A DNA stretch of 33,052 nt from a virus. The notes under the pieces are model-generated. The model searched no databases. It was not told the DNA's origin and was given only the letters and a program-made list of their open reading frames with translations. The DNA lies in IMG/VR virus record IMGVR_UViG_3300045988_025843, positions 1 through 33,052 of that record; one strand, 5' to 3'. Every line of letters starts with the position of its first letter. Positions within the stretch are counted from its first letter, which is position 1. Both the position numbers and the translations under genes were made by a program. This document shows positions 1 through 33,052 of the stretch, one piece after another.

Positions 1-99
1 AAACATTCCAAAGGACAGAAAGAAAGAAACAGCCCTTAGCCGAGACGCGGTAGCCGAAGCGGCAAAGAGATTTTACAAAAAATAACAAACAAAAAAAAT
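1..99. repeat. Terminal overlap: 1-99 is identical to 32954-33052 (circular closure or assembly k-mer overlap)
   Basis: Base-by-base comparison of both window ends shows an exact 99-nt match running to both edges. Positions 1-85 repeat the 3' end of the protease/scaffold CDS, with its stop codon at 83-85. Confidence 0.95.
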
Positions 100-108
100 T
101 AAGAAATT

Positions 109-1053
109 ATGGCATTTACATTTTCAGACCTTAACAAACTGAATATTAACAGTTTGAACGAAGTTATCTCTTTGACCGTCGGTTTGGCTGGTGAGATTTC
201 TAACGGTATTACCGTGCTTAACGGTATCGCTAACAACACGCCCGTTGTTTCCCTTACAGCAGCCGACAAGGCGCTGCGTAAATCAGCGGGTTGTGGCGGT
301 AAATACTTCTACGATACAGTAACCGACAAGGTTAAGTATTACACACACGCACCTATCGAACTGCCTATAGAAATCTGTTTGCAATCTTTGTGGGGTAAAA
401 TGGTGGCACGCGGTATTAACCTCGAAGACGATTTTTCTGCAACCGATTTGGCAGGCTTCATTCAGTCCGAAGTATTGAAGGTGTTGGAAGCTGACTTGTT
501 GCGTCTCGCGTGGTTAGATGGCGACGTTAAGGCAGATGCTACGGGCTACGGTATCTTTACACGCGGCGGTATTATCAAGCAGTTTAAAGATAGCAGAGAG
601 ACCGAAAACGTTTTGAAGCTCGACACAGAAGGCGTTCTTGCTGCACTTCGTGGAGCTATCGACGCACAACGCCCAGATACACTCGACACCTCGGAGTTCT
701 TCGTAACGTCTAACGTTATGCGCCTTTATAAGAACCTTTTGCAGGATAGAGATAACAGTGCTGCACAAAGTGACATTGTAGATGGCAAACCCGTTTACTT
801 CTTCGAGGGGTATAAGATTAACGAACTTCGCCACGTGTCTAACGCTGCCTTGGTTGACGGTAATACACAGGCTTTCGTAGCATTCACACCAAAGGACAAC
901 ATTCAGATTGCCTTGGAGGGTAGCTCTACTAACATTGCACCGTTCATCCAAGACGCGAAAAGCCGTAACTACTACTCACAGACCTTGTTCGCGGCTGATG
1001 CTATGTTGGTAGCACCCGAGAAAATGCAAATGTGGTTACTTGCTTCTGTGTAA
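109..1053 (+). CDS. Major capsid protein (HK97-fold, lambda gpE-like by recollection)
   Basis: This 314-aa ORF lies directly downstream of the protease/scaffold gene across the circular junction. C-terminal strings (DGNTQAF, LFAADAMLVAPEKM) recall gpE-type coat proteins. It is followed by a very strong intrinsic terminator, as expected for a highly expressed gene. The family call is from memory. Confidence 0.65.
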   Translation: MAFTFSDLNKLNINSLNEVISLTVGLAGEISNGITVLNGIANNTPVVSLTAADKALRKSAGCGGKYFYDTVTDKVKYYTHAPIELPIEICLQSLWGKMVARGINLEDDFSATDLAGFIQSEVLKVLEADLLRLAWLDGDVKADATGYGIFTRGGIIKQFKDSRETENVLKLDTEGVLAALRGAIDAQRPDTLDTSEFFVTSNVMRLYKNLLQDRDNSAAQSDIVDGKPVYFFEGYKINELRHVSNAALVDGNTQAFVAFTPKDNIQIALEGSSTNIAPFIQDAKSRNYYSQTLFAADAMLVAPEKMQMWLLASV

Positions 1054-1073
1054 TGAAAATTAGTATTAACAAT

Positions 1074-1108
1074 AAAAGGGGTTGGGATATTAACCCAGCC
1101 CCTTTTTC
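1074..1108 (+). terminator. Rho-independent terminator after the capsid gene
   Basis: A 9-bp GC-rich stem pairs GGGGTTGGG (1078-1086) with CCCAGCCCC (1094-1102), including one G-U pair. The loop is 7 nt, a T5 run lies at 1103-1107, and an A-run precedes the stem. Confidence 0.85.
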
Positions 1109-1120
1109 ATTTTATATAAT

Positions 1121-1633
1121 ATGGCAAAAACTTGTTTAAATAAACTTTCGAGTAACATCCTACAATCTTGCAGCATTACGCAGGTGGGGCTTAAAGACAT
1201 ATATCTGATGCACATAGAGGATGTTACTTTGGTTTCCGATGGTAAGATAGTTTCGGGTATAACCTTTGCCCCTGGTGCGAAAAGCTACAAAGTGGAAGGA
1301 TATAAACAAAACTTACAGTACACCGCAACCCTTAAAACAACGGACGCTTCTGCGAGGTTGAACACCTCGGTGACTTTTAAGATGCCCGCCGACGGTCCTA
1401 CAATGTCTACACTCGCAAATGGTAAATTTTATGTGATGGTACAATATCCGCACATAACTGCCGGGATTGTGGGTGTTCAATGCCCTTTAGAGTGTTCGGC
1501 AATGGAGTTCGACAGCAACGCAAATGCAGCACTTGTAACGGTTACATTGTCCGACCCGGAAGGTTCGGCAGGAAACGCACACATGTTGTGTTATAATGCG
1601 GTTCGCGATTCAATAATCTCTAAATCAGTTTAA
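1121..1633 (+). CDS. Virion-module paralog 1 of 3 (function unknown; tail-tube-sized)
   Basis: 170 aa. It shares an N-terminal MA-x-C...C pattern and a PGAK-Y-V block (APGAKSYKVEG) with the next two ORFs. It is tightly packed after the capsid gene. Confidence 0.8.
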   Translation: MAKTCLNKLSSNILQSCSITQVGLKDIYLMHIEDVTLVSDGKIVSGITFAPGAKSYKVEGYKQNLQYTATLKTTDASARLNTSVTFKMPADGPTMSTLANGKFYVMVQYPHITAGIVGVQCPLECSAMEFDSNANAALVTVTLSDPEGSAGNAHMLCYNAVRDSIISKSV

Positions 1634-1635
1634 TT

Positions 1636-2178
1636 ATGGCATGTATATCAAAATTAGCAAACGCAATTGCTTATAATTGCGACACGGGCGCTACTGGTTT
1701 AGTCAGCGCGTTGATTATTAATAAAGCGGATATCGCGAGTTTTACCCTGGACAGTGCAGGCGGCGCAGTTATGGCTATTAATTTAGTTCCCGGTGCTAAA
1801 GCGTATAGGGTTGACACCGTTAAACGCTCCCTTGTTGTGTCGAAGAGTTTGAAGGTTAACGATGGTGCACCGAATGCGTTCACTCACACCGCCACCATTA
1901 CAGACACGACAAACGTCACGGTAGGTACGCATGTCAGCTTTACTAAAGCTATATCTAACGGCTCGTTTGTTATTTTATATAAGCCCGTAGGCGCATCACA
2001 CGCCAGCGTAGTCGGGCTGTATTATGGCATGCGTGCGACAGCATTTGACCAAAGCAGCCACGATAATGGTTCTTGGACTACCGTAACGATTGAGACGCCC
2101 GAAAACGTTATTGGCGAAGATAATCTTAGCTTGGTTGGGAATACCTACGATGCAATGTACGCAGCGGCAGCAGTTTAA
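1636..2178 (+). CDS. Virion-module paralog 2 of 3
   Basis: 180 aa. It begins MACISKL..NC and carries DIASFTLD and VPGAKAYRVD, which are collinear with paralogs 1 and 3. The gap to the upstream gene is 2 nt. Confidence 0.8.
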   Translation: MACISKLANAIAYNCDTGATGLVSALIINKADIASFTLDSAGGAVMAINLVPGAKAYRVDTVKRSLVVSKSLKVNDGAPNAFTHTATITDTTNVTVGTHVSFTKAISNGSFVILYKPVGASHASVVGLYYGMRATAFDQSSHDNGSWTTVTIETPENVIGEDNLSLVGNTYDAMYAAAAV

Positions 2179-2204
2179 CTAATTAAAAGAAAGGAAAAAA
2201 TAAT

Positions 2205-2780
2205 ATGGCATGTATTGGAAATGTAGCCGCGAGTACGGCTATGCCTTGCGGAGCACCAGCGTCGGCAGATATGGGCAGACCCGTATCGGCAAAGATTTTA
2301 AACGCTTCTGACATAGCGAGTTTTACGGTGGACAAAGGAACGGCTATTATTACACGAAAGCCCGGTGCCATGGGCTACAGTGTAACCGCTATTAATAATG
2401 CTCTCACCGTCTCGGTGGGTCTTAAATCGCAGGACCTTATGCCCGGTGCTTACGATGTATCAATTACATTTAAGAACTTTAGCGTGGCACAAACAGAGGT
2501 TACATCTCTCCCGATGGGGGTGGTGAACGGTCTGTCACGCGCAGAAATCGTAATTGCAGTGGACCACGGGAACGGTAAAATTAGGGTGTACGGTTTGGGC
2601 GCTCCGTTGGTTTGTACTGAACTTGTGGGGGATTCTACGGCAAGCGAGTATTTTACATTCACTTATGGCGTCGAGGATTGGCAAGTAGGTACGACTATTC
2701 ACAGGATGGAACCGGCAGCTTATGACGCGTTATCCACACCAACACCAACACCAACACCAGCACCAGCACCAGGATCATAA
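2205..2780 (+). CDS. Virion-module paralog 3 of 3 with a C-terminal Pro/Thr/Ala tail
   Basis: 191 aa. It begins MACIGNV..PC and carries DIASFTVD and KPGAMGYSVT. It ends in TPTPTPTPAPAPGS, encoded by the hexanucleotide repeat at 2736-2771, followed by a double stop TAATAA. Confidence 0.8.
   Translation: MACIGNVAASTAMPCGAPASADMGRPVSAKILNASDIASFTVDKGTAIITRKPGAMGYSVTAINNALTVSVGLKSQDLMPGAYDVSITFKNFSVAQTEVTSLPMGVVNGLSRAEIVIAVDHGNGKIRVYGLGAPLVCTELVGDSTASEYFTFTYGVEDWQVGTTIHRMEPAAYDALSTPTPTPTPAPAPGS
2736..2771 (+). repeat. Hexanucleotide tandem repeat (ACACCA)x4 (GCACCA)x2
   Basis: Read directly from the sequence. It encodes the TPTPTPTPAPAP tail of paralog 3. Confidence 0.95.
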
Positions 2781-2795
2781 TAAATCAAAAAGAAA

Positions 2796-3152
2796 ATGGC
2801 AAAAGAAAAAACAAATACTACGGGGCAGGGTGAAAGCGCTGCACCCGTTGTTGTTGAACCGAAGGTTGCAACATTACAAGAGAAGTTGGATACGTATTAC
2901 ACAATGACCGGGCTAAAACTTGACCCTAATTGCCACGTGGATATGGAATATTTATCTTTGTGGTATGAAACGAAGTATCTGACAAAGGTGGTTTACAGAT
3001 GGGCAATGAAGCCCGAGGCGCGTATCGTGCATTACGTCGATGGTGTCGTTTACAAGCCCGCAAACATGACGGACGAAATAGCCGAACGACTTATGAAGGA
3101 GAACCCGGCTTACGCCGATTGCTTCGTAGAAATCAATAAAGAGGAGGTTTAA
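2796..3152 (+). CDS. Hypothetical protein (virion module)
   Basis: 118-aa ORF in the same frame as paralog 3 and 15 nt downstream of it. It is tightly coupled to the next gene. Confidence 0.7.
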   Translation: MAKEKTNTTGQGESAAPVVVEPKVATLQEKLDTYYTMTGLKLDPNCHVDMEYLSLWYETKYLTKVVYRWAMKPEARIVHYVDGVVYKPANMTDEIAERLMKENPAYADCFVEINKEEV

Positions 3153-3154
3153 AT

Positions 3155-4324
3155 ATGATAGGTTACAGACGTTTCGCGCTTGTTGTCGAAAAGGCGCTTA
3201 AGTTGTCCGCTAACACGGGCGATAAGATTATTAACTACGGTGACGGCAACTTATATCCGCAGGAAATAGCCGAGCTAATATACGCTTCAAAGACAGCCAC
3301 AGCCGCAGTTGAGAAAATGACCGAAAACATTATTTGCGAAGGGTTCAAAAACAAGGATTTCGCGGCGATAACAAACGGGAACGGCTGTAACATGGACGAC
3401 GTTTTAGAGGCTACGGCAAACGATGTTGCACGTTTTAGGGGCTGGGCTTGGATAATACAGTATGGATTGACACCCGAAGGCTACAAGCCCCGAAACGTGT
3501 ACAACGTTCCGTTTGAATATGTCCGTGCCGAGATGAACGACAACTATTTGAAAGACCCCACCATAAAGAGATGGCGCGTTTTCAATAACTGGGATAGACA
3601 GAACGTCAAAGCAACAAGCAGTGCGCAGAACTCCACAGTATATCATACCTTTGACCCGGAAAATTTCGCATCAGAGGTTGAGGAGTGCGGCGGTATTGAA
3701 AACCATAAGGGGCAGCTATTATACGTGAACCTGGGAACAACCCGACCGTACCCCCTTAGCACGTTCCATTCGGTACGAAACGAGATGGGTGCGGAGGACA
3801 AGAACGGTAAATACGTTAACCGTACTTTGGGCAGGGGTTTCCACATGTGTAGCATCGTGTCGCACGGTGATTTCGAGTCCGAGCAGGCACAACAAGAATT
3901 CCGCGATACGTTAGCCGAGATGATGGGTAGCGAGAACGCTGGCTCCGTGCTTACCGTAAGGGACGAGAACGTAGCCACGGACAAACCGTTTATCAAGGTA
4001 GACCAGTTAGGCAGTCCTATAGATAGGGAGCTTTACAAGGCTTATGTGGAACCCCTTAGAAAGGATATTGCGATAGCGGCTTATAACATCCCGTTACCCC
4101 TTATTGACAGTTCGCTGATGACCTACTCAAACGCCTCGGGCGAGGTCATAAAGGAACTGCAAAAGGTCTATCGCAATAGCTTGCAGAAGATACGTCAACG
4201 CATTTCACGCGAGTTGTACCAAGTGTTCGGGGTTGACCCGTCAGTTACAGAAATTAATAATAAATTTGAAGAAGATGGCAAACCTAAAAGCATACCCGGT
4301 AGCACAGTTCCGCCAGCTGTTTGA
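3155..4324 (+). CDS. Putative portal protein (tentative)
   Basis: At 389 aa it is the only head-module protein of portal-like size that has no other assignment. The N-terminal segment (GNLYPQEIAELIYASKTATAAVEKMTENI) resembles the N-terminal region of HK97/SPP1-type portals. It is not adjacent to terL, so the call is weak. Confidence 0.4.
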   Translation: MIGYRRFALVVEKALKLSANTGDKIINYGDGNLYPQEIAELIYASKTATAAVEKMTENIICEGFKNKDFAAITNGNGCNMDDVLEATANDVARFRGWAWIIQYGLTPEGYKPRNVYNVPFEYVRAEMNDNYLKDPTIKRWRVFNNWDRQNVKATSSAQNSTVYHTFDPENFASEVEECGGIENHKGQLLYVNLGTTRPYPLSTFHSVRNEMGAEDKNGKYVNRTLGRGFHMCSIVSHGDFESEQAQQEFRDTLAEMMGSENAGSVLTVRDENVATDKPFIKVDQLGSPIDRELYKAYVEPLRKDIAIAAYNIPLPLIDSSLMTYSNASGEVIKELQKVYRNSLQKIRQRISRELYQVFGVDPSVTEINNKFEEDGKPKSIPGSTVPPAV

Positions 4325-4718
4325 AATAGCGACGGACGTTAAAGGCAACAAGATAGAAAAGGCGTTCTCGGAGGCAGACCTACTCGACATATTGCCGCAG
4401 ATTGGTTGCATGTACGATGCCGTACCCGATAAATATATCTCGGACGGGTCTAACTTCGCAGGACTTGAAAAGGTTATTTGTTATTACGCGTTCGCGCGGT
4501 ATTTGCAGATAGCAGACCAAAACAGTACGAGCACGGGTATGAAGATTCAGACATACGGCGGCTCGGTAGTCGTTCCAGATACAAGCAAGGTTAAGAGGTT
4601 TGAAGCCGAACGGGGCAAGGCAGACCTTTTTATAGAGCCGTTAATTTGCCAAATGAAGGCGGACGGGTTTATAAAGGCATGCACAGTATCGAACACCCGT
4701 ATAGGGCTAATCAAGTGA
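4275..4718 (+). CDS. Hypothetical protein (start uncertain: 4233 or 4275)
   Basis: The ORF is open from 4233. The ATG at 4275 (MANLKAY...) reduces the overlap with the upstream gene to 50 nt. No domain was recognised. Confidence 0.6.
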   Translation: MANLKAYPVAQFRQLFEIATDVKGNKIEKAFSEADLLDILPQIGCMYDAVPDKYISDGSNFAGLEKVICYYAFARYLQIADQNSTSTGMKIQTYGGSVVVPDTSKVKRFEAERGKADLFIEPLICQMKADGFIKACTVSNTRIGLIK

Positions 4719-5194
4719 TAGAACAATTAGAGACCTATTTCCGCACGTTTTTTGCTGTGACCGTTCTTGCAGTAGTTACGGATATACGGGACCTTATATT
4801 TTTAGTGGTTATCGTTACCGCGTTGAACTGGCTGGTAGGTTATTTGGCAGACAGGGCGAAAGGAAAGCCCTATAAGCACAAAAAGACTATGCAGGCGGTT
4901 AAGGAGTTGTTTTTAACGAATGCAATTCTTTTCTTTGTAGCACTAACATGTGATATGTTGGAGCCTGGGATAGATTATCAGCTTTTAGTTAAGGCACTCA
5001 CGGGTATATTCCTTATTATATACGCGCGTAACATAACAAGAAACCTTAGGGTAGTACAGCCGGGAAATGAATTCGTGAAGGTGCTAAACAGCATAGCGAA
5101 TAGCAAGTATTTCCAACTTAAGAGAAAGATTAAGGACGGCGAATTTGAAACACCCTTAGAAGAAAAGGAGAAAGAAGATGGCGAACAGCAGTAA
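4646..5194 (+). CDS. Holin-like multi-pass membrane protein (start uncertain)
   Basis: Three or more hydrophobic segments are present (FFAVTVLAVVT.., LIFLVVIVTALNWLVGYL, AILFFVALTCDML, ALTGIFLIIYA), with a charged C-terminus. It lies immediately upstream of the endolysin and overlaps it. Alternative in-frame starts are the ATG at 4679 and the GTG at 4715, which overlaps the upstream TGA. Confidence 0.6.
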   Translation: MPNEGGRVYKGMHSIEHPYRANQVIEQLETYFRTFFAVTVLAVVTDIRDLIFLVVIVTALNWLVGYLADRAKGKPYKHKKTMQAVKELFLTNAILFFVALTCDMLEPGIDYQLLVKALTGIFLIIYARNITRNLRVVQPGNEFVKVLNSIANSKYFQLKRKIKDGEFETPLEEKEKEDGEQQ

Positions 5195-5693
5195 ATTAGT
5201 ACCGTTCATCCTACAGTGGGAAGGTGGTTTCGTTAACGACCCGGACGACCTGGGGGGTGCAACAAACAAAGGTATCACCATAGGCACATTCACCGAATAC
5301 AAGAAGCGGAAGGGGCAAAAAGCCCCTACCGTCGACGACTTGAAAAACATATCTGATGCCGAATGGCACAATGTTTTTAAGTCCTTGTATTGGGATAGGT
5401 GGAAAGCCGACGAAATCAAAAACCAATCAGTAGCCAATATCTTAGTTGATTGGGTTTGGGCTTCGGGGTCGCACGGTATAAAGCGCCCACAACGTCTTTT
5501 AGGCGTGAAGGCGGACGGAATTGTAGGTAAACAGACCATTGCAGCCGTTAACGCTATGGACGCGGCTACGCTCTTTAAAATGATTAAAGACGATAGGGCA
5601 AAGTTCATCGATGAAATATGCAAGGCGAGACCCAAAAACGAGAAATACCGTAAAGGTTGGATGAACCGTATTAATGCGATACGCTATGAATAA
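5178..5693 (+). CDS. Endolysin: GH108-type lysozyme with a PG_binding_3-like C-terminal domain
   Basis: The N-terminal signature ILQWEGGFVNDPDDLGGATNKGIT matches the GH108 EGG..D..D.GG.T..GI motif. The C-terminal LLGVKADGIVGKQTIAAVN is typical of the associated peptidoglycan-binding domain. Confidence 0.85.
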   Translation: MANSSKLVPFILQWEGGFVNDPDDLGGATNKGITIGTFTEYKKRKGQKAPTVDDLKNISDAEWHNVFKSLYWDRWKADEIKNQSVANILVDWVWASGSHGIKRPQRLLGVKADGIVGKQTIAAVNAMDAATLFKMIKDDRAKFIDEICKARPKNEKYRKGWMNRINAIRYE

Positions 5694-6264
5694 ACTGCAA
5701 AAGATAATTATAGACTTTGCGGTCCTTATGGTGCTGTTTGGTGCGGTAACCAAGATGGTAGACACCATAAGGAAGCAAAGAGCCGAAATAGGACGTTTAG
5801 AACGTAACGTTGAGGCGATGAACGATGCACAGATAGAGTACAAAACAAAGCTCGGAGATGCAGCAGTGAAGCGTAAAGCTTTAGAGATGGCGCACAAGGA
5901 GCTAAAGAAAACGAACGCAGACCTATATAAAGAGGTGGACGCGCTTAATGTCCGGGTGAAAGATGCGTTATCGGCGACCCGTACCGTTACCAAGACCGTA
6001 ATAAAGGAGGTTGTGCGTACCGATACGGTAGCTGGCGAGTCGATAGCAGAATACCGGGACGCATGGAATACGATACAAGCAAGGGTTAAACGGGATAGCA
6101 CGGAATTAAGCTACCAAGGTAGGGACACGATAACGGGCGTTATCACAGTTCGGAAGAAAAAGTTCTTGTTTTTCAGATGGGGGGTCAAGGCTATAGAGCA
6201 CGACATGTCAAACAAAAACCCCAAAACAAAGATAGATATAGACATAGCGGTAAAGCTAAAATAA
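5674..6264 (+). CDS. Membrane-anchored coiled-coil protein (i-spanin-like; alternative start 5686)
   Basis: It has an N-terminal TM segment (IIIDFAVLMVLFGAV) followed by a long charged heptad-like region. It is the last gene of the lysis cassette. No partner lipoprotein was found nearby. Confidence 0.5.
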   Translation: MRYAMNKLQKIIIDFAVLMVLFGAVTKMVDTIRKQRAEIGRLERNVEAMNDAQIEYKTKLGDAAVKRKALEMAHKELKKTNADLYKEVDALNVRVKDALSATRTVTKTVIKEVVRTDTVAGESIAEYRDAWNTIQARVKRDSTELSYQGRDTITGVITVRKKKFLFFRWGVKAIEHDMSNKNPKTKIDIDIAVKLK

Positions 6265-6271
6265 TTAGGAG

Positions 6272-6301
6272 ATGGAGGGCTGTTAACAGTTCTCCATTTT
6301 T
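6272..6301 (+). terminator. Rho-independent terminator ending the late/lysis operon
   Basis: An 11-bp stem pairs ATGGAGGGCTG (6272-6282) with CAGTTCTCCAT (6287-6297), including two G-U pairs. The loop is TTAA and a T-run follows to 6301. Confidence 0.8.
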
Positions 6302-6318
6302 CGTTTACATTCGTTAAC

Positions 6319-6538
6319 CACAGCCTGCACAGTAGAAAAGTAGGTCTGTGCAGGTCTCTGTGCAGTCTAACTCCTTATATTATAATACATTATATGTAAA
6401 TGCACAGTAAGCACAGTAAAAAGGGGGTAAAACATTATTCTGGAGAAAATAGCATTCACCACTATAGAACGGGCTGTAAAAACCACTATATTCTATATTA
6501 AAGTTTAGAAATTTAGGTGTGTTTCTGTGCTGTGCAGG
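6319..6538. repeat. Element X copy 1: CTGTGCAG/CTGCACAG octamer cluster, AT-rich core and hairpin
   Basis: CACAG lies at 6319-6323 and CTGCACAG at 6325-6332. CTGTGCAG lies at 6346-6353 and 6358-6365 (12-bp period). An AT-rich stretch with TATAAT follows. CACAG recurs at 6403-6407 and 6412-6416. A hairpin pairs TATAGAA (6463-6469) with TTCTATA (6491-6497). CTGTGC/CTGTGCAG closes the element at 6525-6537. The layout is collinear with 22688-22892. Confidence 0.9.
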
Positions 6539-6627
6539 ATAAGACACTGATAAATAGCACTTTAGCTCACACACACCGTTTCTTTACACCTTTTCACTTT
6601 TGATTAAGATTTATTAGCACAAAAAGA

Positions 6628-6659
6628 GATACAACCTATTGTCATTTGCCGTATCTTTG
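6628..6659 (+). promoter_or_regulatory. Promoter of ncRNA locus A (ACAAC element plus -7 box TATCTTTG)
   Basis: TATCTTTG at 6652-6659 matches the Bacteroidota -7 consensus TAnnTTTG. GATACAAC starts exactly 24 nt upstream, the same spacing as in six other promoters in this genome. Confidence 0.7.
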
Positions 6660-6665
6660 TAATGT

Positions 6666-6872
6666 CAAAAGGAAACAAGGTTGTTCTTTACTGAAACTAA
6701 GAACATGATACCCTTAAAAGGAAAGTTTGAAAAGTGAATGGGATTCAAACACCGGGCTACCCAAAGACAAACAAAAAACTAAGAGGTTGCTTTTTACCAA
6801 AACTAAGAGCACGATACCCGAAAGGGAAAGTTTGAAAAGTGAAAGGGATTCAAACACCGAATAGTTTTTTTT
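6666..6872 (+). ncRNA. Tandem two-hairpin structured RNA, locus A (2 units of about 105 nt)
   Basis: Unit 1: GGT (6679-6681), stem 6682-6688/6699-6705, then ACC (6710-6712); hairpin 2 pairs GTTTGAA (6725-6731) with TTCAAAC (6744-6750). Unit 2: stem 6788-6794/6805-6811; hairpin 2 pairs 6830-6836 with 6849-6855 and is followed by a T8 run (6865-6872). There is no ORF. Stems are supported by compensatory changes between the four copies. The 5' end is inferred from the promoter. Confidence 0.65.
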
Positions 6873-6929
6873 AAAGAAAAGAGGTCACCAAGACATTAAA
6901 CTGGAAATAACTGTGAACAAGTAAGAACG

Positions 6930-6937
6930 TAGATTTG
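6930..6937 (+). promoter_or_regulatory. -7 box TAGATTTG upstream of the 6973 gene
   Basis: It matches TAnnTTTG and ends 36 nt before the ATG at 6973. The upstream CAAC element is absent. Confidence 0.45.
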
Positions 6938-6972
6938 TTATCACTGTATTAACGTATAAAACGAAGCAAAGT

Positions 6973-7197
6973 ATGAAAGCAATTGATTTAATTTTCAGAG
7001 AAACGATGACCGAGGGTCAATTCGAGATGAAGAGCCACGTATTAGTATTTATAGACGAGGCAGGCAACGAGTATAGCGATACTTTTTCAGAGGTACGCCA
7101 TAACGGAAGATTCGAAGCATACCAATACAACGGTATGGAATACCAGCACATGCAGGACCTTTTAGAAGCTATTTTCTTAAATAGTGTTAACAAGTGA
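6973..7197 (+). CDS. Hypothetical early protein
   Basis: 74-aa ORF, the first gene after ncRNA locus A. No motif was recognised. Confidence 0.6.
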   Translation: MKAIDLIFRETMTEGQFEMKSHVLVFIDEAGNEYSDTFSEVRHNGRFEAYQYNGMEYQHMQDLLEAIFLNSVNK

Positions 7198-7227
7198 ACC
7201 AACGTATTAGCAAAAGCGTTATATTTG
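7196..7227 (+). promoter_or_regulatory. Early-class promoter cassette (GAACCAAC-N16-TATATTTG)
   Basis: GAACCAAC lies at 7196-7203 and the -7 box TATATTTG at 7220-7227. The conserved leader CATCAACAATTTAAAAAG follows, then the ATG at 7254. Confidence 0.7.
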
Positions 7228-7253
7228 CATCAACAATTTAAAAAGATAAAGCT

Positions 7254-7511
7254 ATGGAAGAACAAAAGTTTATTATCGACGAAGTGAAAAAGCATTTGCA
7301 GGCGAGAGCGAGGAAGAACAAATGCCGAGTTATTGATGCAGCGCAGGAAATGCCGACGTTTGAGGGATTTATACTCCCTTACTACGCCTCTACAATGGAA
7401 GGAGCGAAATACCCGGTAAACGTAGAAGAAATGTATATCTACTGTGACGAGTGGGAAGAGTTCTATAACGAGACAGTAGCCAAGGTCGCACAAGCCATTC
7501 TGGAAGCCTAA
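7254..7511 (+). CDS. Hypothetical early protein
   Basis: 85-aa ORF behind its own promoter cassette. Confidence 0.65.
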   Translation: MEEQKFIIDEVKKHLQARARKNKCRVIDAAQEMPTFEGFILPYYASTMEGAKYPVNVEEMYIYCDEWEEFYNETVAKVAQAILEA

Positions 7512-7561
7512 CAAATCAAGGAAGCGTAAATTAGTTATTCACCATATAAAAAGAAAAGAAA

Positions 7562-8131
7562 ATGAAGATTACACCGTTAACAATCGATTTTGACGTTACA
7601 AACGCACAAGAAGTAGAGTTTGTAAATGACCTAATGAACCGTCTATTTGGAAGTGCACCGCTTAAGGCTACGGCAGCGCCTACAGAAAGCCCCGTAAACA
7701 GTACAAGCGTACCGACGTTTAGTGAACCGACACAGACCGCTGCGCCCGTTCAAGAATTTAAGAAGGAAGCCACAGCGGTAGCTATTGCAGAGGAAACAAT
7801 AGTAGACGCCATCGCGGAAGTGAAGAAGGAAATGAAAAAGCCCGAAAAGGTAGCAAAGCCAAAGACCGTAAAGGAAGCCCCACAAGCGACGATTGAACCC
7901 GAACCCGTACAAGCTCCCCTCGAAGAGGAGAAAGCCCCGGAGAAAGCCTCAAACGAGCCTCTAACGGCGAAGGACATGCAGGCGTTCATGATTGATATGA
8001 TGAAAACCGGGAAAATCACTCGTCCACAATTAACGGATATCATGCTTGAGTTCGGCGGCGCGTCCCTTATGCGTATCAAGCCCGAGAAGTACGAGCTATT
8101 GAAACAACGTATTGAAACCTATAACGATTAA
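7562..8131 (+). CDS. Hypothetical protein with a long Pro/Glu/Lys/Ala-rich central region
   Basis: 189 aa with structured-looking termini and a low-complexity centre (..KPEKVAKPKTVKEAPQATIEPEPVQAPLEEEKAPEK..). It lies directly upstream of the nuclease gene. Confidence 0.65.
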   Translation: MKITPLTIDFDVTNAQEVEFVNDLMNRLFGSAPLKATAAPTESPVNSTSVPTFSEPTQTAAPVQEFKKEATAVAIAEETIVDAIAEVKKEMKKPEKVAKPKTVKEAPQATIEPEPVQAPLEEEKAPEKASNEPLTAKDMQAFMIDMMKTGKITRPQLTDIMLEFGGASLMRIKPEKYELLKQRIETYND

Positions 8132-8136
8132 AAAGA

Positions 8137-9315
8137 ATGAAAGTACAAGTAGACCACACAAGTAGGGCACACGCCCTACTTTCCCCGAGCAGCTCGCACC
8201 GCTGGCTTAACTGCACACCTTCCGCGCGATTGGAGGAACCGTATGAGAGCACGAGTAGCGCGGCATCAGAAGAGGGAACGGTAGCGCATGAGTTGGCAGA
8301 GTATGCGATAGAAAAGTATTTATCCGGGGAATACCTACCGTTATTGGACGAATTGCCCGTACCCGACGAAATACGTAACAACAAATACTATAGTTCAGAA
8401 ATGGAACACTACATAACCGACTACGTTTGCTACGTGTGTGACATATACGAGTTGGAGGAAGGCGCTAAAATGAGTATAGAACGGAAGTTCGACCTAACAA
8501 CATACGTTCCCGAGTGTTTTGGTAGCTGCGACTGCGACATAGTAGGCGAAACGGTTCTAAATATCATAGACCTAAAATACGGAAAGGGCGTACAAGTGGA
8601 CGCTGATTGGAATAGCCAATTAATGATGTACGCTATCGGGGTGCTTAACTCCTTAGAACCATCGCACCGCGCAAAGATTGAAACGGTACGCATGCACATT
8701 GCACAAGTACGGTTAGGCAATTACTCGGTATTCGAGACGTCCGCACGGGACTTGACCCACTGGGCGATACACGTACTACGCCCCACCGCCGAAAAGGCAT
8801 GGGCAGGACAAGGGGAAACCAAAGTAGGCAGCCATTGTAAGTTCTGCAAGTTCAAAGCGCAATGCAGGGCACAGAAAGATGCTTTAGTTAGCGAGTTCGA
8901 GGCACACGGGGACGCCAAGGCGTTAACTCTTGACGAGATAGGCGATATACTAAGCAAGTCCGATATGTTCACCGACTGGCTGGCATCGGTCAAGACTTTC
9001 GCAATGCAAGCCGCCACAAGGGGCGAAAAGGTCAAGGGGTGGAAGCTCGTAGAGGGAAGGTCAGCACGTGTAATAAACGACACGGAAACAGCTATAGAAC
9101 GCCTAAAAGCTTTAGGTTTCTCAACCGAGGACATAACTAACAGCAAACTGAAAGGTATCGGAGACCTGGAACGGCTCGTAGGTAAGAAACCGCTCGCCGC
9201 TGCGCTTGACGGGCTGATAGTCAAGCCAAAAGGGATGCCAACATTAGCCCCGGAAAGCGATAAGCGCGAGGCGCTAAGCCCTACTATTGACGACTTCGAG
9301 AAATTAAATTCATAA
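8137..9315 (+). CDS. PD-(D/E)XK nuclease with a Cas4-like Cys cluster (DUF2800-type)
   Basis: It carries CDCDIVG...IIDLKYGKG (a D...D/E-x-K core) and C-terminal CKFCKFKAQC plus an N-terminal Cys, as in Cas4/RecB-family 4Fe-4S nucleases. At 392 aa and positioned before the DUF2815-like SSB, it fits a known phage replication module. Confidence 0.75.
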   Translation: MKVQVDHTSRAHALLSPSSSHRWLNCTPSARLEEPYESTSSAASEEGTVAHELAEYAIEKYLSGEYLPLLDELPVPDEIRNNKYYSSEMEHYITDYVCYVCDIYELEEGAKMSIERKFDLTTYVPECFGSCDCDIVGETVLNIIDLKYGKGVQVDADWNSQLMMYAIGVLNSLEPSHRAKIETVRMHIAQVRLGNYSVFETSARDLTHWAIHVLRPTAEKAWAGQGETKVGSHCKFCKFKAQCRAQKDALVSEFEAHGDAKALTLDEIGDILSKSDMFTDWLASVKTFAMQAATRGEKVKGWKLVEGRSARVINDTETAIERLKALGFSTEDITNSKLKGIGDLERLVGKKPLAAALDGLIVKPKGMPTLAPESDKREALSPTIDDFEKLNS

Positions 9316-9330
9316 AAGAAGTTAACGAAA

Positions 9331-9362
9331 GAACCAACCTATCAGATAAAGCGTTATATTTG
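9331..9362 (+). promoter_or_regulatory. Early-class promoter cassette (GAACCAAC-N16-TATATTTG)
   Basis: GAACCAAC lies at 9331-9338 and TATATTTG at 9355-9362, followed by the leader GTTATCAAATTAAAAAC. GTTAACGAAAGAACCAAC is identical to the copy at 21089-21106. Confidence 0.7.
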
Positions 9363-9388
9363 CGTTATCAAATTAAAAACAAAACGAT

Positions 9389-9697
9389 ATGAAAAGTAAC
9401 AACGGTATCCTAACAGAGAAAGAGATTCAAGAAAGAACAAAGTTTTGGAGTAAAAAGCAGTTCCGCACATGGAGCAAGAAAGAACTTGAAAGAACCTCTA
9501 AATACATGCAAAATCTTTTGGTAGCCCTAAAGGAATTCAGTATGGACGAGATTAAGGCTATTAGAAAGTTAGACCGGTATGGCTTTGATTCATACTACAA
9601 AAATGACCCGAAGTATATCGTACGGATGGCAGACCAAAGAGACTTAGATTATGCTATTTTGATAGCGCCAAAAACTTTTAAAGTTAAACAAGGTTAA
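9389..9697 (+). CDS. Hypothetical protein
   Basis: 102-aa ORF behind a promoter cassette. Confidence 0.65.
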   Translation: MKSNNGILTEKEIQERTKFWSKKQFRTWSKKELERTSKYMQNLLVALKEFSMDEIKAIRKLDRYGFDSYYKNDPKYIVRMADQRDLDYAILIAPKTFKVKQG

Positions 9698-9702
9698 CAG
9701 AG

Positions 9703-9730
9703 TAAACAACCTATTTATTTGTTATCTTTG
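9703..9730 (+). promoter_or_regulatory. Promoter cassette variant (AAACAAC, 20-nt offset, -7 box TATCTTTG)
   Basis: TATCTTTG lies at 9723-9730, followed by the leader CACCATCAAATTAAAAAC. The upstream TAAACAAC starts at 9703, an offset of 20 nt rather than 24. Confidence 0.6.
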
Positions 9731-9793
9731 CACCATCAAATTAAAAACGGAACGCCCGAACCGATTAGAGGGCAAAAACAAAAATTGTAGAAT

Positions 9794-10327
9794 ATGAAAG
9801 CAATGATTAAGAACGTGAGATTGAGTTATGTTAGATTGTTTGAAGCGCAACAAGTCAACGGACAAGGAGAAGCAAGTTACAGTGTATGCTTATTGATTCC
9901 GAAGGATAGCCCGGAAGTCCCAAAGATTAAAGCAGCTATCGAAGCCGAGTTTTCAACTCTTAAGGCACGTTATCCGAAGTTGAACGGCAAAGACCCGAAG
10001 GTATGGGCTAACCCATTAAGAGATGGGGATGCTGAGAAAGACGGCGCAGAGTATCAAGGTTGCTACTTTATCAACGCAAAGCGTAAAGAGAAGCAAGGCG
10101 CGCCTATCGTAATCGACGGTAAGAAACAGTACATCACAGACCCGAATGAGGTTTATAGCGGTTCTTGGGGCAACGTAGCCGTATCTTTCTATCCTTATGA
10201 GTTTACCGGGAAATACGGTATCGGTGTAGGTTTGAACGGTGTGCAGAAGACAAGAGACGATGAAAGACTGGATGGTGGTATAAGCCTTGACGATTTTGAT
10301 TTCGAAGACGACGACCTTTTCAACTAA
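9794..10327 (+). CDS. ssDNA-binding protein (DUF2815 / T7 gp2.5-like)
   Basis: The N-terminus MKAMIKNVRLSYVRLFEA is characteristic of DUF2815 phage SSBs. The acidic C-terminal tail (DDFDFEDDDLFN) is typical of gp2.5-type SSBs. Confidence 0.75.
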   Translation: MKAMIKNVRLSYVRLFEAQQVNGQGEASYSVCLLIPKDSPEVPKIKAAIEAEFSTLKARYPKLNGKDPKVWANPLRDGDAEKDGAEYQGCYFINAKRKEKQGAPIVIDGKKQYITDPNEVYSGSWGNVAVSFYPYEFTGKYGIGVGLNGVQKTRDDERLDGGISLDDFDFEDDDLFN

Positions 10328-10353
10328 CAATTCAATTAGACAGAATAATAACC

Positions 10354-10372
10354 GGGCGGTGTAATGCCGCCC
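10354..10372 (+). other. GC-rich hairpin after the SSB gene (no downstream T-run)
   Basis: GGGCGG (10354-10359) pairs with CCGCCC (10367-10372) around a 7-nt loop. It is followed by an A-run rather than a T-run, so it is not a canonical + strand terminator. Confidence 0.35.
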
Positions 10373-10389
10373 AAAAATAAAAAGCAAAA

Positions 10390-11490
10390 ATGGGGAAATA
10401 CGATTCGTACGTAAACGAAGAAGGTGTTAGGATTTCAAAGGTAACGGGAAAACCGTTGAAAAAGTATAATAAGGTCAACAAGGCATACTGGGCAGCTCGT
10501 GAAGGCAAAGCATTAGTAGGGGTACAGCAACCTATAGTAGAGGTAGACCCGTTGATAGAGGAGCTTAAAAGCTATTACAACGAAGAAGAATTAAGGGGTA
10601 TTATCGGTTTGAAGAAAGACGCGCCGCCCGTCGAACTGGTACACATCACACCGAAGAAAAAGACATCACTCGACGAGGGAAACACTGGGTTTCTTATTGC
10701 ATCAGACTGGCATGCCGACGAAGTAGTAAAGGCATCTACGGTATTGGGCAAAAACGAATATAACAAGGGTATCGCAGAAAAGCGTATCACTAATTTCTTT
10801 GCGAATGCCGCCTATATGATAAAGAAAAAGCCAGTAGATAACTTGGTTATCGGTTTGATTGGCGATATGATAGGCGGCTACATTCACCCCGAACTCGAAC
10901 AGACAAATAGCATGCCCCCGATGCGCGGTGTTAACTTCGTTAAGAGCCTAATTATTTCCGGGCTTAAGTATCTGCACGACCAACTGCCGGAACTTGAAAA
11001 GATAACCGTCATCGGTATTTGCGGAAACCATTCAAGAACTACAAAAAAGATGCAGTTTAGCAACGGTTTCGAGATGAATTATGAATATTTCATGTACAAG
11101 GACATCGAACACAACCTAACACTTATGGGGCTGACAAAATTCAGTTTCATTATCCCCGAAAGTGAATTTGCTTATATCGACGTGTACGGAAAGAAAGTGT
11201 TATTCGCACACGGGCATCAATTCCGCACGGCTGGCGGTATCGGAGGCATTTACCCGTCAATGATGCGCTGGTACGCAAAGATGAACCAAACAATACAAAT
11301 TGATAAAGCCTTTATCGGGCATTACCACCAAATGATATATACTAAAGAGGTTTGCGTAAACGGTTCTTTGAAGGGTTTCGACGCGTTCGCAATGGGGCAC
11401 GGACTGGCATATGAGGAACCGCAACAAACATACGTTATTCTGAACGAGAAGCGAGGCTTTATTTTCTACTCGCCTATTTTTGCAGATTAA
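10390..11490 (+). CDS. Calcineurin-like metallophosphoesterase (Mre11/SbcD-like)
   Basis: The ordered motifs SDWHAD, GDMIGG, GNHSR, HGHQF and GHYH match the phosphoesterase signature D-x-H / GD / GNH / H / GH. Confidence 0.8.
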   Translation: MGKYDSYVNEEGVRISKVTGKPLKKYNKVNKAYWAAREGKALVGVQQPIVEVDPLIEELKSYYNEEELRGIIGLKKDAPPVELVHITPKKKTSLDEGNTGFLIASDWHADEVVKASTVLGKNEYNKGIAEKRITNFFANAAYMIKKKPVDNLVIGLIGDMIGGYIHPELEQTNSMPPMRGVNFVKSLIISGLKYLHDQLPELEKITVIGICGNHSRTTKKMQFSNGFEMNYEYFMYKDIEHNLTLMGLTKFSFIIPESEFAYIDVYGKKVLFAHGHQFRTAGGIGGIYPSMMRWYAKMNQTIQIDKAFIGHYHQMIYTKEVCVNGSLKGFDAFAMGHGLAYEEPQQTYVILNEKRGFIFYSPIFAD

Positions 11491-11494
11491 GTTA

Positions 11495-11546
11495 AAAAGG
11501 CTACTAATTGTTAAATAAATGCAATCAGTAGCCTTTCTTCTTGTTT
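11495..11546 (+). terminator. Rho-independent terminator after the phosphoesterase gene
   Basis: AGGCTACT (11498-11505) pairs with AGTAGCCT (11527-11534), flanked by an A-run upstream and the T-rich tract TTCTTCTTGTTT downstream. Confidence 0.7.
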
Positions 11547-11550
11547 ATTA

Positions 11551-11633
11551 AAAACATTGTCGTACCTTTGCCGTTATAATGGTATTAACAGTTAAAACAT
11601 TGTCGTACCTTTGCCGTTATAATGGTATTAACA
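11551..11633 (+). repeat. Exact 40-nt direct repeat x2 (43-nt period), each copy carrying TACCTTTG; tandem promoter candidates for the polymerase operon
   Basis: 11551-11590 is identical to 11594-11633 (AAAACATTGTCGTACCTTTGCCGTTATAATGGTATTAACA). The partial string TTAAAACA at 11635-11642 resembles the TTAAAACA that spans the junction into copy 2. TACCTTTG lies at 11563-11570 and 11606-11613, and each copy also contains TATAAT. Confidence 0.9.
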
Positions 11634-11649
11634 ATTAAAACAATGAGTT

Positions 11650-13668
11650 ATGAGACATTTATTCATCGACTTTGAAACGTATTCCGAAACGGACATTAAA
11701 AGCGCTGGTAATTATAAATACTGTGAGGACATGAATTTTGAAATTCTCCTTTGCGGATACATGTGGGACACAGATACGGAGGTTTCAATTATCGACTTAA
11801 CGAAGCCCGGAGGACTGGACGAGTTTAACGAGCTGTTCCTATATGTACAGAACAACGAGGACGTTGTGATAGTCGCGCACAACGCTACATTTGAGCGTAT
11901 CTGTTTGCGTGAATATGGGTTTGACATAAGCCCTATGCGCTTTTTCTGTACGGCTAACATGTCATTGTATTGTGGTATGCCGGCATCATTGGAAGCGGTA
12001 TCCAATATTCTGAACCTGGACGATAAGAAGAAAGGCACGGGCAAAAACCTTATCCGTTACTTTTCTATCCCTTGCAAACCCACCAAAACAAACGGAGGGC
12101 GCACACGTAATATGCCGGATCACGCCCCCGAGGACTGGAAAGAGTTCATAGATTACTTGCGATATGATGTGCTTTCTGAAAAGGAGATATTCGGTAAGTT
12201 GTCCCGGTTTGAATTCCCGGAAGAAGAGCAGCGAATTTATGCAGCTGACCAACGAATAAACGATTATGGCATATTGGCAGACCTTGATTTAGCACACGCC
12301 GCGCAAGATATGGACGAAGAATATAAGGCACGTCTTACTGAAAGAGCCGAAAAGGAATACGGGTTAAGCTCCTTAAAGTCCATGCCTCAGCTTAAGGGCT
12401 TCATTAAAGAGCGTACGGGCGTGGTTATCGATTCCCTCAATAAGAATAGCATCGAAGAGGTGGTAAAGACCGTAGCGAGCCTTAAAAACGTTACTGACGA
12501 GGATAAGCAAGCAGTGTTAGACGTTATCGACCTACGTAGGGAGATAGGCAAAACGTCGAACGCCAAGTACACCGCCATACTCGCAAGCGCCGGGAGGGGC
12601 AACCGTATCAGAGGTTTGTTCCGTTATTACGGGGCGAACCGTACCGGGCGATGGGCTGGGCGATTGGTTCAACTACAGAACCTACCGCAAAACCACATTG
12701 AAGACCTGGACGGGGCACGAGAACTGGCAAAGATGCACGATCTGGATATGATGGAAGTTATATACGACAAACCGACGCATATACTATCGCAGCTTATACG
12801 TACCGCGTTTATCGCCCCCGAAGGGTACACGTTCGCTGTAGCTGACTTCTCGGCGATTGAGGCACGTGTAATTGCCTGGGTTGCTAATGAGCAATGGCGT
12901 TTAGACTTATTTAACGACCCGAAGGCTGATATATATTGCGCTTCTGCGTCTAAAATGTTCGGTGTCCCGGTACACAAGGGCGACGACTTAAGGCAGCGCG
13001 GTAAGGTAGCGGAGCTTGCACTCGGATACGGCGGCGGCGTTAACGCCCTTACCACAATGGATATTAAAAAAGCGTTAGCAGATGAAGAAAAACCTCAAAT
13101 ATTGTCAAAATGGAGAGAAGCTAATAAAAAAATAGTATTTTTGTGGCGTTCGTTAGAAGACAGCGCAAAAAGATGTATCGGAACAAGGCGTGAACAAGTC
13201 TATAAAATAGACGATGTTTCAAGTATTATATTTCGATATGAGAGCGGCGCAATGACTATTGAACTACCAAGCGGTAGAAAGCTGTTCTACCCGTCTGCAA
13301 GAATGGGAAAACGTACTATCGAGGGCGTTAACGGCTCGTTTGAGGTTGAGGATATATCCTACATGGGTCAAGACCAAACCTCCGGGAAATGGGTTAAGCT
13401 AAACACATACGGAGGCAAGTTAACCGAGAACGTTGTGCAGGCGATAGCCCGTGACTTGCTGGCGAATGCGATTTTTAAGGTATTTGATTTAGGCTTTAAT
13501 ATCGTGTTGCATGTTCACGATGAAATAGCCGCCGAAATACCGAAGGATGGAAACGAAGAAAAGACGCTGCAAATAATGAGTGATGCCATGTGCAGCGCCC
13601 CGAGCTGGGCAAAGGGCATACCATTAAGAGCAGCAGGTTATATTACTGAATATTACAAAAAAGATTAA
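11650..13668 (+). CDS. Family A DNA polymerase with 3'-5' exonuclease domain
   Basis: The exonuclease motifs are FIDFETYS, HNATFE and YLRYDV. The polymerase motifs are A (FAVADFSAIEARV), B (RQRGKVAELALGYGGG) and C (VLHVHDEI). Confidence 0.9.
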   Translation: MRHLFIDFETYSETDIKSAGNYKYCEDMNFEILLCGYMWDTDTEVSIIDLTKPGGLDEFNELFLYVQNNEDVVIVAHNATFERICLREYGFDISPMRFFCTANMSLYCGMPASLEAVSNILNLDDKKKGTGKNLIRYFSIPCKPTKTNGGRTRNMPDHAPEDWKEFIDYLRYDVLSEKEIFGKLSRFEFPEEEQRIYAADQRINDYGILADLDLAHAAQDMDEEYKARLTERAEKEYGLSSLKSMPQLKGFIKERTGVVIDSLNKNSIEEVVKTVASLKNVTDEDKQAVLDVIDLRREIGKTSNAKYTAILASAGRGNRIRGLFRYYGANRTGRWAGRLVQLQNLPQNHIEDLDGARELAKMHDLDMMEVIYDKPTHILSQLIRTAFIAPEGYTFAVADFSAIEARVIAWVANEQWRLDLFNDPKADIYCASASKMFGVPVHKGDDLRQRGKVAELALGYGGGVNALTTMDIKKALADEEKPQILSKWREANKKIVFLWRSLEDSAKRCIGTRREQVYKIDDVSSIIFRYESGAMTIELPSGRKLFYPSARMGKRTIEGVNGSFEVEDISYMGQDQTSGKWVKLNTYGGKLTENVVQAIARDLLANAIFKVFDLGFNIVLHVHDEIAAEIPKDGNEEKTLQIMSDAMCSAPSWAKGIPLRAAGYITEYYKKD

Positions 13669-13672
13669 ATCT

Positions 13673-16111
13673 ATGGATTTACGAAAAATGACTTTTAAAA
13701 TTGCTACCGCGAGCAGCGCAAAGTCTACTTCATGGAAAAACCGCTCCTTCTCATGGGACGAGTTAACCGAGAAGCTGGCAAGGGCAAAGGTTACGGATGA
13801 GACGTACCGGGAGTTCATAAGCGCGAGCAAAGCCGAGCAGGGTAACATTAAAGACGTAGGCGCATTCATGGGCGGCGAGTTATTCGGTAGCCGTAGAAAC
13901 AAAAACAATGTCGGGGAACGCTCTATTTTGGCTCTCGATATTGACTACGGCGAAAAGAACTTTCCCGAGGCATTCTACTCGGTTATTAATTGCGCATGTA
14001 TCATTCACGGGACGCACAAGCATAACCCGAAGGCAAATACATTTCGATACCGTGTTATCATTCCGTTGTCTGAACCAGTGGACGGGGAACAATACGAAGC
14101 CATCGCCAGAAAGGTTGCGGAATTAACGGGTATTGACTTGTACGACAGAACGACGTTTCAACCCGAGCGCTGTATGTTTTTCCCATCGGTTTCCCGGGAT
14201 GTGGACTATGAGTTTATAGATTACTCGGCGTTCAACGAAAACCCTTTGGACGTGCAAAAGTATTTGGGCATGTACGACGATTGGAGCGATACAACCGAAT
14301 GGGCATACCATAAGGACGAGAAGGGCGAAGCCCGGACGCTTGCTAAAGAACAACAAGACCCCACATTAAAAGAGGGTAACGTAGGTGACTTTTGCAGAGC
14401 CTACACGATTAGCGAGGTTATCGCGGAATACCTATCGGACGTTTACGAACCTACCGAGCAGGAGGATAGATGGACTTATACGGGCGGTTCCACGTCGGGC
14501 GGCATGATTACCTTCAATGATATGTTTGCTTATTCGTTCCATAACAATGATCCGATACAAGGCAACCATGTGTTTAATGCCTACGACCTTGTACGTGTGC
14601 ACAAGTTCGGCAAACTGGATAAGGGCGCGGATAGAAAGAACTCCACCGAGGCTATGAACGAACTTGTAAACAAGGACCCAAAGGTGGCAGCGGCGCGTGC
14701 CCGTATGCTGGCGGTTAAGGCTGGCGAAATAATGGACGATTTCGACGACGTTATAGAAGTAGAGGAGGCAGCGGACACCGATGTGGCAATGACATACGAG
14801 GACGCTATGGCGAAACTCGAAACGGGTAAGCGCGGCGCTTACCTCCCGTCTGCAAAGAATTTAGGGTTGATAATGAAGTACGACCCGAACCTAAAGGGGC
14901 TTATTGCACGAGACCTATTTAAAGAACGCCGGGTTGTTACCCGTGTACCCATATGGCGCGCGAAGGATAGTTCTTTGGACTTCCAGGATGTGGACTACTC
15001 GGGCGTACGTAAACACATTGAAGACGTTTACGGTATATCCAACAGTGCGAAGATTGACGATGCCATAGCACTATCTGCGGAAATGAATTCTTTCCACCCA
15101 GTGCAGGAATACCTAACCAAATTAAAATGGGACGGTATCGAACGCGTGGATAAGGCGCTTATCCATATTATGGGAGCGGAAGATAACATATACACCCGTG
15201 AAGCATTCCGTATCATGATGGTTGGCGCGGTTAAGCGTATCTTCCAAAAGGGATGCAAGTTTGACAGCATGTTAGTGTTGCAGTCCGAGCAGGGCGCCGG
15301 AAAAAGCACATTTATCCGAAAGCTGGGTAAGCAATGGTTCTCCGATAGCCTTTCAAGCATGGACGGTAAGGGCGCGTTTGAACAATTGCAAGGTAATTGG
15401 ATATTGGAGGTCGCGGAGTTGTCAGCAATGAGACGTTCAGAGGTTGAGGGGGTGAAAAACTTCATTTCCAAAACAGAGGACAGCTACAGACCAGCGTACG
15501 GACGTGTTACGAAGAACTTTCCCCGGCAGTGTATTTTCATAGGTACAACGAATAGGGACGAATTCCTAAAGGACGATACGGGCGGCAGACGCTTTTTGCC
15601 CGTGAAGGTTAAGGCGAACGCCAATACGCATCTTATCTTTGAGAAGGGATTCGACGAATATGTAGACCAGCTATGGGCGGAGGCAGTCCAAATGTATTTC
15701 CGCAAAGTAAGTACGCTACTATCTCGCGAAGCCGAGGAAATCGCCGAGAGAGGACGCGAAGAGCATTTCGAGGCAGACCCCCGTACCGCATCAGTAGAGG
15801 CGTATTTGGACATGCTTGTGCCCTCGGACTGGAGACGAATGTATGTGAATGAAAGGCGCATGTACTTTAGGGGGTACGACGCATCAAAGATAGACCCGGA
15901 AGATTTTACACTGGAAAAGATGGACTTCGTATCTATTATGCAAATAGCTACAGATGTGTTCGAGATGGAAGTAGGGCGCGTAACGACCAAGGAAAGCCGC
16001 GAGATAGCGGCTATCATGTCTAAGGTACAAGGGTGGCAACGCGCAGCGAATGGAAAAACCGTCGCAGGCATCGGACGCGTACGAGGGTTTGAACGTATTG
16101 TTAACGAGTGA
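13673..16111 (+). CDS. Primase-polymerase / VirE-D5-like helicase fusion
   Basis: 812 aa. The N-terminal part has AEP-like ILALDIDYG and IIHGTHKH. The C-terminal part has the P-loop SEQGAGKST and Walker B ILEVAELS, as in VirE/D5-type phage primase-helicases. Confidence 0.8.
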   Translation: MDLRKMTFKIATASSAKSTSWKNRSFSWDELTEKLARAKVTDETYREFISASKAEQGNIKDVGAFMGGELFGSRRNKNNVGERSILALDIDYGEKNFPEAFYSVINCACIIHGTHKHNPKANTFRYRVIIPLSEPVDGEQYEAIARKVAELTGIDLYDRTTFQPERCMFFPSVSRDVDYEFIDYSAFNENPLDVQKYLGMYDDWSDTTEWAYHKDEKGEARTLAKEQQDPTLKEGNVGDFCRAYTISEVIAEYLSDVYEPTEQEDRWTYTGGSTSGGMITFNDMFAYSFHNNDPIQGNHVFNAYDLVRVHKFGKLDKGADRKNSTEAMNELVNKDPKVAAARARMLAVKAGEIMDDFDDVIEVEEAADTDVAMTYEDAMAKLETGKRGAYLPSAKNLGLIMKYDPNLKGLIARDLFKERRVVTRVPIWRAKDSSLDFQDVDYSGVRKHIEDVYGISNSAKIDDAIALSAEMNSFHPVQEYLTKLKWDGIERVDKALIHIMGAEDNIYTREAFRIMMVGAVKRIFQKGCKFDSMLVLQSEQGAGKSTFIRKLGKQWFSDSLSSMDGKGAFEQLQGNWILEVAELSAMRRSEVEGVKNFISKTEDSYRPAYGRVTKNFPRQCIFIGTTNRDEFLKDDTGGRRFLPVKVKANANTHLIFEKGFDEYVDQLWAEAVQMYFRKVSTLLSREAEEIAERGREEHFEADPRTASVEAYLDMLVPSDWRRMYVNERRMYFRGYDASKIDPEDFTLEKMDFVSIMQIATDVFEMEVGRVTTKESREIAAIMSKVQGWQRAANGKTVAGIGRVRGFERIVNE

Positions 16112-16202
16112 TAACAGAGAGGGGCGTAAAAGCCTCCAAATGTTAACTAACTGTTAACAGAATAACTAAATGAAATTTATCTCTTAAATGGTGTTAACGG
16201 AA

Positions 16203-16234
16203 TATACAACCTATCAGTATTTGCCGTATATTTG
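16203..16234 (+). promoter_or_regulatory. Promoter of ncRNA locus B (ACAAC element plus -7 box TATATTTG)
   Basis: TATACAAC starts at 16203 and TATATTTG lies at 16227-16234, a 24-nt offset. It is collinear with 6628-6659. Confidence 0.7.
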
Positions 16235-16240
16235 TAATGC

Positions 16241-16450
16241 CAAAAGGAAACAAGGTTATTCTTTACCGAAACTAAGAATACGAGACCCGCCCCAAAAGGA
16301 AAGATTAAAAAGTGAATGGAATTTAATCACCGGGTTTTCTTAAGACAAACAGAAAAAACTAAGAGGTTGCTTTTTACCAAAACTAAGAGCACGATACCCG
16401 AAAGGGAAAGTTTGAGAAGTGAAAGGGATTCAAACACCAAATAGTTTTTT
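16241..16450 (+). ncRNA. Tandem two-hairpin structured RNA, locus B (2 units)
   Basis: Unit 1: stem TATTCTT (16257-16263) pairs with AAGAATA (16274-16280); hairpin 2 pairs GATTAAA (16303-16309) with TTTAATC (16322-16328). Unit 2 (16361-16440) is nearly identical to locus A unit 2; its hairpin 2 pairs 16410-16416 with 16429-16435, followed by a T6 run (16445-16450). There is no ORF. Confidence 0.65.
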
Positions 16451-16529
16451 AAATAAAAAGGCAATAACGGTGAACCATTTCAAAGCTTCCGTTGTTCTTA
16501 TAGTATAACAATTTAAAAAACAAAAGATT

Positions 16530-16940
16530 ATGAAAAAGTTAGTAGTATTAGCAGTGTTAATTCTTACAAGTGTATCAATGTTTAGCCAAATTACGTCTCA
16601 GGGTAAACCCGATGTACTGAAATCATTCCGTATGGGCGTTTGCAAATTGGTTAATACTAATGGGTCAATAACCATTGAGGCGGTAACGCGCGAGACCGAA
16701 AGGTATATTATGAAAGTCCATTTAGGTACACCCGAGGAAGCGGCGGTAACGCTTGCAAGCCTTGCAGAATACAAACCCCGAAAGGGCGAGACGGTGAACC
16801 TAAACAACCCGAGCAACAACGAGGCGTATTTCCAAAAGCTTAATGGTACCTGGGTTATCACGGAGAAGTTAACGGAGGTTTTCAGCATAGCCGTAAGCCG
16901 CGGAGAGCTTAAAAAGATGGTTGAGGCGCTGAACAATTAA
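16530..16940 (+). CDS. Secreted protein (signal peptide), function unknown
   Basis: The N-terminus MKKLVVLAVLILTSVSMFSQ is a classic Sec signal without a lipobox Cys. 136 aa. Confidence 0.7.
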   Translation: MKKLVVLAVLILTSVSMFSQITSQGKPDVLKSFRMGVCKLVNTNGSITIEAVTRETERYIMKVHLGTPEEAAVTLASLAEYKPRKGETVNLNNPSNNEAYFQKLNGTWVITEKLTEVFSIAVSRGELKKMVEALNN

Positions 16941-16988
16941 AGAAGTGTTTTTGTTATTACAGCATATGCAATTTTAAAAAGAAAAATT

Positions 16989-17192
16989 ATGAAAAGTGGA
17001 AATTTTATCAGACTGGAATTCGTAGTTAAAGGTGAATTACAAGTGGAGTTTATCAACGTTGAACATGTATCGCGCATTATGCACGTGGAAGGCAAACCGT
17101 TTATTGGTATGCTGGGACAGACCTACACGCGCCAACTTACAGAAACGAGCATGAAGGACCTAATGGAGTACATTAACGTAGAAAGCAATTAA
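16989..17192 (+). CDS. Hypothetical protein
   Basis: 67-aa ORF preceded by an AATTTTAAAAAG-type leader. Confidence 0.55.
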   Translation: MKSGNFIRLEFVVKGELQVEFINVEHVSRIMHVEGKPFIGMLGQTYTRQLTETSMKDLMEYINVESN

Positions 17193-17193
17193 A

Positions 17194-17355
17194 ATGGTTA
17201 CTATCTTAAAAGTTATCGCAGTAAACGCAGGGGAACGTACCTCTTATTACCCGACCCCCGGAGATGGGGTGTTTACAACCGTGGAGGCGGCACGGGAGTT
17301 TTATAAAAATGAGTTCAAAACAAATAAAATAATATTGTGTTATGCCAGCAAGTGA
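17194..17355 (+). CDS. Small hypothetical protein (53 aa, below the ORF-track cutoff)
   Basis: The ATG at 17194 lies 1 nt after the upstream stop. It reads MVTILKVIAVNAGERTSYYPTPGDGVFTTVEAAREFYKNEFKTNKIILCYASK and fills an otherwise unexplained 150-nt gap. It overlaps the next start by 14 nt. Confidence 0.4.
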   Translation: MVTILKVIAVNAGERTSYYPTPGDGVFTTVEAAREFYKNEFKTNKIILCYASK

Positions 17356-18064
17356 AAACGTACGGAGTTACAATGTGGGAAAGTCCGATTATGCAAAGCA
17401 TGCTATCCAGCCGTGGGATATTTGGAAAGAATATAATCTTAACCCCTGGGACGCGGACATAGTAAAGCGCGTATTGCGTACCAAAGAGGGCGAGGATAGA
17501 AAACTGGACTATGAAAAGATTATCCATGTATGCCAGGAACGCATCAGACAGTTAGAAACCGAGAGGGCTGATGCCATAGAGGAGAACGACGAACCCGATT
17601 ATAAAACAGTTATGTGCCCGTCGGAAAAGGACAAGCCCAAACTATTATACCAGGACGGCATTACGTTTAAAAACGTCTATGAAGTGTACGGAGTGTTTCA
17701 GTCGCTTGGTAGACCGTACGCGTACCTCGGTTATAACCGCAACCACGTTTATTTAGACCTTGGTATGTCGGACGCGTGGAGCTATTTTACTTACGACTGG
17801 CTGCCTAAACGTGCCTTTGGTCTATCCGGAATCATGCTAGATGGAGGAGGCCACGCGGTATCTATGGAGATAGGCAACTACGGTTTATCGTACGACATAC
17901 ACAACTATATAATAGCCTACGGTAATTTATACCGTTATGTGGATGCCACCCCCGAGGGGCACGTGTATATGAGGTTTGAGGATGGCGGTTTGTTCACAAA
18001 GGTAGTAACAGAGCATAAGATTTTTAATGAAGCAGTACAGCATGTCAAAGGAAATAATAAGTGA
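17342..18064 (+). CDS. DUF3310-like N-terminal domain protein
   Basis: SDYAKHAIQPWDIWKEYNLNPWDADIVKRVLRTK resembles the DUF3310 signature seen in many phage early proteins. The C-terminal 150 aa were not recognised. The call is from memory. Confidence 0.55.
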   Translation: MPASENVRSYNVGKSDYAKHAIQPWDIWKEYNLNPWDADIVKRVLRTKEGEDRKLDYEKIIHVCQERIRQLETERADAIEENDEPDYKTVMCPSEKDKPKLLYQDGITFKNVYEVYGVFQSLGRPYAYLGYNRNHVYLDLGMSDAWSYFTYDWLPKRAFGLSGIMLDGGGHAVSMEIGNYGLSYDIHNYIIAYGNLYRYVDATPEGHVYMRFEDGGLFTKVVTEHKIFNEAVQHVKGNNK

Positions 18065-18383
18065 AAAAGATTTAGAGCGTACATTCGCCGAGAAGCTTAA
18101 CCAAACAAAAAAGGTGTGGGTAATAAAACTATTATCCACCTTTATAAAAGGTTTGCCGGATAGAATGATACTTTGCCAGGGAGGGCATGTAGGCTTTGCC
18201 GAGATAAAGACCACGGGTAAGAAACCAACCAAGATACAATTACTAATACATAGCAAGTTAGAGGCTTTAGGCTTCAAAGTATTTGTTATCGACGATTTGG
18301 AAAGCCGGGACGCCGCGATAAGTTTCTTCTTAAGTAAGGTTAAGGAAATAACCAACATACCGGGAAAAGGGTTATCTTTGTAG
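18027..18383 (+). CDS. VRR-NUC domain nuclease (alternative start 18042)
   Basis: GLPDRMILCQGGHVGFAEIKTTGKKPTKIQ matches the VRR-NUC PD...E-x-K...Q core. Its small size and position next to SNF2 and the methyltransferase are typical of this replication module. Confidence 0.75.
   Translation: MKQYSMSKEIISEKDLERTFAEKLNQTKKVWVIKLLSTFIKGLPDRMILCQGGHVGFAEIKTTGKKPTKIQLLIHSKLEALGFKVFVIDDLESRDAAISFFLSKVKEITNIPGKGLSL
18349..18380 (+). promoter_or_regulatory. Early-class promoter cassette (TAACCAAC-N16-TATCTTTG) inside the 3' end of the VRR-NUC gene
   Basis: AACCAAC lies at 18350-18356 and TATCTTTG at 18373-18380. The leader AGCAGCAAATTAAAAAAC precedes the ATG at 18410. Confidence 0.65.
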
Positions 18384-18409
18384 CAGCAAATTAAAAAACA
18401 TAATTAAGT

Positions 18410-19129
18410 ATGATTTATTTAGGAGGAAAGACAAGAATAGCAAAAGAAATTTTGCCCTTAATCTTGGCAGATAGAAAAGAAGGGCAATATTTTGTAGAGC
18501 CGTTTTGTGGTGGGTGTAACGTGACTGCCAACGTACCAGGAAACAGGATAGCAAACGACAGCAACGAGTATTTGATAGCCATGTTTGAAGGCTTGGTGTC
18601 CGGGAAGAAATACCCCGAGCAAATAGATTCCGAACTGTACAACGACGTTAAGAGCTGTTTCCGGGCTGGGTCTGACAAATACGACCCCGATTTCATGGGC
18701 TGGGTGGGGTTTGTGGCCTCTTACAGGGGGACATTTTTTAGGGGCTACTCGGGGTCAATCGTGACTGCCAAAGGCGAGCGCCGTGATTTCATTTCCACGG
18801 CTGTGCGGAGCATAGCAAAGCAGATACCCAAATTGCAGGGGGTAGAGTTTCGCTCCGGGGACTATAAGAACCTACGGATACCAGGGGAGTCTATAATATA
18901 CTGCGACCCTCCGTATATGAATACAGCAGCATATAGGCGCAGCCTAAGCCACGATGAGTTTTGGCAATGGTGCCGGGAGCGTGTTTACGATGGTCATAAG
19001 GTCTATATCTCCGAATACCAAGCCCCGGAAGACTTTGTAAAGATTTGGGAGAAGCCATTACAAAATAACATGAGTTCCGATAAAAGAAAAGCTACCGAGA
19101 AATTATTTATTTATAAAGGACAATTTTAA
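18410..19129 (+). CDS. N6-adenine DNA methyltransferase, D12 (Dam) class
   Basis: It carries YLGGK at the N-terminus, motif I FVEPFCGGCNV, then NDSNEYLI, and motif IV IIYCDPPY. The motif order is that of alpha-group Dam-like enzymes. Confidence 0.88.
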   Translation: MIYLGGKTRIAKEILPLILADRKEGQYFVEPFCGGCNVTANVPGNRIANDSNEYLIAMFEGLVSGKKYPEQIDSELYNDVKSCFRAGSDKYDPDFMGWVGFVASYRGTFFRGYSGSIVTAKGERRDFISTAVRSIAKQIPKLQGVEFRSGDYKNLRIPGESIIYCDPPYMNTAAYRRSLSHDEFWQWCRERVYDGHKVYISEYQAPEDFVKIWEKPLQNNMSSDKRKATEKLFIYKGQF

Positions 19130-19139
19130 AACAGAAATC

Positions 19140-19382
19140 ATGAAAAAGAGAAGTTTAAGAGAAGAAATCGAATACCGTTTAGGTATGTACTTTGGTATAA
19201 AGTCGGGCATGCTGTATGTGCGTGATGATAAGTTCGGTAGCACCGAGGAAATTCTGGACCAGTTGCAACGCGATATTACCCGTGACGTTAATTTCCTCTC
19301 GCGTAAAACACTGGGGTACGTATCGGATGAGCAGGATTTCAAAAGCATTTGCGTATTCTATAAAACAAAATTAATGAAGTAA
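19140..19382 (+). CDS. Hypothetical protein
   Basis: 80-aa ORF, 10 nt after the methyltransferase stop. Confidence 0.6.
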   Translation: MKKRSLREEIEYRLGMYFGIKSGMLYVRDDKFGSTEEILDQLQRDITRDVNFLSRKTLGYVSDEQDFKSICVFYKTKLMK

Positions 19383-19389
19383 TAAAGCT

Positions 19390-19566
19390 ATGGTGAACTA
19401 TATAGATTTAAAGTTAAAGTGTATCGCAGGACACACCGAAATAGTAATCAACGGTCAGCGCATCAAGTGCGATGCCGATTACGACAGAGTAATAGGACAC
19501 GTAACGCCGGCAGCTCTCCATGAGTTCAATGCCCAGTTAGCAATGATAAAAGCAATGTTATGTTAG
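19390..19566 (+). CDS. Small hypothetical protein (58 aa, below the ORF-track cutoff)
   Basis: The ATG at 19390 opens MVNYIDLKLKCIAGHTEIVINGQRIKCDADYDRVIGHVTPAALHEFNAQLAMIKAMLC. It fills the gap before the SNF2 gene and overlaps its start by 7 nt. Confidence 0.45.
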   Translation: MVNYIDLKLKCIAGHTEIVINGQRIKCDADYDRVIGHVTPAALHEFNAQLAMIKAMLC

Positions 19567-20948
19567 AAAGAAAGCAATTACATGAATACCAAGTAAAGGG
19601 AGTGCAGCACATCATAGACAACGAGTTTTGCGCGTTGTTCCTTGATATGGGCCTCGGGAAAACAGTAACTACCCTAACCGCCATCAAAGACCTTTTGGAC
19701 AATTGCATAATATCTAATTGCCTGGTAATCGCCCCGAAGAAGGTAACACAGGTTACATGGAGCGACGAGATTAAAGCCTGGGAGCACCTTAAGGACTTGA
19801 CGATATCAGTCATAGACGGCACGGTTAAACAGCGCCGGGAAGCCTATGGGAAGCAGGCGGACATATACGCAATTAGCCGTGATAACATTGCATGGTTGGT
19901 AATGGAGTACGGGGGTATAAAGCTACCCTATGATATGGTTGTTATCGATGAGCTTAGCAGTTTTAAGAATTACGCGTCAAAGCGTTTTAAAGCCCTTAGA
20001 AAGGTGCGGAAGTTTATCCCCCGAGTAGTAGGCTTGACGGGTACACCGTCGCCAAACGGGCTTATAGACCTATTCGCGCAAATGTATTTGATAGACCAAG
20101 GGGAGAGGCTCGGTAAATCAATCACAGCATACAGGGATAGGTTTTTCAGACCCGATAAGAGGAACGGCGATATAGTGTACAGTTATGCACTGAAAAGTCC
20201 GCAGGAGGAAACAGAGAAGCTAATAAGCGACCTAATAAGTGATATTACCATTTCAATGACCGCCGAGGACTATTTGAAGATGCCCGACCACATTAACATA
20301 TACGACCGCGTGGAGTTGCCCCCTAAAGTGCTGGCACAATATAAGGAGTTTGAGAAGGAGCAAGTATTGGAACTTATCAACTCGGACGAGCCTATAAGTG
20401 CGGCAAGTGCAGCAGCCCTGTCGAACAAGCTACAGCAATTCGCTAACGGCGCGATATATGATGCCGACGGAAAGGTAATAGAACTGCACGACGAGAAGTT
20501 GGAAAAACTCGAGGAGCTTGTAGAGGCGGCTAACGGCTCGCCCGTATTGGTTGCCTACTCTTACAAGCACGACCTTGAACGTATAATGCGGAAGCTGAAG
20601 GCATACAAGCCCGTCAAACTGGAAAAGCCCGAGCAGATAGCAGACTGGAACGCCGGGAAGATTAAAGTGATGGTAACCCACCCGGCGAGCGCAGGACACG
20701 GGCTTAACCTACAAAAAGGTGGGCATACGCTTATATGGTTCGGTAATACATGGAGCTTGGAACTGTACATGCAGTTCAACGCCCGGTTGTATCGTCAAGG
20801 GCAAGCGTACCCCGTAACCATACACCACGTCTTAACCACTGGAACGGTAGACGAGAAGATAATAAAAGCCCTGGAAGGCAAGAAACAGACGCAGGACGGG
20901 CTTATGCAGAGTATCAAGGAACTTATGGAATTCTACAGTAAGAAATGA
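19560..20948 (+). CDS. SNF2-family helicase
   Basis: The motifs are I (LDMGLGKT), II (VVIDELSSF), III (GLTGTPSPNG), and C-terminal HPASAGHGLNLQ and YRQGQ. Confidence 0.88.
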   Translation: MLERKQLHEYQVKGVQHIIDNEFCALFLDMGLGKTVTTLTAIKDLLDNCIISNCLVIAPKKVTQVTWSDEIKAWEHLKDLTISVIDGTVKQRREAYGKQADIYAISRDNIAWLVMEYGGIKLPYDMVVIDELSSFKNYASKRFKALRKVRKFIPRVVGLTGTPSPNGLIDLFAQMYLIDQGERLGKSITAYRDRFFRPDKRNGDIVYSYALKSPQEETEKLISDLISDITISMTAEDYLKMPDHINIYDRVELPPKVLAQYKEFEKEQVLELINSDEPISAASAAALSNKLQQFANGAIYDADGKVIELHDEKLEKLEELVEAANGSPVLVAYSYKHDLERIMRKLKAYKPVKLEKPEQIADWNAGKIKVMVTHPASAGHGLNLQKGGHTLIWFGNTWSLELYMQFNARLYRQGQAYPVTIHHVLTTGTVDEKIIKALEGKKQTQDGLMQSIKELMEFYSKK

Positions 20949-21046
20949 AAAAGCTAATAACAATTATCGCAGTCCTACTATTATTGGTAGGCTGCGCCGT
21001 AGTACAGAACGCAGCATACAACGTAATTCCAAGCTACAGCAATTAG
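20945..21046 (+). CDS. Small lipoprotein (33 aa, below the ORF-track cutoff)
   Basis: Its ATG overlaps the SNF2 stop (ATGA). The sequence is MKKLITIIAVLLLLVGCAVVQNAAYNVIPSYSN, with a positively charged n-region, a hydrophobic core and the lipobox L-V-G-C. Confidence 0.55.
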   Translation: MKKLITIIAVLLLLVGCAVVQNAAYNVIPSYSN

Positions 21047-21098
21047 GGTACGGGCTATCACTGAAAGATAGCTTAATACTTAAATTATGTTAACGAAA

Positions 21099-21130
21099 GA
21101 ACCAACATAACGGGAAAAGTGTTATATTTG
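21099..21130 (+). promoter_or_regulatory. Early-class promoter cassette (GAACCAAC-N16-TATATTTG)
   Basis: GAACCAAC lies at 21099-21106 and TATATTTG at 21123-21130. The leader TATCAACGATTTAAAAAC precedes the ATG at 21156. Confidence 0.7.
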
Positions 21131-21155
21131 TATCAACGATTTAAAAACAAAGATT

Positions 21156-21428
21156 ATGGAAAAGTATTCAAAATCAGTTAGAGAGATGTACTCGCAGTTT
21201 AAAAAGAGAGAAGCCCACCCGCTGGAAAAGTACATAGGGCGGTTAGTTAACTACCATGGCGAAAAAATGGAGGTAGTAGGCTATGGATACAATGAATGTG
21301 CAGGCGAGGACTTGCTGATAGTAGATGCCTCGCAAAGCGGAGGCTGGTCTGCACTGGGACCTTCCGACGTGGTATTCAAAGAGTGCGAGTATTATTGGTA
21401 TGTTAGTGTTAGTGACTTAACATATTAG
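21156..21428 (+). CDS. Hypothetical protein
   Basis: 90-aa ORF behind a promoter cassette. Confidence 0.65.
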   Translation: MEKYSKSVREMYSQFKKREAHPLEKYIGRLVNYHGEKMEVVGYGYNECAGEDLLIVDASQSGGWSALGPSDVVFKECEYYWYVSVSDLTY

Positions 21429-21467
21429 CAATATGATTAGAAACAGAAATTTAAAAACAATAAGGAA

Positions 21468-21902
21468 ATGACAAATAAAGAATTCGCGTTTAACTACGCA
21501 GGCAAAGAGTTCATGTACTACGGAAATAGGGTTATCTTAGTGGGTTTCAATAGTAAACGCCCCGGGACGGTAATCGTGTCCCCCTTAGAGGAAAAAGCCA
21601 TAAAACCTTTTTGTTGGGAAGGGGAATACCTTGATAGGTGGGATGTGATAATGTATAAGACCGATATAGGGGTTTACCAATATGTAAACCTAAATGAGAT
21701 CGTCCCCATAACCAATGAGAAGCCCCAAACCGTGGTTAAGCCAATGGCACCGGGCGGGGGTATTGCTTATTACGAGGGGCAGCAGGGCATGAACTATTCT
21801 GTGATTAACGGTTCTGTGTCCGCGGTGTATAAAAGGCAAGGGAGCGCCTTAAAACTTGTCTCCCGGGGTGAGGGTATTAACGATGTAACAGAAAAGGTAT
21901 GA
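21468..21902 (+). CDS. Hypothetical protein
   Basis: 144-aa ORF with an AAATTTAAAAAC-type leader. Confidence 0.65.
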   Translation: MTNKEFAFNYAGKEFMYYGNRVILVGFNSKRPGTVIVSPLEEKAIKPFCWEGEYLDRWDVIMYKTDIGVYQYVNLNEIVPITNEKPQTVVKPMAPGGGIAYYEGQQGMNYSVINGSVSAVYKRQGSALKLVSRGEGINDVTEKV

Positions 21903-22018
21903 TGGAAAAAACAACGATGGTTTTAATGTTCGTAATGCTAGTAGGCATTTACTTTTTAGGGTGTGCGGCGGTAGTGATATACATAGCAAAAAATATAGTA
22001 AGATGGCTGAAACATTAA
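21902..22018 (+). CDS. Small single-pass membrane peptide (38 aa; alternative ATG at 21899)
   Basis: Its ATG overlaps the upstream TGA. The sequence is MEKTTMVLMFVMLVGIYFLGCAAVVIYIAKNIVRWLKH, with one clear TM helix and a basic C-terminus. Confidence 0.45.
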   Translation: MEKTTMVLMFVMLVGIYFLGCAAVVIYIAKNIVRWLKH

Positions 22019-22140
22019 TTAGAATAGCCGCGGGATTCGCGGTAGTGTTTTTCACAGTGGGTATTGTAGCCGTGCTTTGGCAGGTGGCAAAGTATATGGC
22101 ATCCCGGGGAATGGCGGAGGACGAAAAATATGAGAGTTAA
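22003..22140 (+). CDS. Small single-pass membrane peptide (45 aa)
   Basis: MAETLIRIAAGFAVVFFTVGIVAVLWQVAKYMASRGMAEDEKYES has one TM helix and an acidic tail. It overlaps both neighbouring genes by about 10-16 nt, an arrangement suggesting translational coupling. Confidence 0.45.
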   Translation: MAETLIRIAAGFAVVFFTVGIVAVLWQVAKYMASRGMAEDEKYES

Positions 22141-22522
22141 ATTCATGGACCTGGCGGTATGCCTCAACTGCCATGTATTCATTATATGGGAGTTCATACG
22201 AAGGTACGGTTATACAGCCGGGGTAACAAAGGACAAGTACGGGCAGGGTTATGTGGAAGCCGCGCTTTGTAACGGGTGGGTTAATAAGCTGGCAAAGTAT
22301 GTAGACGCCCAGGACTTCACATATAAACAGCCTATCAATAAAAGGCGGTATCTTATCAGGGACGAGACACGTCTCGCAGAGGAGAAAAGAAACGAGCAGG
22401 ACATACCAAGAACCTACGGAATTGACCCGGACGGAAGGATAAAAAGGATGTCGAAGTTCAAGGATGGCACGGTGCAAACGTGGTATTGGCATCGGTCTTC
22501 GCTCGGGTGGAAATTGACATAA
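22130..22522 (+). CDS. Hypothetical protein
   Basis: 130-aa ORF, the last gene before the terminator and element X copy 2. Confidence 0.6.
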   Translation: MRVKFMDLAVCLNCHVFIIWEFIRRYGYTAGVTKDKYGQGYVEAALCNGWVNKLAKYVDAQDFTYKQPINKRRYLIRDETRLAEEKRNEQDIPRTYGIDPDGRIKRMSKFKDGTVQTWYWHRSSLGWKLT

Positions 22523-22603
22523 TGAAAGCGGTTTACCTATAGGAGTTAGCAGTATGATAGTGCCCTCTACGAAAGCCTATGGGCAAACCAAATGATAGCG
22601 ATT

Positions 22604-22646
22604 AGCCCAAATCTGATTACAAAATGTCAGATTTGGGCTTTTGTTT
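22604..22646 (+). terminator. Strong rho-independent terminator ending the early/middle region
   Basis: A perfect 13-bp stem pairs AGCCCAAATCTGA (22604-22616) with TCAGATTTGGGCT (22627-22639). The loop is 10 nt and TTTGTTT follows. Confidence 0.88.
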
Positions 22647-22687
22647 ATATTCAGAAAAAAGGGGCTCTAAAATTAACGTATTTTATG

Positions 22688-22892
22688 CACAGCTGCACAG
22701 TAAAAAATCGCTACTGTGCAGGTCTCTGTGCAGTCTAACTCCTTATATTATAATATATTACATGTATATACACAGATACACAGTAAAAAGGGGGGTAAAA
22801 CATTATTTTGGAATATAGTATATATTTGAGGGGTATAAAATATACTATATTTCATATTAAAGTTTAGAAAAAAAAGTGCGTGTCTGTGCAGG
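22688..22892. repeat. Element X copy 2: CTGTGCAG/CTGCACAG octamer cluster, AT-rich core and hairpin
   Basis: CACAG lies at 22688-22692 and CTGCACAG at 22693-22700. CTGTGCAG lies at 22714-22721 and 22726-22733. CACAG recurs at 22771-22775 and 22779-22783. A perfect 11-bp hairpin pairs ATATAGTATAT (22813-22823) with ATATACTATAT (22840-22850). CTGTGCAG closes the element at 22884-22891. Confidence 0.9.
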
Positions 22893-23024
22893 TGCTTGTA
22901 ACGTTCAGTGTGATAGGTAGTTACCGTGCACACGTACGAAATAGTGTAAAGATAAATTATTTGTAAACTTTATTTGTAGAAAATGCCTAACTGCCCATCG
23001 GTTGGTCTGGTGCGATTTGTTGCC

Positions 23025-23032
23025 TACCTTTG
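23025..23032 (+). promoter_or_regulatory. -7 box TACCTTTG: candidate late promoter upstream of terS
   Basis: The context GATTTGTTGCCTACCTTTGTG resembles the ncRNA promoters (TTTGCCGTATnTTTGT). It ends 167 nt before the terS ATG. Confidence 0.5.
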
Positions 23033-23039
23033 TGTCGTG

Positions 23040-23199
23040 ATTGAAAAGAACCAAAGCAGATAATACGAACTGCGAGGTATTGTCCGTGAAGTCCGAGCCG
23101 TCCTAATACTGGGATAGTCCGAATACTACTCGCGTATCCCTTTAAGAGACCGCGAGCGCACATGCGCGATACCTCATTAATACCAACTAACTAACAACT
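23040..23199 (+). other. Long structured GC-rich leader upstream of terS (candidate packaging-recognition or regulatory region)
   Basis: One stem-loop pairs 23059-23066 with 23077-23084 and another pairs 23129-23134 with 23151-23156. A GCGC-ACAT-GCGC hairpin lies at 23156-23167. Four (T/G)AATAC repeats lie at 23061, 23104, 23121 and 23178. Confidence 0.4.
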
Positions 23200-23826
23200 A
23201 TGGCAGGAAGAGCAAAGAAGGAAGCCGCCCCGGATACAAAGGCGGCGATTACCAAGGGGCAAGCGACGGGCAAAGCCCCCACCCCTAAAACAGATTTGGA
23301 GAAGTGCAAAGAACTCTATGAGGTCGTGCAGACGCGCGGTTGTAAAGGCGCTACGTTGTCGACCGTCGAGGAGTGCGTGGATTACGTAGCCGAGTACATG
23401 AACTTCTGCGCGCGAAACCCGTTCATCACGTATGAAGTCCTAAAGGGTGGGAACGCAGCCGGGCAAAAGGTACCTATAGAGAAGAAACGCGCACCATCGC
23501 TTGGTGGCTTCTGCCTTTTTATCGGGTGGACTTTGCAAGCGTTCAAGAAGAACGGCGCACGGCTTGAAAAGCTGGCAGAGGATGGGAGCGAAGACGCGGC
23601 TAACCTATTGACCGGGTACGCCCTTATCGCCGAACTCATTGCAACCGATATGGACGAGAGCGCGCTCGCTGGTACGGTAGACGCTAACTACATGGCGAAG
23701 CTACGAGGGTTGCGAGACCTTAAGGACGTTACAAGCAACGGCAAGGAAGCAGGCACAAAGGCAATGCAGGTTAACGTACTATCCGAGGACGCAGTGAAGA
23801 ACCTACAGAAGTTAGGAGGCATCTAA
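23200..23826 (+). CDS. Terminase small subunit (putative)
   Basis: 208 aa, immediately upstream of terL. The segment KRAPSLGGFCLFIGWTLQAFKKN resembles the HTH-like P-x-x-x-G-L-x-x-x-L-G core of small terminase families. The N-terminus is basic. Confidence 0.6.
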   Translation: MAGRAKKEAAPDTKAAITKGQATGKAPTPKTDLEKCKELYEVVQTRGCKGATLSTVEECVDYVAEYMNFCARNPFITYEVLKGGNAAGQKVPIEKKRAPSLGGFCLFIGWTLQAFKKNGARLEKLAEDGSEDAANLLTGYALIAELIATDMDESALAGTVDANYMAKLRGLRDLKDVTSNGKEAGTKAMQVNVLSEDAVKNLQKLGGI

Positions 23827-23829
23827 AGC

Positions 23830-24975
23830 ATGAACGTTACAGTTACTTTTGAAAAGATACTGGCGGCTTTCGTAGACCCGAAGATACGCGGGGTAGCCTC
23901 TAAAGGCGGCACGCGTAGCGGTAAGACCTGGGCAACCTTACAGATGCTCCATATCCTGGCGCTTAATAACCCCCGACCGCTTGTTATCTCGTGCGTGGCG
24001 GCTACGTTCCCCATGGTTAAGCGCGGTATGCTCCGTGACTTTAAAGCCATGGTGGCAGCCGAGGGGTATTGGGACGAGAACAAATTCAATAAAACGGAAA
24101 GCACCTATGAATACCCGAACGGCACGATAATAGAGTTCTTCTCGTGCGATAATGCCGGGAAGGTGCACGGTCCGGCACGTGATATCCTTTTCGTGAACGA
24201 GGCGCAAGGCATACCGCGTGAAATCTTTAGGCAGCTTGATATCCGTACCCGTAAAAAGGTTATCATCGACTACAACCCGGTACGCAAGTTTTGGGGCGAG
24301 ACCGAGTTCGTAGGTGACAGATACGTAACCATCCACTCAACGTACAAGGATAACCCGTACTTGACCCACGAGCAGGTGGCAGCCATCGAGAAGAACAAGG
24401 GCGATGCTAATTGGTGGCGCGTGTATGGCGAGGGCTTGACGGGCGGTGTGGAGGGTAACGTTTACCCCGAATACGAGGTTATCGACGATATGCCGGAAAC
24501 CTTCACGGGTAGGTGCCTGGGGCTTGACTTTGGTTTCGTCAATGACCCCACCGCGATAGTCGATATACGCATGGAGGGCTGGGACTTATACGTAGACTTG
24601 CTTTGCTATGAGCAGGGTCTACTGAATAGCCACATAGCGGACTACTTGAACGCCAACGCGCTTAACCGCGTGATAACGGTGTGTGACAGTGCGGAGCAAA
24701 AGAGTATCGTGGAGCTACAGCAAAAGCGTATCAAAGCAATACCGTGTGTTAAGGGGCGAGGCTCTGTGGCGGCTGGTATCGCACAGGTGAAGCAGTTCAA
24801 GTTGCACGTAACAAAGCGTTCCGTTAAGCTACTTGACGAGCTGGATAACTACAAATGGATTAAGGACGAAGTATCGGACACATACACCAACGAGGCTATA
24901 GACGCGTGGAACCACGCACTCGACGCGCTCCGTTACGGTGTGGACTTCTTGATACGTAAATACAGACCCAAATAA
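23830..24975 (+). CDS. Terminase large subunit (PBSX/XtmB-like)
   Basis: Walker A is SKGGTRSGKT and Walker B-like is ILFVNEAQ. IHSTYKDNPYL is also present. The nuclease acidic residues appear in GLDFGF.ND, VCDSAEQ and DAWNHALDALRY. Confidence 0.88.
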   Translation: MNVTVTFEKILAAFVDPKIRGVASKGGTRSGKTWATLQMLHILALNNPRPLVISCVAATFPMVKRGMLRDFKAMVAAEGYWDENKFNKTESTYEYPNGTIIEFFSCDNAGKVHGPARDILFVNEAQGIPREIFRQLDIRTRKKVIIDYNPVRKFWGETEFVGDRYVTIHSTYKDNPYLTHEQVAAIEKNKGDANWWRVYGEGLTGGVEGNVYPEYEVIDDMPETFTGRCLGLDFGFVNDPTAIVDIRMEGWDLYVDLLCYEQGLLNSHIADYLNANALNRVITVCDSAEQKSIVELQQKRIKAIPCVKGRGSVAAGIAQVKQFKLHVTKRSVKLLDELDNYKWIKDEVSDTYTNEAIDAWNHALDALRYGVDFLIRKYRPK

Positions 24976-25586
24976 TGAAAAAGTTTATATTGAAGTGGAT
25001 ATATCGCATAACAGCGATTAACAACCGAAAGGTTTTATTACGTGTTGCTAACCTACCGGCAAACGGAACCGTCCGAATAACCAAGGACGAGGAGAAGTTG
25101 CTAAAGGATATGATTAAATACTGTCGACCTTCACAAGTCGCTACGCGCAATGGGAAAGCCGTGTACAGACTTCGGGACATCGAGGGTATAACTCTATGGT
25201 CTATGCTTGAAACGCGCCGTGCAGAGGACGCAAACGGGCGTATCAAGGCGTGGACCGATGACAACTATGAAGCCGAGACGATTCTCGATGCCGCGAAGCT
25301 TGATAAGTTCATCGTGTCGCAAATGGAAATCGCGGACGGTCTCGAACAAATCATGTTTCAGAATATGAAGCCGGGCGGCGAAAGCGCGTTGACGGGCAAT
25401 GAGAACATTAAGCAGGCGAAGAACCTTCTCGGACTTGTGCAGATTACCGCCGAGCTTTTCCACTGTAGCTTTGAGGACGCAAAGCAAATCAACTACACGG
25501 ACGCTATGCTTGCCATCGCCAAACGTAACGACGAGATAGAGAAGGAAAAGCGCGAAATGAAGAAACAACAAATGACAAATAGGTAG
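24975..25586 (+). CDS. Hypothetical protein (packaging/head module)
   Basis: 203-aa ORF whose start overlaps the terL stop by 1 nt. Confidence 0.65.
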   Translation: MKKFILKWIYRITAINNRKVLLRVANLPANGTVRITKDEEKLLKDMIKYCRPSQVATRNGKAVYRLRDIEGITLWSMLETRRAEDANGRIKAWTDDNYEAETILDAAKLDKFIVSQMEIADGLEQIMFQNMKPGGESALTGNENIKQAKNLLGLVQITAELFHCSFEDAKQINYTDAMLAIAKRNDEIEKEKREMKKQQMTNR

Positions 25587-25588
25587 TT

Positions 25589-25993
25589 ATGACTTTTGAA
25601 ACAATAATTAACACAGCGAACGCCCGTGCTACAGCACTGGGCAAAACGCTGATATTCGGAGATACCGCAGTACAGAATGTAGCGGCTAACGAATTGAGTG
25701 AGGACTTTTTTACGCTTGACGTAACGGCTGGAAGCTATACGGACACGAACGTACCGGGGTCAAGCGCCTACACGGTAGTCATTCGCTGTATGGGTACATC
25801 GGCTTATATGCGGGACGATGCAGTAGAGATTGCAACTTTGATACGCACAGACCTGCTTTTGCATGAGATGCTGAAAAGCTTCATATGCGGCTACGAGATC
25901 GGCTCGCTACGTATCGCCAAAGTGCAGAACCAGTACGATACCATCAAGTCGGGGTGGGAGGCAACGTTCGATGCGTACAAGTATGGGGCGTGA
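25589..25993 (+). CDS. Hypothetical protein
   Basis: 134-aa ORF, 2 nt after the upstream stop. Confidence 0.65.
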   Translation: MTFETIINTANARATALGKTLIFGDTAVQNVAANELSEDFFTLDVTAGSYTDTNVPGSSAYTVVIRCMGTSAYMRDDAVEIATLIRTDLLLHEMLKSFICGYEIGSLRIAKVQNQYDTIKSGWEATFDAYKYGA

Positions 25994-26004
25994 ACTTGAT
26001 ACAG

Positions 26005-26036
26005 TTTGTTTTCTGATGGTTTACTTCGTACTTTTG
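26005..26036 (+). promoter_or_regulatory. Canonical Bacteroidota promoter (-33 TTTG, 20-nt spacer, -7 TACTTTTG)
   Basis: TTTG lies at 26005-26008 and TACTTTTG at 26029-26036. The leader CACTATTTAAAAAC precedes the ATG at 26061. Confidence 0.7.
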
Positions 26037-26060
26037 TGCACTATTTAAAAACAAAAGAGC

Positions 26061-26405
26061 ATGAAAATCATCAGAAACAACTTTATCCCGGTTAAGGGCT
26101 TCAAAGCTATTAACCTATTCGGCATTCTCTTCGTACGTGGTAACGCGGTAATTAGCGAGAAGACGTTAAGACATGAACACATCCACACGATGCAAATGCG
26201 CGAAATGCTGTACGTGCCATTTTACTTGTGGTATGGTATTGAGTACGTTATTCGCTTTTTCGGCTGGAGCTTCGAGAAGAAGCCGTGCGACCCGAACGAT
26301 AAGCCCTATGACCGCATGAGCTTTGAGAGGGAAGCCTACGGCAACGAGCACGACGTAGACTACCCAAAGACAAGGAAACATTTTAGCTGGTTTAAGTATA
26401 TTTAA
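26061..26405 (+). CDS. Small HExxH zinc-metallopeptidase-like protein
   Basis: 114 aa with LRHEHIHTMQ (HExxH) and a downstream ER-EAYGNE acidic motif. It has its own promoter inside the late operon. Confidence 0.6.
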   Translation: MKIIRNNFIPVKGFKAINLFGILFVRGNAVISEKTLRHEHIHTMQMREMLYVPFYLWYGIEYVIRFFGWSFEKKPCDPNDKPYDRMSFEREAYGNEHDVDYPKTRKHFSWFKYI

Positions 26406-26407
26406 CT

Positions 26408-26848
26408 ATGAACAAAGAAGTTACCCAATTAGTTAGGCAGATACGCGACGAGATAGTAGCTAACTACTATCGCATGAAGCTTAACGCTTCGGGTCGCTTC
26501 GATAGAGAAACTGAAGTGGTAGAGTATGCGGGCGGCGTGAAGATTGAAAGCCCGGCATATATCTACCAGATGGAGGACGGACGGGCGGCTGGTAGCTTCC
26601 CACCCGTTTCCGCTATCAAGCAGTGGATTAAAGACAAGAACGCGAACGCCGGAACGGACATACCCGAGGAAGCCGCATACGCGATAGCATACGTTATCAA
26701 ACGAGACGGTATTAAGGTTCCTAACCAATACAACGAGGGCGGAGTAGCAAGCACAATACTAACCCCCGAGATGGTGCAGCGTATCACAGTAGAGGTGTCC
26801 CGTATAGTAAGGGCAGAAATATTAACCATTTTAACTAAAAAGCAATGA
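26408..26848 (+). CDS. Hypothetical virion protein (weak HK97 gp10-like resemblance)
   Basis: 146-aa ORF. The segment VKIESPAYIYQMEDGRAAGSFPP loosely recalls head-tail connector gp10 family proteins. Confidence 0.6.
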   Translation: MNKEVTQLVRQIRDEIVANYYRMKLNASGRFDRETEVVEYAGGVKIESPAYIYQMEDGRAAGSFPPVSAIKQWIKDKNANAGTDIPEEAAYAIAYVIKRDGIKVPNQYNEGGVASTILTPEMVQRITVEVSRIVRAEILTILTKKQ

Positions 26849-27864
26849 TTATAAGAAATCTATTAACCAACGCCGCAGCCGGGGAAACTGGCACACTGAC
26901 CCTCAGCGGCATAGGCGCGGGTATTTACCGCCCTATACGACTGGAGCAGGTTGGCGCGGTTACCAGTGCATCCCTTATCTTTTCACGTAATGGTGCTACA
27001 AAGGCAACGGTTACCGTTACCCCGTACGAGGGCGCGATATTGGATATGTCAATGCTGGCAGCAGCCACGCCGAGCATAACGGAGAGCATTAACGGAGGTC
27101 TCGGGTTCACCGACTTCGTAGACTACGTATCGATGCAATACATGGAGGACAAGTTAAAGTCTATCGCGATACGAATAATTCACGTCCCGGTAGCAGACAT
27201 TCGGTTTGCTGACTATCCAAGCACGCGCAACCTATCGGACTACGGCAACGGACTGTTTAACCAGTTGGACTTTACTTGCTCGTCGTTCCTTAACAGCCCG
27301 TTAACGGGTAAGCCGTTTAACTTTGCTTTGAGATACGGGCAGCTCACGGCAAACTCGGACGGTAGGCTACGGTACAGAGAAGGAGGCACAGGAAACTCGC
27401 TTATCTGGGCGAATACGTCATTTTCCGCGGACCGGAATATACCGATGCTTGAGTTTAGAACCGCAAACAATGCCAAAACATGGGGCTACGCACGTTTTGA
27501 ACGTAAATACCCGTATTGCCCCGACCCTAACAAACGCGTAACGCTTCGATGGCTTAACAGCAAAGGCGCTTATGATACAATGTATTTTGACCAATACCGC
27601 ATTGTGCCTACTTACTTGGTTAACTTCTCGGGCGGCAACCGTGTGTTGTCCTACGACGTTACGATAAACGTAGTAGTAACGGACGATAACCAAAACGCGC
27701 TGTACTGGCTTTCACGTTCGGGCGAGGTTGCCGGGGTATTCCCTTTGGCTACAAACCAGTGGGCACGCGTTACGATACAAAACCCGAACGCATTGAACAT
27801 ACAAGGCGGTACGCTCGGAAGGGCGGTTAACTTTAAATGCAAATTTGAAATAGTAGAACCTTAG
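26845..27864 (+). CDS. Hypothetical structural (tail-module) protein
   Basis: 339-aa ORF with a 4-nt overlap with its upstream neighbour. It lies upstream of the 535-aa and tape-measure-like proteins. Confidence 0.65.
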   Translation: MIIRNLLTNAAAGETGTLTLSGIGAGIYRPIRLEQVGAVTSASLIFSRNGATKATVTVTPYEGAILDMSMLAAATPSITESINGGLGFTDFVDYVSMQYMEDKLKSIAIRIIHVPVADIRFADYPSTRNLSDYGNGLFNQLDFTCSSFLNSPLTGKPFNFALRYGQLTANSDGRLRYREGGTGNSLIWANTSFSADRNIPMLEFRTANNAKTWGYARFERKYPYCPDPNKRVTLRWLNSKGAYDTMYFDQYRIVPTYLVNFSGGNRVLSYDVTINVVVTDDNQNALYWLSRSGEVAGVFPLATNQWARVTIQNPNALNIQGGTLGRAVNFKCKFEIVEP

Positions 27865-27867
27865 AAA

Positions 27868-29475
27868 ATGGAAGTACAAATAAGAATAAACGGTGTGTTG
27901 TTGGACGGTGTAGCGCCCGGTGCGGTAAAACTCACCATCAACAACCCCGACCCAATTAAATTCTCCGAACGGACGGTTAGTTATTCGGGGTCTATTACCG
28001 TGCCCCGTTCACAAGTTAATGACCGGGTGCTAAGGTCCGAGCGCTTCCCTGGCTACTTCACGCGTACAGCGCCATATGTTGCCGAACTTTCGTTTTCTGG
28101 GCTTGACGTTCCGTTTGGTGGCGGCTTGTTCCGCGCCCGTGTATCAGCAGACCCGGACAGCTATACGATTGAACTCATTGAAACCGTATCGAAGCTTTCG
28201 ACCCTCCGCGCCCCGGTAGTTAATATACCTACCTTTGAAACGCCAGCGTACCAGTTTTCAACGTACGTGGATAGCCTTAACTACGCGTACCCGACCCCGG
28301 TAATTATGCCTAATCTATATGCGTCGAACGGCACAACCACCATAGAACTGGCGTACGTGGCAGACCGGGAAATGAAAACAGCAGGTGATTACAAGGACGC
28401 GGAAAGCCAGTTGGTCTTTAAGGGTGCACATGACGGGCTTAGGGGTTCGGTGTACGCTGCCAATTACATGATAGCGGAGAATAACGACGTAGCAACATGT
28501 TTCATGTATATGATGGGTTCTACGTTTAACCTTGAATTCACTTCCGATTCGTTCATTATCCTACCGCCTACCGCCCCCGCAACCGTTTACCTACGAAGTA
28601 ACGGCGGTACGTTCGCTTTGCCTTTTGCGCGCGGGACGGTACGCCCGGATGGTAATTACCCGTACTACCCGGTAAGCCCCGGTTCGAAGTCATGTATAAT
28701 AACACCGAGACCAGCACGAGACTTGAATTTCGGGTTTACAACCTCTTCGAGTTCTATGGTTTATTCGGGTACGCCTATTACTTCCGTACCTACTACCGAA
28801 TCGTATTATATATCGTTCCGTATCAAGGCGGTTGGGTCCCCAACGTATGCGTGGCACTTAGTGCCAACGATGGGGCTGAATACCCCGTTCGATATTGTGC
28901 AGGCGTTTTGCAAGGCGTTTTGCTGGACTTACGAATTCCAGTCCTCACCGTTTTTGCTAATGCTAAAGCCATTCATAAACCCGTCCACGTCTTCGACGTA
29001 TCGGCAAAACTGGAGCGGCAAAATAGACACGAGTACGGTTAAGGTGTCAGAGGCAGCAGGGGCAGCACGAACATACACGGTGAAGGTAGGCGAATTAACG
29101 CAAACCGTGGGTGGCTATGGCGGTGCAATATCCACACAGGAGACAGCAGGAGAAAGTAACTTCCCCGTAAACCCGGGCGCGACTCGCCCCTACGCCACTA
29201 TGATAAGGTATAGCGGTGCGAGCTTGGTACCAGATAACTATTTCAACCGTGCGAGCGGTTACCGTGCTACGATAGCAGGGCATTATGACCGTTTTTCCCC
29301 TGGGTGGCAGGTGACGGCTAAAATGAACCTATCATATTTTGATATACAGAAAATGAAGCCCGACGCGCTTTATTTCGTAGGTGAGCTTAACCACTGGTTC
29401 TACCTTAGGACATTAAGCAATTGGGACGCGTCAACGGGCACGGCTAACGTTACATTAATAGCCGTTAACAATTAA
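27868..29475 (+). CDS. Tail-associated protein (distal-tail or host-recognition candidate)
   Basis: 535 aa. The N-terminus (MEVQIRINGVLLDGV...) resembles the beta-rich N-termini of siphovirus tail proteins. The call rests mainly on position and size. Confidence 0.6.
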   Translation: MEVQIRINGVLLDGVAPGAVKLTINNPDPIKFSERTVSYSGSITVPRSQVNDRVLRSERFPGYFTRTAPYVAELSFSGLDVPFGGGLFRARVSADPDSYTIELIETVSKLSTLRAPVVNIPTFETPAYQFSTYVDSLNYAYPTPVIMPNLYASNGTTTIELAYVADREMKTAGDYKDAESQLVFKGAHDGLRGSVYAANYMIAENNDVATCFMYMMGSTFNLEFTSDSFIILPPTAPATVYLRSNGGTFALPFARGTVRPDGNYPYYPVSPGSKSCIITPRPARDLNFGFTTSSSSMVYSGTPITSVPTTESYYISFRIKAVGSPTYAWHLVPTMGLNTPFDIVQAFCKAFCWTYEFQSSPFLLMLKPFINPSTSSTYRQNWSGKIDTSTVKVSEAAGAARTYTVKVGELTQTVGGYGGAISTQETAGESNFPVNPGATRPYATMIRYSGASLVPDNYFNRASGYRATIAGHYDRFSPGWQVTAKMNLSYFDIQKMKPDALYFVGELNHWFYLRTLSNWDASTGTANVTLIAVNN

Positions 29476-29486
29476 TAATTTGGATT

Positions 29487-31991
29487 ATGGCAACAGAAAA
29501 AGTTACTCTACTCGACCTCTCATTTGATACGTCTTCCGCCCTTGATGGGCTGGACGCCCTCATAGCAAAGTCCGTCGAACTGGCAGACAAAAAGAGCCAG
29601 CTAATGGCAGCGCTTAAGGACGAGAAGAAGCAGTTGGACGAGGCAGGAAAGGCGTACAAGACCGGGACGCTCAGCCAAGACGAGTATAAAAAGGCGGTAG
29701 GTGATGCGGCGAAAGCGCAAATCGAACTGAAAAAGCAGTTGTTGGACGTCAACGCCTCTATCTCCGATAACAACCGCGAGATAAAGACGAACACGACGCT
29801 CCTAAACAGCCAGGAGGATAGCGTAGACGCGCTTCGGGCACAGTTGGCGAAGAACACCAAGGAGCTGAACGCAATGAGTGCAGCGACGCGCAACAACACG
29901 GACGAGGGGCAGAAGCTTGTCACCGAGACAAAGGAGATAAGCGACCGCCTTAAGGACATGGAAAAGGCTGTAGGCGATAACCGTAGGAACGTAGGTAACT
30001 ATGCGGAAAGCATCCAGGAAGCCATGAGCAGCACTCAAGGGCTTTCCGGGGCAACGGCGGCTATGGCTACGTCTCTATCGGGCGGTGTGAACGTCCTAAA
30101 GGTGTTTAACGCTACGTTGAAAGCTAACCCGATACTCGCTATTGTGTCGGTTATACTGGTTCTCATATCCACGGTTGAAAAGCTGATGAAACGTAACAGT
30201 GAGATGGCGGCAAACCTAAAGGCGGCATTCGCTCCGTTTGAGGTTATCTTCTCTCGAATACTCGACGGCGTAACCAAGCTTCTCGGGGGTGTGGCAAAGG
30301 CTTTCGAGTGGGTAACGGAGAAGGTTGTCAACTTGCTTTCGTCTATCGGTCTTATTACCGAGGAGACAACTAAGGCAGCGAACGCAGCCAAAGCGATCAC
30401 CAAGCAGGAGCTGGCGATATATGAGGCGGAAACGAATAACCTCGTAACGTTGTCGGCGATGCGTAGGGAACTGGAAGCGCAACGAACCATTGTAGGAGAC
30501 CAGCTAAAGACCGTGGAGGAACGAAACGCAGCAGCCCAAAAGGCTATCGCGATTTCCAAGCAGATGGAGAAAGCCGAGATAGACGTACTACAGCAGAAGT
30601 ACAACCAAATCAAGGCGCAAAACGAGTTGGGTTACACCAGCAAGGAAGACCGACGCGCAGAAATGCAAGCACTGGCAGACCTACAGGCGCGCCAAGCCGA
30701 TTACATAGGGCAACGAAAGGAGCTGGAGAACCAAGCGAGCGGTATCATAAAGACGCAGATAGCAGCTAATGAGGCAGCCTACAAGGCAGCTGAGGCAGCA
30801 AAGGCACAAGCCGCAGTAGAGGCAGCGCAAAAAGCGGAAAACCAAAAACGCGCATTACAGGCTGAGACAATAAAGCAGATGGAAACAGCGTTAACGGCTC
30901 TTAACCTCTCGATGCGAGCTAAAGAATTGGAAAACAACACCACCGGAACGAAGATAGAAAACGAAAAGTCATACGTAGCGGAAAGTTTAAAGCTTGAAAA
31001 GTACAGATTAGAGCAGGGTCTCATCACGCAGCAAGAATACGCCAACAAGGAAGCCGAATTTAACCTCGGCATACAGCAATTGGAGAAGCAACGTAAAGAA
31101 GAGCAGGACGCACTGATGAAGGAACGCGAAGCGATGGACGCGGCGAACCTGCACAAACTTAAGATGGCAGAAATAACAAACGAGTACGACCTACGGCAAG
31201 CACAGCTTGATGCACAATACGCGCAGGAAATCGCGGCAGCGGAAAAGATAGGCGCCGACACCGCGTTGATACAAGCCAGATACGAGAAGGCTAAAGAGGA
31301 TAACACGAAGGCACGCGTTAACGCTGAATTGACTATGACCGCGGGACTGGCAGGTCAAATGTCTACTTTGCTGGGTGAGGAGAGTGCTATCGGCAAAGCG
31401 TTTGGCGTGGTTCAAGCAACCATCAATACGTATATTGGAGCAACTAAAGCGTTGGCACAAGGTGGTATACTCGGTATCGCACAAGCCGCGATAGTTATCG
31501 CTTTCGGTATGAAACAAGTTGCGAGCATCGCCAAACAGAAAGAACCCGAAACAAAGGTAAGCAGCGTTAAGAAGTACGCAAAGGGCGGTCAGATATACGG
31601 GCGTTCCCATGCACAAGGTGGTGTAACATTCCGGGGCGATAACGGGCAGGTGTTCGAGGCAGAAGGAGGCGAAAACGTCTATATCATGAAGAAATCAGCC
31701 AGTGCAGAGATTAACGCACTGTCTGCACTCAACGAGGCTCACGGGGGTAACTCTTTCGGTACATCCGGGCTTTACAAGTTTGCTGATGGCGGTATGGCTG
31801 CGAGCATTTCCGAAGCAAACCGAATGGTTAGGCAGTCCGATAACGTGCGCCTATCAAGCGAAAGCATTAACCAACTGGCGGGGGTTGTTATCGACGCGGT
31901 TATGAACATGCCCAACCCGGTTGTGTCGGTGCAGGACATCAACGCAGGACAAAACGACGTGGCGGTAGTCAAGGGCTTCGCAACTTTCTAA
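29487..31991 (+). CDS. Tape-measure-like protein (or internal/ejection protein)
   Basis: 834 aa with long coiled-coil tracts. Two hydrophobic Gly/Ala-rich segments are present (ANPILAIVSVILVLISTV and GGILGIAQAAIVIAFGM), plus a C-terminal GG-rich block (YAKGGQIYGRSHAQGGVTF). Confidence 0.6.
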   Translation: MATEKVTLLDLSFDTSSALDGLDALIAKSVELADKKSQLMAALKDEKKQLDEAGKAYKTGTLSQDEYKKAVGDAAKAQIELKKQLLDVNASISDNNREIKTNTTLLNSQEDSVDALRAQLAKNTKELNAMSAATRNNTDEGQKLVTETKEISDRLKDMEKAVGDNRRNVGNYAESIQEAMSSTQGLSGATAAMATSLSGGVNVLKVFNATLKANPILAIVSVILVLISTVEKLMKRNSEMAANLKAAFAPFEVIFSRILDGVTKLLGGVAKAFEWVTEKVVNLLSSIGLITEETTKAANAAKAITKQELAIYEAETNNLVTLSAMRRELEAQRTIVGDQLKTVEERNAAAQKAIAISKQMEKAEIDVLQQKYNQIKAQNELGYTSKEDRRAEMQALADLQARQADYIGQRKELENQASGIIKTQIAANEAAYKAAEAAKAQAAVEAAQKAENQKRALQAETIKQMETALTALNLSMRAKELENNTTGTKIENEKSYVAESLKLEKYRLEQGLITQQEYANKEAEFNLGIQQLEKQRKEEQDALMKEREAMDAANLHKLKMAEITNEYDLRQAQLDAQYAQEIAAAEKIGADTALIQARYEKAKEDNTKARVNAELTMTAGLAGQMSTLLGEESAIGKAFGVVQATINTYIGATKALAQGGILGIAQAAIVIAFGMKQVASIAKQKEPETKVSSVKKYAKGGQIYGRSHAQGGVTFRGDNGQVFEAEGGENVYIMKKSASAEINALSALNEAHGGNSFGTSGLYKFADGGMAASISEANRMVRQSDNVRLSSESINQLAGVVIDAVMNMPNPVVSVQDINAGQNDVAVVKGFATF

Positions 31992-32035
31992 TATTAATCA
32001 ACTCGTGCAGAGGTGGTGTATACGACAAAAGGCGC

Positions 32036-32043
32036 TATCTTTG
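32036..32043 (+). promoter_or_regulatory. -7 box TATCTTTG upstream of the protease/scaffold and capsid genes
   Basis: It matches TAnnTTTG and ends 26 nt before the ATG at 32070. This placement argues that the ORF-track start at 32013 is not used. CGTGCAG at 32004-32010 is a near match to the element X octamer. Confidence 0.55.
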
Positions 32044-32069
32044 CACGTGTTACAACAAAAACGATTTTT

Positions 32070-33038
32070 ATGCAATTTAAAAAGCTTAGAATTATTCAAG
32101 CCGGGTTAACGACCAACTTTGGGGTGTACGATGGTGTGGAATACCCCCTTTCGATTACGGACGCGGCAGTTAAAAGCGTTGTAGCGCTCGGAAACCTTAA
32201 GCCCGTCCATTGCAGACGTACCCACAACGGCAGCGATATGCTGGACGGGTATTTAGGCAAGTTTACGAACTTCGTTTACGAGAATGGCGCAGCCTTTGCC
32301 GATTTCGAGATATCCGAAGCACTTGAGACCGCTTACCCCAACGAGGCGAAGTTTATCGAAACCATGATAGAAAAAGAACCCGATATGCTGGGTGTTTCTG
32401 TAGTTGGTTACAATTCGGTAGAATTGAATGACGGTATTCTTGAAGTTACCGAGTTTGTGGAATTGTATTCATGTGATTTAGTGGGGCTTCCAGCCGCCAC
32501 GGAAAGCCTTTTTAATAACAATAAAACAGAGAAAAAAATGAACAAATTTTTCAGCTCGTTTGCAAATCTGTTCCAAAAGACGCAGTTTGCAACGGAAACA
32601 GTAGAAACCGTGGACGGTAGTATCATTACTATCGAGGCGGCTGGTGAGGTGATGGCTATCGGTGATAAGGTCTTTGATAGCGAAGGCAACGTTCACCCGG
32701 ACGGTGAGGTAAAAATTCAAGTCGAGGGAGGTATTTTGGTTATCACTATCGAAAACGGTGTGATTACCGAGGTTAAGCCCTACGAGGCAGAAGAACCCGA
32801 AACGGCAGAAGAACCCGAAACGGCAGCAGTACCCGAAGAATTCGCAAACCGTATCGCAGCACTTGAGACATCTATCGCAACGTTGACCGCCTCGGTGGCA
32901 GCGATGACCGCACAGTTTAGCCGTGCAACAGCGAAACCCGGTGTCCCCCCGGTAAACATTCCAAAGGACAGAAAGAAAGAAACAGCCCTTAGCCGAGACG
33001 CGGTAGCCGAAGCGGCAAAGAGATTTTACAAAAAATAA
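32070..33038 (+). CDS. Prohead protease / scaffold fusion (start revised from 32013)
   Basis: The N-terminal domain ends in ELYSCDLVGLPAATES, which resembles the L-x-E-V-S-L-V-x-x-P-A end of S78/U35 prohead proteases. The C-terminal part is acidic and coiled-coil (AEEPETAEEPET, IAALETSIATLTASVAAMTAQF), as in scaffolds. It lies directly before the capsid gene. Confidence 0.55.
   Translation: MQFKKLRIIQAGLTTNFGVYDGVEYPLSITDAAVKSVVALGNLKPVHCRRTHNGSDMLDGYLGKFTNFVYENGAAFADFEISEALETAYPNEAKFIETMIEKEPDMLGVSVVGYNSVELNDGILEVTEFVELYSCDLVGLPAATESLFNNNKTEKKMNKFFSSFANLFQKTQFATETVETVDGSIITIEAAGEVMAIGDKVFDSEGNVHPDGEVKIQVEGGILVITIENGVITEVKPYEAEEPETAEEPETAAVPEEFANRIAALETSIATLTASVAAMTAQFSRATAKPGVPPVNIPKDRKKETALSRDAVAEAAKRFYKK
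32787..32822 (+). repeat. 18-nt tandem duplication (GCAGAAGAACCCGAAACG x2) inside the scaffold region
   Basis: Read directly from the sequence. It encodes AEEPET x2. Confidence 0.9.
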
Positions 33039-33052
33039 CAAACAAAAAAAAT
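32954..33052. repeat. Terminal overlap partner of 1-99
   Basis: Exact 99-nt identity with the start of the window. Confidence 0.95.

Follow-up and report, generated by a model that had tools for sequence, protein, structure and literature searches.

Repeat arrays at the two module junctions of a Bacteroides siphovirus

The window, by which we mean the whole 33,052-nt stretch of DNA analysed here, is nearly the complete genome of a ~34-kb Bacteroides uniformis siphovirus, with C2_18_80S2P, EMB1/2 and the BU-series phages as its nearest deposited relatives. All genes are carried on the plus strand. They run from a first block of structural and lysis genes (1-6264) through an early/replication module (6973-22522) to terS, terL and more structural genes, and an array of short repeats is found at each of the two boundaries. 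Element X1 (6319-6538, plus strand) is at the late-to-early junction, and its twin X2 (22688-22892, plus strand) is at the early-to-late junction, ~300 bp upstream of terS and 16.4 kb from X1. Neither array is annotated in the deposited records of any relative, nor are they mentioned in the one genome announcement consulted, and a first reading made from the sequence alone (the sequence-only reading) was fair in assigning the element to no described phage element.

The octamer CTGTGCAG and its complement CTGCACAG occur eight times in the window, four in X1, four in X2 and none elsewhere. The confinement to these two places that had been noticed at first is therefore borne out, with eight occurrences against an expectation of 0.45 from 100 dinucleotide-preserving shuffles, none of which (0/100) reached eight. 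The core pentamer CACAG/CTGTG has 8 occurrences in X1 and 7 in X2 (background 0.23 per 220 bp, Poisson P ~1.5e-10). The two elements are ~80% identical in an alignment that begins shortly ahead of the first CACAG and ends with the last CTGTGCAG.

Anatomy of X1 and X2

Each element is an internal duplication of one unit, in which a tandem pair of sense iterons is followed by an A-run and a tandem pair of antisense iterons. In the left unit, which is compact, a 13-nt A-rich spacer separates S0 and S1 from S2 and S3. The right one includes an insert of ~100 bp, such that S4 and S5 are followed by the RGGGGTAAAACATTATTYTGGAG box, then by a hairpin or direct repeat that varies between copies, and by TTAAAGTTTAGAAA before S6. 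Between the units is a core of 17-19% GC, with S2 and S3 on one side and S4 and S5 on the other in opposite orientations, and with the outer pairs S0,S1 and S6 further out.

In X1, the parts listed by the sequence-only reading are all present, within 1-2 nt of where it had put them. The first tandem pair (6319-6332, plus strand) is formed by S0 (CACAG, 6319-6323) and S1 (CTGCACAG, 6325-6332), both in sense orientation, and the A-rich spacer of 13 nt (6333-6345) leads to the antisense pair S2 (6346-6353) and S3 (6358-6365), two copies of CTGTGCAG with a 12-bp period (6346-6365, plus strand) that occupy the left flank of the AT-rich core. S1 and S2 form a 9-bp inverted repeat. The core itself (6366-6402, no strand assigned), with 19% GC, is a putative DNA-unwinding region. 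It includes a CTAACT box and TATAATA/TATTATA, with TATAAT at 6381-6386. A sigma-70-type promoter at TATAAT was considered and rejected, as the scan produced weak 9/12 matches, none of them in the core. The elements of Phocaeicola phages have a CT(T)AACT box and TATAATATAT..GTA in common with the X1 core. On the right flank of the core, and in orientation opposite to that of S2 and S3, is the sense tandem pair S4 (GCACAG, 6402-6407) and S5 (GCACAG, 6411-6416; the pair spans 6402-6416, plus strand), which overlaps two copies of CACAGTAA at 6403-6419; a GGGGGTAAAACATTATT box is also present. The invariant box GGGGGTAAAACATTATTCTGGAG (6423-6445, plus strand; consensus RGGGGTAAAACATTATTYTGGAG) is the best-conserved block among 79 unique copies of the element, and related boxes are seen in the group at 85% identity and in Phocaeicola phages.

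The rest of the right unit is more variable. The hairpin previously proposed at 6463-6497 does exist as a 7-bp TATAGAA/TTCTATA pair with a 21-nt loop, but it is weaker than described, and the region is better read as a direct repeat of ACCACTATA (6458-6466 and 6482-6490). The counterpart region of X2 is a long hairpin with arms at 22798-22826 and 22837-22865. In X1, TTAAAGTTTAGAAA follows at ~6498-6511, and the array closes with the antisense iterons S6' (GTGTGT), S6a (CTGTGC, 6525-6530) and S6b (CTGTGCAG, 6530-6537), which together span 6516-6537 (plus strand). In most relatives S4-S5 recurs in the S6 region as an inverted copy of 14 bp. The iterons of X2 are at 22688, 22693-22700, 22714-22721, 22726-22733, 22771, 22779 and 22884-22891, and its AT-rich core (22734-22768) has 17% GC. 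We also considered a mini-ORF that follows a GGGGGT resembling a Shine-Dalgarno sequence, and rejected it because the frame is not conserved across copies: in most X2-type copies it ends at a TGA after 8 codons, and the copy in the window carries an indel of 1 nt.

Flanking terminators and promoters

Directly upstream of X1, the late/lysis operon ends in an intrinsic terminator (6268-6301, plus strand) with a 15-pair stem followed by a T run. Upstream of X2, the early operon ends in another intrinsic terminator hairpin (22604-22639, plus strand), whose 13-nt arms are 100% complementary and are followed by TTTTGTTT. Downstream of X1 by ~115 nt there is a conserved Bacteroides-type -7 promoter box (TATCTTTG, 6652-6659, plus strand), and ~110-140 nt downstream of X2 there is a conserved Bacteroides sigma-A-type promoter (GGTTGG, a 20-nt spacer and TACCTTTG; 23000-23032, plus strand), which is invariant in 9/9 aligned genomes. 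The sequence between each element and its downstream promoter is conserved as well. Neither in the shared part of X nor upstream of it was a canonical Bacteroides promoter found; Bacteroides promoters use TAnnTTTG, a motif that the shared part lacks and that is present downstream. With a terminator upstream and a promoter downstream, each element appears to lie between transcription units with no evident transcript crossing it, an assignment made from sequence motifs. A 105-nt tandem module downstream of X1 was rejected as a structured RNA (fold z-score -0.17).

The position ~110-135 bp upstream of conserved sigma-A-type promoters, shared by both copies, counts in favour of an operator or enhancer, and operators typically have inverted and direct repeats. 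The elements could then be sites through which a phage or host regulator, or the helicase as an autoregulator, co-controls the downstream early and late promoters. We regard this as improbable. No repressor, activator, sigma or HTH-type protein is detected among the early genes, and the primase-helicase is the sole protein that covaries with the motif (see below). Many further canonical promoters in the early region have none of the repeats, and the same control acting on both the early and the late operons would provide no temporal order.

Conservation of the elements in related phages

Two copies of X are found at the same junctions in 13/13 GenBank relatives and in dozens of IMG/VR contigs, and X1 is conserved at its junction in ~47 IMG/VR contigs. 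Searches of IMG/VR, with DNA patterns and with the flanking proteins as queries, raised the collection to 79 unique X copies. For the Phocaeicola-type elements a narrow DNA pattern identified 2 loci only, and we used protein-anchored searches instead. A search of related genomes for the array, which had been suggested as a check, thus finds the two copies kept at the same junctions in every relative examined.

The ~80 copies are uniform in orientation and position, and so they show no sign of inversion or mobility. This bears on several readings in which X is a site of DNA processing: a pac region for the small terminase, a recombination hotspot, or a MITE/inverton-like segment bounded by CCTGCACAG/CTGTGCAGG. 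In favour of such readings are the location of X2 just upstream of terS, EMB2 being a reported headful (pac) packager, the exact placement of both elements at module junctions, and the 9-bp terminal inverted repeats CCTGCACAG/CTGTGCAGG ~183 nt apart. However, two pac sites 16 kb apart would halve the genome, and TerS is 94-97% identical between the motif types described below, with no type-specific residues; we rejected the terminase small subunit as the binder of X for this invariance across motif types. The inverton/MITE possibility was likewise rejected, given the shared orientation and position of the copies and a genome that encodes no recombinase or transposase. We consider this whole group of readings very unlikely. 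A solitary CRISPR-repeat mimic was considered as well and set aside.

The sequence of the iterons varies between phages, in concert within each genome. We distinguish four types. Type A, the majority, has the motif TGCACAG/CTGTGCA. Types C and D have TTACACAG and TGACACAG, and retain the CACAG core. Type B, a minority in the B. uniformis group, has a genuinely different core, TGACCAG/CTGGTCA, with some sites reading GCCCA/TGGGC. In type B the change from GCACAG to GACCAG appears at S1, S3, S4, S5 and S6 in both copies of the element; S4 and S5 are both GACCAG in all type B genomes, and S0/S1 read GCCCAC/TGACCAG. In the type D genomes the outer sites S0 and S3 are B-like in sequence, with the helicase keeping the glutamine (Q478) described below, which indicates that not all sites are constrained.

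X1 and X2 are of the same motif type in every genome in which both copies are seen, and they share rare variants too. Similarity between X1 and X2 is higher within than between genomes at site columns (0.68 vs 0.57), and about the same at non-site columns (0.58 vs 0.56). As the excess is mainly at site columns, we do not favour gene conversion alone as the cause of the match, and the comparison is suggestive only.

More distant Bacteroidales phages with the same genome plan have this architecture with other motifs, and share the helicase. Phocaeicola and OM05-12 phages have GTTCC/GGAAC arrays, again in two copies at the same junctions. The motif is TGGCACAG in the group at 85% identity, GGATAG in the B. 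thetaiotaomicron phage BT23 and TGTAAA in BKO1-1.

One residue of the primase-helicase changes with the iteron motif

The early module encodes a primase-helicase of 812 aa (13673-16111, plus strand), a PriRep5/VapE-like self-loading SF3 helicase that we propose as the binder of X1 and X2. The protein has PHROG matches to DNA helicase/primase and a Pfam VapE-like domain at residues 481-698, and its residues 392-730 match PDB 7pds (SaPI5 PriRep5) with an E-value of 2.9e-80. The gene is separated by 7.1 kb from the end of X1, which is upstream, and by 6.6 kb from the start of X2, which is downstream; we found no iteron cluster next to the helicase gene.

We compared motif type and protein sequence in 54 genomes having both the helicase and X, collected by using the helicase segment as an anchor and taking 10 kb on either side. 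Codon 478 of the primase-helicase (15104-15106, plus strand), which in the window is CAG for Gln in the motif FHPVQEYL, is CGG for Arg in 4/4 type B genomes (four independent genomes are the whole type B sample), and CAG for Gln in 50/50 others. Nucleotide 15105 of the window is the sole perfectly type B-associated column among ~3,900 variable columns drawn from the helicase, DNA polymerase, two exonuclease and SNF2 genes, of which ~330 have an allele count of four. X1 is 8.6 kb upstream of the codon, and X2 is 7.6 kb downstream. The type B helicase genes are 6-9% apart, form no clade, are not consistently nearest to one another, and differ at flanking synonymous sites. Being diverged and sharing no haplotype, they argue for a specific coupling and not for hitch-hiking.

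A screen of the whole proteome by motif type found no allele swaps. Its sole type B-specific residue is Q478R in the primase-helicase, and type B proteins otherwise have alleles in type A genomes that are 76-100% identical. We also considered a small regulator co-evolving with the sites, and rejected it: no DNA-binding domains were found in the small early ORFs, and no protein other than the primase-helicase has type-specific residues or alleles.

Residue 478 falls where the N-terminal tier ends, beside the ATPase. The C-terminal winged-helix domain of the phage helicase has no type-specific change. Because the iteron reader of the SaPI proteins is the C-terminal winged helix and the coupled residue is in the N-terminal tier, a direct contact between residue 478 and the iterons is unproven. 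When lineages are compared, Q accompanies CTGT(G/A)C iterons, and K or R accompanies TGG-type iterons, in 8/9 lineages, the exception being BKO1-1, with K and (A/G)TGTAAAG. This pattern would be compatible with Gln-adenine and Arg/Lys-guanine contacts, a fit and not a proof.

Covariation between the iterons and the RNA alternative

Sense and antisense iterons are complementary, and the element was also proposed at first to act as RNA, with mutually exclusive helices like those of an attenuator or antiterminator. For this X would be transcribed on the plus strand, and the helices S1:S2 and S4S5:S6, the latter closing a domain of ~130 nt, would be functional. The forms that we considered are a leader, attenuator or antiterminator like HK022 putL/putR, a specificity RNA of the kind of P4 CI RNA seqA/seqC or P1/P7 c4, and a small stable RNA. 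There is resemblance to such systems. The two copies of X head two gene modules, as the paralogous structured elements putL and putR head two operons in HK022, and in P4 CI RNA the complementary short sequences seqA/B/C vary in concert among heteroimmune relatives (P4, phiR73). Yet put and CI RNA act as RNA downstream of promoters, whereas X is upstream, with a motif coupled to a replication protein.

Several observations from the alignments fit a structure on the plus strand. RNAalifold and pair counts report compensatory changes, and for S1:S2 the positions are 93% paired with 4/8 pairs changed on both sides. Wobble mismatches are biased to the plus strand, with 24 G·U vs 3 A·C in S1:S2 and 31 vs 10 in S4:S6a, and mismatches are balanced in non-nested pairings. 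The right half of X folds better on the plus strand (mean -30.5 vs -25.9 kcal/mol), mainly in the X2-type copies. The G·U bias in S1:S2 leaves some room for a single-strand role of X. An excess of G·U mismatches on the plus strand is not something that a purely duplex protein site predicts.

It had been suggested that conserved spacing would point to protein binding and covariation to RNA. The sense and antisense sites do covary, but all combinations of them do so equally, including the cross pairings S3:S4 and S2:S5, as expected from all sites sharing one motif. The check does not discriminate, and we dropped covariation as proof of an RNA structure for that reason. The interior of the right (R) unit has no independent covariation, and in some phages the antisense sites are in 2-3 tandem copies (9-12 bp period) for a single sense copy. 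Each element follows an intrinsic terminator and precedes a conserved host-type promoter by ~110-135 nt. Searching the whole window with Rfam 15 at gathering thresholds, we find no match, and permissive searches give only chance-level matches (E >0.04); no known RNA family or tRNA was found. An RNA function also leaves the exclusive coupling to helicase residue 478 unexplained. We therefore regard the RNA reading as having a small chance of being right.

Comparison with known replication origins

The closest parallel is in the staphylococcal pathogenicity islands. SaPI origins have 6-12 penta- or hexanucleotide iterons and an AT-rich region close to their middle, which is flanked on each side by 2 or more iterons, the two sides pointing in opposite directions (PMC9371898). 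The SaPI Rep helicase binds and melts the origin without accessory factors, and SaPI Reps read their iterons via the C-terminal winged helix; the protein in PDB 7pds, SaPI5 PriRep5, combines a primase with a self-loading SF3-type initiator-helicase, and no known function is stated for its N-terminal tier (PMC9371898). X resembles these origins in its 7-8 short (5-8 bp) iterons, a number within the SaPI range, and in an AT-rich centre with S2,S3 opposed to S4,S5, an arrangement repeated in X2 and in all relatives. A cognate PriRep5 homolog is encoded in the same phage genome, with the primase fused in both systems, and in both the iteron sequence and the initiator come as matched specificity variants, although the residue that tracks the type in the phage is in the N-terminal tier and the SaPI iteron reader is the C-terminal winged helix. 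There are further differences. SaPI has one origin directly downstream of rep, and the phage has two elements, kilobases away, at module junctions. X adds the outer iteron pairs, which make nested inverted arrays, and a ~100-bp insert with the invariant box. Finally, the comparison is between a lytic Bacteroides siphovirus and a staphylococcal island.

Having two elements has a parallel in P4, where ori and crr are separate cis regions several kb apart that have the same short iterons and both bind alpha. X1 and X2 would similarly be two separated regions with the same iterons for one primase-helicase, as we propose. Like the phage protein, the P4 alpha initiator is a fused primase and SF3 helicase (PMC2777425). 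The two systems differ in that alpha has a DnaG-type primase and reads type I iterons by a C-terminal winged helix, and in that ori and crr are unlike in architecture, X1 and X2 being paralogs with ~80% identity.

Origins of SV40 (large T antigen, GAGGC) and of papillomaviruses (E1) have inverted penta- or hexamer sites, an AT-rich tract and an imperfect palindrome, and their sites nucleate two opposed hexamers of a self-loading SF3 helicase. The likeness to X is in the inverted short sites beside an AT-rich tract; these are eukaryotic viruses with a single origin, and they use a dedicated origin-binding domain without a homolog here. The Bacillus phage SPP1, a pac-type siphovirus, has distant oriL and oriR regions with shared repeated boxes and an AT-rich segment, served by one initiator, G38P. 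It is like our phage in having two distant regions with the same repeats and an AT-rich segment, and different in that G38P binds the origin as a protein of its own, has a helicase loader and a DnaB-type helicase as partners, and is not a self-loading primase-helicase.

X1 and X2 as candidate twin origins

We propose that X1 and X2 are twin iteron-type origins for the phage primase-helicase, or an origin and a partner like P4 crr, a reading to which we give a probability of roughly 0.7 from the sequence comparisons. The primase-helicase is our proposed binder because one residue of it changes in step with the motif across relatives. The earlier suggestion that the octamers are protein sites around an AT-rich core gains support from this coupling, from the PriRep5 homology and from the common layout. 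The proposal that the same octamers form attenuator or antiterminator helices did not fare as well, given the flanking terminators and promoters, the Rfam result and the covariation of all pairings. Cumulative GC skew climbs monotonically through both X1 and X2 with no origin-type signature, so that composition yields no independent origin signal.

In the mechanism that we envisage, the CTGTGCAG/CTGCACAG octamers, with their CACAG core, would be binding sites of the 812-aa primase-helicase. By the paradigm of SaPI Rep and other SF3 helicases, helicase hexamers would form on the iteron sets of opposite orientation and melt the AT-rich core; they would load themselves, and their fused primase would prime synthesis. 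The two copies of X may act as two origins, or as an origin and a cis partner sharing its iterons, as with ori and crr in P4. Residue 478 may help read the variable bases of the iterons, and some invariant part of the protein, for instance the C-terminal domain, may read the invariant GGGGTAAAACATTATTYTGGAG box. Binding, melting and initiation at X are all steps that we infer.

More tentatively, and with somewhat less than even odds in our judgement, Q478R in the N-terminal collar tier could be what shifts origin recognition from GCACAG iterons to GACCAG ones. In that case the N-terminal tier, of unknown function in the solved SaPI5 PriRep5 structure, would read iteron bases, and related gut phages would form orthogonal replicon specificity groups, each with its matched twin origins. 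The G·U bias on the plus strand would then fit a single-stranded or hairpin form of the iteron pairs being recognised, or having a role, during melting.

Significance for Bacteroidales phages

The type of origin that we propose is already known from SaPI, P4 and the SF3 viruses; new here would be the twin copies at module junctions, the nested inverted arrays and a specificity residue outside the winged helix. Bacteroidales phages seem to have no characterised replication origins, and the elements provide a candidate assignment of origin and initiator for a large family of gut siphoviruses of Bacteroides, Phocaeicola and related genera. They also suggest an annotation rule in which architecture is conserved and the motif is free: twin arrays of lineage-specific short repeats with an AT core, at module junctions. 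The natural co-switch of Q478R with GCACAG to GACCAG is a ready specificity swap for self-loading SF3 primase-helicases, and points to a function for the N-terminal tier, a matter that the structural study of PriRep5 did not settle. Origin-helicase variants that match could be used in Bacteroides genetic tools as orthogonal replicon parts, and could explain the replication incompatibility or independence of co-infecting gut phages.

Conserved and variable parts of the X elements

Across all motif types, conservation within X1 and X2, the twin iteron-type elements proposed as replication origins, is highest at the box RGGGGTAAAACATTATTYTGGAG (window 6423-6445 in X1 and 22791-22813 in X2), and related boxes are found in distant lineages. 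Its sequence does not follow the iteron type, so it may serve as a second site of recognition, read for instance by the helicase's invariant C-terminal domain or by a factor from the host. The AT-rich core of X1, which is flanked by iteron sites S2,S3 and S4,S5, has two distinct alleles among otherwise close relatives: X1-type copies carry either TATTATAATAYATTATATGTAAAT or TATATCAACTACTTATMTATAMTT (the X1 of L001, L072, L074, L092, L093, L033, L060 and others). What is conserved in this core is its composition and length, not its sequence.

The X copies of L196, L213 and L166 (IMG/VR contigs 020131 and 021824) are hybrids. Here a primase-helicase with glutamine at codon 478 (Q478) and the CACAG core at the inner sites go together with outer sites similar to those of type B, the genomes with GACCAG-type iterons and an R478 helicase; S0 reads GCCCAC/GCCCAG and S3 reads CTGGTCAC. 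These hybrids may be recombinants, or their outer sites may be under weaker constraint. Elsewhere in the window, a synonymous G-to-A change at the third codon position of an SSB codon (9838), which leaves the amino acid unaltered, is also fixed in all three type B genomes of a smaller, 20-genome alignment. This association is probably a sampling effect.

The linear GenBank record of Bacteroides phage BU2-2 (PQ571282.1) has both of its ends within X1, and these overlap exactly over 141 bp. The overlap is most likely an artefact of assembly or circularisation and not a physical terminal repeat.

Non-coding regions downstream of X1 and upstream of terS

Within the early operon's 5' region, 3' of the promoter box at 6652, a non-coding module of about 105 nt is tandemly duplicated (6678-6754 and 6784-6859), with copies that are 73-95% identical. 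Most relatives have a single copy, and in Phocaeicola phages a homologue lies 3' of the primase-helicase gene and also recurs 5' of several early genes. As an RNA, the module has no unusual folding stability (z = -0.17). Upstream of terS, an invariant promoter of the Bacteroides sigma-A type (23000-23032; GGTTGG, a 20-nt spacer and TACCTTTG) is followed by a leader of about 160 nt (23040-23199) that includes the conserved block CTACTACTCGCGCATCTCTTTAAGAGACCGCGAGC and whose middle part differs in length among relatives.

Strand bias in inverted site pairs

Arm mismatches in the inverted site pair S1:S2 (6324-6354 and 22693-22721) are skewed 24:3 towards plus-strand G·T, and those of S4:S6 in X1 and X2 are skewed 31:10 in the same direction; mismatches in the remaining site pairings of both elements are balanced. 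The skew in these two pairs suggests either a role for the plus strand in single-stranded or hairpin form, or a mutation pattern that is locally asymmetric.

Follow-up and report, generated by a model that had tools for sequence, protein, structure and literature searches.

A covarying four-way-junction RNA element, accessory among Bacteroides and Phocaeicola siphophages, that may act in trans

This study identified a family of structured RNA units, each a domain of about 100 nt with a cloverleaf-like four-way junction inside an outer stem, in the complete genome (about 33 kb) of a gut phage, a Bacteroides uniformis siphophage. The whole stretch of DNA analysed, 33,052 nt and hereafter the window, carries four units at two loci 9.6 kb apart, one pair at 6663-6872 (locus A) and the other at 16244-16450 (locus B). 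As judged from sequence comparison, the fold is strongly supported by compensatory changes in related phages, and the element proved to be accessory, being gained, lost, duplicated and recombined among near-identical phages. The unit family matches no described RNA family, and the earlier proposal of a new promoter-driven, structured phage noncoding RNA family that is not a tRNA, riboswitch or CRISPR array is supported by the covariance model, Rfam, ARAGORN and covariation. Regarding function, we tentatively favor a modular, strongly transcribed RNA that would act in trans via its conserved loops, with an effect scaled by copy number.

The covariation analysis was performed on 52 distinct units, with 500 shuffles and slid pairings as controls. 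Paired cells amounted to 97.2% in the units, compared with 88.1% in the shuffles and 33-47% in the slid controls, and compensatory double changes were found at 13 of the 19 base pairs, a level reached by none of the 500 shuffles. The compensatory stem changes first noticed among the four copies of the window are therefore real and far above chance. Both hairpins of the preliminary description were recovered, the first with a 7-bp stem and a 10-nt loop, in which a covarying U/U or C/C position borders the core ACCRAAAC, and the second with a 7-bp stem and the 12-nt loop AAGUGAAWGGRA, whereas the closure had to be revised. The GGU had been thought to close with an internal ACC after a 4-nt bulge, but that pairing is broken in all six variant units; covariation in the same six units (GGC/GCC in five, CGU/ACG in one) identifies the ACC after hairpin 2 as its true partner. 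The resulting 3-bp P1 (GGU/ACC) and the outer stem P0 close a four-way junction, which also carries a short CC/GG helix. P0 also covaries (A-U, G-C and C-G at alignment columns 5-90; C-G and G-C at columns 6-89), and the same junction is the MFE fold in six divergent units. Beyond the core fold, the only new covariation signals were the U/U to C/C change flanking loop 1 and the outer-stem pairs, and a search of the alignment found no Watson-Crick covariation between loops and no pseudoknot covariation. RNAalifold, run on a MAFFT alignment, was misled by a one-base gap in the Phocaeicola units: it paired the GGU with the loop-1 ACC and failed to recover hairpin 1; a model-based alignment fixed both. 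The mismatch cells comprised 17 G-U and 12 A-C, with eight of the 12 A-C derived from one bulge. Since this excess is only mild, the transcribed strand is assigned mainly from the promoters, and the wobble-pair strand signal is suggestive only.

All four units of the window lie on the plus strand. Unit A1 (6663-6769; covariance-model match at 6671-6757, 107.3 bits), the MFE fold of which is this same junction, pairs UGUC at 6663-6666 with GACA at 6766-6769 as its outer stem and GGU at 6679-6681 with ACC at 6751-6753 as P1, followed by hairpin 1 at 6682-6705 (stem 6682-6688 with 6699-6705), the CC/GG mini-helix region at 6711-6721, hairpin 2 at 6725-6750 (stem 6725-6731 with 6744-6750), and a small GGGCUACCC hairpin at 6754-6762. 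In unit A2 (6773-6872; match at 6777-6862, 100.8 bits), where the MFE and centroid folds coincide (z = -2.85), the outer stem is formed by AAAAAACUA at 6773-6781 with UAGUUUUUU at 6862-6870 and P1 by 6785-6787 with 6856-6858; hairpin 1 lies at 6788-6811, CCC-GAAA-GGG at 6817-6826, hairpin 2 at 6830-6855, and a T8 run at 6865-6872. Unit B1 (16244-16341; match at 16246-16335, 101.5 bits), also folded computationally, has an outer stem of AAGGAAAC at 16244-16251 with GUUUUCUU at 16334-16341, to which the covarying columns 5-90 and 6-89 belong, P1 at 16254-16256 with 16329-16331, hairpin 1 at 16257-16280, and hairpin 2 at 16303-16328 (GAUUAAA with UUUAAUC). Unit B2 (16353-16450; match at 16357-16442, 95.8 bits; fold z = -2.42) has its outer stem at 16353-16361 with 16442-16450, P1 at 16365-16367 with 16436-16438, hairpin 1 at 16368-16391, CCC-GAAA-GGG at 16397-16406, hairpin 2 with one G-U pair at 16410-16435, and a T6 run at 16445-16450. 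The loop motifs of the unit read ACCRAAAC, AAGUGAAWGGRA, and AAAGGAAAG.

The loops and linkers are the most conserved parts of the unit, and the stems vary, which is the opposite of the free drift of loops and linkers described before. Invariant positions account for six of 10 in loop 1, eight of 12 in loop 2, the entire AAA linker and all CC/GG pairs, compared with only one of 14 and two of 14 in the two hairpin stems. The loops and linkers are near-invariant even though the adjacent primase-helicase is just 59% identical in the Phocaeicola phages.

Each pair of units lies 19 nt 3' of a Bacteroidota -7 box. The promoter of locus A (6629-6659, plus strand) consists of the conserved block ATACAACCTAT...GCCGTA and then the -7 box TATCTTTG at 6652-6659, which confirms the promoter assignment made from the sequence alone. 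The block recurs at 16204-16234 (repeat family D8), where the promoter of locus B, on the plus strand and 87% identical to that of locus A, carries the -7 box TATATTTG at 16227-16234. Both boxes are supported by matches to TANNTTTG, and the -7 box starts 19-20 nt 5' of the covariance-model match in 30 of the 34 tabulated arrays. The tandem arrangement in units of about 105 nt was borne out as well, the spacing being 105 nt at locus A and 107 nt in the second pair at 16241-16450 (repeat families D4, D6, and D8). Locus B lies directly 3' of a VapE-type primase-helicase gene.

The roughly 200 nt after the locus A promoter hold no credible ORF, as noted earlier, with only non-ATG ORFs of at most 47 aa. 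Protein coding was also considered at locus B and rejected: a 51-aa ATG ORF (16188-16343) starts within the promoter and is shortened to 21 aa in relative L079, and the mid-region carries indels of 1, 3, and 4 nt. An end in a hairpin plus a T8 run had been described for locus A; the run is present, but the canonical terminator hairpin is not, the T-run being the 3' strand of the A/U outer stem around unit 2, and the terminator scan does not list a hairpin with T8 at this locus.

A covariance-model search, as suggested in the preliminary description, found more than 50 further units in Bacteroides and Phocaeicola phages, all with at least 83 bits, and no credible match outside these related phages. 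The distribution is very narrow, in a single phage clade; in the distant Bacteroidales phages PM93P1, BKR1, SJC23, and BF503P1, nothing exceeded 9.4 bits near the primase gene. A search of the whole window against Rfam 15 (4227 models) gave no match at gathering thresholds, and at E values up to 10 only two spurious matches of about 13 bits appeared, against thresholds of 80 and 39; likewise, the extra 'module X' had no Rfam match at gathering thresholds or at E = 10. ARAGORN found no tRNA or tmRNA gene in the window, the arms of the unit being 7-bp stems with 10-nt and 12-nt loops and not the canonically sized D, anticodon and T arms of a cloverleaf tRNA, and a T-loop reading of UUCAAAC was set aside, as this segment is a covarying stem strand. 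Our literature search revealed no publication that describes an RNA from such phages.

Genomes carry from zero to four units, at either or both loci: the window has four, BU2-1 has one at locus A only, with none adjoining its primase gene, and BM127P1 has two at locus B only. Units follow the primase gene at 11 of 68 primase loci; at the late-region end, they occur at 25 of 59 loci, two of these 25 holding only a truncated remnant. Among 46 related contigs sampled at both loci, from genomes otherwise more than 90% similar, 21 have no unit. Neither the promoter nor the downstream genes differ in the genomes that lack units, and leaders without a unit exist. A truncated copy was found in L150 and a recombinant copy in L027. 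This accessory distribution speaks against both an origin of replication and an antiterminator of the core machinery, and such gain, loss, duplication and recombination is behavior typical of anti-defence and host-range determinants.

Based on these data, our preferred, tentative reading of trans action can be outlined as follows. One or two domains would be transcribed as a noncoding RNA from a strong host-type promoter, the transcript being situated where the replication/early genes begin, immediately 3' of the primase-helicase gene, or in both places. The domains would then work in trans: a specific partner would be recognised on a surface made up of the purine-rich linker and the invariant loops, with the stems as no more than a scaffold, and the dose would depend on copy number, by analogy with RNA decoys or sponges. 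The partner is most likely a protein, of either host or phage. As close relatives carry or lack the unit, this partner is probably strain-specific, for which a host defence or takeover target would fit and core phage machinery would not. An antisense target in the phage genome was also looked for, and only complementarities of 9-11 nt were found, none outstanding and roughly what we would expect by chance in this AT-rich genome; the longest with a conserved loop, TTTCACTTTT at 6592, lies 5' of the RNA's own promoter. A more specific version, which we regard as rather speculative, is an RNA-only counter-defence or host-takeover factor, in which the invariant loops of the junction would bind either a small signalling molecule or a protein found only in certain Bacteroidaceae strains, for example an RNA-binding regulator or an immune sensor or effector. 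The dose would be set by the copy number of zero to four, and the unit, in contrast to Racrs or pseudo-ToxI, would have its own fold and would not reproduce any RNA of the host. An early regulatory sRNA, one of the roles put forward at the outset, is possible.

The main rival to action in trans is a cis-acting leader, to which we assign a lesser but appreciable likelihood. While being made, the junction RNA would target either the polymerase that transcribes it or the transcript it belongs to, and would thereby control the downstream genes; processive antitermination could operate as in HK022 put, transcription could be attenuated at the U-run, or the mRNA could be protected at its 5' end. The units are always located directly after the promoter, in the sense orientation of the downstream genes; the very 5' end of the predicted transcript is held in the outer stem; and the two loci in the window may be compared with putL and putR of HK022 (PMC9378689). 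Furthermore, in four relatives (L007, L011, L025, and L033) and in the Phocaeicola loci L003, L005, and L006, the unit continues into the next ORF's leader and no promoter separates the two, indicating that this ORF is transcribed through the unit, which is thus at least also a 5' leader in those seven loci. No U-run is found at six single-unit loci (L001, L012, L016, L017, L021, and L030) and only four Us at L008 and L013, so the release of a discrete small RNA at these eight loci would need processing. Against a leader function, about half of the near-identical genomes sampled at both loci have units at neither while the promoter and downstream genes stay, which indicates that the element is not required for the expression of these genes and, on the basis of genome comparison, argues against a required antiterminator. 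The position is also not fixed, as BU2-1 and BM127P1 illustrate, and the downstream genes differ among genomes. In the window, a separate -7 box, TAGATTTG at 6930-6937 on the plus strand, lies 5' of ORF 6973-7197, the first protein gene to follow locus A, and is kept in relatives despite a deletion right after it (L016, L017, and L021); therefore, the RNA units appear to be a separate transcription unit in this genome. Similarly, L079 and L089 have, from 5' to 3', a promoter, a structured but unrelated module of about 210 nt, a unit, a U-run, a repeat copy of the promoter and then an ORF, and the first transcript region has no ORF. No strong plus-strand terminator to be overridden was found in the early region either, the strong ones being at 1074, 6268, and 22604.

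That the unit represents a new class of ligand-sensing aptamer (riboswitch) or self-cleaving ribozyme is unlikely. Junctions of several helices, in which the stems covary freely and the junction and loop nucleotides are invariant, are typical of such RNAs, and the units occur in tandem and in some cases within a 5' leader. Nevertheless, they match no Rfam family even at E = 10, are confined to the single phage clade, and show no recognisable expression platform, with neither a separate terminator/anti-terminator nor an overlap with a start codon; the genes 3' of them are small, variable between genomes and unannotated, and form no consistent functional class.

Mimicry of a host immune RNA, whether of the CRISPR repeat or of the type III antitoxin kind, is very improbable, although both had been suggested in the preliminary description. 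Known type III antitoxin repeats are about 36-45 nt long. RNA anti-CRISPRs (Racrs) are small, promoter-driven noncoding RNAs (PMC10651486), and phage PhiTE underwent a pseudo-ToxI repeat expansion (PMC3475682), which the promoter-driven, noncoding nature, tandem units, variable copy number and accessory distribution of our element recall. A solitary repeat unit would be expected to match the host CRISPR repeat in structure and in sequence, handle included. The resemblance to a CRISPR repeat does not hold: the segment likened to ATTGAAAC, namely GGGATTCAAAC, forms the 3' side of the hairpin-2 stem, and about 40% of the units (20 of 52) have GGAATTTAATC in its place. This strand occurs as TTCAAAC and TTTAATC, each in many units, and also as TTCAATC, TTCAGAC, and TTTTATA, each variant compensated on the opposite strand; since it covaries and is not fixed, no repeat-like sequence is conserved. 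Instead, conservation extends over about 87 nt and four helices, far beyond a CRISPR repeat. Type III toxin-antitoxin loci (ToxI, CptI, TenpI) comprise tandem short repeats, a Rho-independent terminator and an endoribonuclease toxin gene, the processed antitoxin monomer being short and pseudoknotted with single-stranded tails, as are the antitoxins crystallised so far (PMC5086642). By comparison, the unit is a nested four-way junction of about 100 nt (P0, P1, two 7-bp hairpins and the mini-helix) with a 12-nt loop, the T-run is not a canonical terminator, and no ToxN-like or other defence protein follows either locus: the downstream ORFs (74, 85, 189, 136, 67, 53, 240, and 118 aa) had no match in PADLOC, and all except the 118-aa one had no toxin-like match in Pfam or PHROGs. 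Nor did a strict hairpin-2 scan reveal a host copy. With free stems, in a pattern that also demanded flanking GGAAAG and CACC and that a bare repeat would escape, 185,579 species-level bacterial genomes gave two chance matches, neither in Bacteroidales. A looser hairpin-2 pattern added a single match in IMG/VR, by chance in a coding region, and gave six chance matches in metagenomes besides the two in bacterial genomes; none of the bacterial and metagenomic matches fits the covariance model.

A DNA-level iteron or origin array for the adjacent primase-helicase, like ori and crr (two direct repeats of about 120 bp) of satellite phage P4, where short conserved direct repeats are bound by the primase-helicase and needed in cis for replication, is the least probable reading: locus B directly follows the primase-helicase gene, both loci carry tandem repeats of about 105 bp and the G-U excess is weak, whereas the 13 compensated pairs keep intramolecular pairing in a manner unlike the evolution of protein-binding iterons, the units keep a constant distance from a promoter, and their absence in 21 of the 46 contigs and by the primase gene of BU2-1 is a loss that a replication origin could not undergo.

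Bacteroides and Phocaeicola are dominant human gut bacteria, and we know of no structured RNA from their siphophages whose function has been characterised. Should the favored trans-acting RNA serve as a decoy or sponge, the range of RNA-based phage counter-measures would widen beyond CRISPR-repeat and antitoxin mimics, and RNA pull-down would offer a way to an as yet unrecognised host factor. Action in cis would provide what is, as far as we know, the first such RNA leader element described in the Bacteroidota, a phylum whose promoters and translation initiation are unusual. In both cases, a stretch left without annotation in all 37 related GenBank phage records can now be annotated by means of the covariance model.

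Compared with known systems, the units are like Racrs and pseudo-ToxI in being small, noncoding, promoter-driven and accessory, with one to several tandem copies that vary between phages. They differ in that those RNAs copy a host CRISPR repeat or antitoxin repeat (about 36 nt), whereas the units form four-way junctions of about 100 nt for which no host counterpart was found, and their only repeat-like segment covaries and is not conserved. The put sites of HK022 form two stem-loops in the nascent RNA 3' of the early promoters and, acting in cis only, suppress pausing and termination and regulate the transcription of early genes (PMC9378689). The units share with putL and putR the phage origin, the promoter-proximal position, the two loci, and a function, established for put, of folded RNA that encodes no protein; however, their architecture is a closed four-way junction that is often tandem, not fixed in position, missing in about half of the close relatives sampled at both loci and unrelated in sequence. 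The stable RNAs C and D of T4 (species 1 and 2), of about 120-140 nt, dispensable in the laboratory and of unknown function, are encoded in the tRNA gene cluster and derive from a multi-domain precursor, transcribed from an early promoter, that is co-transcribed and processed with tRNAs. The units are likewise compact, highly structured phage RNAs, although no tRNA is present in the window. Finally, while they match none of the 4227 Rfam models at E = 10, they resemble the orphan motifs of phages and Bacteroidota in Rfam, as they are defined by covariation, conserved loops and a consistent promoter context.

In the present study, the tandem units at loci A (6628-6872) and B (16204-16450) were found to share a conserved, modular RNA fold, to be tied to a promoter, and to be accessory, being subject to gain, loss, duplication and recombination. 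The sequence features noted in the preliminary description of locus A were recovered: the -7 box TATCTTTG was seen at 6652-6659, the T8 run is present at 6865-6872, and the repeats of the window include a unit pair with 105-nt spacing and a second pair with 107-nt spacing. An ORF check of the region gave no credible ORF, ARAGORN gave no tRNA or tmRNA, and Rfam gave no match even at E = 10, in agreement with the earlier remarks that about 200 nt carry no ORF and that the fold was not recognised as a tRNA or a known riboswitch. All 37 related GenBank phage records matching the region leave it without annotation.

The window is a complete phage genome, since its two ends carry the same 99 nt (1-99 and 32954-33052; exact direct repeat, family D7), its long ORFs all lie on the + strand, and across most of its extent it shares 87-89% identity with C2_18_80S2P, EMB1, EMB2 and BU2-1, which are siphophages of Bacteroides uniformis. 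The end repeat is probably a circular-assembly overlap or terminal redundancy. Comparison with the BU2-1 annotation and our own scans placed, on the + strand, the capsid, head-tail adaptor, portal, holin and endolysin genes at 109-6264, replication and small accessory genes at 6973-22522 (a DUF2800 exonuclease; DNA polymerase A, 11650-13668; a VapE-type primase-helicase, 13673-16111; then methyltransferases and helicases), and terminase and tail genes from 23200 to the window end. A terminator scan of this strand identified strong terminators at 1074-1106, 6268-6301 and 22604-22639. Locus A is the first promoter-driven element past the terminator closing the late region, and locus B lies directly 3' of the primase-helicase gene. 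Counted together with its complement, the octamer CTGTGCAG has eight copies in the genome (0.45 expected), four in each of the large intergenic regions 6325-6537 and 22693-22891. Each region comes after a strong terminator (6268 and 22604, respectively), and the two have an 83-nt and a 60-nt repeat block in common (D9, D11); they resemble a duplicated operator or regulatory region placed at the two late/early gene boundaries.

A hairpin-2 pattern search yielded 27 IMG/VR loci, and six isolate loci were fetched. In these sequences, a covariance model based on 38 distinct units recovered 51 units, every one scoring at least 83 bits, whereas the best of the remaining matches reached 20 bits. More divergent units, missed by the strict pattern, were then found in L052, L071, L074, L079, L100 and L103 by anchoring on the primase-helicase gene. 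The window holds exactly four on the + strand (6671-6757, 6777-6862, 16246-16335 and 16357-16442). A free-stem pattern gave only chance matches, one from IMG/VR, two from 185,579 bacterial species genomes and six from JGI metagenomes; none fits the model. Near the primase gene, the more distant Bacteroidales phages PM93P1, BKR1, SJC23 and BF503P1, which share the replication module, scored at most 9.4 bits. On these results, the range of the family is a single clade of siphophages of Bacteroides and Phocaeicola. At the species-representative level, the pattern search of the 185,579 bacterial genomes detected no host-encoded counterpart. In SJC23 (L037 3822-4030) and BKR1 (L036 3825-4032), too, the primase-helicase gene is directly followed by a -7 box and a noncoding stretch of 150-200 nt. 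This stretch shows no homology to the unit, and in SJC23 it ends in the strong terminator CCCACCCUAGCA...UGCUAGGGUGGUUUUU (fold z = -2.85); small RNA genes may commonly be accommodated at this position.

In alignment A4 (52 distinct units), fitted, as were all alignments used for pair counts, to the covariance model, standard pairs fill 97.2% of cells against 88.1% in shuffles, and both sides change at 13 of 19 pairs; none of 500 shuffles matched this count or the covariation score, and sliding the 3' partners by 1-3 columns reduced pairing to 33-47%. Covarying pairs number five in hairpin 1 and six in hairpin 2. A MAFFT alignment gave the same hairpin-2 covariation independently of the model, and the P1 and P0 covariation columns do not depend on gap placement.

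Hairpin 1 had been described as closed by GGU, a 4-nt bulge and an internal ACC. This pairing is broken in all six variant units and never compensated, whereas pairing of GGU with the ACC after hairpin 2 (P1) is compensated in all six: five units change GGU to GGC together with ACC to GCC, and L100 combines CGU with ACG. P1 therefore closes a four-way junction, which it forms with hairpin 1, hairpin 2 and, between these two, a CC(C)/GG(G) helix of 2-3 bp, and the same junction is the ViennaRNA MFE fold for the four window units and the divergent L100 and L103. Outside P1, across a purine-rich internal loop (AA/GG or AGA/GAA), the outer stem P0 is paired in every unit type despite its change of sequence (UGUC/GACA, GGAAAC/GUUUUC, AAACUA/UAGUUU, GAAGC/GCUUC, GUCGG/CCGAC); its columns 5-90 are A-U in 32 units, G-C in 10 and C-G in four, and columns 6-89 are C-G in 18 and G-C in five. 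The loop 1 flanks also covary (U/U in 43 units, C/C in nine), leaving an 8-nt core, ACCRAAAC. One Phocaeicola subgroup has a bulged A in hairpin 1, and the adjoining G-C becomes U-A in two units.

Constraint falls on the loops and linkers, to which free drift had been attributed, and not on the stems. Invariant positions amount to 6 of 10 in loop 1, 8 of 12 in loop 2 and every position of the AAA linker and CC/GG pairs, against only 1 of 14 and 2 of 14 in the stems. This invariance extends across phages that share only 59% identity in the primase-helicase protein, and window and Phocaeicola units share 66-82% identity. The pattern is that expected of an RNA whose single-stranded surfaces would be recognised by something.

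A TAnnTTTG box starts 19-20 nt 5' of the model match in 30 of 34 tabulated arrays, which places the very 5' end of the predicted transcript in P0. Some promoter blocks (ATACAACCTAT...GCCGTAtnTTTG, then UGUCAAAAGGAAA) have no unit after them: directly before an ORF in L169 and phage BKR1, and followed in L124, L142 and L121 by a short hairpin, GGAAAC-AAAG-GUUUCC. Since this hairpin has the P0 stem, the unit seems to have been inserted into the hairpin loop. The putative transcribed strand is assigned from the promoters; the wobble asymmetry (17 G-U against 12 A-C cells, eight of these 12 from one bulge) is only suggestive. Elsewhere in the window, a 63-100-nt block common to five or six promoters (GTTAAC ... 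AACCAAC-TA ... GTTATATTTG ... AATTTAAAAA ... ATG; families D1-D5; 7159-7259, 9294-9394, 16172-16234, 18317-18406 and 21062-21162) is a phage-specific promoter-plus-leader cassette, with a CAAC-like upstream element, not the Bacteroides -33 TTTG. Just 5' of the DNA polymerase gene, a 43-nt segment holding the -7 box TACCTTTG, then GTTATAATGGTAT, is perfectly duplicated in tandem (11551-11636, D10). The motif GTTNTNANNGTAT is found four times in the window (0.36 expected); all four copies lie no further than about 80 nt 5' of a start codon, three of them at 34-36 nt.

Copy number and position vary, with one unit in BU2-1 (locus A only), two in Phocaeicola phage BM127P1 (locus B only, the second preceded by a promoter-like block without a consensus -7 box) and four in the window. 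Scored at these two loci in IMG/VR, units are present at 11 of 68 primase loci and 25 of 59 late-region-end loci, two of the 25 with a truncated remnant only; cross-tabulation of the 46 contigs sampled at both gave at least one unit in 25 and none in 21. L150 (2499-2565) and L152 keep hairpin 1 alone after a deletion between A-rich microhomologies, and L027 (198-287) is a recombinant of two unit types in which hairpin 2, GAUUAAA with UUCAAAC, has two broken pairs. In L079, L074, L052, L071 and L089, an unrelated, self-closed noncoding module of about 210 nt, listed also for L009 and L018, replaces the first locus-B unit. In L079 and L089 the same promoter recurs after the remaining unit and its U-run, and there drives the next ORF; L074, L052 and L071 have a hairpin-containing spacer in its place. 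The ORF check of the first L079 transcript found none. The module (L079 3365-3545) has several hairpins and is closed by pairing of the transcript 5' end (UGUUGAAAGG with CCUUGCAAC; whole-locus fold z = -2.78); it has no ORF and no Rfam match, and may be a second new RNA module on the same promoter.

The fold, the promoter tie and the accessory status together speak against anything the phage cannot lose, be it a replication origin or an iteron array serving the neighbouring primase-helicase, or an antiterminator on which the early operon depends. Since these facts would fit a dispensable, dose-variable RNA with invariant loops binding a partner, we tentatively favour a trans-acting protein-binding RNA (decoy, sponge or scaffold), most plausibly directed against a strain-specific host factor. 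A cis-acting leader function is the main rival, which we consider less likely; it is suggested by several relatives in which the unit is no more than the 5' portion of an mRNA. In L007, L011, L025 and L033, as well as at L003, L005 and L006 of Phocaeicola phages, no promoter separates the last unit from the next start codon. The U-run is absent at six single-unit loci and has only four Us at two more. Locus A of the window has a separate -7 box, TAGATTTG (6930-6937), ahead of the next ORF, and downstream genes are small, variable and without family matches. The trans-acting and leader roles are not mutually exclusive, since small RNAs derived from 5' leaders are common. A new riboswitch or ribozyme seems improbable: the conservation pattern fits, but an expression platform is lacking and the gene association is inconsistent. 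The CRISPR mimicry suggested earlier finds no support, since the CRISPR-like 3' half of hairpin 2 shows covariation, not conservation. Mimicry of a type III antitoxin is likewise unsupported: type III toxin-antitoxin architecture is absent from the locus, and the unit lacks the pseudoknotted fold of the type III antitoxins crystallised so far (PMC5086642).

Concerning known systems, the unit is closest in behaviour to the phage RNA decoys Racrs (PMC10651486) and pseudo-ToxI (PMC3475682), and closest in position to HK022 put (PMC9378689). As a structured and putatively stable phage RNA, it recalls T4 RNAs C and D. By their defining tests, it appears to fall outside the Racr/pseudo-ToxI, HK022 put and T4 RNA C/D families, and no Rfam model matches it. 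We regard the unit as a putative phage-encoded structured noncoding RNA.

What the first reader, a model, noticed from the sequence alone, without database searches (positions are those of the whole stretch)
16203..16450. Second copy of the tandem-hairpin RNA locus: direct repeats bracketing the whole replication module, with uneven divergence between units
The same promoter, two-unit RNA and terminator recur 9,575 bp downstream of locus A. The two loci therefore flank exactly the replication module (6973-16111).

Divergence differs sharply between the two units:
- Unit 2 is almost identical between loci. I count 2 mismatches over about 97 nt (6774-6870 versus 16354-16450).
- Unit 1 is only about 80% identical, and its stem differences are compensatory.

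This pattern suggests either gene conversion or a recent duplication of unit 2, or different constraints on the two units. Direct repeats about 100 nt long and 9.6 kb apart are also substrates for recombinational excision or exchange of the replication cassette, which would be a plausible mosaicism mechanism.

The downstream genes differ. A 74-aa protein follows locus A, and a signal-peptide protein follows locus B. The RNA is therefore not a leader specific to one gene.
Basis: seen in the sequence. Interest (0 to 1): 0.7.

Follow-up and report, generated by a model that had tools for sequence, protein, structure and literature searches.

The report
Repeated structured-RNA cassette in gut phage
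The second copy is real: this Bacteroides phage carries two promoter-driven cassettes, each encoding two copies of a previously uncatalogued folded RNA, sitting in two conserved "cargo slots" that related phages fill with none to two RNA copies or with small genes; what the RNA does is unknown.

Summary
Locus B (16204-16460) repeats locus A (6629-6880). Both have the same promoter, two ~105-nt units and a U-run. Unit 1 is 80.0% identical between loci and unit 2 is 97.9% (2 mismatches in 97 nt).

Each unit is a genuine structured RNA with helices P0-P1 closing a junction of P2, P3 and P4. Twelve of 20 core pairs show compensatory changes across 57 distinct sequences. Loops L2 and L4 are almost invariant. 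There is no Rfam match, no tRNA and no copy in bacterial genomes.

The family is confined to ~33-37-kb Bacteroides/Phocaeicola siphophages. It occurs only at two positions: after the lysis module, and after the VapE-like helicase. Both positions carry the same promoter in all relatives, followed by variable cargo: 0-2 RNA units, another non-coding element, or small ORFs. One close relative has no unit at all.

The uneven divergence reflects three conserved unit subtypes shuffled between slots, not differential decay of a duplication. I found no sign that the replication module is excised.

Function is inferred only. An accessory, dosage-variable, trans-acting protein-binding RNA is most likely. 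A cis-acting attenuator or antitermination leader is the main rival.

The parts
16142..16198 (+). Three GTTAAC boxes upstream of promoter P_B (16142-16147, 16153-16158, 16193-16198). The last one is at about -45.
   Evidence: Read. GTTAAC at the same distance precedes four other TAnnTTTG promoters in the window and P_B of the Phocaeicola phages. A role as an operator or activator site is inferred.
16206..16234 (+). Promoter P_B. It has the -33-region motif ACAACCTAT and the -7 box TATATTTG (16227-16234). The transcript probably starts near 16241-16244.
   Evidence: The pattern occurs exactly twice in the window and never in shuffles. It is conserved at this position in relatives even when an ORF follows. 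The -7 box matches Bacteroides TAnnTTTG. The start site is inferred.
16244..16341 (+). RNA unit B1, subtype T1b. P0 is 16244-16251 paired with 16334-16341. The P1-to-P1' core is 16254-16331.
   Evidence: The covariance-model score is 101.1 bits. The nearest relatives are T1b units of other phages at 95-96%.
16353..16450 (+). RNA unit B2, subtype T2, which is the terminal unit. P0 is AAAAAACTA 16353-16361 paired with TAGTTTTTT 16442-16450. The core is 16365-16438. The U-run is 16445-16450.
   Evidence: The covariance-model score is 109.7 bits. It is 97.9% identical to A2. The terminator scan does not call it.
6631..6659 (+). Promoter P_A, the twin of P_B. Its -7 box TATCTTTG is at 6652-6659, and there is no GTTAAC box upstream.
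6669..6766 (+). RNA unit A1, subtype T1a. The core is 6679-6753. P0 is weak: GGAAAC 6671-6676 paired with GCTACC 6756-6761.
   Evidence: The covariance-model score is 110.2 bits. The nearest relatives are slot-A units of other phages, up to 97.8%.
6773..6872 (+). RNA unit A2, subtype T2. P0 is 6773-6781 paired with 6862-6870. The core is 6785-6858. The U-run is 6865-6872.
   Evidence: The covariance-model score is 112 bits.
6930..6937 (+). A separate TAnnTTTG box (TAGATTTG) 35 nt before the 74-aa gene. It marks the downstream boundary of cargo slot A.
   Evidence: The same sequence follows the slot-A cargo in BU2-1 and BU241P1.
6973..16111 (+). The genes between the two cassettes: 74-aa and 85-aa ORFs, a DUF2800/PD-(D/E)XK nuclease, an Enc34-type SSB, a 366-aa protein, PolA, and a VapE-like primase/helicase.
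16530..16940 (+). The first gene downstream of cassette B (136 aa, no family match). No TAnnTTTG box lies in an intergenic gap between 16235 and 21122, so this operon probably reads through the RNA array.
   Evidence: The dependence on P_B is inferred.

Best explanation
**What it is (shown).** The feature at 16204-16460 is the slot-B copy of a cassette encoding two tandem, autonomously folding RNA domains of about 95-105 nt. These belong to an RNA family that is not in Rfam.

Each domain has this anatomy:
- A variable basal stem P0.
- A 3-bp stem P1.
- A junction carrying two 7-bp hairpins, P2 and P4, with almost invariant loops: L2 is U[ACCRAAAC]U and L4 is AAGUGAAWGGRA.
- A short P3.

**Genome organisation (shown).** This phage group has two conserved promoter-headed cargo slots. 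Slot A follows the lysis module. Slot B follows the VapE-like helicase. In different phages the slots hold 0-2 RNA domains, a different non-coding element, or small ORFs. The window has both slots filled with a two-domain array: T1a+T2 in slot A and T1b+T2 in slot B. Unit number and unit type change through homologous recombination between units and between slots.

**How it works (inferred).**
1. Transcription starts at P_B.
2. Each domain folds as it is made.
3. The long P0 of the terminal T2 domain, running into a U-tract, stops or pauses part of the polymerases.
4. This releases a discrete array RNA of about 210 nt, while read-through serves the downstream operon.
5. The released RNA acts in trans as an accessory, dosage-dependent RNA that binds a host or phage protein through L2 and L4. 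This would be a host-takeover or counter-defence decoy, playing the same role as the small early ORFs that occupy the slots in other phages.

The confidence of 0.45 applies to this functional reading. The structural and evolutionary description is much more secure.
For: **Structure**
- In 57 distinct units, 95.2% of cells are paired, against 33-48% when partners are slid. Twelve of 20 pairs change on both sides, and 0 of 500 shuffles reach the observed values.
- An independent MAFFT plus RNAalifold run recovers P0-P4, with 18 of 24 pairs compensated.
- Mutual information ranks the helix pairs highest. It also ranks a U.U to C.C switch that closes L2, at 69:12.
- The L2-L4 contact C26:G78 is compatible in all 81 sequences: C-G 68, U-G 10, U-A 3.

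**No known family.** Rfam gives nothing at gathering scores or at E<=10. There are no tRNAs.

**Phage-specific.** The scan of 185,579 species genomes gave one true hit, on a 34-kb phage-sized contig. Every true hit among the viral and metagenome matches that I mapped lies in the same phage group and in slot A or slot B.

**Cargo-slot behaviour**
- The same promoter drives a 74-aa ORF in slot B of BU2-1.
- EMB1 has a promoter copy at slot A with an annotated 90-aa ORF after it.
- BU241P1 has a 120-aa ORF and a 57-aa ORF in its two slots, and no RNA unit at all with filters off.
- The RNA is therefore dispensable, as an accessory gene would be.

**Dosage and turnover.** Across 66 distinct complete arrays there are singles, doubles, hybrid units and T1b units in slot A.

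**Array end.** The last unit ends in a U-run in three divergent sequence contexts.
Against: - No experiment or expression data were available.
- The U-run is not a canonical terminator. The commonest slot-A form, a single T1a unit, has no U-run at all.
- In the Phocaeicola phages, and probably at slot B of the window, the array is physically the 5' leader of the next operon, with no intervening promoter. This fits a cis role equally well.
- No binding partner, no host homologue to mimic, and no complementary target in the phage genome was found.
- The invariant loops could serve only tertiary folding.
Confidence: 0.45

Rival explanations
1. The array is a cis-acting leader. It would work in one of two ways:
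- As a conditional attenuator, like a tandem riboswitch or a protein-responsive leader. Ligand- or protein-stabilised folding of the terminal domain would close P0 next to the U-tract and terminate transcription before the downstream operon.
- As a processive antitermination element in the style of HK022 put, modifying RNA polymerase that has just left the promoter.
For: - The array always lies immediately downstream of a promoter, in the sense orientation.
- In the Phocaeicola phages it runs straight into the A-rich leader and ATG of the next ORF.
- In L021 the U-run is only about 30 nt from the next start codon.
- No intergenic TAnnTTTG box lies between P_B and 21122 in the window.
- The compact shape resembles known aptamers: equal 7-bp arms, a possible L2-L4 kissing contact and a conserved junction.
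- There are two sites per genome just downstream of promoters, as with putL and putR. That comparison rests on general knowledge of HK022, not on a test here.
Against: - There is no constant expression platform. The 3' contexts vary: no U-run, U4-U9, a following promoter, or a direct ATG.
- The downstream genes differ between slots and between phages.
- The element is absent from BU241P1, whose operons and intergenic sequences are otherwise about 90% identical. The operons therefore do not need it.
- Slot A has its own downstream promoter box.
- In other phages the same slots hold ORFs, which look like independent cargo.
Confidence: 0.3
2. The main significance of the two cassettes would be as ~100-250-nt direct repeats that allow recombinational excision or exchange of the 9.6-kb replication module.
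For: - The two copies are 87% identical over about 250 nt, with a 97-nt stretch at 98%.
- Recombination between slots has clearly happened, because T1b units occur in slot A of L031 and L032 and T2 units are shared by both slots.
Against: - I saw no contig in which slot A is joined directly to slot-B downstream sequence, and none with the module missing. In every case I could measure, the two slots lie about 9.7-10.4 kb apart.
- Excision would remove the polymerase and the helicase, which would be lethal for a lytic phage.
- Many relatives have RNA in only one slot. The shorter promoter repeat is present in all of them regardless.
Confidence: 0.08
3. The element acts at the DNA level. It would be a replication origin or primosome loading site, with hairpins forming in single-stranded DNA next to the helicase gene. 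Transcription from P_A or P_B would serve only to activate it.
For: - It lies next to the primase/helicase and replication genes.
- It sits downstream of strong promoters, as in the transcription-activated origins of T7 and T4. That comparison rests on general knowledge, not on a test here.
Against: - The pairing is strand-specific. G-U pairs are tolerated on the + strand in P2 and P4, and these would be C-A mismatches on the other strand.
- P0 pairs with the very 5' end of the predicted transcript.
- A viable close relative lacks the element entirely.
- A branched junction with invariant loops is not what origins look like.
Confidence: 0.05
4. The region encodes small proteins. A 51-aa ORF at 16188-16343 overlaps B1, and GenBank annotates ORFs over the units in phages BV283P2 and BV57P1.
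For: One search lists the 51-aa ORF. Searches show the annotated CDS over the units.
Against: - No ORF is conserved across units or across phages.
- Substitutions are compensatory in stems rather than synonymous.
- Indels of 1-5 nt occur inside the units.
Confidence: 0.02

Closest known systems
HK022 putL/putR antitermination RNAs
   Same: These are phage RNA elements transcribed immediately downstream of two early promoters, giving two sites per genome. They are built from hairpins, need no dedicated phage protein, and are followed by terminators and operons.
   Different: put consists of two stem-loops of about 70 nt that act on RNA polymerase. Here each unit has a five-helix junction, comes in 0-4 copies, is dispensable in a close relative, and shares no sequence or model similarity with put. 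Antitermination was not tested.
P1/P7 c4 and P4 CI immunity RNAs (Rfam C4, RF01695)
   Same: These are RNAs of about 75-90 nt that lie in the leader of a phage operon. A closing stem carries hairpins whose loops hold the function, and the RNA is released from a longer transcript.
   Different: There is no match to any Rfam model. The loops have no complementary targets in the genome beyond chance. These phages were isolated as plaque formers, and no immunity module was noted.
Type III antitoxin arrays and phage pseudo-ToxI
   Same: These are promoter-driven tandem repeats of a structured RNA ending in a terminator. In phages they are accessory, and copy number changes by recombination, which alters dosage.
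   Different: ToxI-type units are about 34-45 nt and are partnered with an adjacent ToxN/AbiQ-type toxin. Here units are about 105 nt, Pfam found no toxin-like family in the flanking genes I scanned, and no host copy was found.
Tandem riboswitch aptamers (glycine) and purine-riboswitch-type 'tuning fork' folds
   Same: Tandem homologous domains lie in a 5' leader. Two equal-length arms may be held together by a loop-loop contact. The junction is conserved, and a closing helix lies next to a U-tract.
   Different: There is no consistent expression platform, no consistent downstream gene class, no known ligand and no Rfam similarity.
Phage morons and early accessory-gene slots
   Same: These are self-contained units of promoter, cargo and terminator, inserted at fixed points between conserved modules. 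They vary between close relatives and are dispensable.
   Different: The cargo here is a structured RNA, in one or two kinds, rather than a protein gene.

Membership tests
Any Rfam 15 family (4227 models) | The covariance-model score reaches the family's gathering threshold. | tested here: not met
   There were no matches at gathering scores over the whole window. With E<=10 on locus A, on locus B and on a Phocaeicola homologue, only scattered eukaryotic snoRNA or lncRNA noise appeared, and it was inconsistent between loci.
tRNA / tmRNA | ARAGORN detects a cloverleaf. | tested here: not met
   There were 0 genes in the window.
C4-type antisense immunity RNA | The hairpin loops are complementary to target sites in the same phage operon. 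| tested here: not met
   Reverse complements of L4 and L2, allowing up to 2 mismatches, gave only the units themselves plus a chance-level number of other hits.
C4-type antisense immunity RNA | The RNA lies in the transcribed leader of a phage operon. | tested here: met
   The units start about 10 nt after the predicted transcript start and precede the operon.
HK022 put-type antitermination RNA | The element is promoter-proximal in the early transcripts, with two sites per genome. | tested here: met
   P_A and P_B are each followed directly by the array.
HK022 put-type antitermination RNA | It has the two-stem-loop put architecture and causes cis read-through of terminators. | not testable with these tools
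   The architecture found here is different: P0-P4 around a junction. Antitermination needs transcription assays.
Type III toxin-antitoxin / pseudo-ToxI RNA array | Tandem units of about 34-45 nt lie next to a ToxN/AbiQ-type toxin gene, or mimic a host array. | tested here: not met
   The unit period is 105-110 nt. The flanking ORFs have no such Pfam domain. No bacterial genome carries the motif.
Type III toxin-antitoxin / pseudo-ToxI RNA array | Copy number varies through recombination between repeats. | tested here: met
   There are 0-4 units per genome, and hybrid unit-1/unit-2 singles exist.
Riboswitch (tandem aptamer) | The aptamer fold is conserved and supported by covariation. | tested here: met
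Riboswitch (tandem aptamer) | There is a consistent expression platform and a consistent class of regulated genes. | tested here: inconclusive
   A U-run follows the terminal unit in most arrays, but not in the 11 single-T1a arrays. The downstream genes differ and have no known function.
Riboswitch (tandem aptamer) | It binds a specific ligand. | not testable with these tools
   This needs in-line probing or ITC.
Canonical intrinsic terminator | A GC-rich hairpin is followed within 0-2 nt by a T-run. | tested here: not met
   The scan calls no site at 6860-6875 or 16440-16455. The stem next to the U-run is the A/U-rich, long-range P0.
Bacteroides primary-sigma promoter | There is a -7 box TAnnTTTG. 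| tested here: met
   TATCTTTG is at 6652 and TATATTTG is at 16227.
Bacteroides primary-sigma promoter | There is a -33 TTTG 17-23 nt upstream of the -7 box. | tested here: not met
   There is no match at either locus. Instead, a shared (A)CAAC(C)TAT motif, usually with GTTAAC upstream, is found at six phage promoters.
RNA anti-CRISPR (CRISPR-repeat mimic) | The sequence or structure resembles a host CRISPR repeat. | not testable with these tools
   No host genome was available. The strict two-loop motif is absent from bacterial genomes, which argues against an identical host repeat.
FopS/GibS Bacteroides sRNAs | A single-stranded 5' seed is followed by a terminator hairpin, and the family has an Rfam entry. 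| tested here: not met
   PMC11697453 describes the FopS structure, says it was deposited in Rfam, and reports a phage copy. The fold here is different and there is no Rfam match.

The most novel reading that the evidence does not exclude
The unit may be a new class of compact sensor or decoy RNA used by gut Bacteroidaceae phages. It could be a riboswitch-like domain that gates early operons in response to a host or phage metabolite or protein. Alternatively it could be an RNA decoy that neutralises a host defence or host RNA-binding protein, with potency tuned by unit number. Cultured isolates with 0, 1, 2 and 4 units already exist (for example BU241P1, BU2-1, EMB1 and the 2+2 type). The question is therefore directly testable.
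Probability: 0.3. Interest if true: 0.8.

Novelty: new variant of a known kind. Interest (0 to 1): 0.55.

Why it matters
Non-coding RNAs of phages that infect dominant gut Bacteroidaceae are essentially uncharted. This one is a well-supported structured RNA family with four notable properties:
- It has near-invariant loops.
- It occupies the same early cargo slots as small accessory proteins.
- Its dosage varies from 0 to 4 units among otherwise ~90%-identical, cultivable phages.
- It has no counterpart in Rfam or in bacterial genomes.

That natural allelic series makes it an unusually tractable entry point for asking whether phages use RNAs, not only proteins, as accessory host-takeover or counter-defence factors, or whether this is a new leader-regulation device. 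It also corrects database annotation, because several GenBank records place hypothetical ORFs over these units.

Tried and rejected
1. **Rfam.** I ran gathering and permissive thresholds on both loci and on a Phocaeicola homologue. Nothing consistent appeared.
2. **tRNA/tmRNA.** None were found.
3. **Antisense targets.** Reverse complements of both conserved loops gave only chance-level hits in the phage genome.
4. **Host homologue or mimic.**
   - The two-loop pattern scanned over 185,579 species genomes gave 18 hits.
   - Seventeen were chance: the covariance model found nothing in them.
   - One lay on a 34-kb phage-sized contig.
5. **More distant family members.** A looser P4/L4 pattern was run over IMG/VR and the metagenome collection. 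Every true hit I mapped lay in the same phage group and the same two slots.
   - Parabacteroides phage PM21P1 has no room for the element.
   - B. salyersiae phage BS162P3 carries only the unrelated element X.
6. **FopS/GibS.** These are Bacteroides sRNAs with a reported phage copy. The architecture is different, so I rejected this.
7. **Function of alternative slot cargo.** Pfam and PHROGs gave only a sub-threshold SprT-like/astacin-like HExxH hit for one ORF. The rest had no informative match.
8. **Hammerhead or other ribozyme cores, a T-box bulge, a sarcin-ricin-like L4.** I compared these by eye only. None fits, and none is claimed.
9. **Literature.** I found no description of this RNA. 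A catalogue of more than 10,000 candidate viral structured RNAs (PMC10690425) could contain it, but its supplements were not available to check.
10. **Failed script.** A regex-based unit census under-counted. I replaced it with a census based on covariance-model coordinates.

Full report
**What the window is.** The window is a complete phage genome of about 33 kb with all long ORFs on the + strand. Its 99-nt terminal direct repeat is most simply an assembler overlap. Across 6000-17000 it is 87-91% identical to cultured Bacteroides uniformis and B. xylanisolvens siphophages such as C2_18_80S2P, BU2-1, EMB1 and BX788P2. It is more distantly related to Phocaeicola phages.

**Checking the observation.** The repeat finder recovers both halves of the duplication, at spacings of 9575 and 9580 nt. 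Global alignment gives these identities between the two loci:

| Segment | Identity |
|---|---|
| Promoter and transcript start | 87.8% |
| Unit 1 (6669-6773 vs 16244-16353) | 80.0% |
| Unit 2 (6774-6870 vs 16354-16450) | 97.9% (2 mismatches in 97) |
| Flanks on either side | ~50% |

- The 29-nt promoter pattern occurs exactly twice in the window and never in shuffles.
- The unit-1 differences in P2 and P4 are compensatory.

Two qualifications apply:
- The 'terminator' is not canonical, and the scan does not call it.
- The cassettes bracket the core replication genes: DUF2800 nuclease, Enc34-type SSB, PolA and VapE-like helicase. A SNF2 helicase and a Dam methylase lie beyond locus B.

**The unit is a real structured RNA.** I built a covariance model from the four window units. 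It found 63 units in the window, GenBank phages and IMG/VR contigs, and 51 more in metagenome contigs.
- On 57 distinct sequences, 95.2% of cells are paired, against 33-48% when partners are slid by 1-3 columns.
- Twelve of 20 pairs change on both sides.
- No shuffle out of 500 reaches the observed pairing or covariation.
- That alignment is fitted to the model. I therefore repeated the analysis with MAFFT plus RNAalifold on 15 diverse units with longer flanks.
- The repeat run recovers the same P1, P2, P3 and P4, plus a 7-bp basal stem P0 whose sequence differs completely between subtypes. Eighteen of 24 pairs are compensated.
- Mutual information ranks the helix pairs highest. It also ranks a perfect U.U to C.C switch that closes L2.
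- L2 (ACCRAAAC), L4 (AAGUGAAWGGRA) and the junction segments GA.ACC and AAA.GGAAAG are invariant or nearly so.
- One loop-loop pair, C26:G78, is compatible in all 81 sequences (C-G 68, U-G 10, U-A 3), and it lies next to an invariant C25:G79.
- This suggests P2 and P4, both 7 bp long, lie side by side. That last point is suggestive only.

**It is not a known family.**
- Rfam gives nothing at gathering thresholds and nothing consistent at E<=10.
- ARAGORN finds no tRNA.
- The Bacteroides FopS/GibS sRNAs have a reported phage copy, but they consist of a single-stranded seed plus a terminator and are in Rfam (PMC11697453). They are not this RNA.
- My literature searches found no description of it.

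**Distribution.**
- A strict two-loop pattern over one genome for each of 185,579 species gave 18 hits, about the number expected by chance. Only one satisfies the model, and it lies on a 34-kb phage-sized contig binned into a Bacteroidetes MAG.
- Viral and metagenome scans, including a looser pattern, returned only members of the same phage group.
- The RNA therefore appears specific to this group of gut Bacteroides/Phocaeicola phages. No host copy was detected.

**The two loci are conserved cargo slots.** I mapped each array by its upstream flank. Every array lies either after the last lysis-module gene (slot A) or directly after the VapE-like helicase (slot B).

The promoter ACAACCTATnnnnATTTGCCGTATnTTTG is present at both positions in relatives, whatever follows it. 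Examples:
- **BU2-1:** slot A holds one unit, and slot B drives a 74-aa ORF.
- **EMB1:** slot A carries the promoter followed by an annotated 90-aa ORF. Slot B holds a different ~150-nt non-coding element plus one T2 unit, followed by a second promoter copy.
- **BU241P1:** about 90% identical to the window. It has no unit at all with filters off, and ORFs of 120 and 57 aa occupy its two slots.
- **All eight Phocaeicola-type phages I fetched:** one or two units sit in slot B, running straight into the leader of the next ORF.

The junction between promoter and cargo lies just after the predicted transcript start, GTCAAAAGGAAAC. P_A and P_B belong to a family of at least six promoters in the window. 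These combine a -7 TAnnTTTG box with a (A)CAAC(C)TAT motif and, usually, an upstream GTTAAC box.

**Explaining the uneven divergence.** The units fall into conserved subtypes:
- **T1a** is the usual first unit of slot A.
- **T1b** has the P4 sequence GAUUAAA/UUUAAUC and a longer P3 loop.
- **T2** is the terminal unit, with a GAAA-capped P3 and an A-run/U-run P0.
- The Phocaeicola phages carry their own unit variants, and a further variant (T1c) occurs in three divergent slot-A arrays.

The nearest neighbours of the window's units show this:
- A1 is up to 97.8% identical to slot-A units of other phages.
- B1 is 95-96% identical to T1b units of other phages, some of which sit in slot A. It is only 81% identical to A1.
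- T2 units are 96-99% identical across all phages and both slots, although the genomes themselves differ by about 10%.

The pattern therefore reflects modular assembly from subtypes (A = T1a+T2, B = T1b+T2) plus strong constraint on T2. It does not reflect a recent duplication within this genome.

Recombination is nonetheless evident in three forms:
- At least eight distinct single units combine a unit-1 5' flank with a T2 body, as unequal crossover within an array would produce.
- T1b units occur in slot A.
- Occupancies range from 0 to 4 units.

The 2+2 layout recurs in an independent contig that is about 86% identical to the window in the flanks upstream of both cassettes (L009 + L019). This rules out an assembly chimera. 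I found no genome in which the module between the slots is deleted or inverted.

**Mechanism.** Everything about function is inference. The points favouring a trans-acting, accessory RNA product are:
- The element is dispensable.
- It occupies slots that hold small early ORFs in other phages.
- Its copy number varies.
- In three divergent sequence contexts, the last unit of an array ends in a U-run directly after a long P0.
- Slot A has its own downstream promoter box.
- The loops are invariant, as expected for a binding surface.

The points favouring a cis role are:
- The array is physically the 5' leader of the next operon in the Phocaeicola phages, and probably in slot B of the window.
- The fold is aptamer-like.
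- The closing helix of the terminal domain lies next to the U-tract, which would allow folding-dependent attenuation.

The main argument against an essential cis role is that the array is absent from BU241P1 and its 3' contexts are heterogeneous. I put the trans-acting accessory RNA at about 0.45 and the cis-acting leader at about 0.3. The remaining probability goes to the recombination-substrate, DNA-level and coding readings.

**Verdict.**
- The finding is real.
- The structural and evolutionary description is solid.
- The RNA appears to be an undescribed family of unknown function in cultivable gut phages.
- This is of moderate to good interest, mainly because natural isolates with 0, 1, 2 and 4 units make the function testable.

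Noticed in passing
L003 (EMB1) 20088-20237, minus strand; L120 (BS162P3) ~1040-1200, minus strand; also L008, L064, L065, L068, L072, L085, L087, L090, L101, L103: A second, unrelated non-coding element of about 150 nt ('X', starting GAAAGGAACTAAAGACCCCATCAGC...) occupies slot B between the promoter and a T2 unit. In BS162P3 it stands alone. Copies are 98-100% identical among B. uniformis-type phages. It contains no ORF, and there is too little variation to test for structure.
   Followed up: partly
window 7220, 9355, 9723, 16227, 21123 (and 6652 without GTTAAC): There is a family of phage promoters with a GTTAAC box at about -45, an (A)CCAAC(C)TAT motif in the -33 region, and a -7 TAnnTTTG box. 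The canonical Bacteroides -33 TTTG is absent.
   Followed up: partly
window 6325-6530 and 22693-22889: A second repeated intergenic block is 78-93% identical between its two copies and is rich in CTGTGCAG/TGCACAG motifs. One copy lies just upstream of slot A. The other lies before the terminase module. These may be binding sites for a regulator.
   Followed up: no
window 11551-11593 / 11594-11636: A near-perfect 43-nt tandem duplication duplicates a TACCTTTG promoter box directly upstream of the PolA gene.
   Followed up: no
window 1-99 and 32954-33052: There is an exact 99-nt terminal direct repeat. It is most simply an assembler k-mer overlap of a circular or circularly permuted genome, not a biological terminal repeat.
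   Followed up: no
L061 (BU241P1) 21608-21970, minus strand: In this RNA-less phage, the slot-A cargo is a 120-aa ORF with an HExxH motif. It has sub-threshold SprT-like and astacin-like Pfam hits, so it may be a small metalloprotease.
   Followed up: partly
L037 (BV283P2) 3013-3381; L040 (BV57P1) 3004-3264: GenBank annotates hypothetical CDS that overlap the RNA units. These are probably spurious gene calls.
   Followed up: partly
unit columns 23 and 32 of alignment A7 (window 6689/6698, 16264/16273): The two nucleotides closing loop L2 switch together from U.U to C.C, at 69:12 with no exceptions. This is consistent with an isosteric non-canonical pair.
   Followed up: yes

Follow-up and report, generated by a model that had tools for sequence, protein, structure and literature searches.

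In the satellite phage P4, octamer iterons of both orientations are present at two distinct cis sites, ori and crr. They are recognised by the DNA-binding domain located at the C-terminus of the α protein, a fused primase-helicase. In the SaPIs, the Rep proteins are self-loading helicases that double as initiators, and iterons of 5-6 nt are read by their C-terminal winged helix (PMC9371898). The SaPI ori contains six to twelve short iterons disposed around an AT-rich centre, with at least two iterons per side, the two sides being in opposite directions (PMC9371898). Another arrangement is found in SPP1, where two similar origins, each made of repeats and an AT-rich unwinding element, are located kilobases apart and are both bound by gp38 (PMC6316719). 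One of them, oriR, has been proposed to stall forks and thereby to set off the change to concatemer synthesis (PMC6316719; PMC3485210). For the siphophages of gut Bacteroidaceae, which are abundant, a full-text literature search retrieved no description of a replication origin.

Here, we consider an element, called element X, which is present in two copies in a viral genome of 33,052 nucleotides (hereafter the window, i.e. the whole stretch of DNA that was analysed). Considering its organization, its conservation and the properties of one phage protein, it is proposed that copy 2 and copy 1 of element X are an iteron-type replication origin, which would be read by the phage's own primase-helicase. 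This reading, drawn from sequence comparisons, is given a probability of about 0.68.

Genomic setting and organization of the two copies

The window is of the Bacteroides uniformis siphophage type, with nucleotide identities of 85-88% to the named isolates C2_18_80S2P, EMB1/2, BU241P1/2, BU183P1/2, BU1-1 to BU3-1, BU730P1 and BX788P2. Its two ends are identical over 99 nt (1-99 and 32954-33052, exact match), which indicates that the genome is complete, was assembled as a circle and measures about 32.95 kb. The overlap itself looks like the k-mer overlap left by an assembler on a circular or permuted genome, and not like a physical terminal repeat. The record of BU2-2 (PQ571282.1) displays an exact end overlap of 141 nt, located inside copy 1 of the element. 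It likewise looks like the k-mer overlap of a circular or permuted genome, the assembly of BU2-2 having broken at the two-copy repeat. All plausible genes of the window are carried by the + strand. The cumulative GC skew increases steadily and shows an inflection neither at copy 1 nor at copy 2; because all genes are on one strand, it is uninformative on the origin. No tRNA or tmRNA was found by a search of the whole window.

The two copies of element X are located in the two largest non-coding gaps of the genome and are approximately opposite each other on the circular map. Both are located outside the transcription units, with a terminator before and the next -7 box after (Table 1). The terminator described in the earlier note ahead of copy 2 is recovered as a hairpin followed by a T-run at 22604-22639, and a terminator-like hairpin also precedes copy 1 (6268-6301). 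On the other side, both -7 boxes are of the Bacteroidota type and lie 115-135 nt past the last octamer of their copy, in agreement with the spacing noted previously.

The two copies are 79.9% identical over 214 nt (22688-22891 versus 6319-6537, E = 9e-44), which bears out the flanking blocks first quoted as common to both. The central segment is longer by 9 nt in copy 1, the length difference already reported. The octamer CTGTGCAG or its complement is found eight times in the window, four times per copy and nowhere else; in shuffled windows its mean count was 0.45, and none of 100 shuffles reached eight. Its CACAG core is similarly concentrated. The two elements, of 200-220 nt each, harbour 15 of the 51 CACAG pentamers of the genome (eight in copy 1 and seven in copy 2), at a density of about 36 per kb versus about 1.1 per kb elsewhere (~33-fold).

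A common plan is observed in each copy: four CACAG-core repeat groups alternating in orientation, a tract of 8-17% GC, an A/G-run block and a right arm. Pairs b/c and d/e point away from each other across the 8-17% GC tract. The inverted repeat formed by a0/a with b/c has a folding energy of -11.9 kcal/mol (z = -4.4). With repeat pairs facing in opposite directions around a very AT-rich tract, hexamers might be loaded at this place and open the duplex.

Table 1. Features of element X, its surroundings and the primase-helicase gene, in window coordinates
Feature	Position	Strand	Remarks
Late genes (terS, terL, tape measure, portal, lysis-region protein)	23200 through window end to 6264	+	
Early/replication genes (DUF2800 nuclease, Enc34-type SSB, family A polymerase, 812-aa VapE-type primase-helicase, Dam methylase, SNF2 helicase)	6973-22522	+	Pfam and PHROG scans
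terS	23200-23826	+	
Intrinsic terminator, end of the early/middle transcription unit and upstream boundary of copy 2	22604-22646	+	14-bp stem with 6 G-C pairs, then a T-run
Copy 2, iteron pair a0/a (CACAG, CTGCACAG)	22688-22700 (cores 22688, 22696)	+	Changes class with all other sites in relatives
Copy 2, iteron pair b/c (CTGTGCAG twice, 12 nt apart)	22714-22733 (sites 22714, 22726)	-	10+5 bp inverted repeat with a0/a
Copy 2, conserved TCTAACTCC block and AT-rich tract	22734-22768	none	Candidate DNA-unwinding element; tract 22743-22768 with 2 G/C in 26 nt (8% GC)
Copy 2, iteron pair d/e (TACACAG twice, 8 nt apart)	22769-22783 (cores 22771, 22779)	+	Opposite to b/c across the AT tract
Copy 2, A/G-run block TAAAAAGGGGGGTAAAACATTATTTTGGA	22784-22812	none	17-nt core TAAAACATTATTYTGGA
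Copy 2, central inverted repeat	22809-22854	none	The "rewritten hairpin" of the earlier note; 11-14 bp stem, 9-nt loop
Copy 2, conserved block ATTAAAGTTTAGAAA	22856-22870	none	
Copy 2, outer iteron f (CTGTGCAG)	22884-22891	-	End of the right arm; changes class with the other sites
Late promoter preceding terS, -7 box TACCTTTG	23025-23032	+	Neighbour of the element; membership in it is not implied
Copy 1	6319-6537	+	Order and orientation of parts as in copy 2; two overlapping outer sites
Copy 1, a0/a	6319-6332		
Copy 1, b/c	6346-6365		
Copy 1, AT tract	6366-6400		
Copy 1, d/e	6401-6416		
Copy 1, block	6417-6445		
Copy 1, f/f'	6525-6537		
-7 box TATCTTTG (Bacteroidota-type), promoter after copy 1	6652-6659		
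Primase-helicase, 812 aa, VapE-like and PriRep5-like	13673-16111	+	Proposed iteron reader (homology; co-variation with iteron class)
Primase-helicase, Q478 codon	15104-15106	+	
Primase-helicase, C-terminal patch QRAANGK (residues 789-795)	16037-16057	+	

Several other repeated signals were observed in the window. Promoter-like cassettes of the early/middle region occur at 7165-7227, 9300-9362, 16172-16234, 18318-18380 and 21068-21130, and also at 6629-6660. In these cassettes, GTTAAC...AACCAAC precedes a TAnnTTTG -7 box by about 17 nt and replaces the -33 TTTG that is usual in Bacteroidota. No AACCAAC box is present in the late promoter at 23025. The early/middle cassette is also present in the Phocaeicola phage BM127P1. 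Two non-coding cassettes of about 250 nt (6629-6883 and 16204-16463) are 87-94% identical and each contain two AAAGGAAAGTTTGAAAAGTGAATGGGATTCAAACACC; one directly follows copy 1 and the other directly follows the primase-helicase gene, and similar units exist in BM127P1 (22019-22266). Finally, a near-perfect 43-nt tandem duplication, AAAACATTGTCGTACCTTTGCCGTTATAATGGTATTAACA(G/A)TT, is located just upstream of the DNA polymerase gene (11551-11636), each unit carrying a TACCTTTG -7-like box.

Repeat classes and their co-variation with the primase-helicase

The element was matched at two places in all 13 isolate relatives, and the nine complete genomes examined have both copies at the same junctions and in the same orientation. 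About 40 extra relatives were obtained by a pattern scan of viral contigs, with TAAAACATTATTYTGGA as the pattern. Among the 47 related contigs and isolate genomes, both copies are observed in 31 and one copy in the other 16, most of the latter being covered only in part. A two-copy element of common architecture at both early/late junctions, as the earlier note had recognized, is kept in every relative examined. Conservation of TAAAACATTATTYTGGA in the metagenomic relatives is by construction, since this core served as the fetching pattern; in 18 isolate copies that were fetched independently, it is invariant.

From one phage to another, the repeat sites of both copies switch class jointly, being TGCACAG, TGACCAG, GACACAG or TTACACAG. 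Most phages belong to the TGCACAG class, and the TGACCAG class (class B) is made of BU183P1 and three metagenomic contigs. The half-sites of a and b change together and stay complementary across classes. When a short motif is used seven to eight times, in both orientations, and is replaced everywhere at once, this is what is expected if the protein that reads it has changed its specificity. One case is not explained by a pure protein-specificity model. In copy 2 of BU1-1 (PQ571280.1, ~19062-19275, minus strand), only sites b and d are altered, to CTGAGTC and ACTCAG, whereas a, c, e and f stay in the TGCACAG class. The altered sites are mutually complementary and form inverted repeats flanking the AT tract. 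This change, private to one phage, may result from template switching or gene conversion between the arms.

Which protein would read these sites? Pfam and PHROG scans of the early genes identified a VapE primase-helicase, PolA, SNF2, DUF2800 and an Enc34-type SSB, but neither a DnaB helicase nor a loader. Residues 392-730 of the 812-aa primase-helicase match PriRep5 of SaPI5 (PDB 7PDS) with E = 2.9e-80. For the C-terminal 132 residues, an exhaustive search of representative proteins found 276 relatives of the domain. A profile built from 40 of these matches the C-terminal domain of PriRep5 (chain residues 326-465, E = 7.7e-12). The single-sequence AlphaFold2 model of the C-terminal domain alone has a pLDDT of 42, too low for a putative winged-helix fold to be read from it.

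An association scan was performed, in which every protein family was aligned across all contigs and the columns separating one repeat class from all others were retained. Clean diagnostic columns were considered when three contigs of the class or more supported them. In the TGACCAG class, only Q478R and G794R qualify, both in the primase-helicase. Q478R is present in all four contigs of this class. As for G794R, it was predicted and then found in the fourth contig, which is recombinant in the primase-helicase gene and has GRK where other classes have NGK, KAK and similar; the substitution is therefore present in four of four contigs, including one with a different backbone. For the TTACACAG class, the sole clean diagnostic columns are Q789K and N793D/E, located in the same seven-residue patch as G794R. 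The primase-helicase is also the only protein with at least three class-B comparisons in which each class-B contig is nearer to BU183P1 than any other contig; one further protein passed this identity test, on a single comparison. A hypervariable protein of 90 aa (21156-21428) has some diagnostic residues, in two contigs only. With the nine genomes alone, neither whole-protein identity nor private substitutions designated a protein uniquely divergent in BU183P1. The association, which is carried by few independent lineages (four contigs in one class, three in another) and can be mimicked by shared ancestry, appeared only once the ~40 metagenomic relatives were added.

Residue 478 comes just after a conserved FHP motif, where the VapE domain begins. 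It is Q in the CACAG-class phages, R in the TGACCAG class, R in BM127P1, K in BV57P3 and K in PriRep5 of SaPI5. As it is far in sequence from the C-terminal patch, it may touch DNA at a second point or mediate a contact between domains.

Two more distant phages display the same organization with other repeats. All that the Phocaeicola phages BM127P1 and BV57P3 have in common with the window is the replication genes, which are about 76% identical in nucleotide sequence. They have twin elements at the same two junctions, with TGTTCC/GGAACA repeats and a plan that comprises opposed pairs, an AT tract, an inner pair, an inverted repeat and an outer pair. The C-terminal patches of their helicases are alike (RS[RK]RR..KAYGNA[RN]GYVRKG) and unlike that of the window. 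In the Bacteroides salyersiae phage BS162P3 (OP172707.1), the two junctions (11219-11752 and 28917-29712) have only short stretches in common, one of them inverted, and a different candidate repeat, GCCCAGTAC/GTACTGGGC, is found there.

The protein that co-varies with the octamers being the replicative primase-helicase, these data point to replication initiation. The earlier note had favoured a temporal switch or a boundary element. In such a model, a phage or host protein bound to the octamers would switch the early and late promoters or would insulate the modules. The location of both copies, after a terminator and ahead of the promoter that opens the next module, at the distance from the -7 box given above, would be suitable for this, and the palindromic a/b sites resemble operators. 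However, domain scans revealed no small early protein with a recognisable DNA-binding domain. Class-diagnostic residues backed by three or more contigs of a class were seen in none of the small early proteins, whereas the replicative helicase has them; among the proteins examined, it is the primase-helicase and not a candidate regulator that co-varies with the octamers. Moreover, the two downstream promoters differ upstream of their -7 boxes, since the early one possesses an ACAACC-type box of the early/middle family that the late one lacks, and an operator array would need neither a very AT-rich core nor opposed repeat pairs. Control of transcription as the role of the element is considered unlikely. 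As initiators often also regulate transcription, some control could coexist with an origin function, and a regulatory side-effect of initiator binding is possible.

It may also be imagined that the element is a pac site for the terminase. Repeated TerS boxes are found in the pac regions of some phages, as in the pacL/pacR region of SPP1, and copy 2 is 310 nt upstream of terS. Copy 1, however, is half a genome away from terS, beside lysis and early genes. In addition, TerS is 95-99% identical across all repeat classes, and the scan of all contigs gave no class-diagnostic column for this protein. Finally, the repeats of BV57P3 and BM127P1 are wholly different from those of the window, in step with the C-terminus of the helicase. 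A packaging signal is thus very improbable.

Central inverted repeat and RNA structure

According to the earlier note, a central hairpin is conserved in position between the two copies, its structure being retained while its sequence is free. The inverted repeat of copy 2, folded as single-stranded DNA, reaches -7.5 kcal/mol (z = -3.7), and none of 200 shuffles is as good. In contrast, the 7-bp stem TATAGAA/TTCTATA of copy 1 is at chance level (-2.7 kcal/mol, z = -0.14), since 71 of 200 shuffles fold as well. Conservation in position therefore relies on one real stem and on one stem at chance level.

Orthologous sequences were then compared. In 35 distinct orthologues, the stem of copy 2 is conserved in sequence and 88% of the cells pair. 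Some changes convert G-U to G-C, and a two-sided change is observed in one cell only. The covariation score in these orthologues, 0.086, is not above the value of 0.090 obtained after shuffling (391 of 500 shuffles at least as high), and RNAalifold on the copy 2 orthologues gives -2.4 kcal/mol without recovering the stem. In 31 orthologues of copy 1, pairing is lost at three of the seven positions of the stem in 14-18 sequences, i.e. in about half of the relatives, with no compensatory change, and the flanks are kept. With a stem conserved in sequence without covariation in copy 2 and a broken stem in copy 1, the idea of a structure kept while its sequence varies freely does not hold in this phage group. 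The compensatory changes that it would imply were seen neither in copy 1 nor, above the level of shuffles, in copy 2, and loss of the hairpin with retention of the flanks, which had been named as an observation that would go against it, occurs in copy 1. At greater distance, an inverted repeat is again present in the right arm. Those of BM127P1 have folding energies of -24 and -12.6 kcal/mol (z = -8.5 and -4.0), and in BV57P3 the stem around TAAAAGGGGGTA differs between the phage's own two copies by two compensatory pairs. In view of this recurrence and of these compensatory pairs, a weak form of the structural idea survives, and a weak structural requirement in the right arm is possible.

These observations bear on a model in which the hairpins would be selected as RNA, for instance as an antitermination or processing signal. 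That the a/b inverted repeats and the central stem of copy 2 fold better than shuffles would fit with such a structured RNA, as would the G-U to G-C changes and the compensatory pairs of BV57P3. However, a scan of the whole window matched no Rfam family. The element follows a terminator and precedes a promoter, which is not the transcript position of a nut/put-type leader RNA. Neither the covariation in copy 2, nor the pairs of copy 1, nor the RNAalifold result described above supports a conserved RNA fold, and the reuse of one short motif seven to eight times in both orientations is not required by such a fold. Selection as RNA is hardly probable.

A small minus-strand gene can be dismissed. 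Each copy is overlapped by an ORF of 61-64 aa (6380-6574 and 22748-22933); the two share one frame and are uninterrupted in the window, their translations align, and the 9-nt difference is a multiple of three. However, both GTG starts fall beyond the conserved element, it is nucleotide sequence that is conserved, in blocks, and among the relatives the frame is broken in 31 of 40 distinct sequences of copy 2 and 16 of 32 sequences of copy 1.

Proposed mechanism and comparison with described origins

In the proposed origin, the fused primase-helicase would be a self-loading initiator of the SaPI Rep/PriRep5 kind. Its C-terminal domain would read the CACAG-core repeats via the patch 789-795, with a contribution of residue 478. 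The enzyme would assemble on both sides of the AT tract, melt this tract and load itself, after which its primase domain would start synthesis. The right arm, with its A/G-run block, inverted repeat and outer repeats, would be accessory, maybe as a priming or assembly site.

As for the presence of two copies, one may fire, and the other may act as an additional origin or, in the manner suggested for oriR of SPP1, as a fork barrier. Both copies share the polarity of all the genes. Two origins firing rightward would consequently replicate every gene co-directionally with transcription. A division of labour may be tentatively envisaged, although we regard it as rather doubtful. One copy would fire theta replication, and the other one, just before the late promoter and terS, would be occupied by the same initiator and serve either as a programmed fork barrier or as a second unidirectional origin. 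Arriving replication would then trigger the formation of concatemers and couple late transcription and packaging to replication.

If the origin reading is correct, the origin and the initiator of these phages would be in hand, together with a natural specificity map of a self-loading primase-helicase, in which four iteron classes are tied to patch 789-795 and residue 478. This would also be a second phage, unrelated to SPP1, with twin origins, the arrangement being kept from B. uniformis phages to Phocaeicola phages. The sites and their cognate C-terminal patch could be of use in engineering Bacteroides phages or phage-derived replicons, and would have a bearing on incompatibility or cross-replication between co-infecting relatives.

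Compared with the described systems, the left half of element X has exactly the layout of a SaPI ori. Each copy has seven to eight short iteron cores, within the range of the SaPI origins, and the AT-rich centre is flanked by b/c and d/e in opposite orientations. The fused primase and VapE/SF3-type helicase is homologous to PriRep5, its binding to the iterons being predicted. On another hand, the genome has two copies, each about 7 kb from the helicase gene, whereas a SaPI has one origin directly downstream of rep. No CACAG occurs between 11769 and 18801, around the primase-helicase gene, and the SaPI-type vicinity of origin and rep is not found here. The hosts of the two systems also differ, a lytic Bacteroidota siphophage versus a Gram-positive island, and the conserved right arm, with its A/G-run block, inverted repeat and outer iterons, is an addition to the SaPI plan.

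Iterons at two sites and a fused primase-helicase make P4 resemble the plan proposed here. However, crr and ori of P4 differ in architecture, whereas the two copies of element X are alike.

In the case of SPP1, a separate origin binder (gp38), a loader (gp39) and a DnaB-type helicase (gp40) are used, in contrast to the fused protein of the window. Moreover, oriL is inside gene 38 and the SPP1 repeats are unrelated in sequence to those of element X. The resemblance resides in the presence of two similarly organised sites, with repeats and an AT-rich tract, in one genome; as here, one of the SPP1 origins is located in a long intergenic region with transcription signals on both sides. By analogy, and as a speculation, the position of copy 2 directly before the late promoter and terS would suit a role similar to that of oriR.
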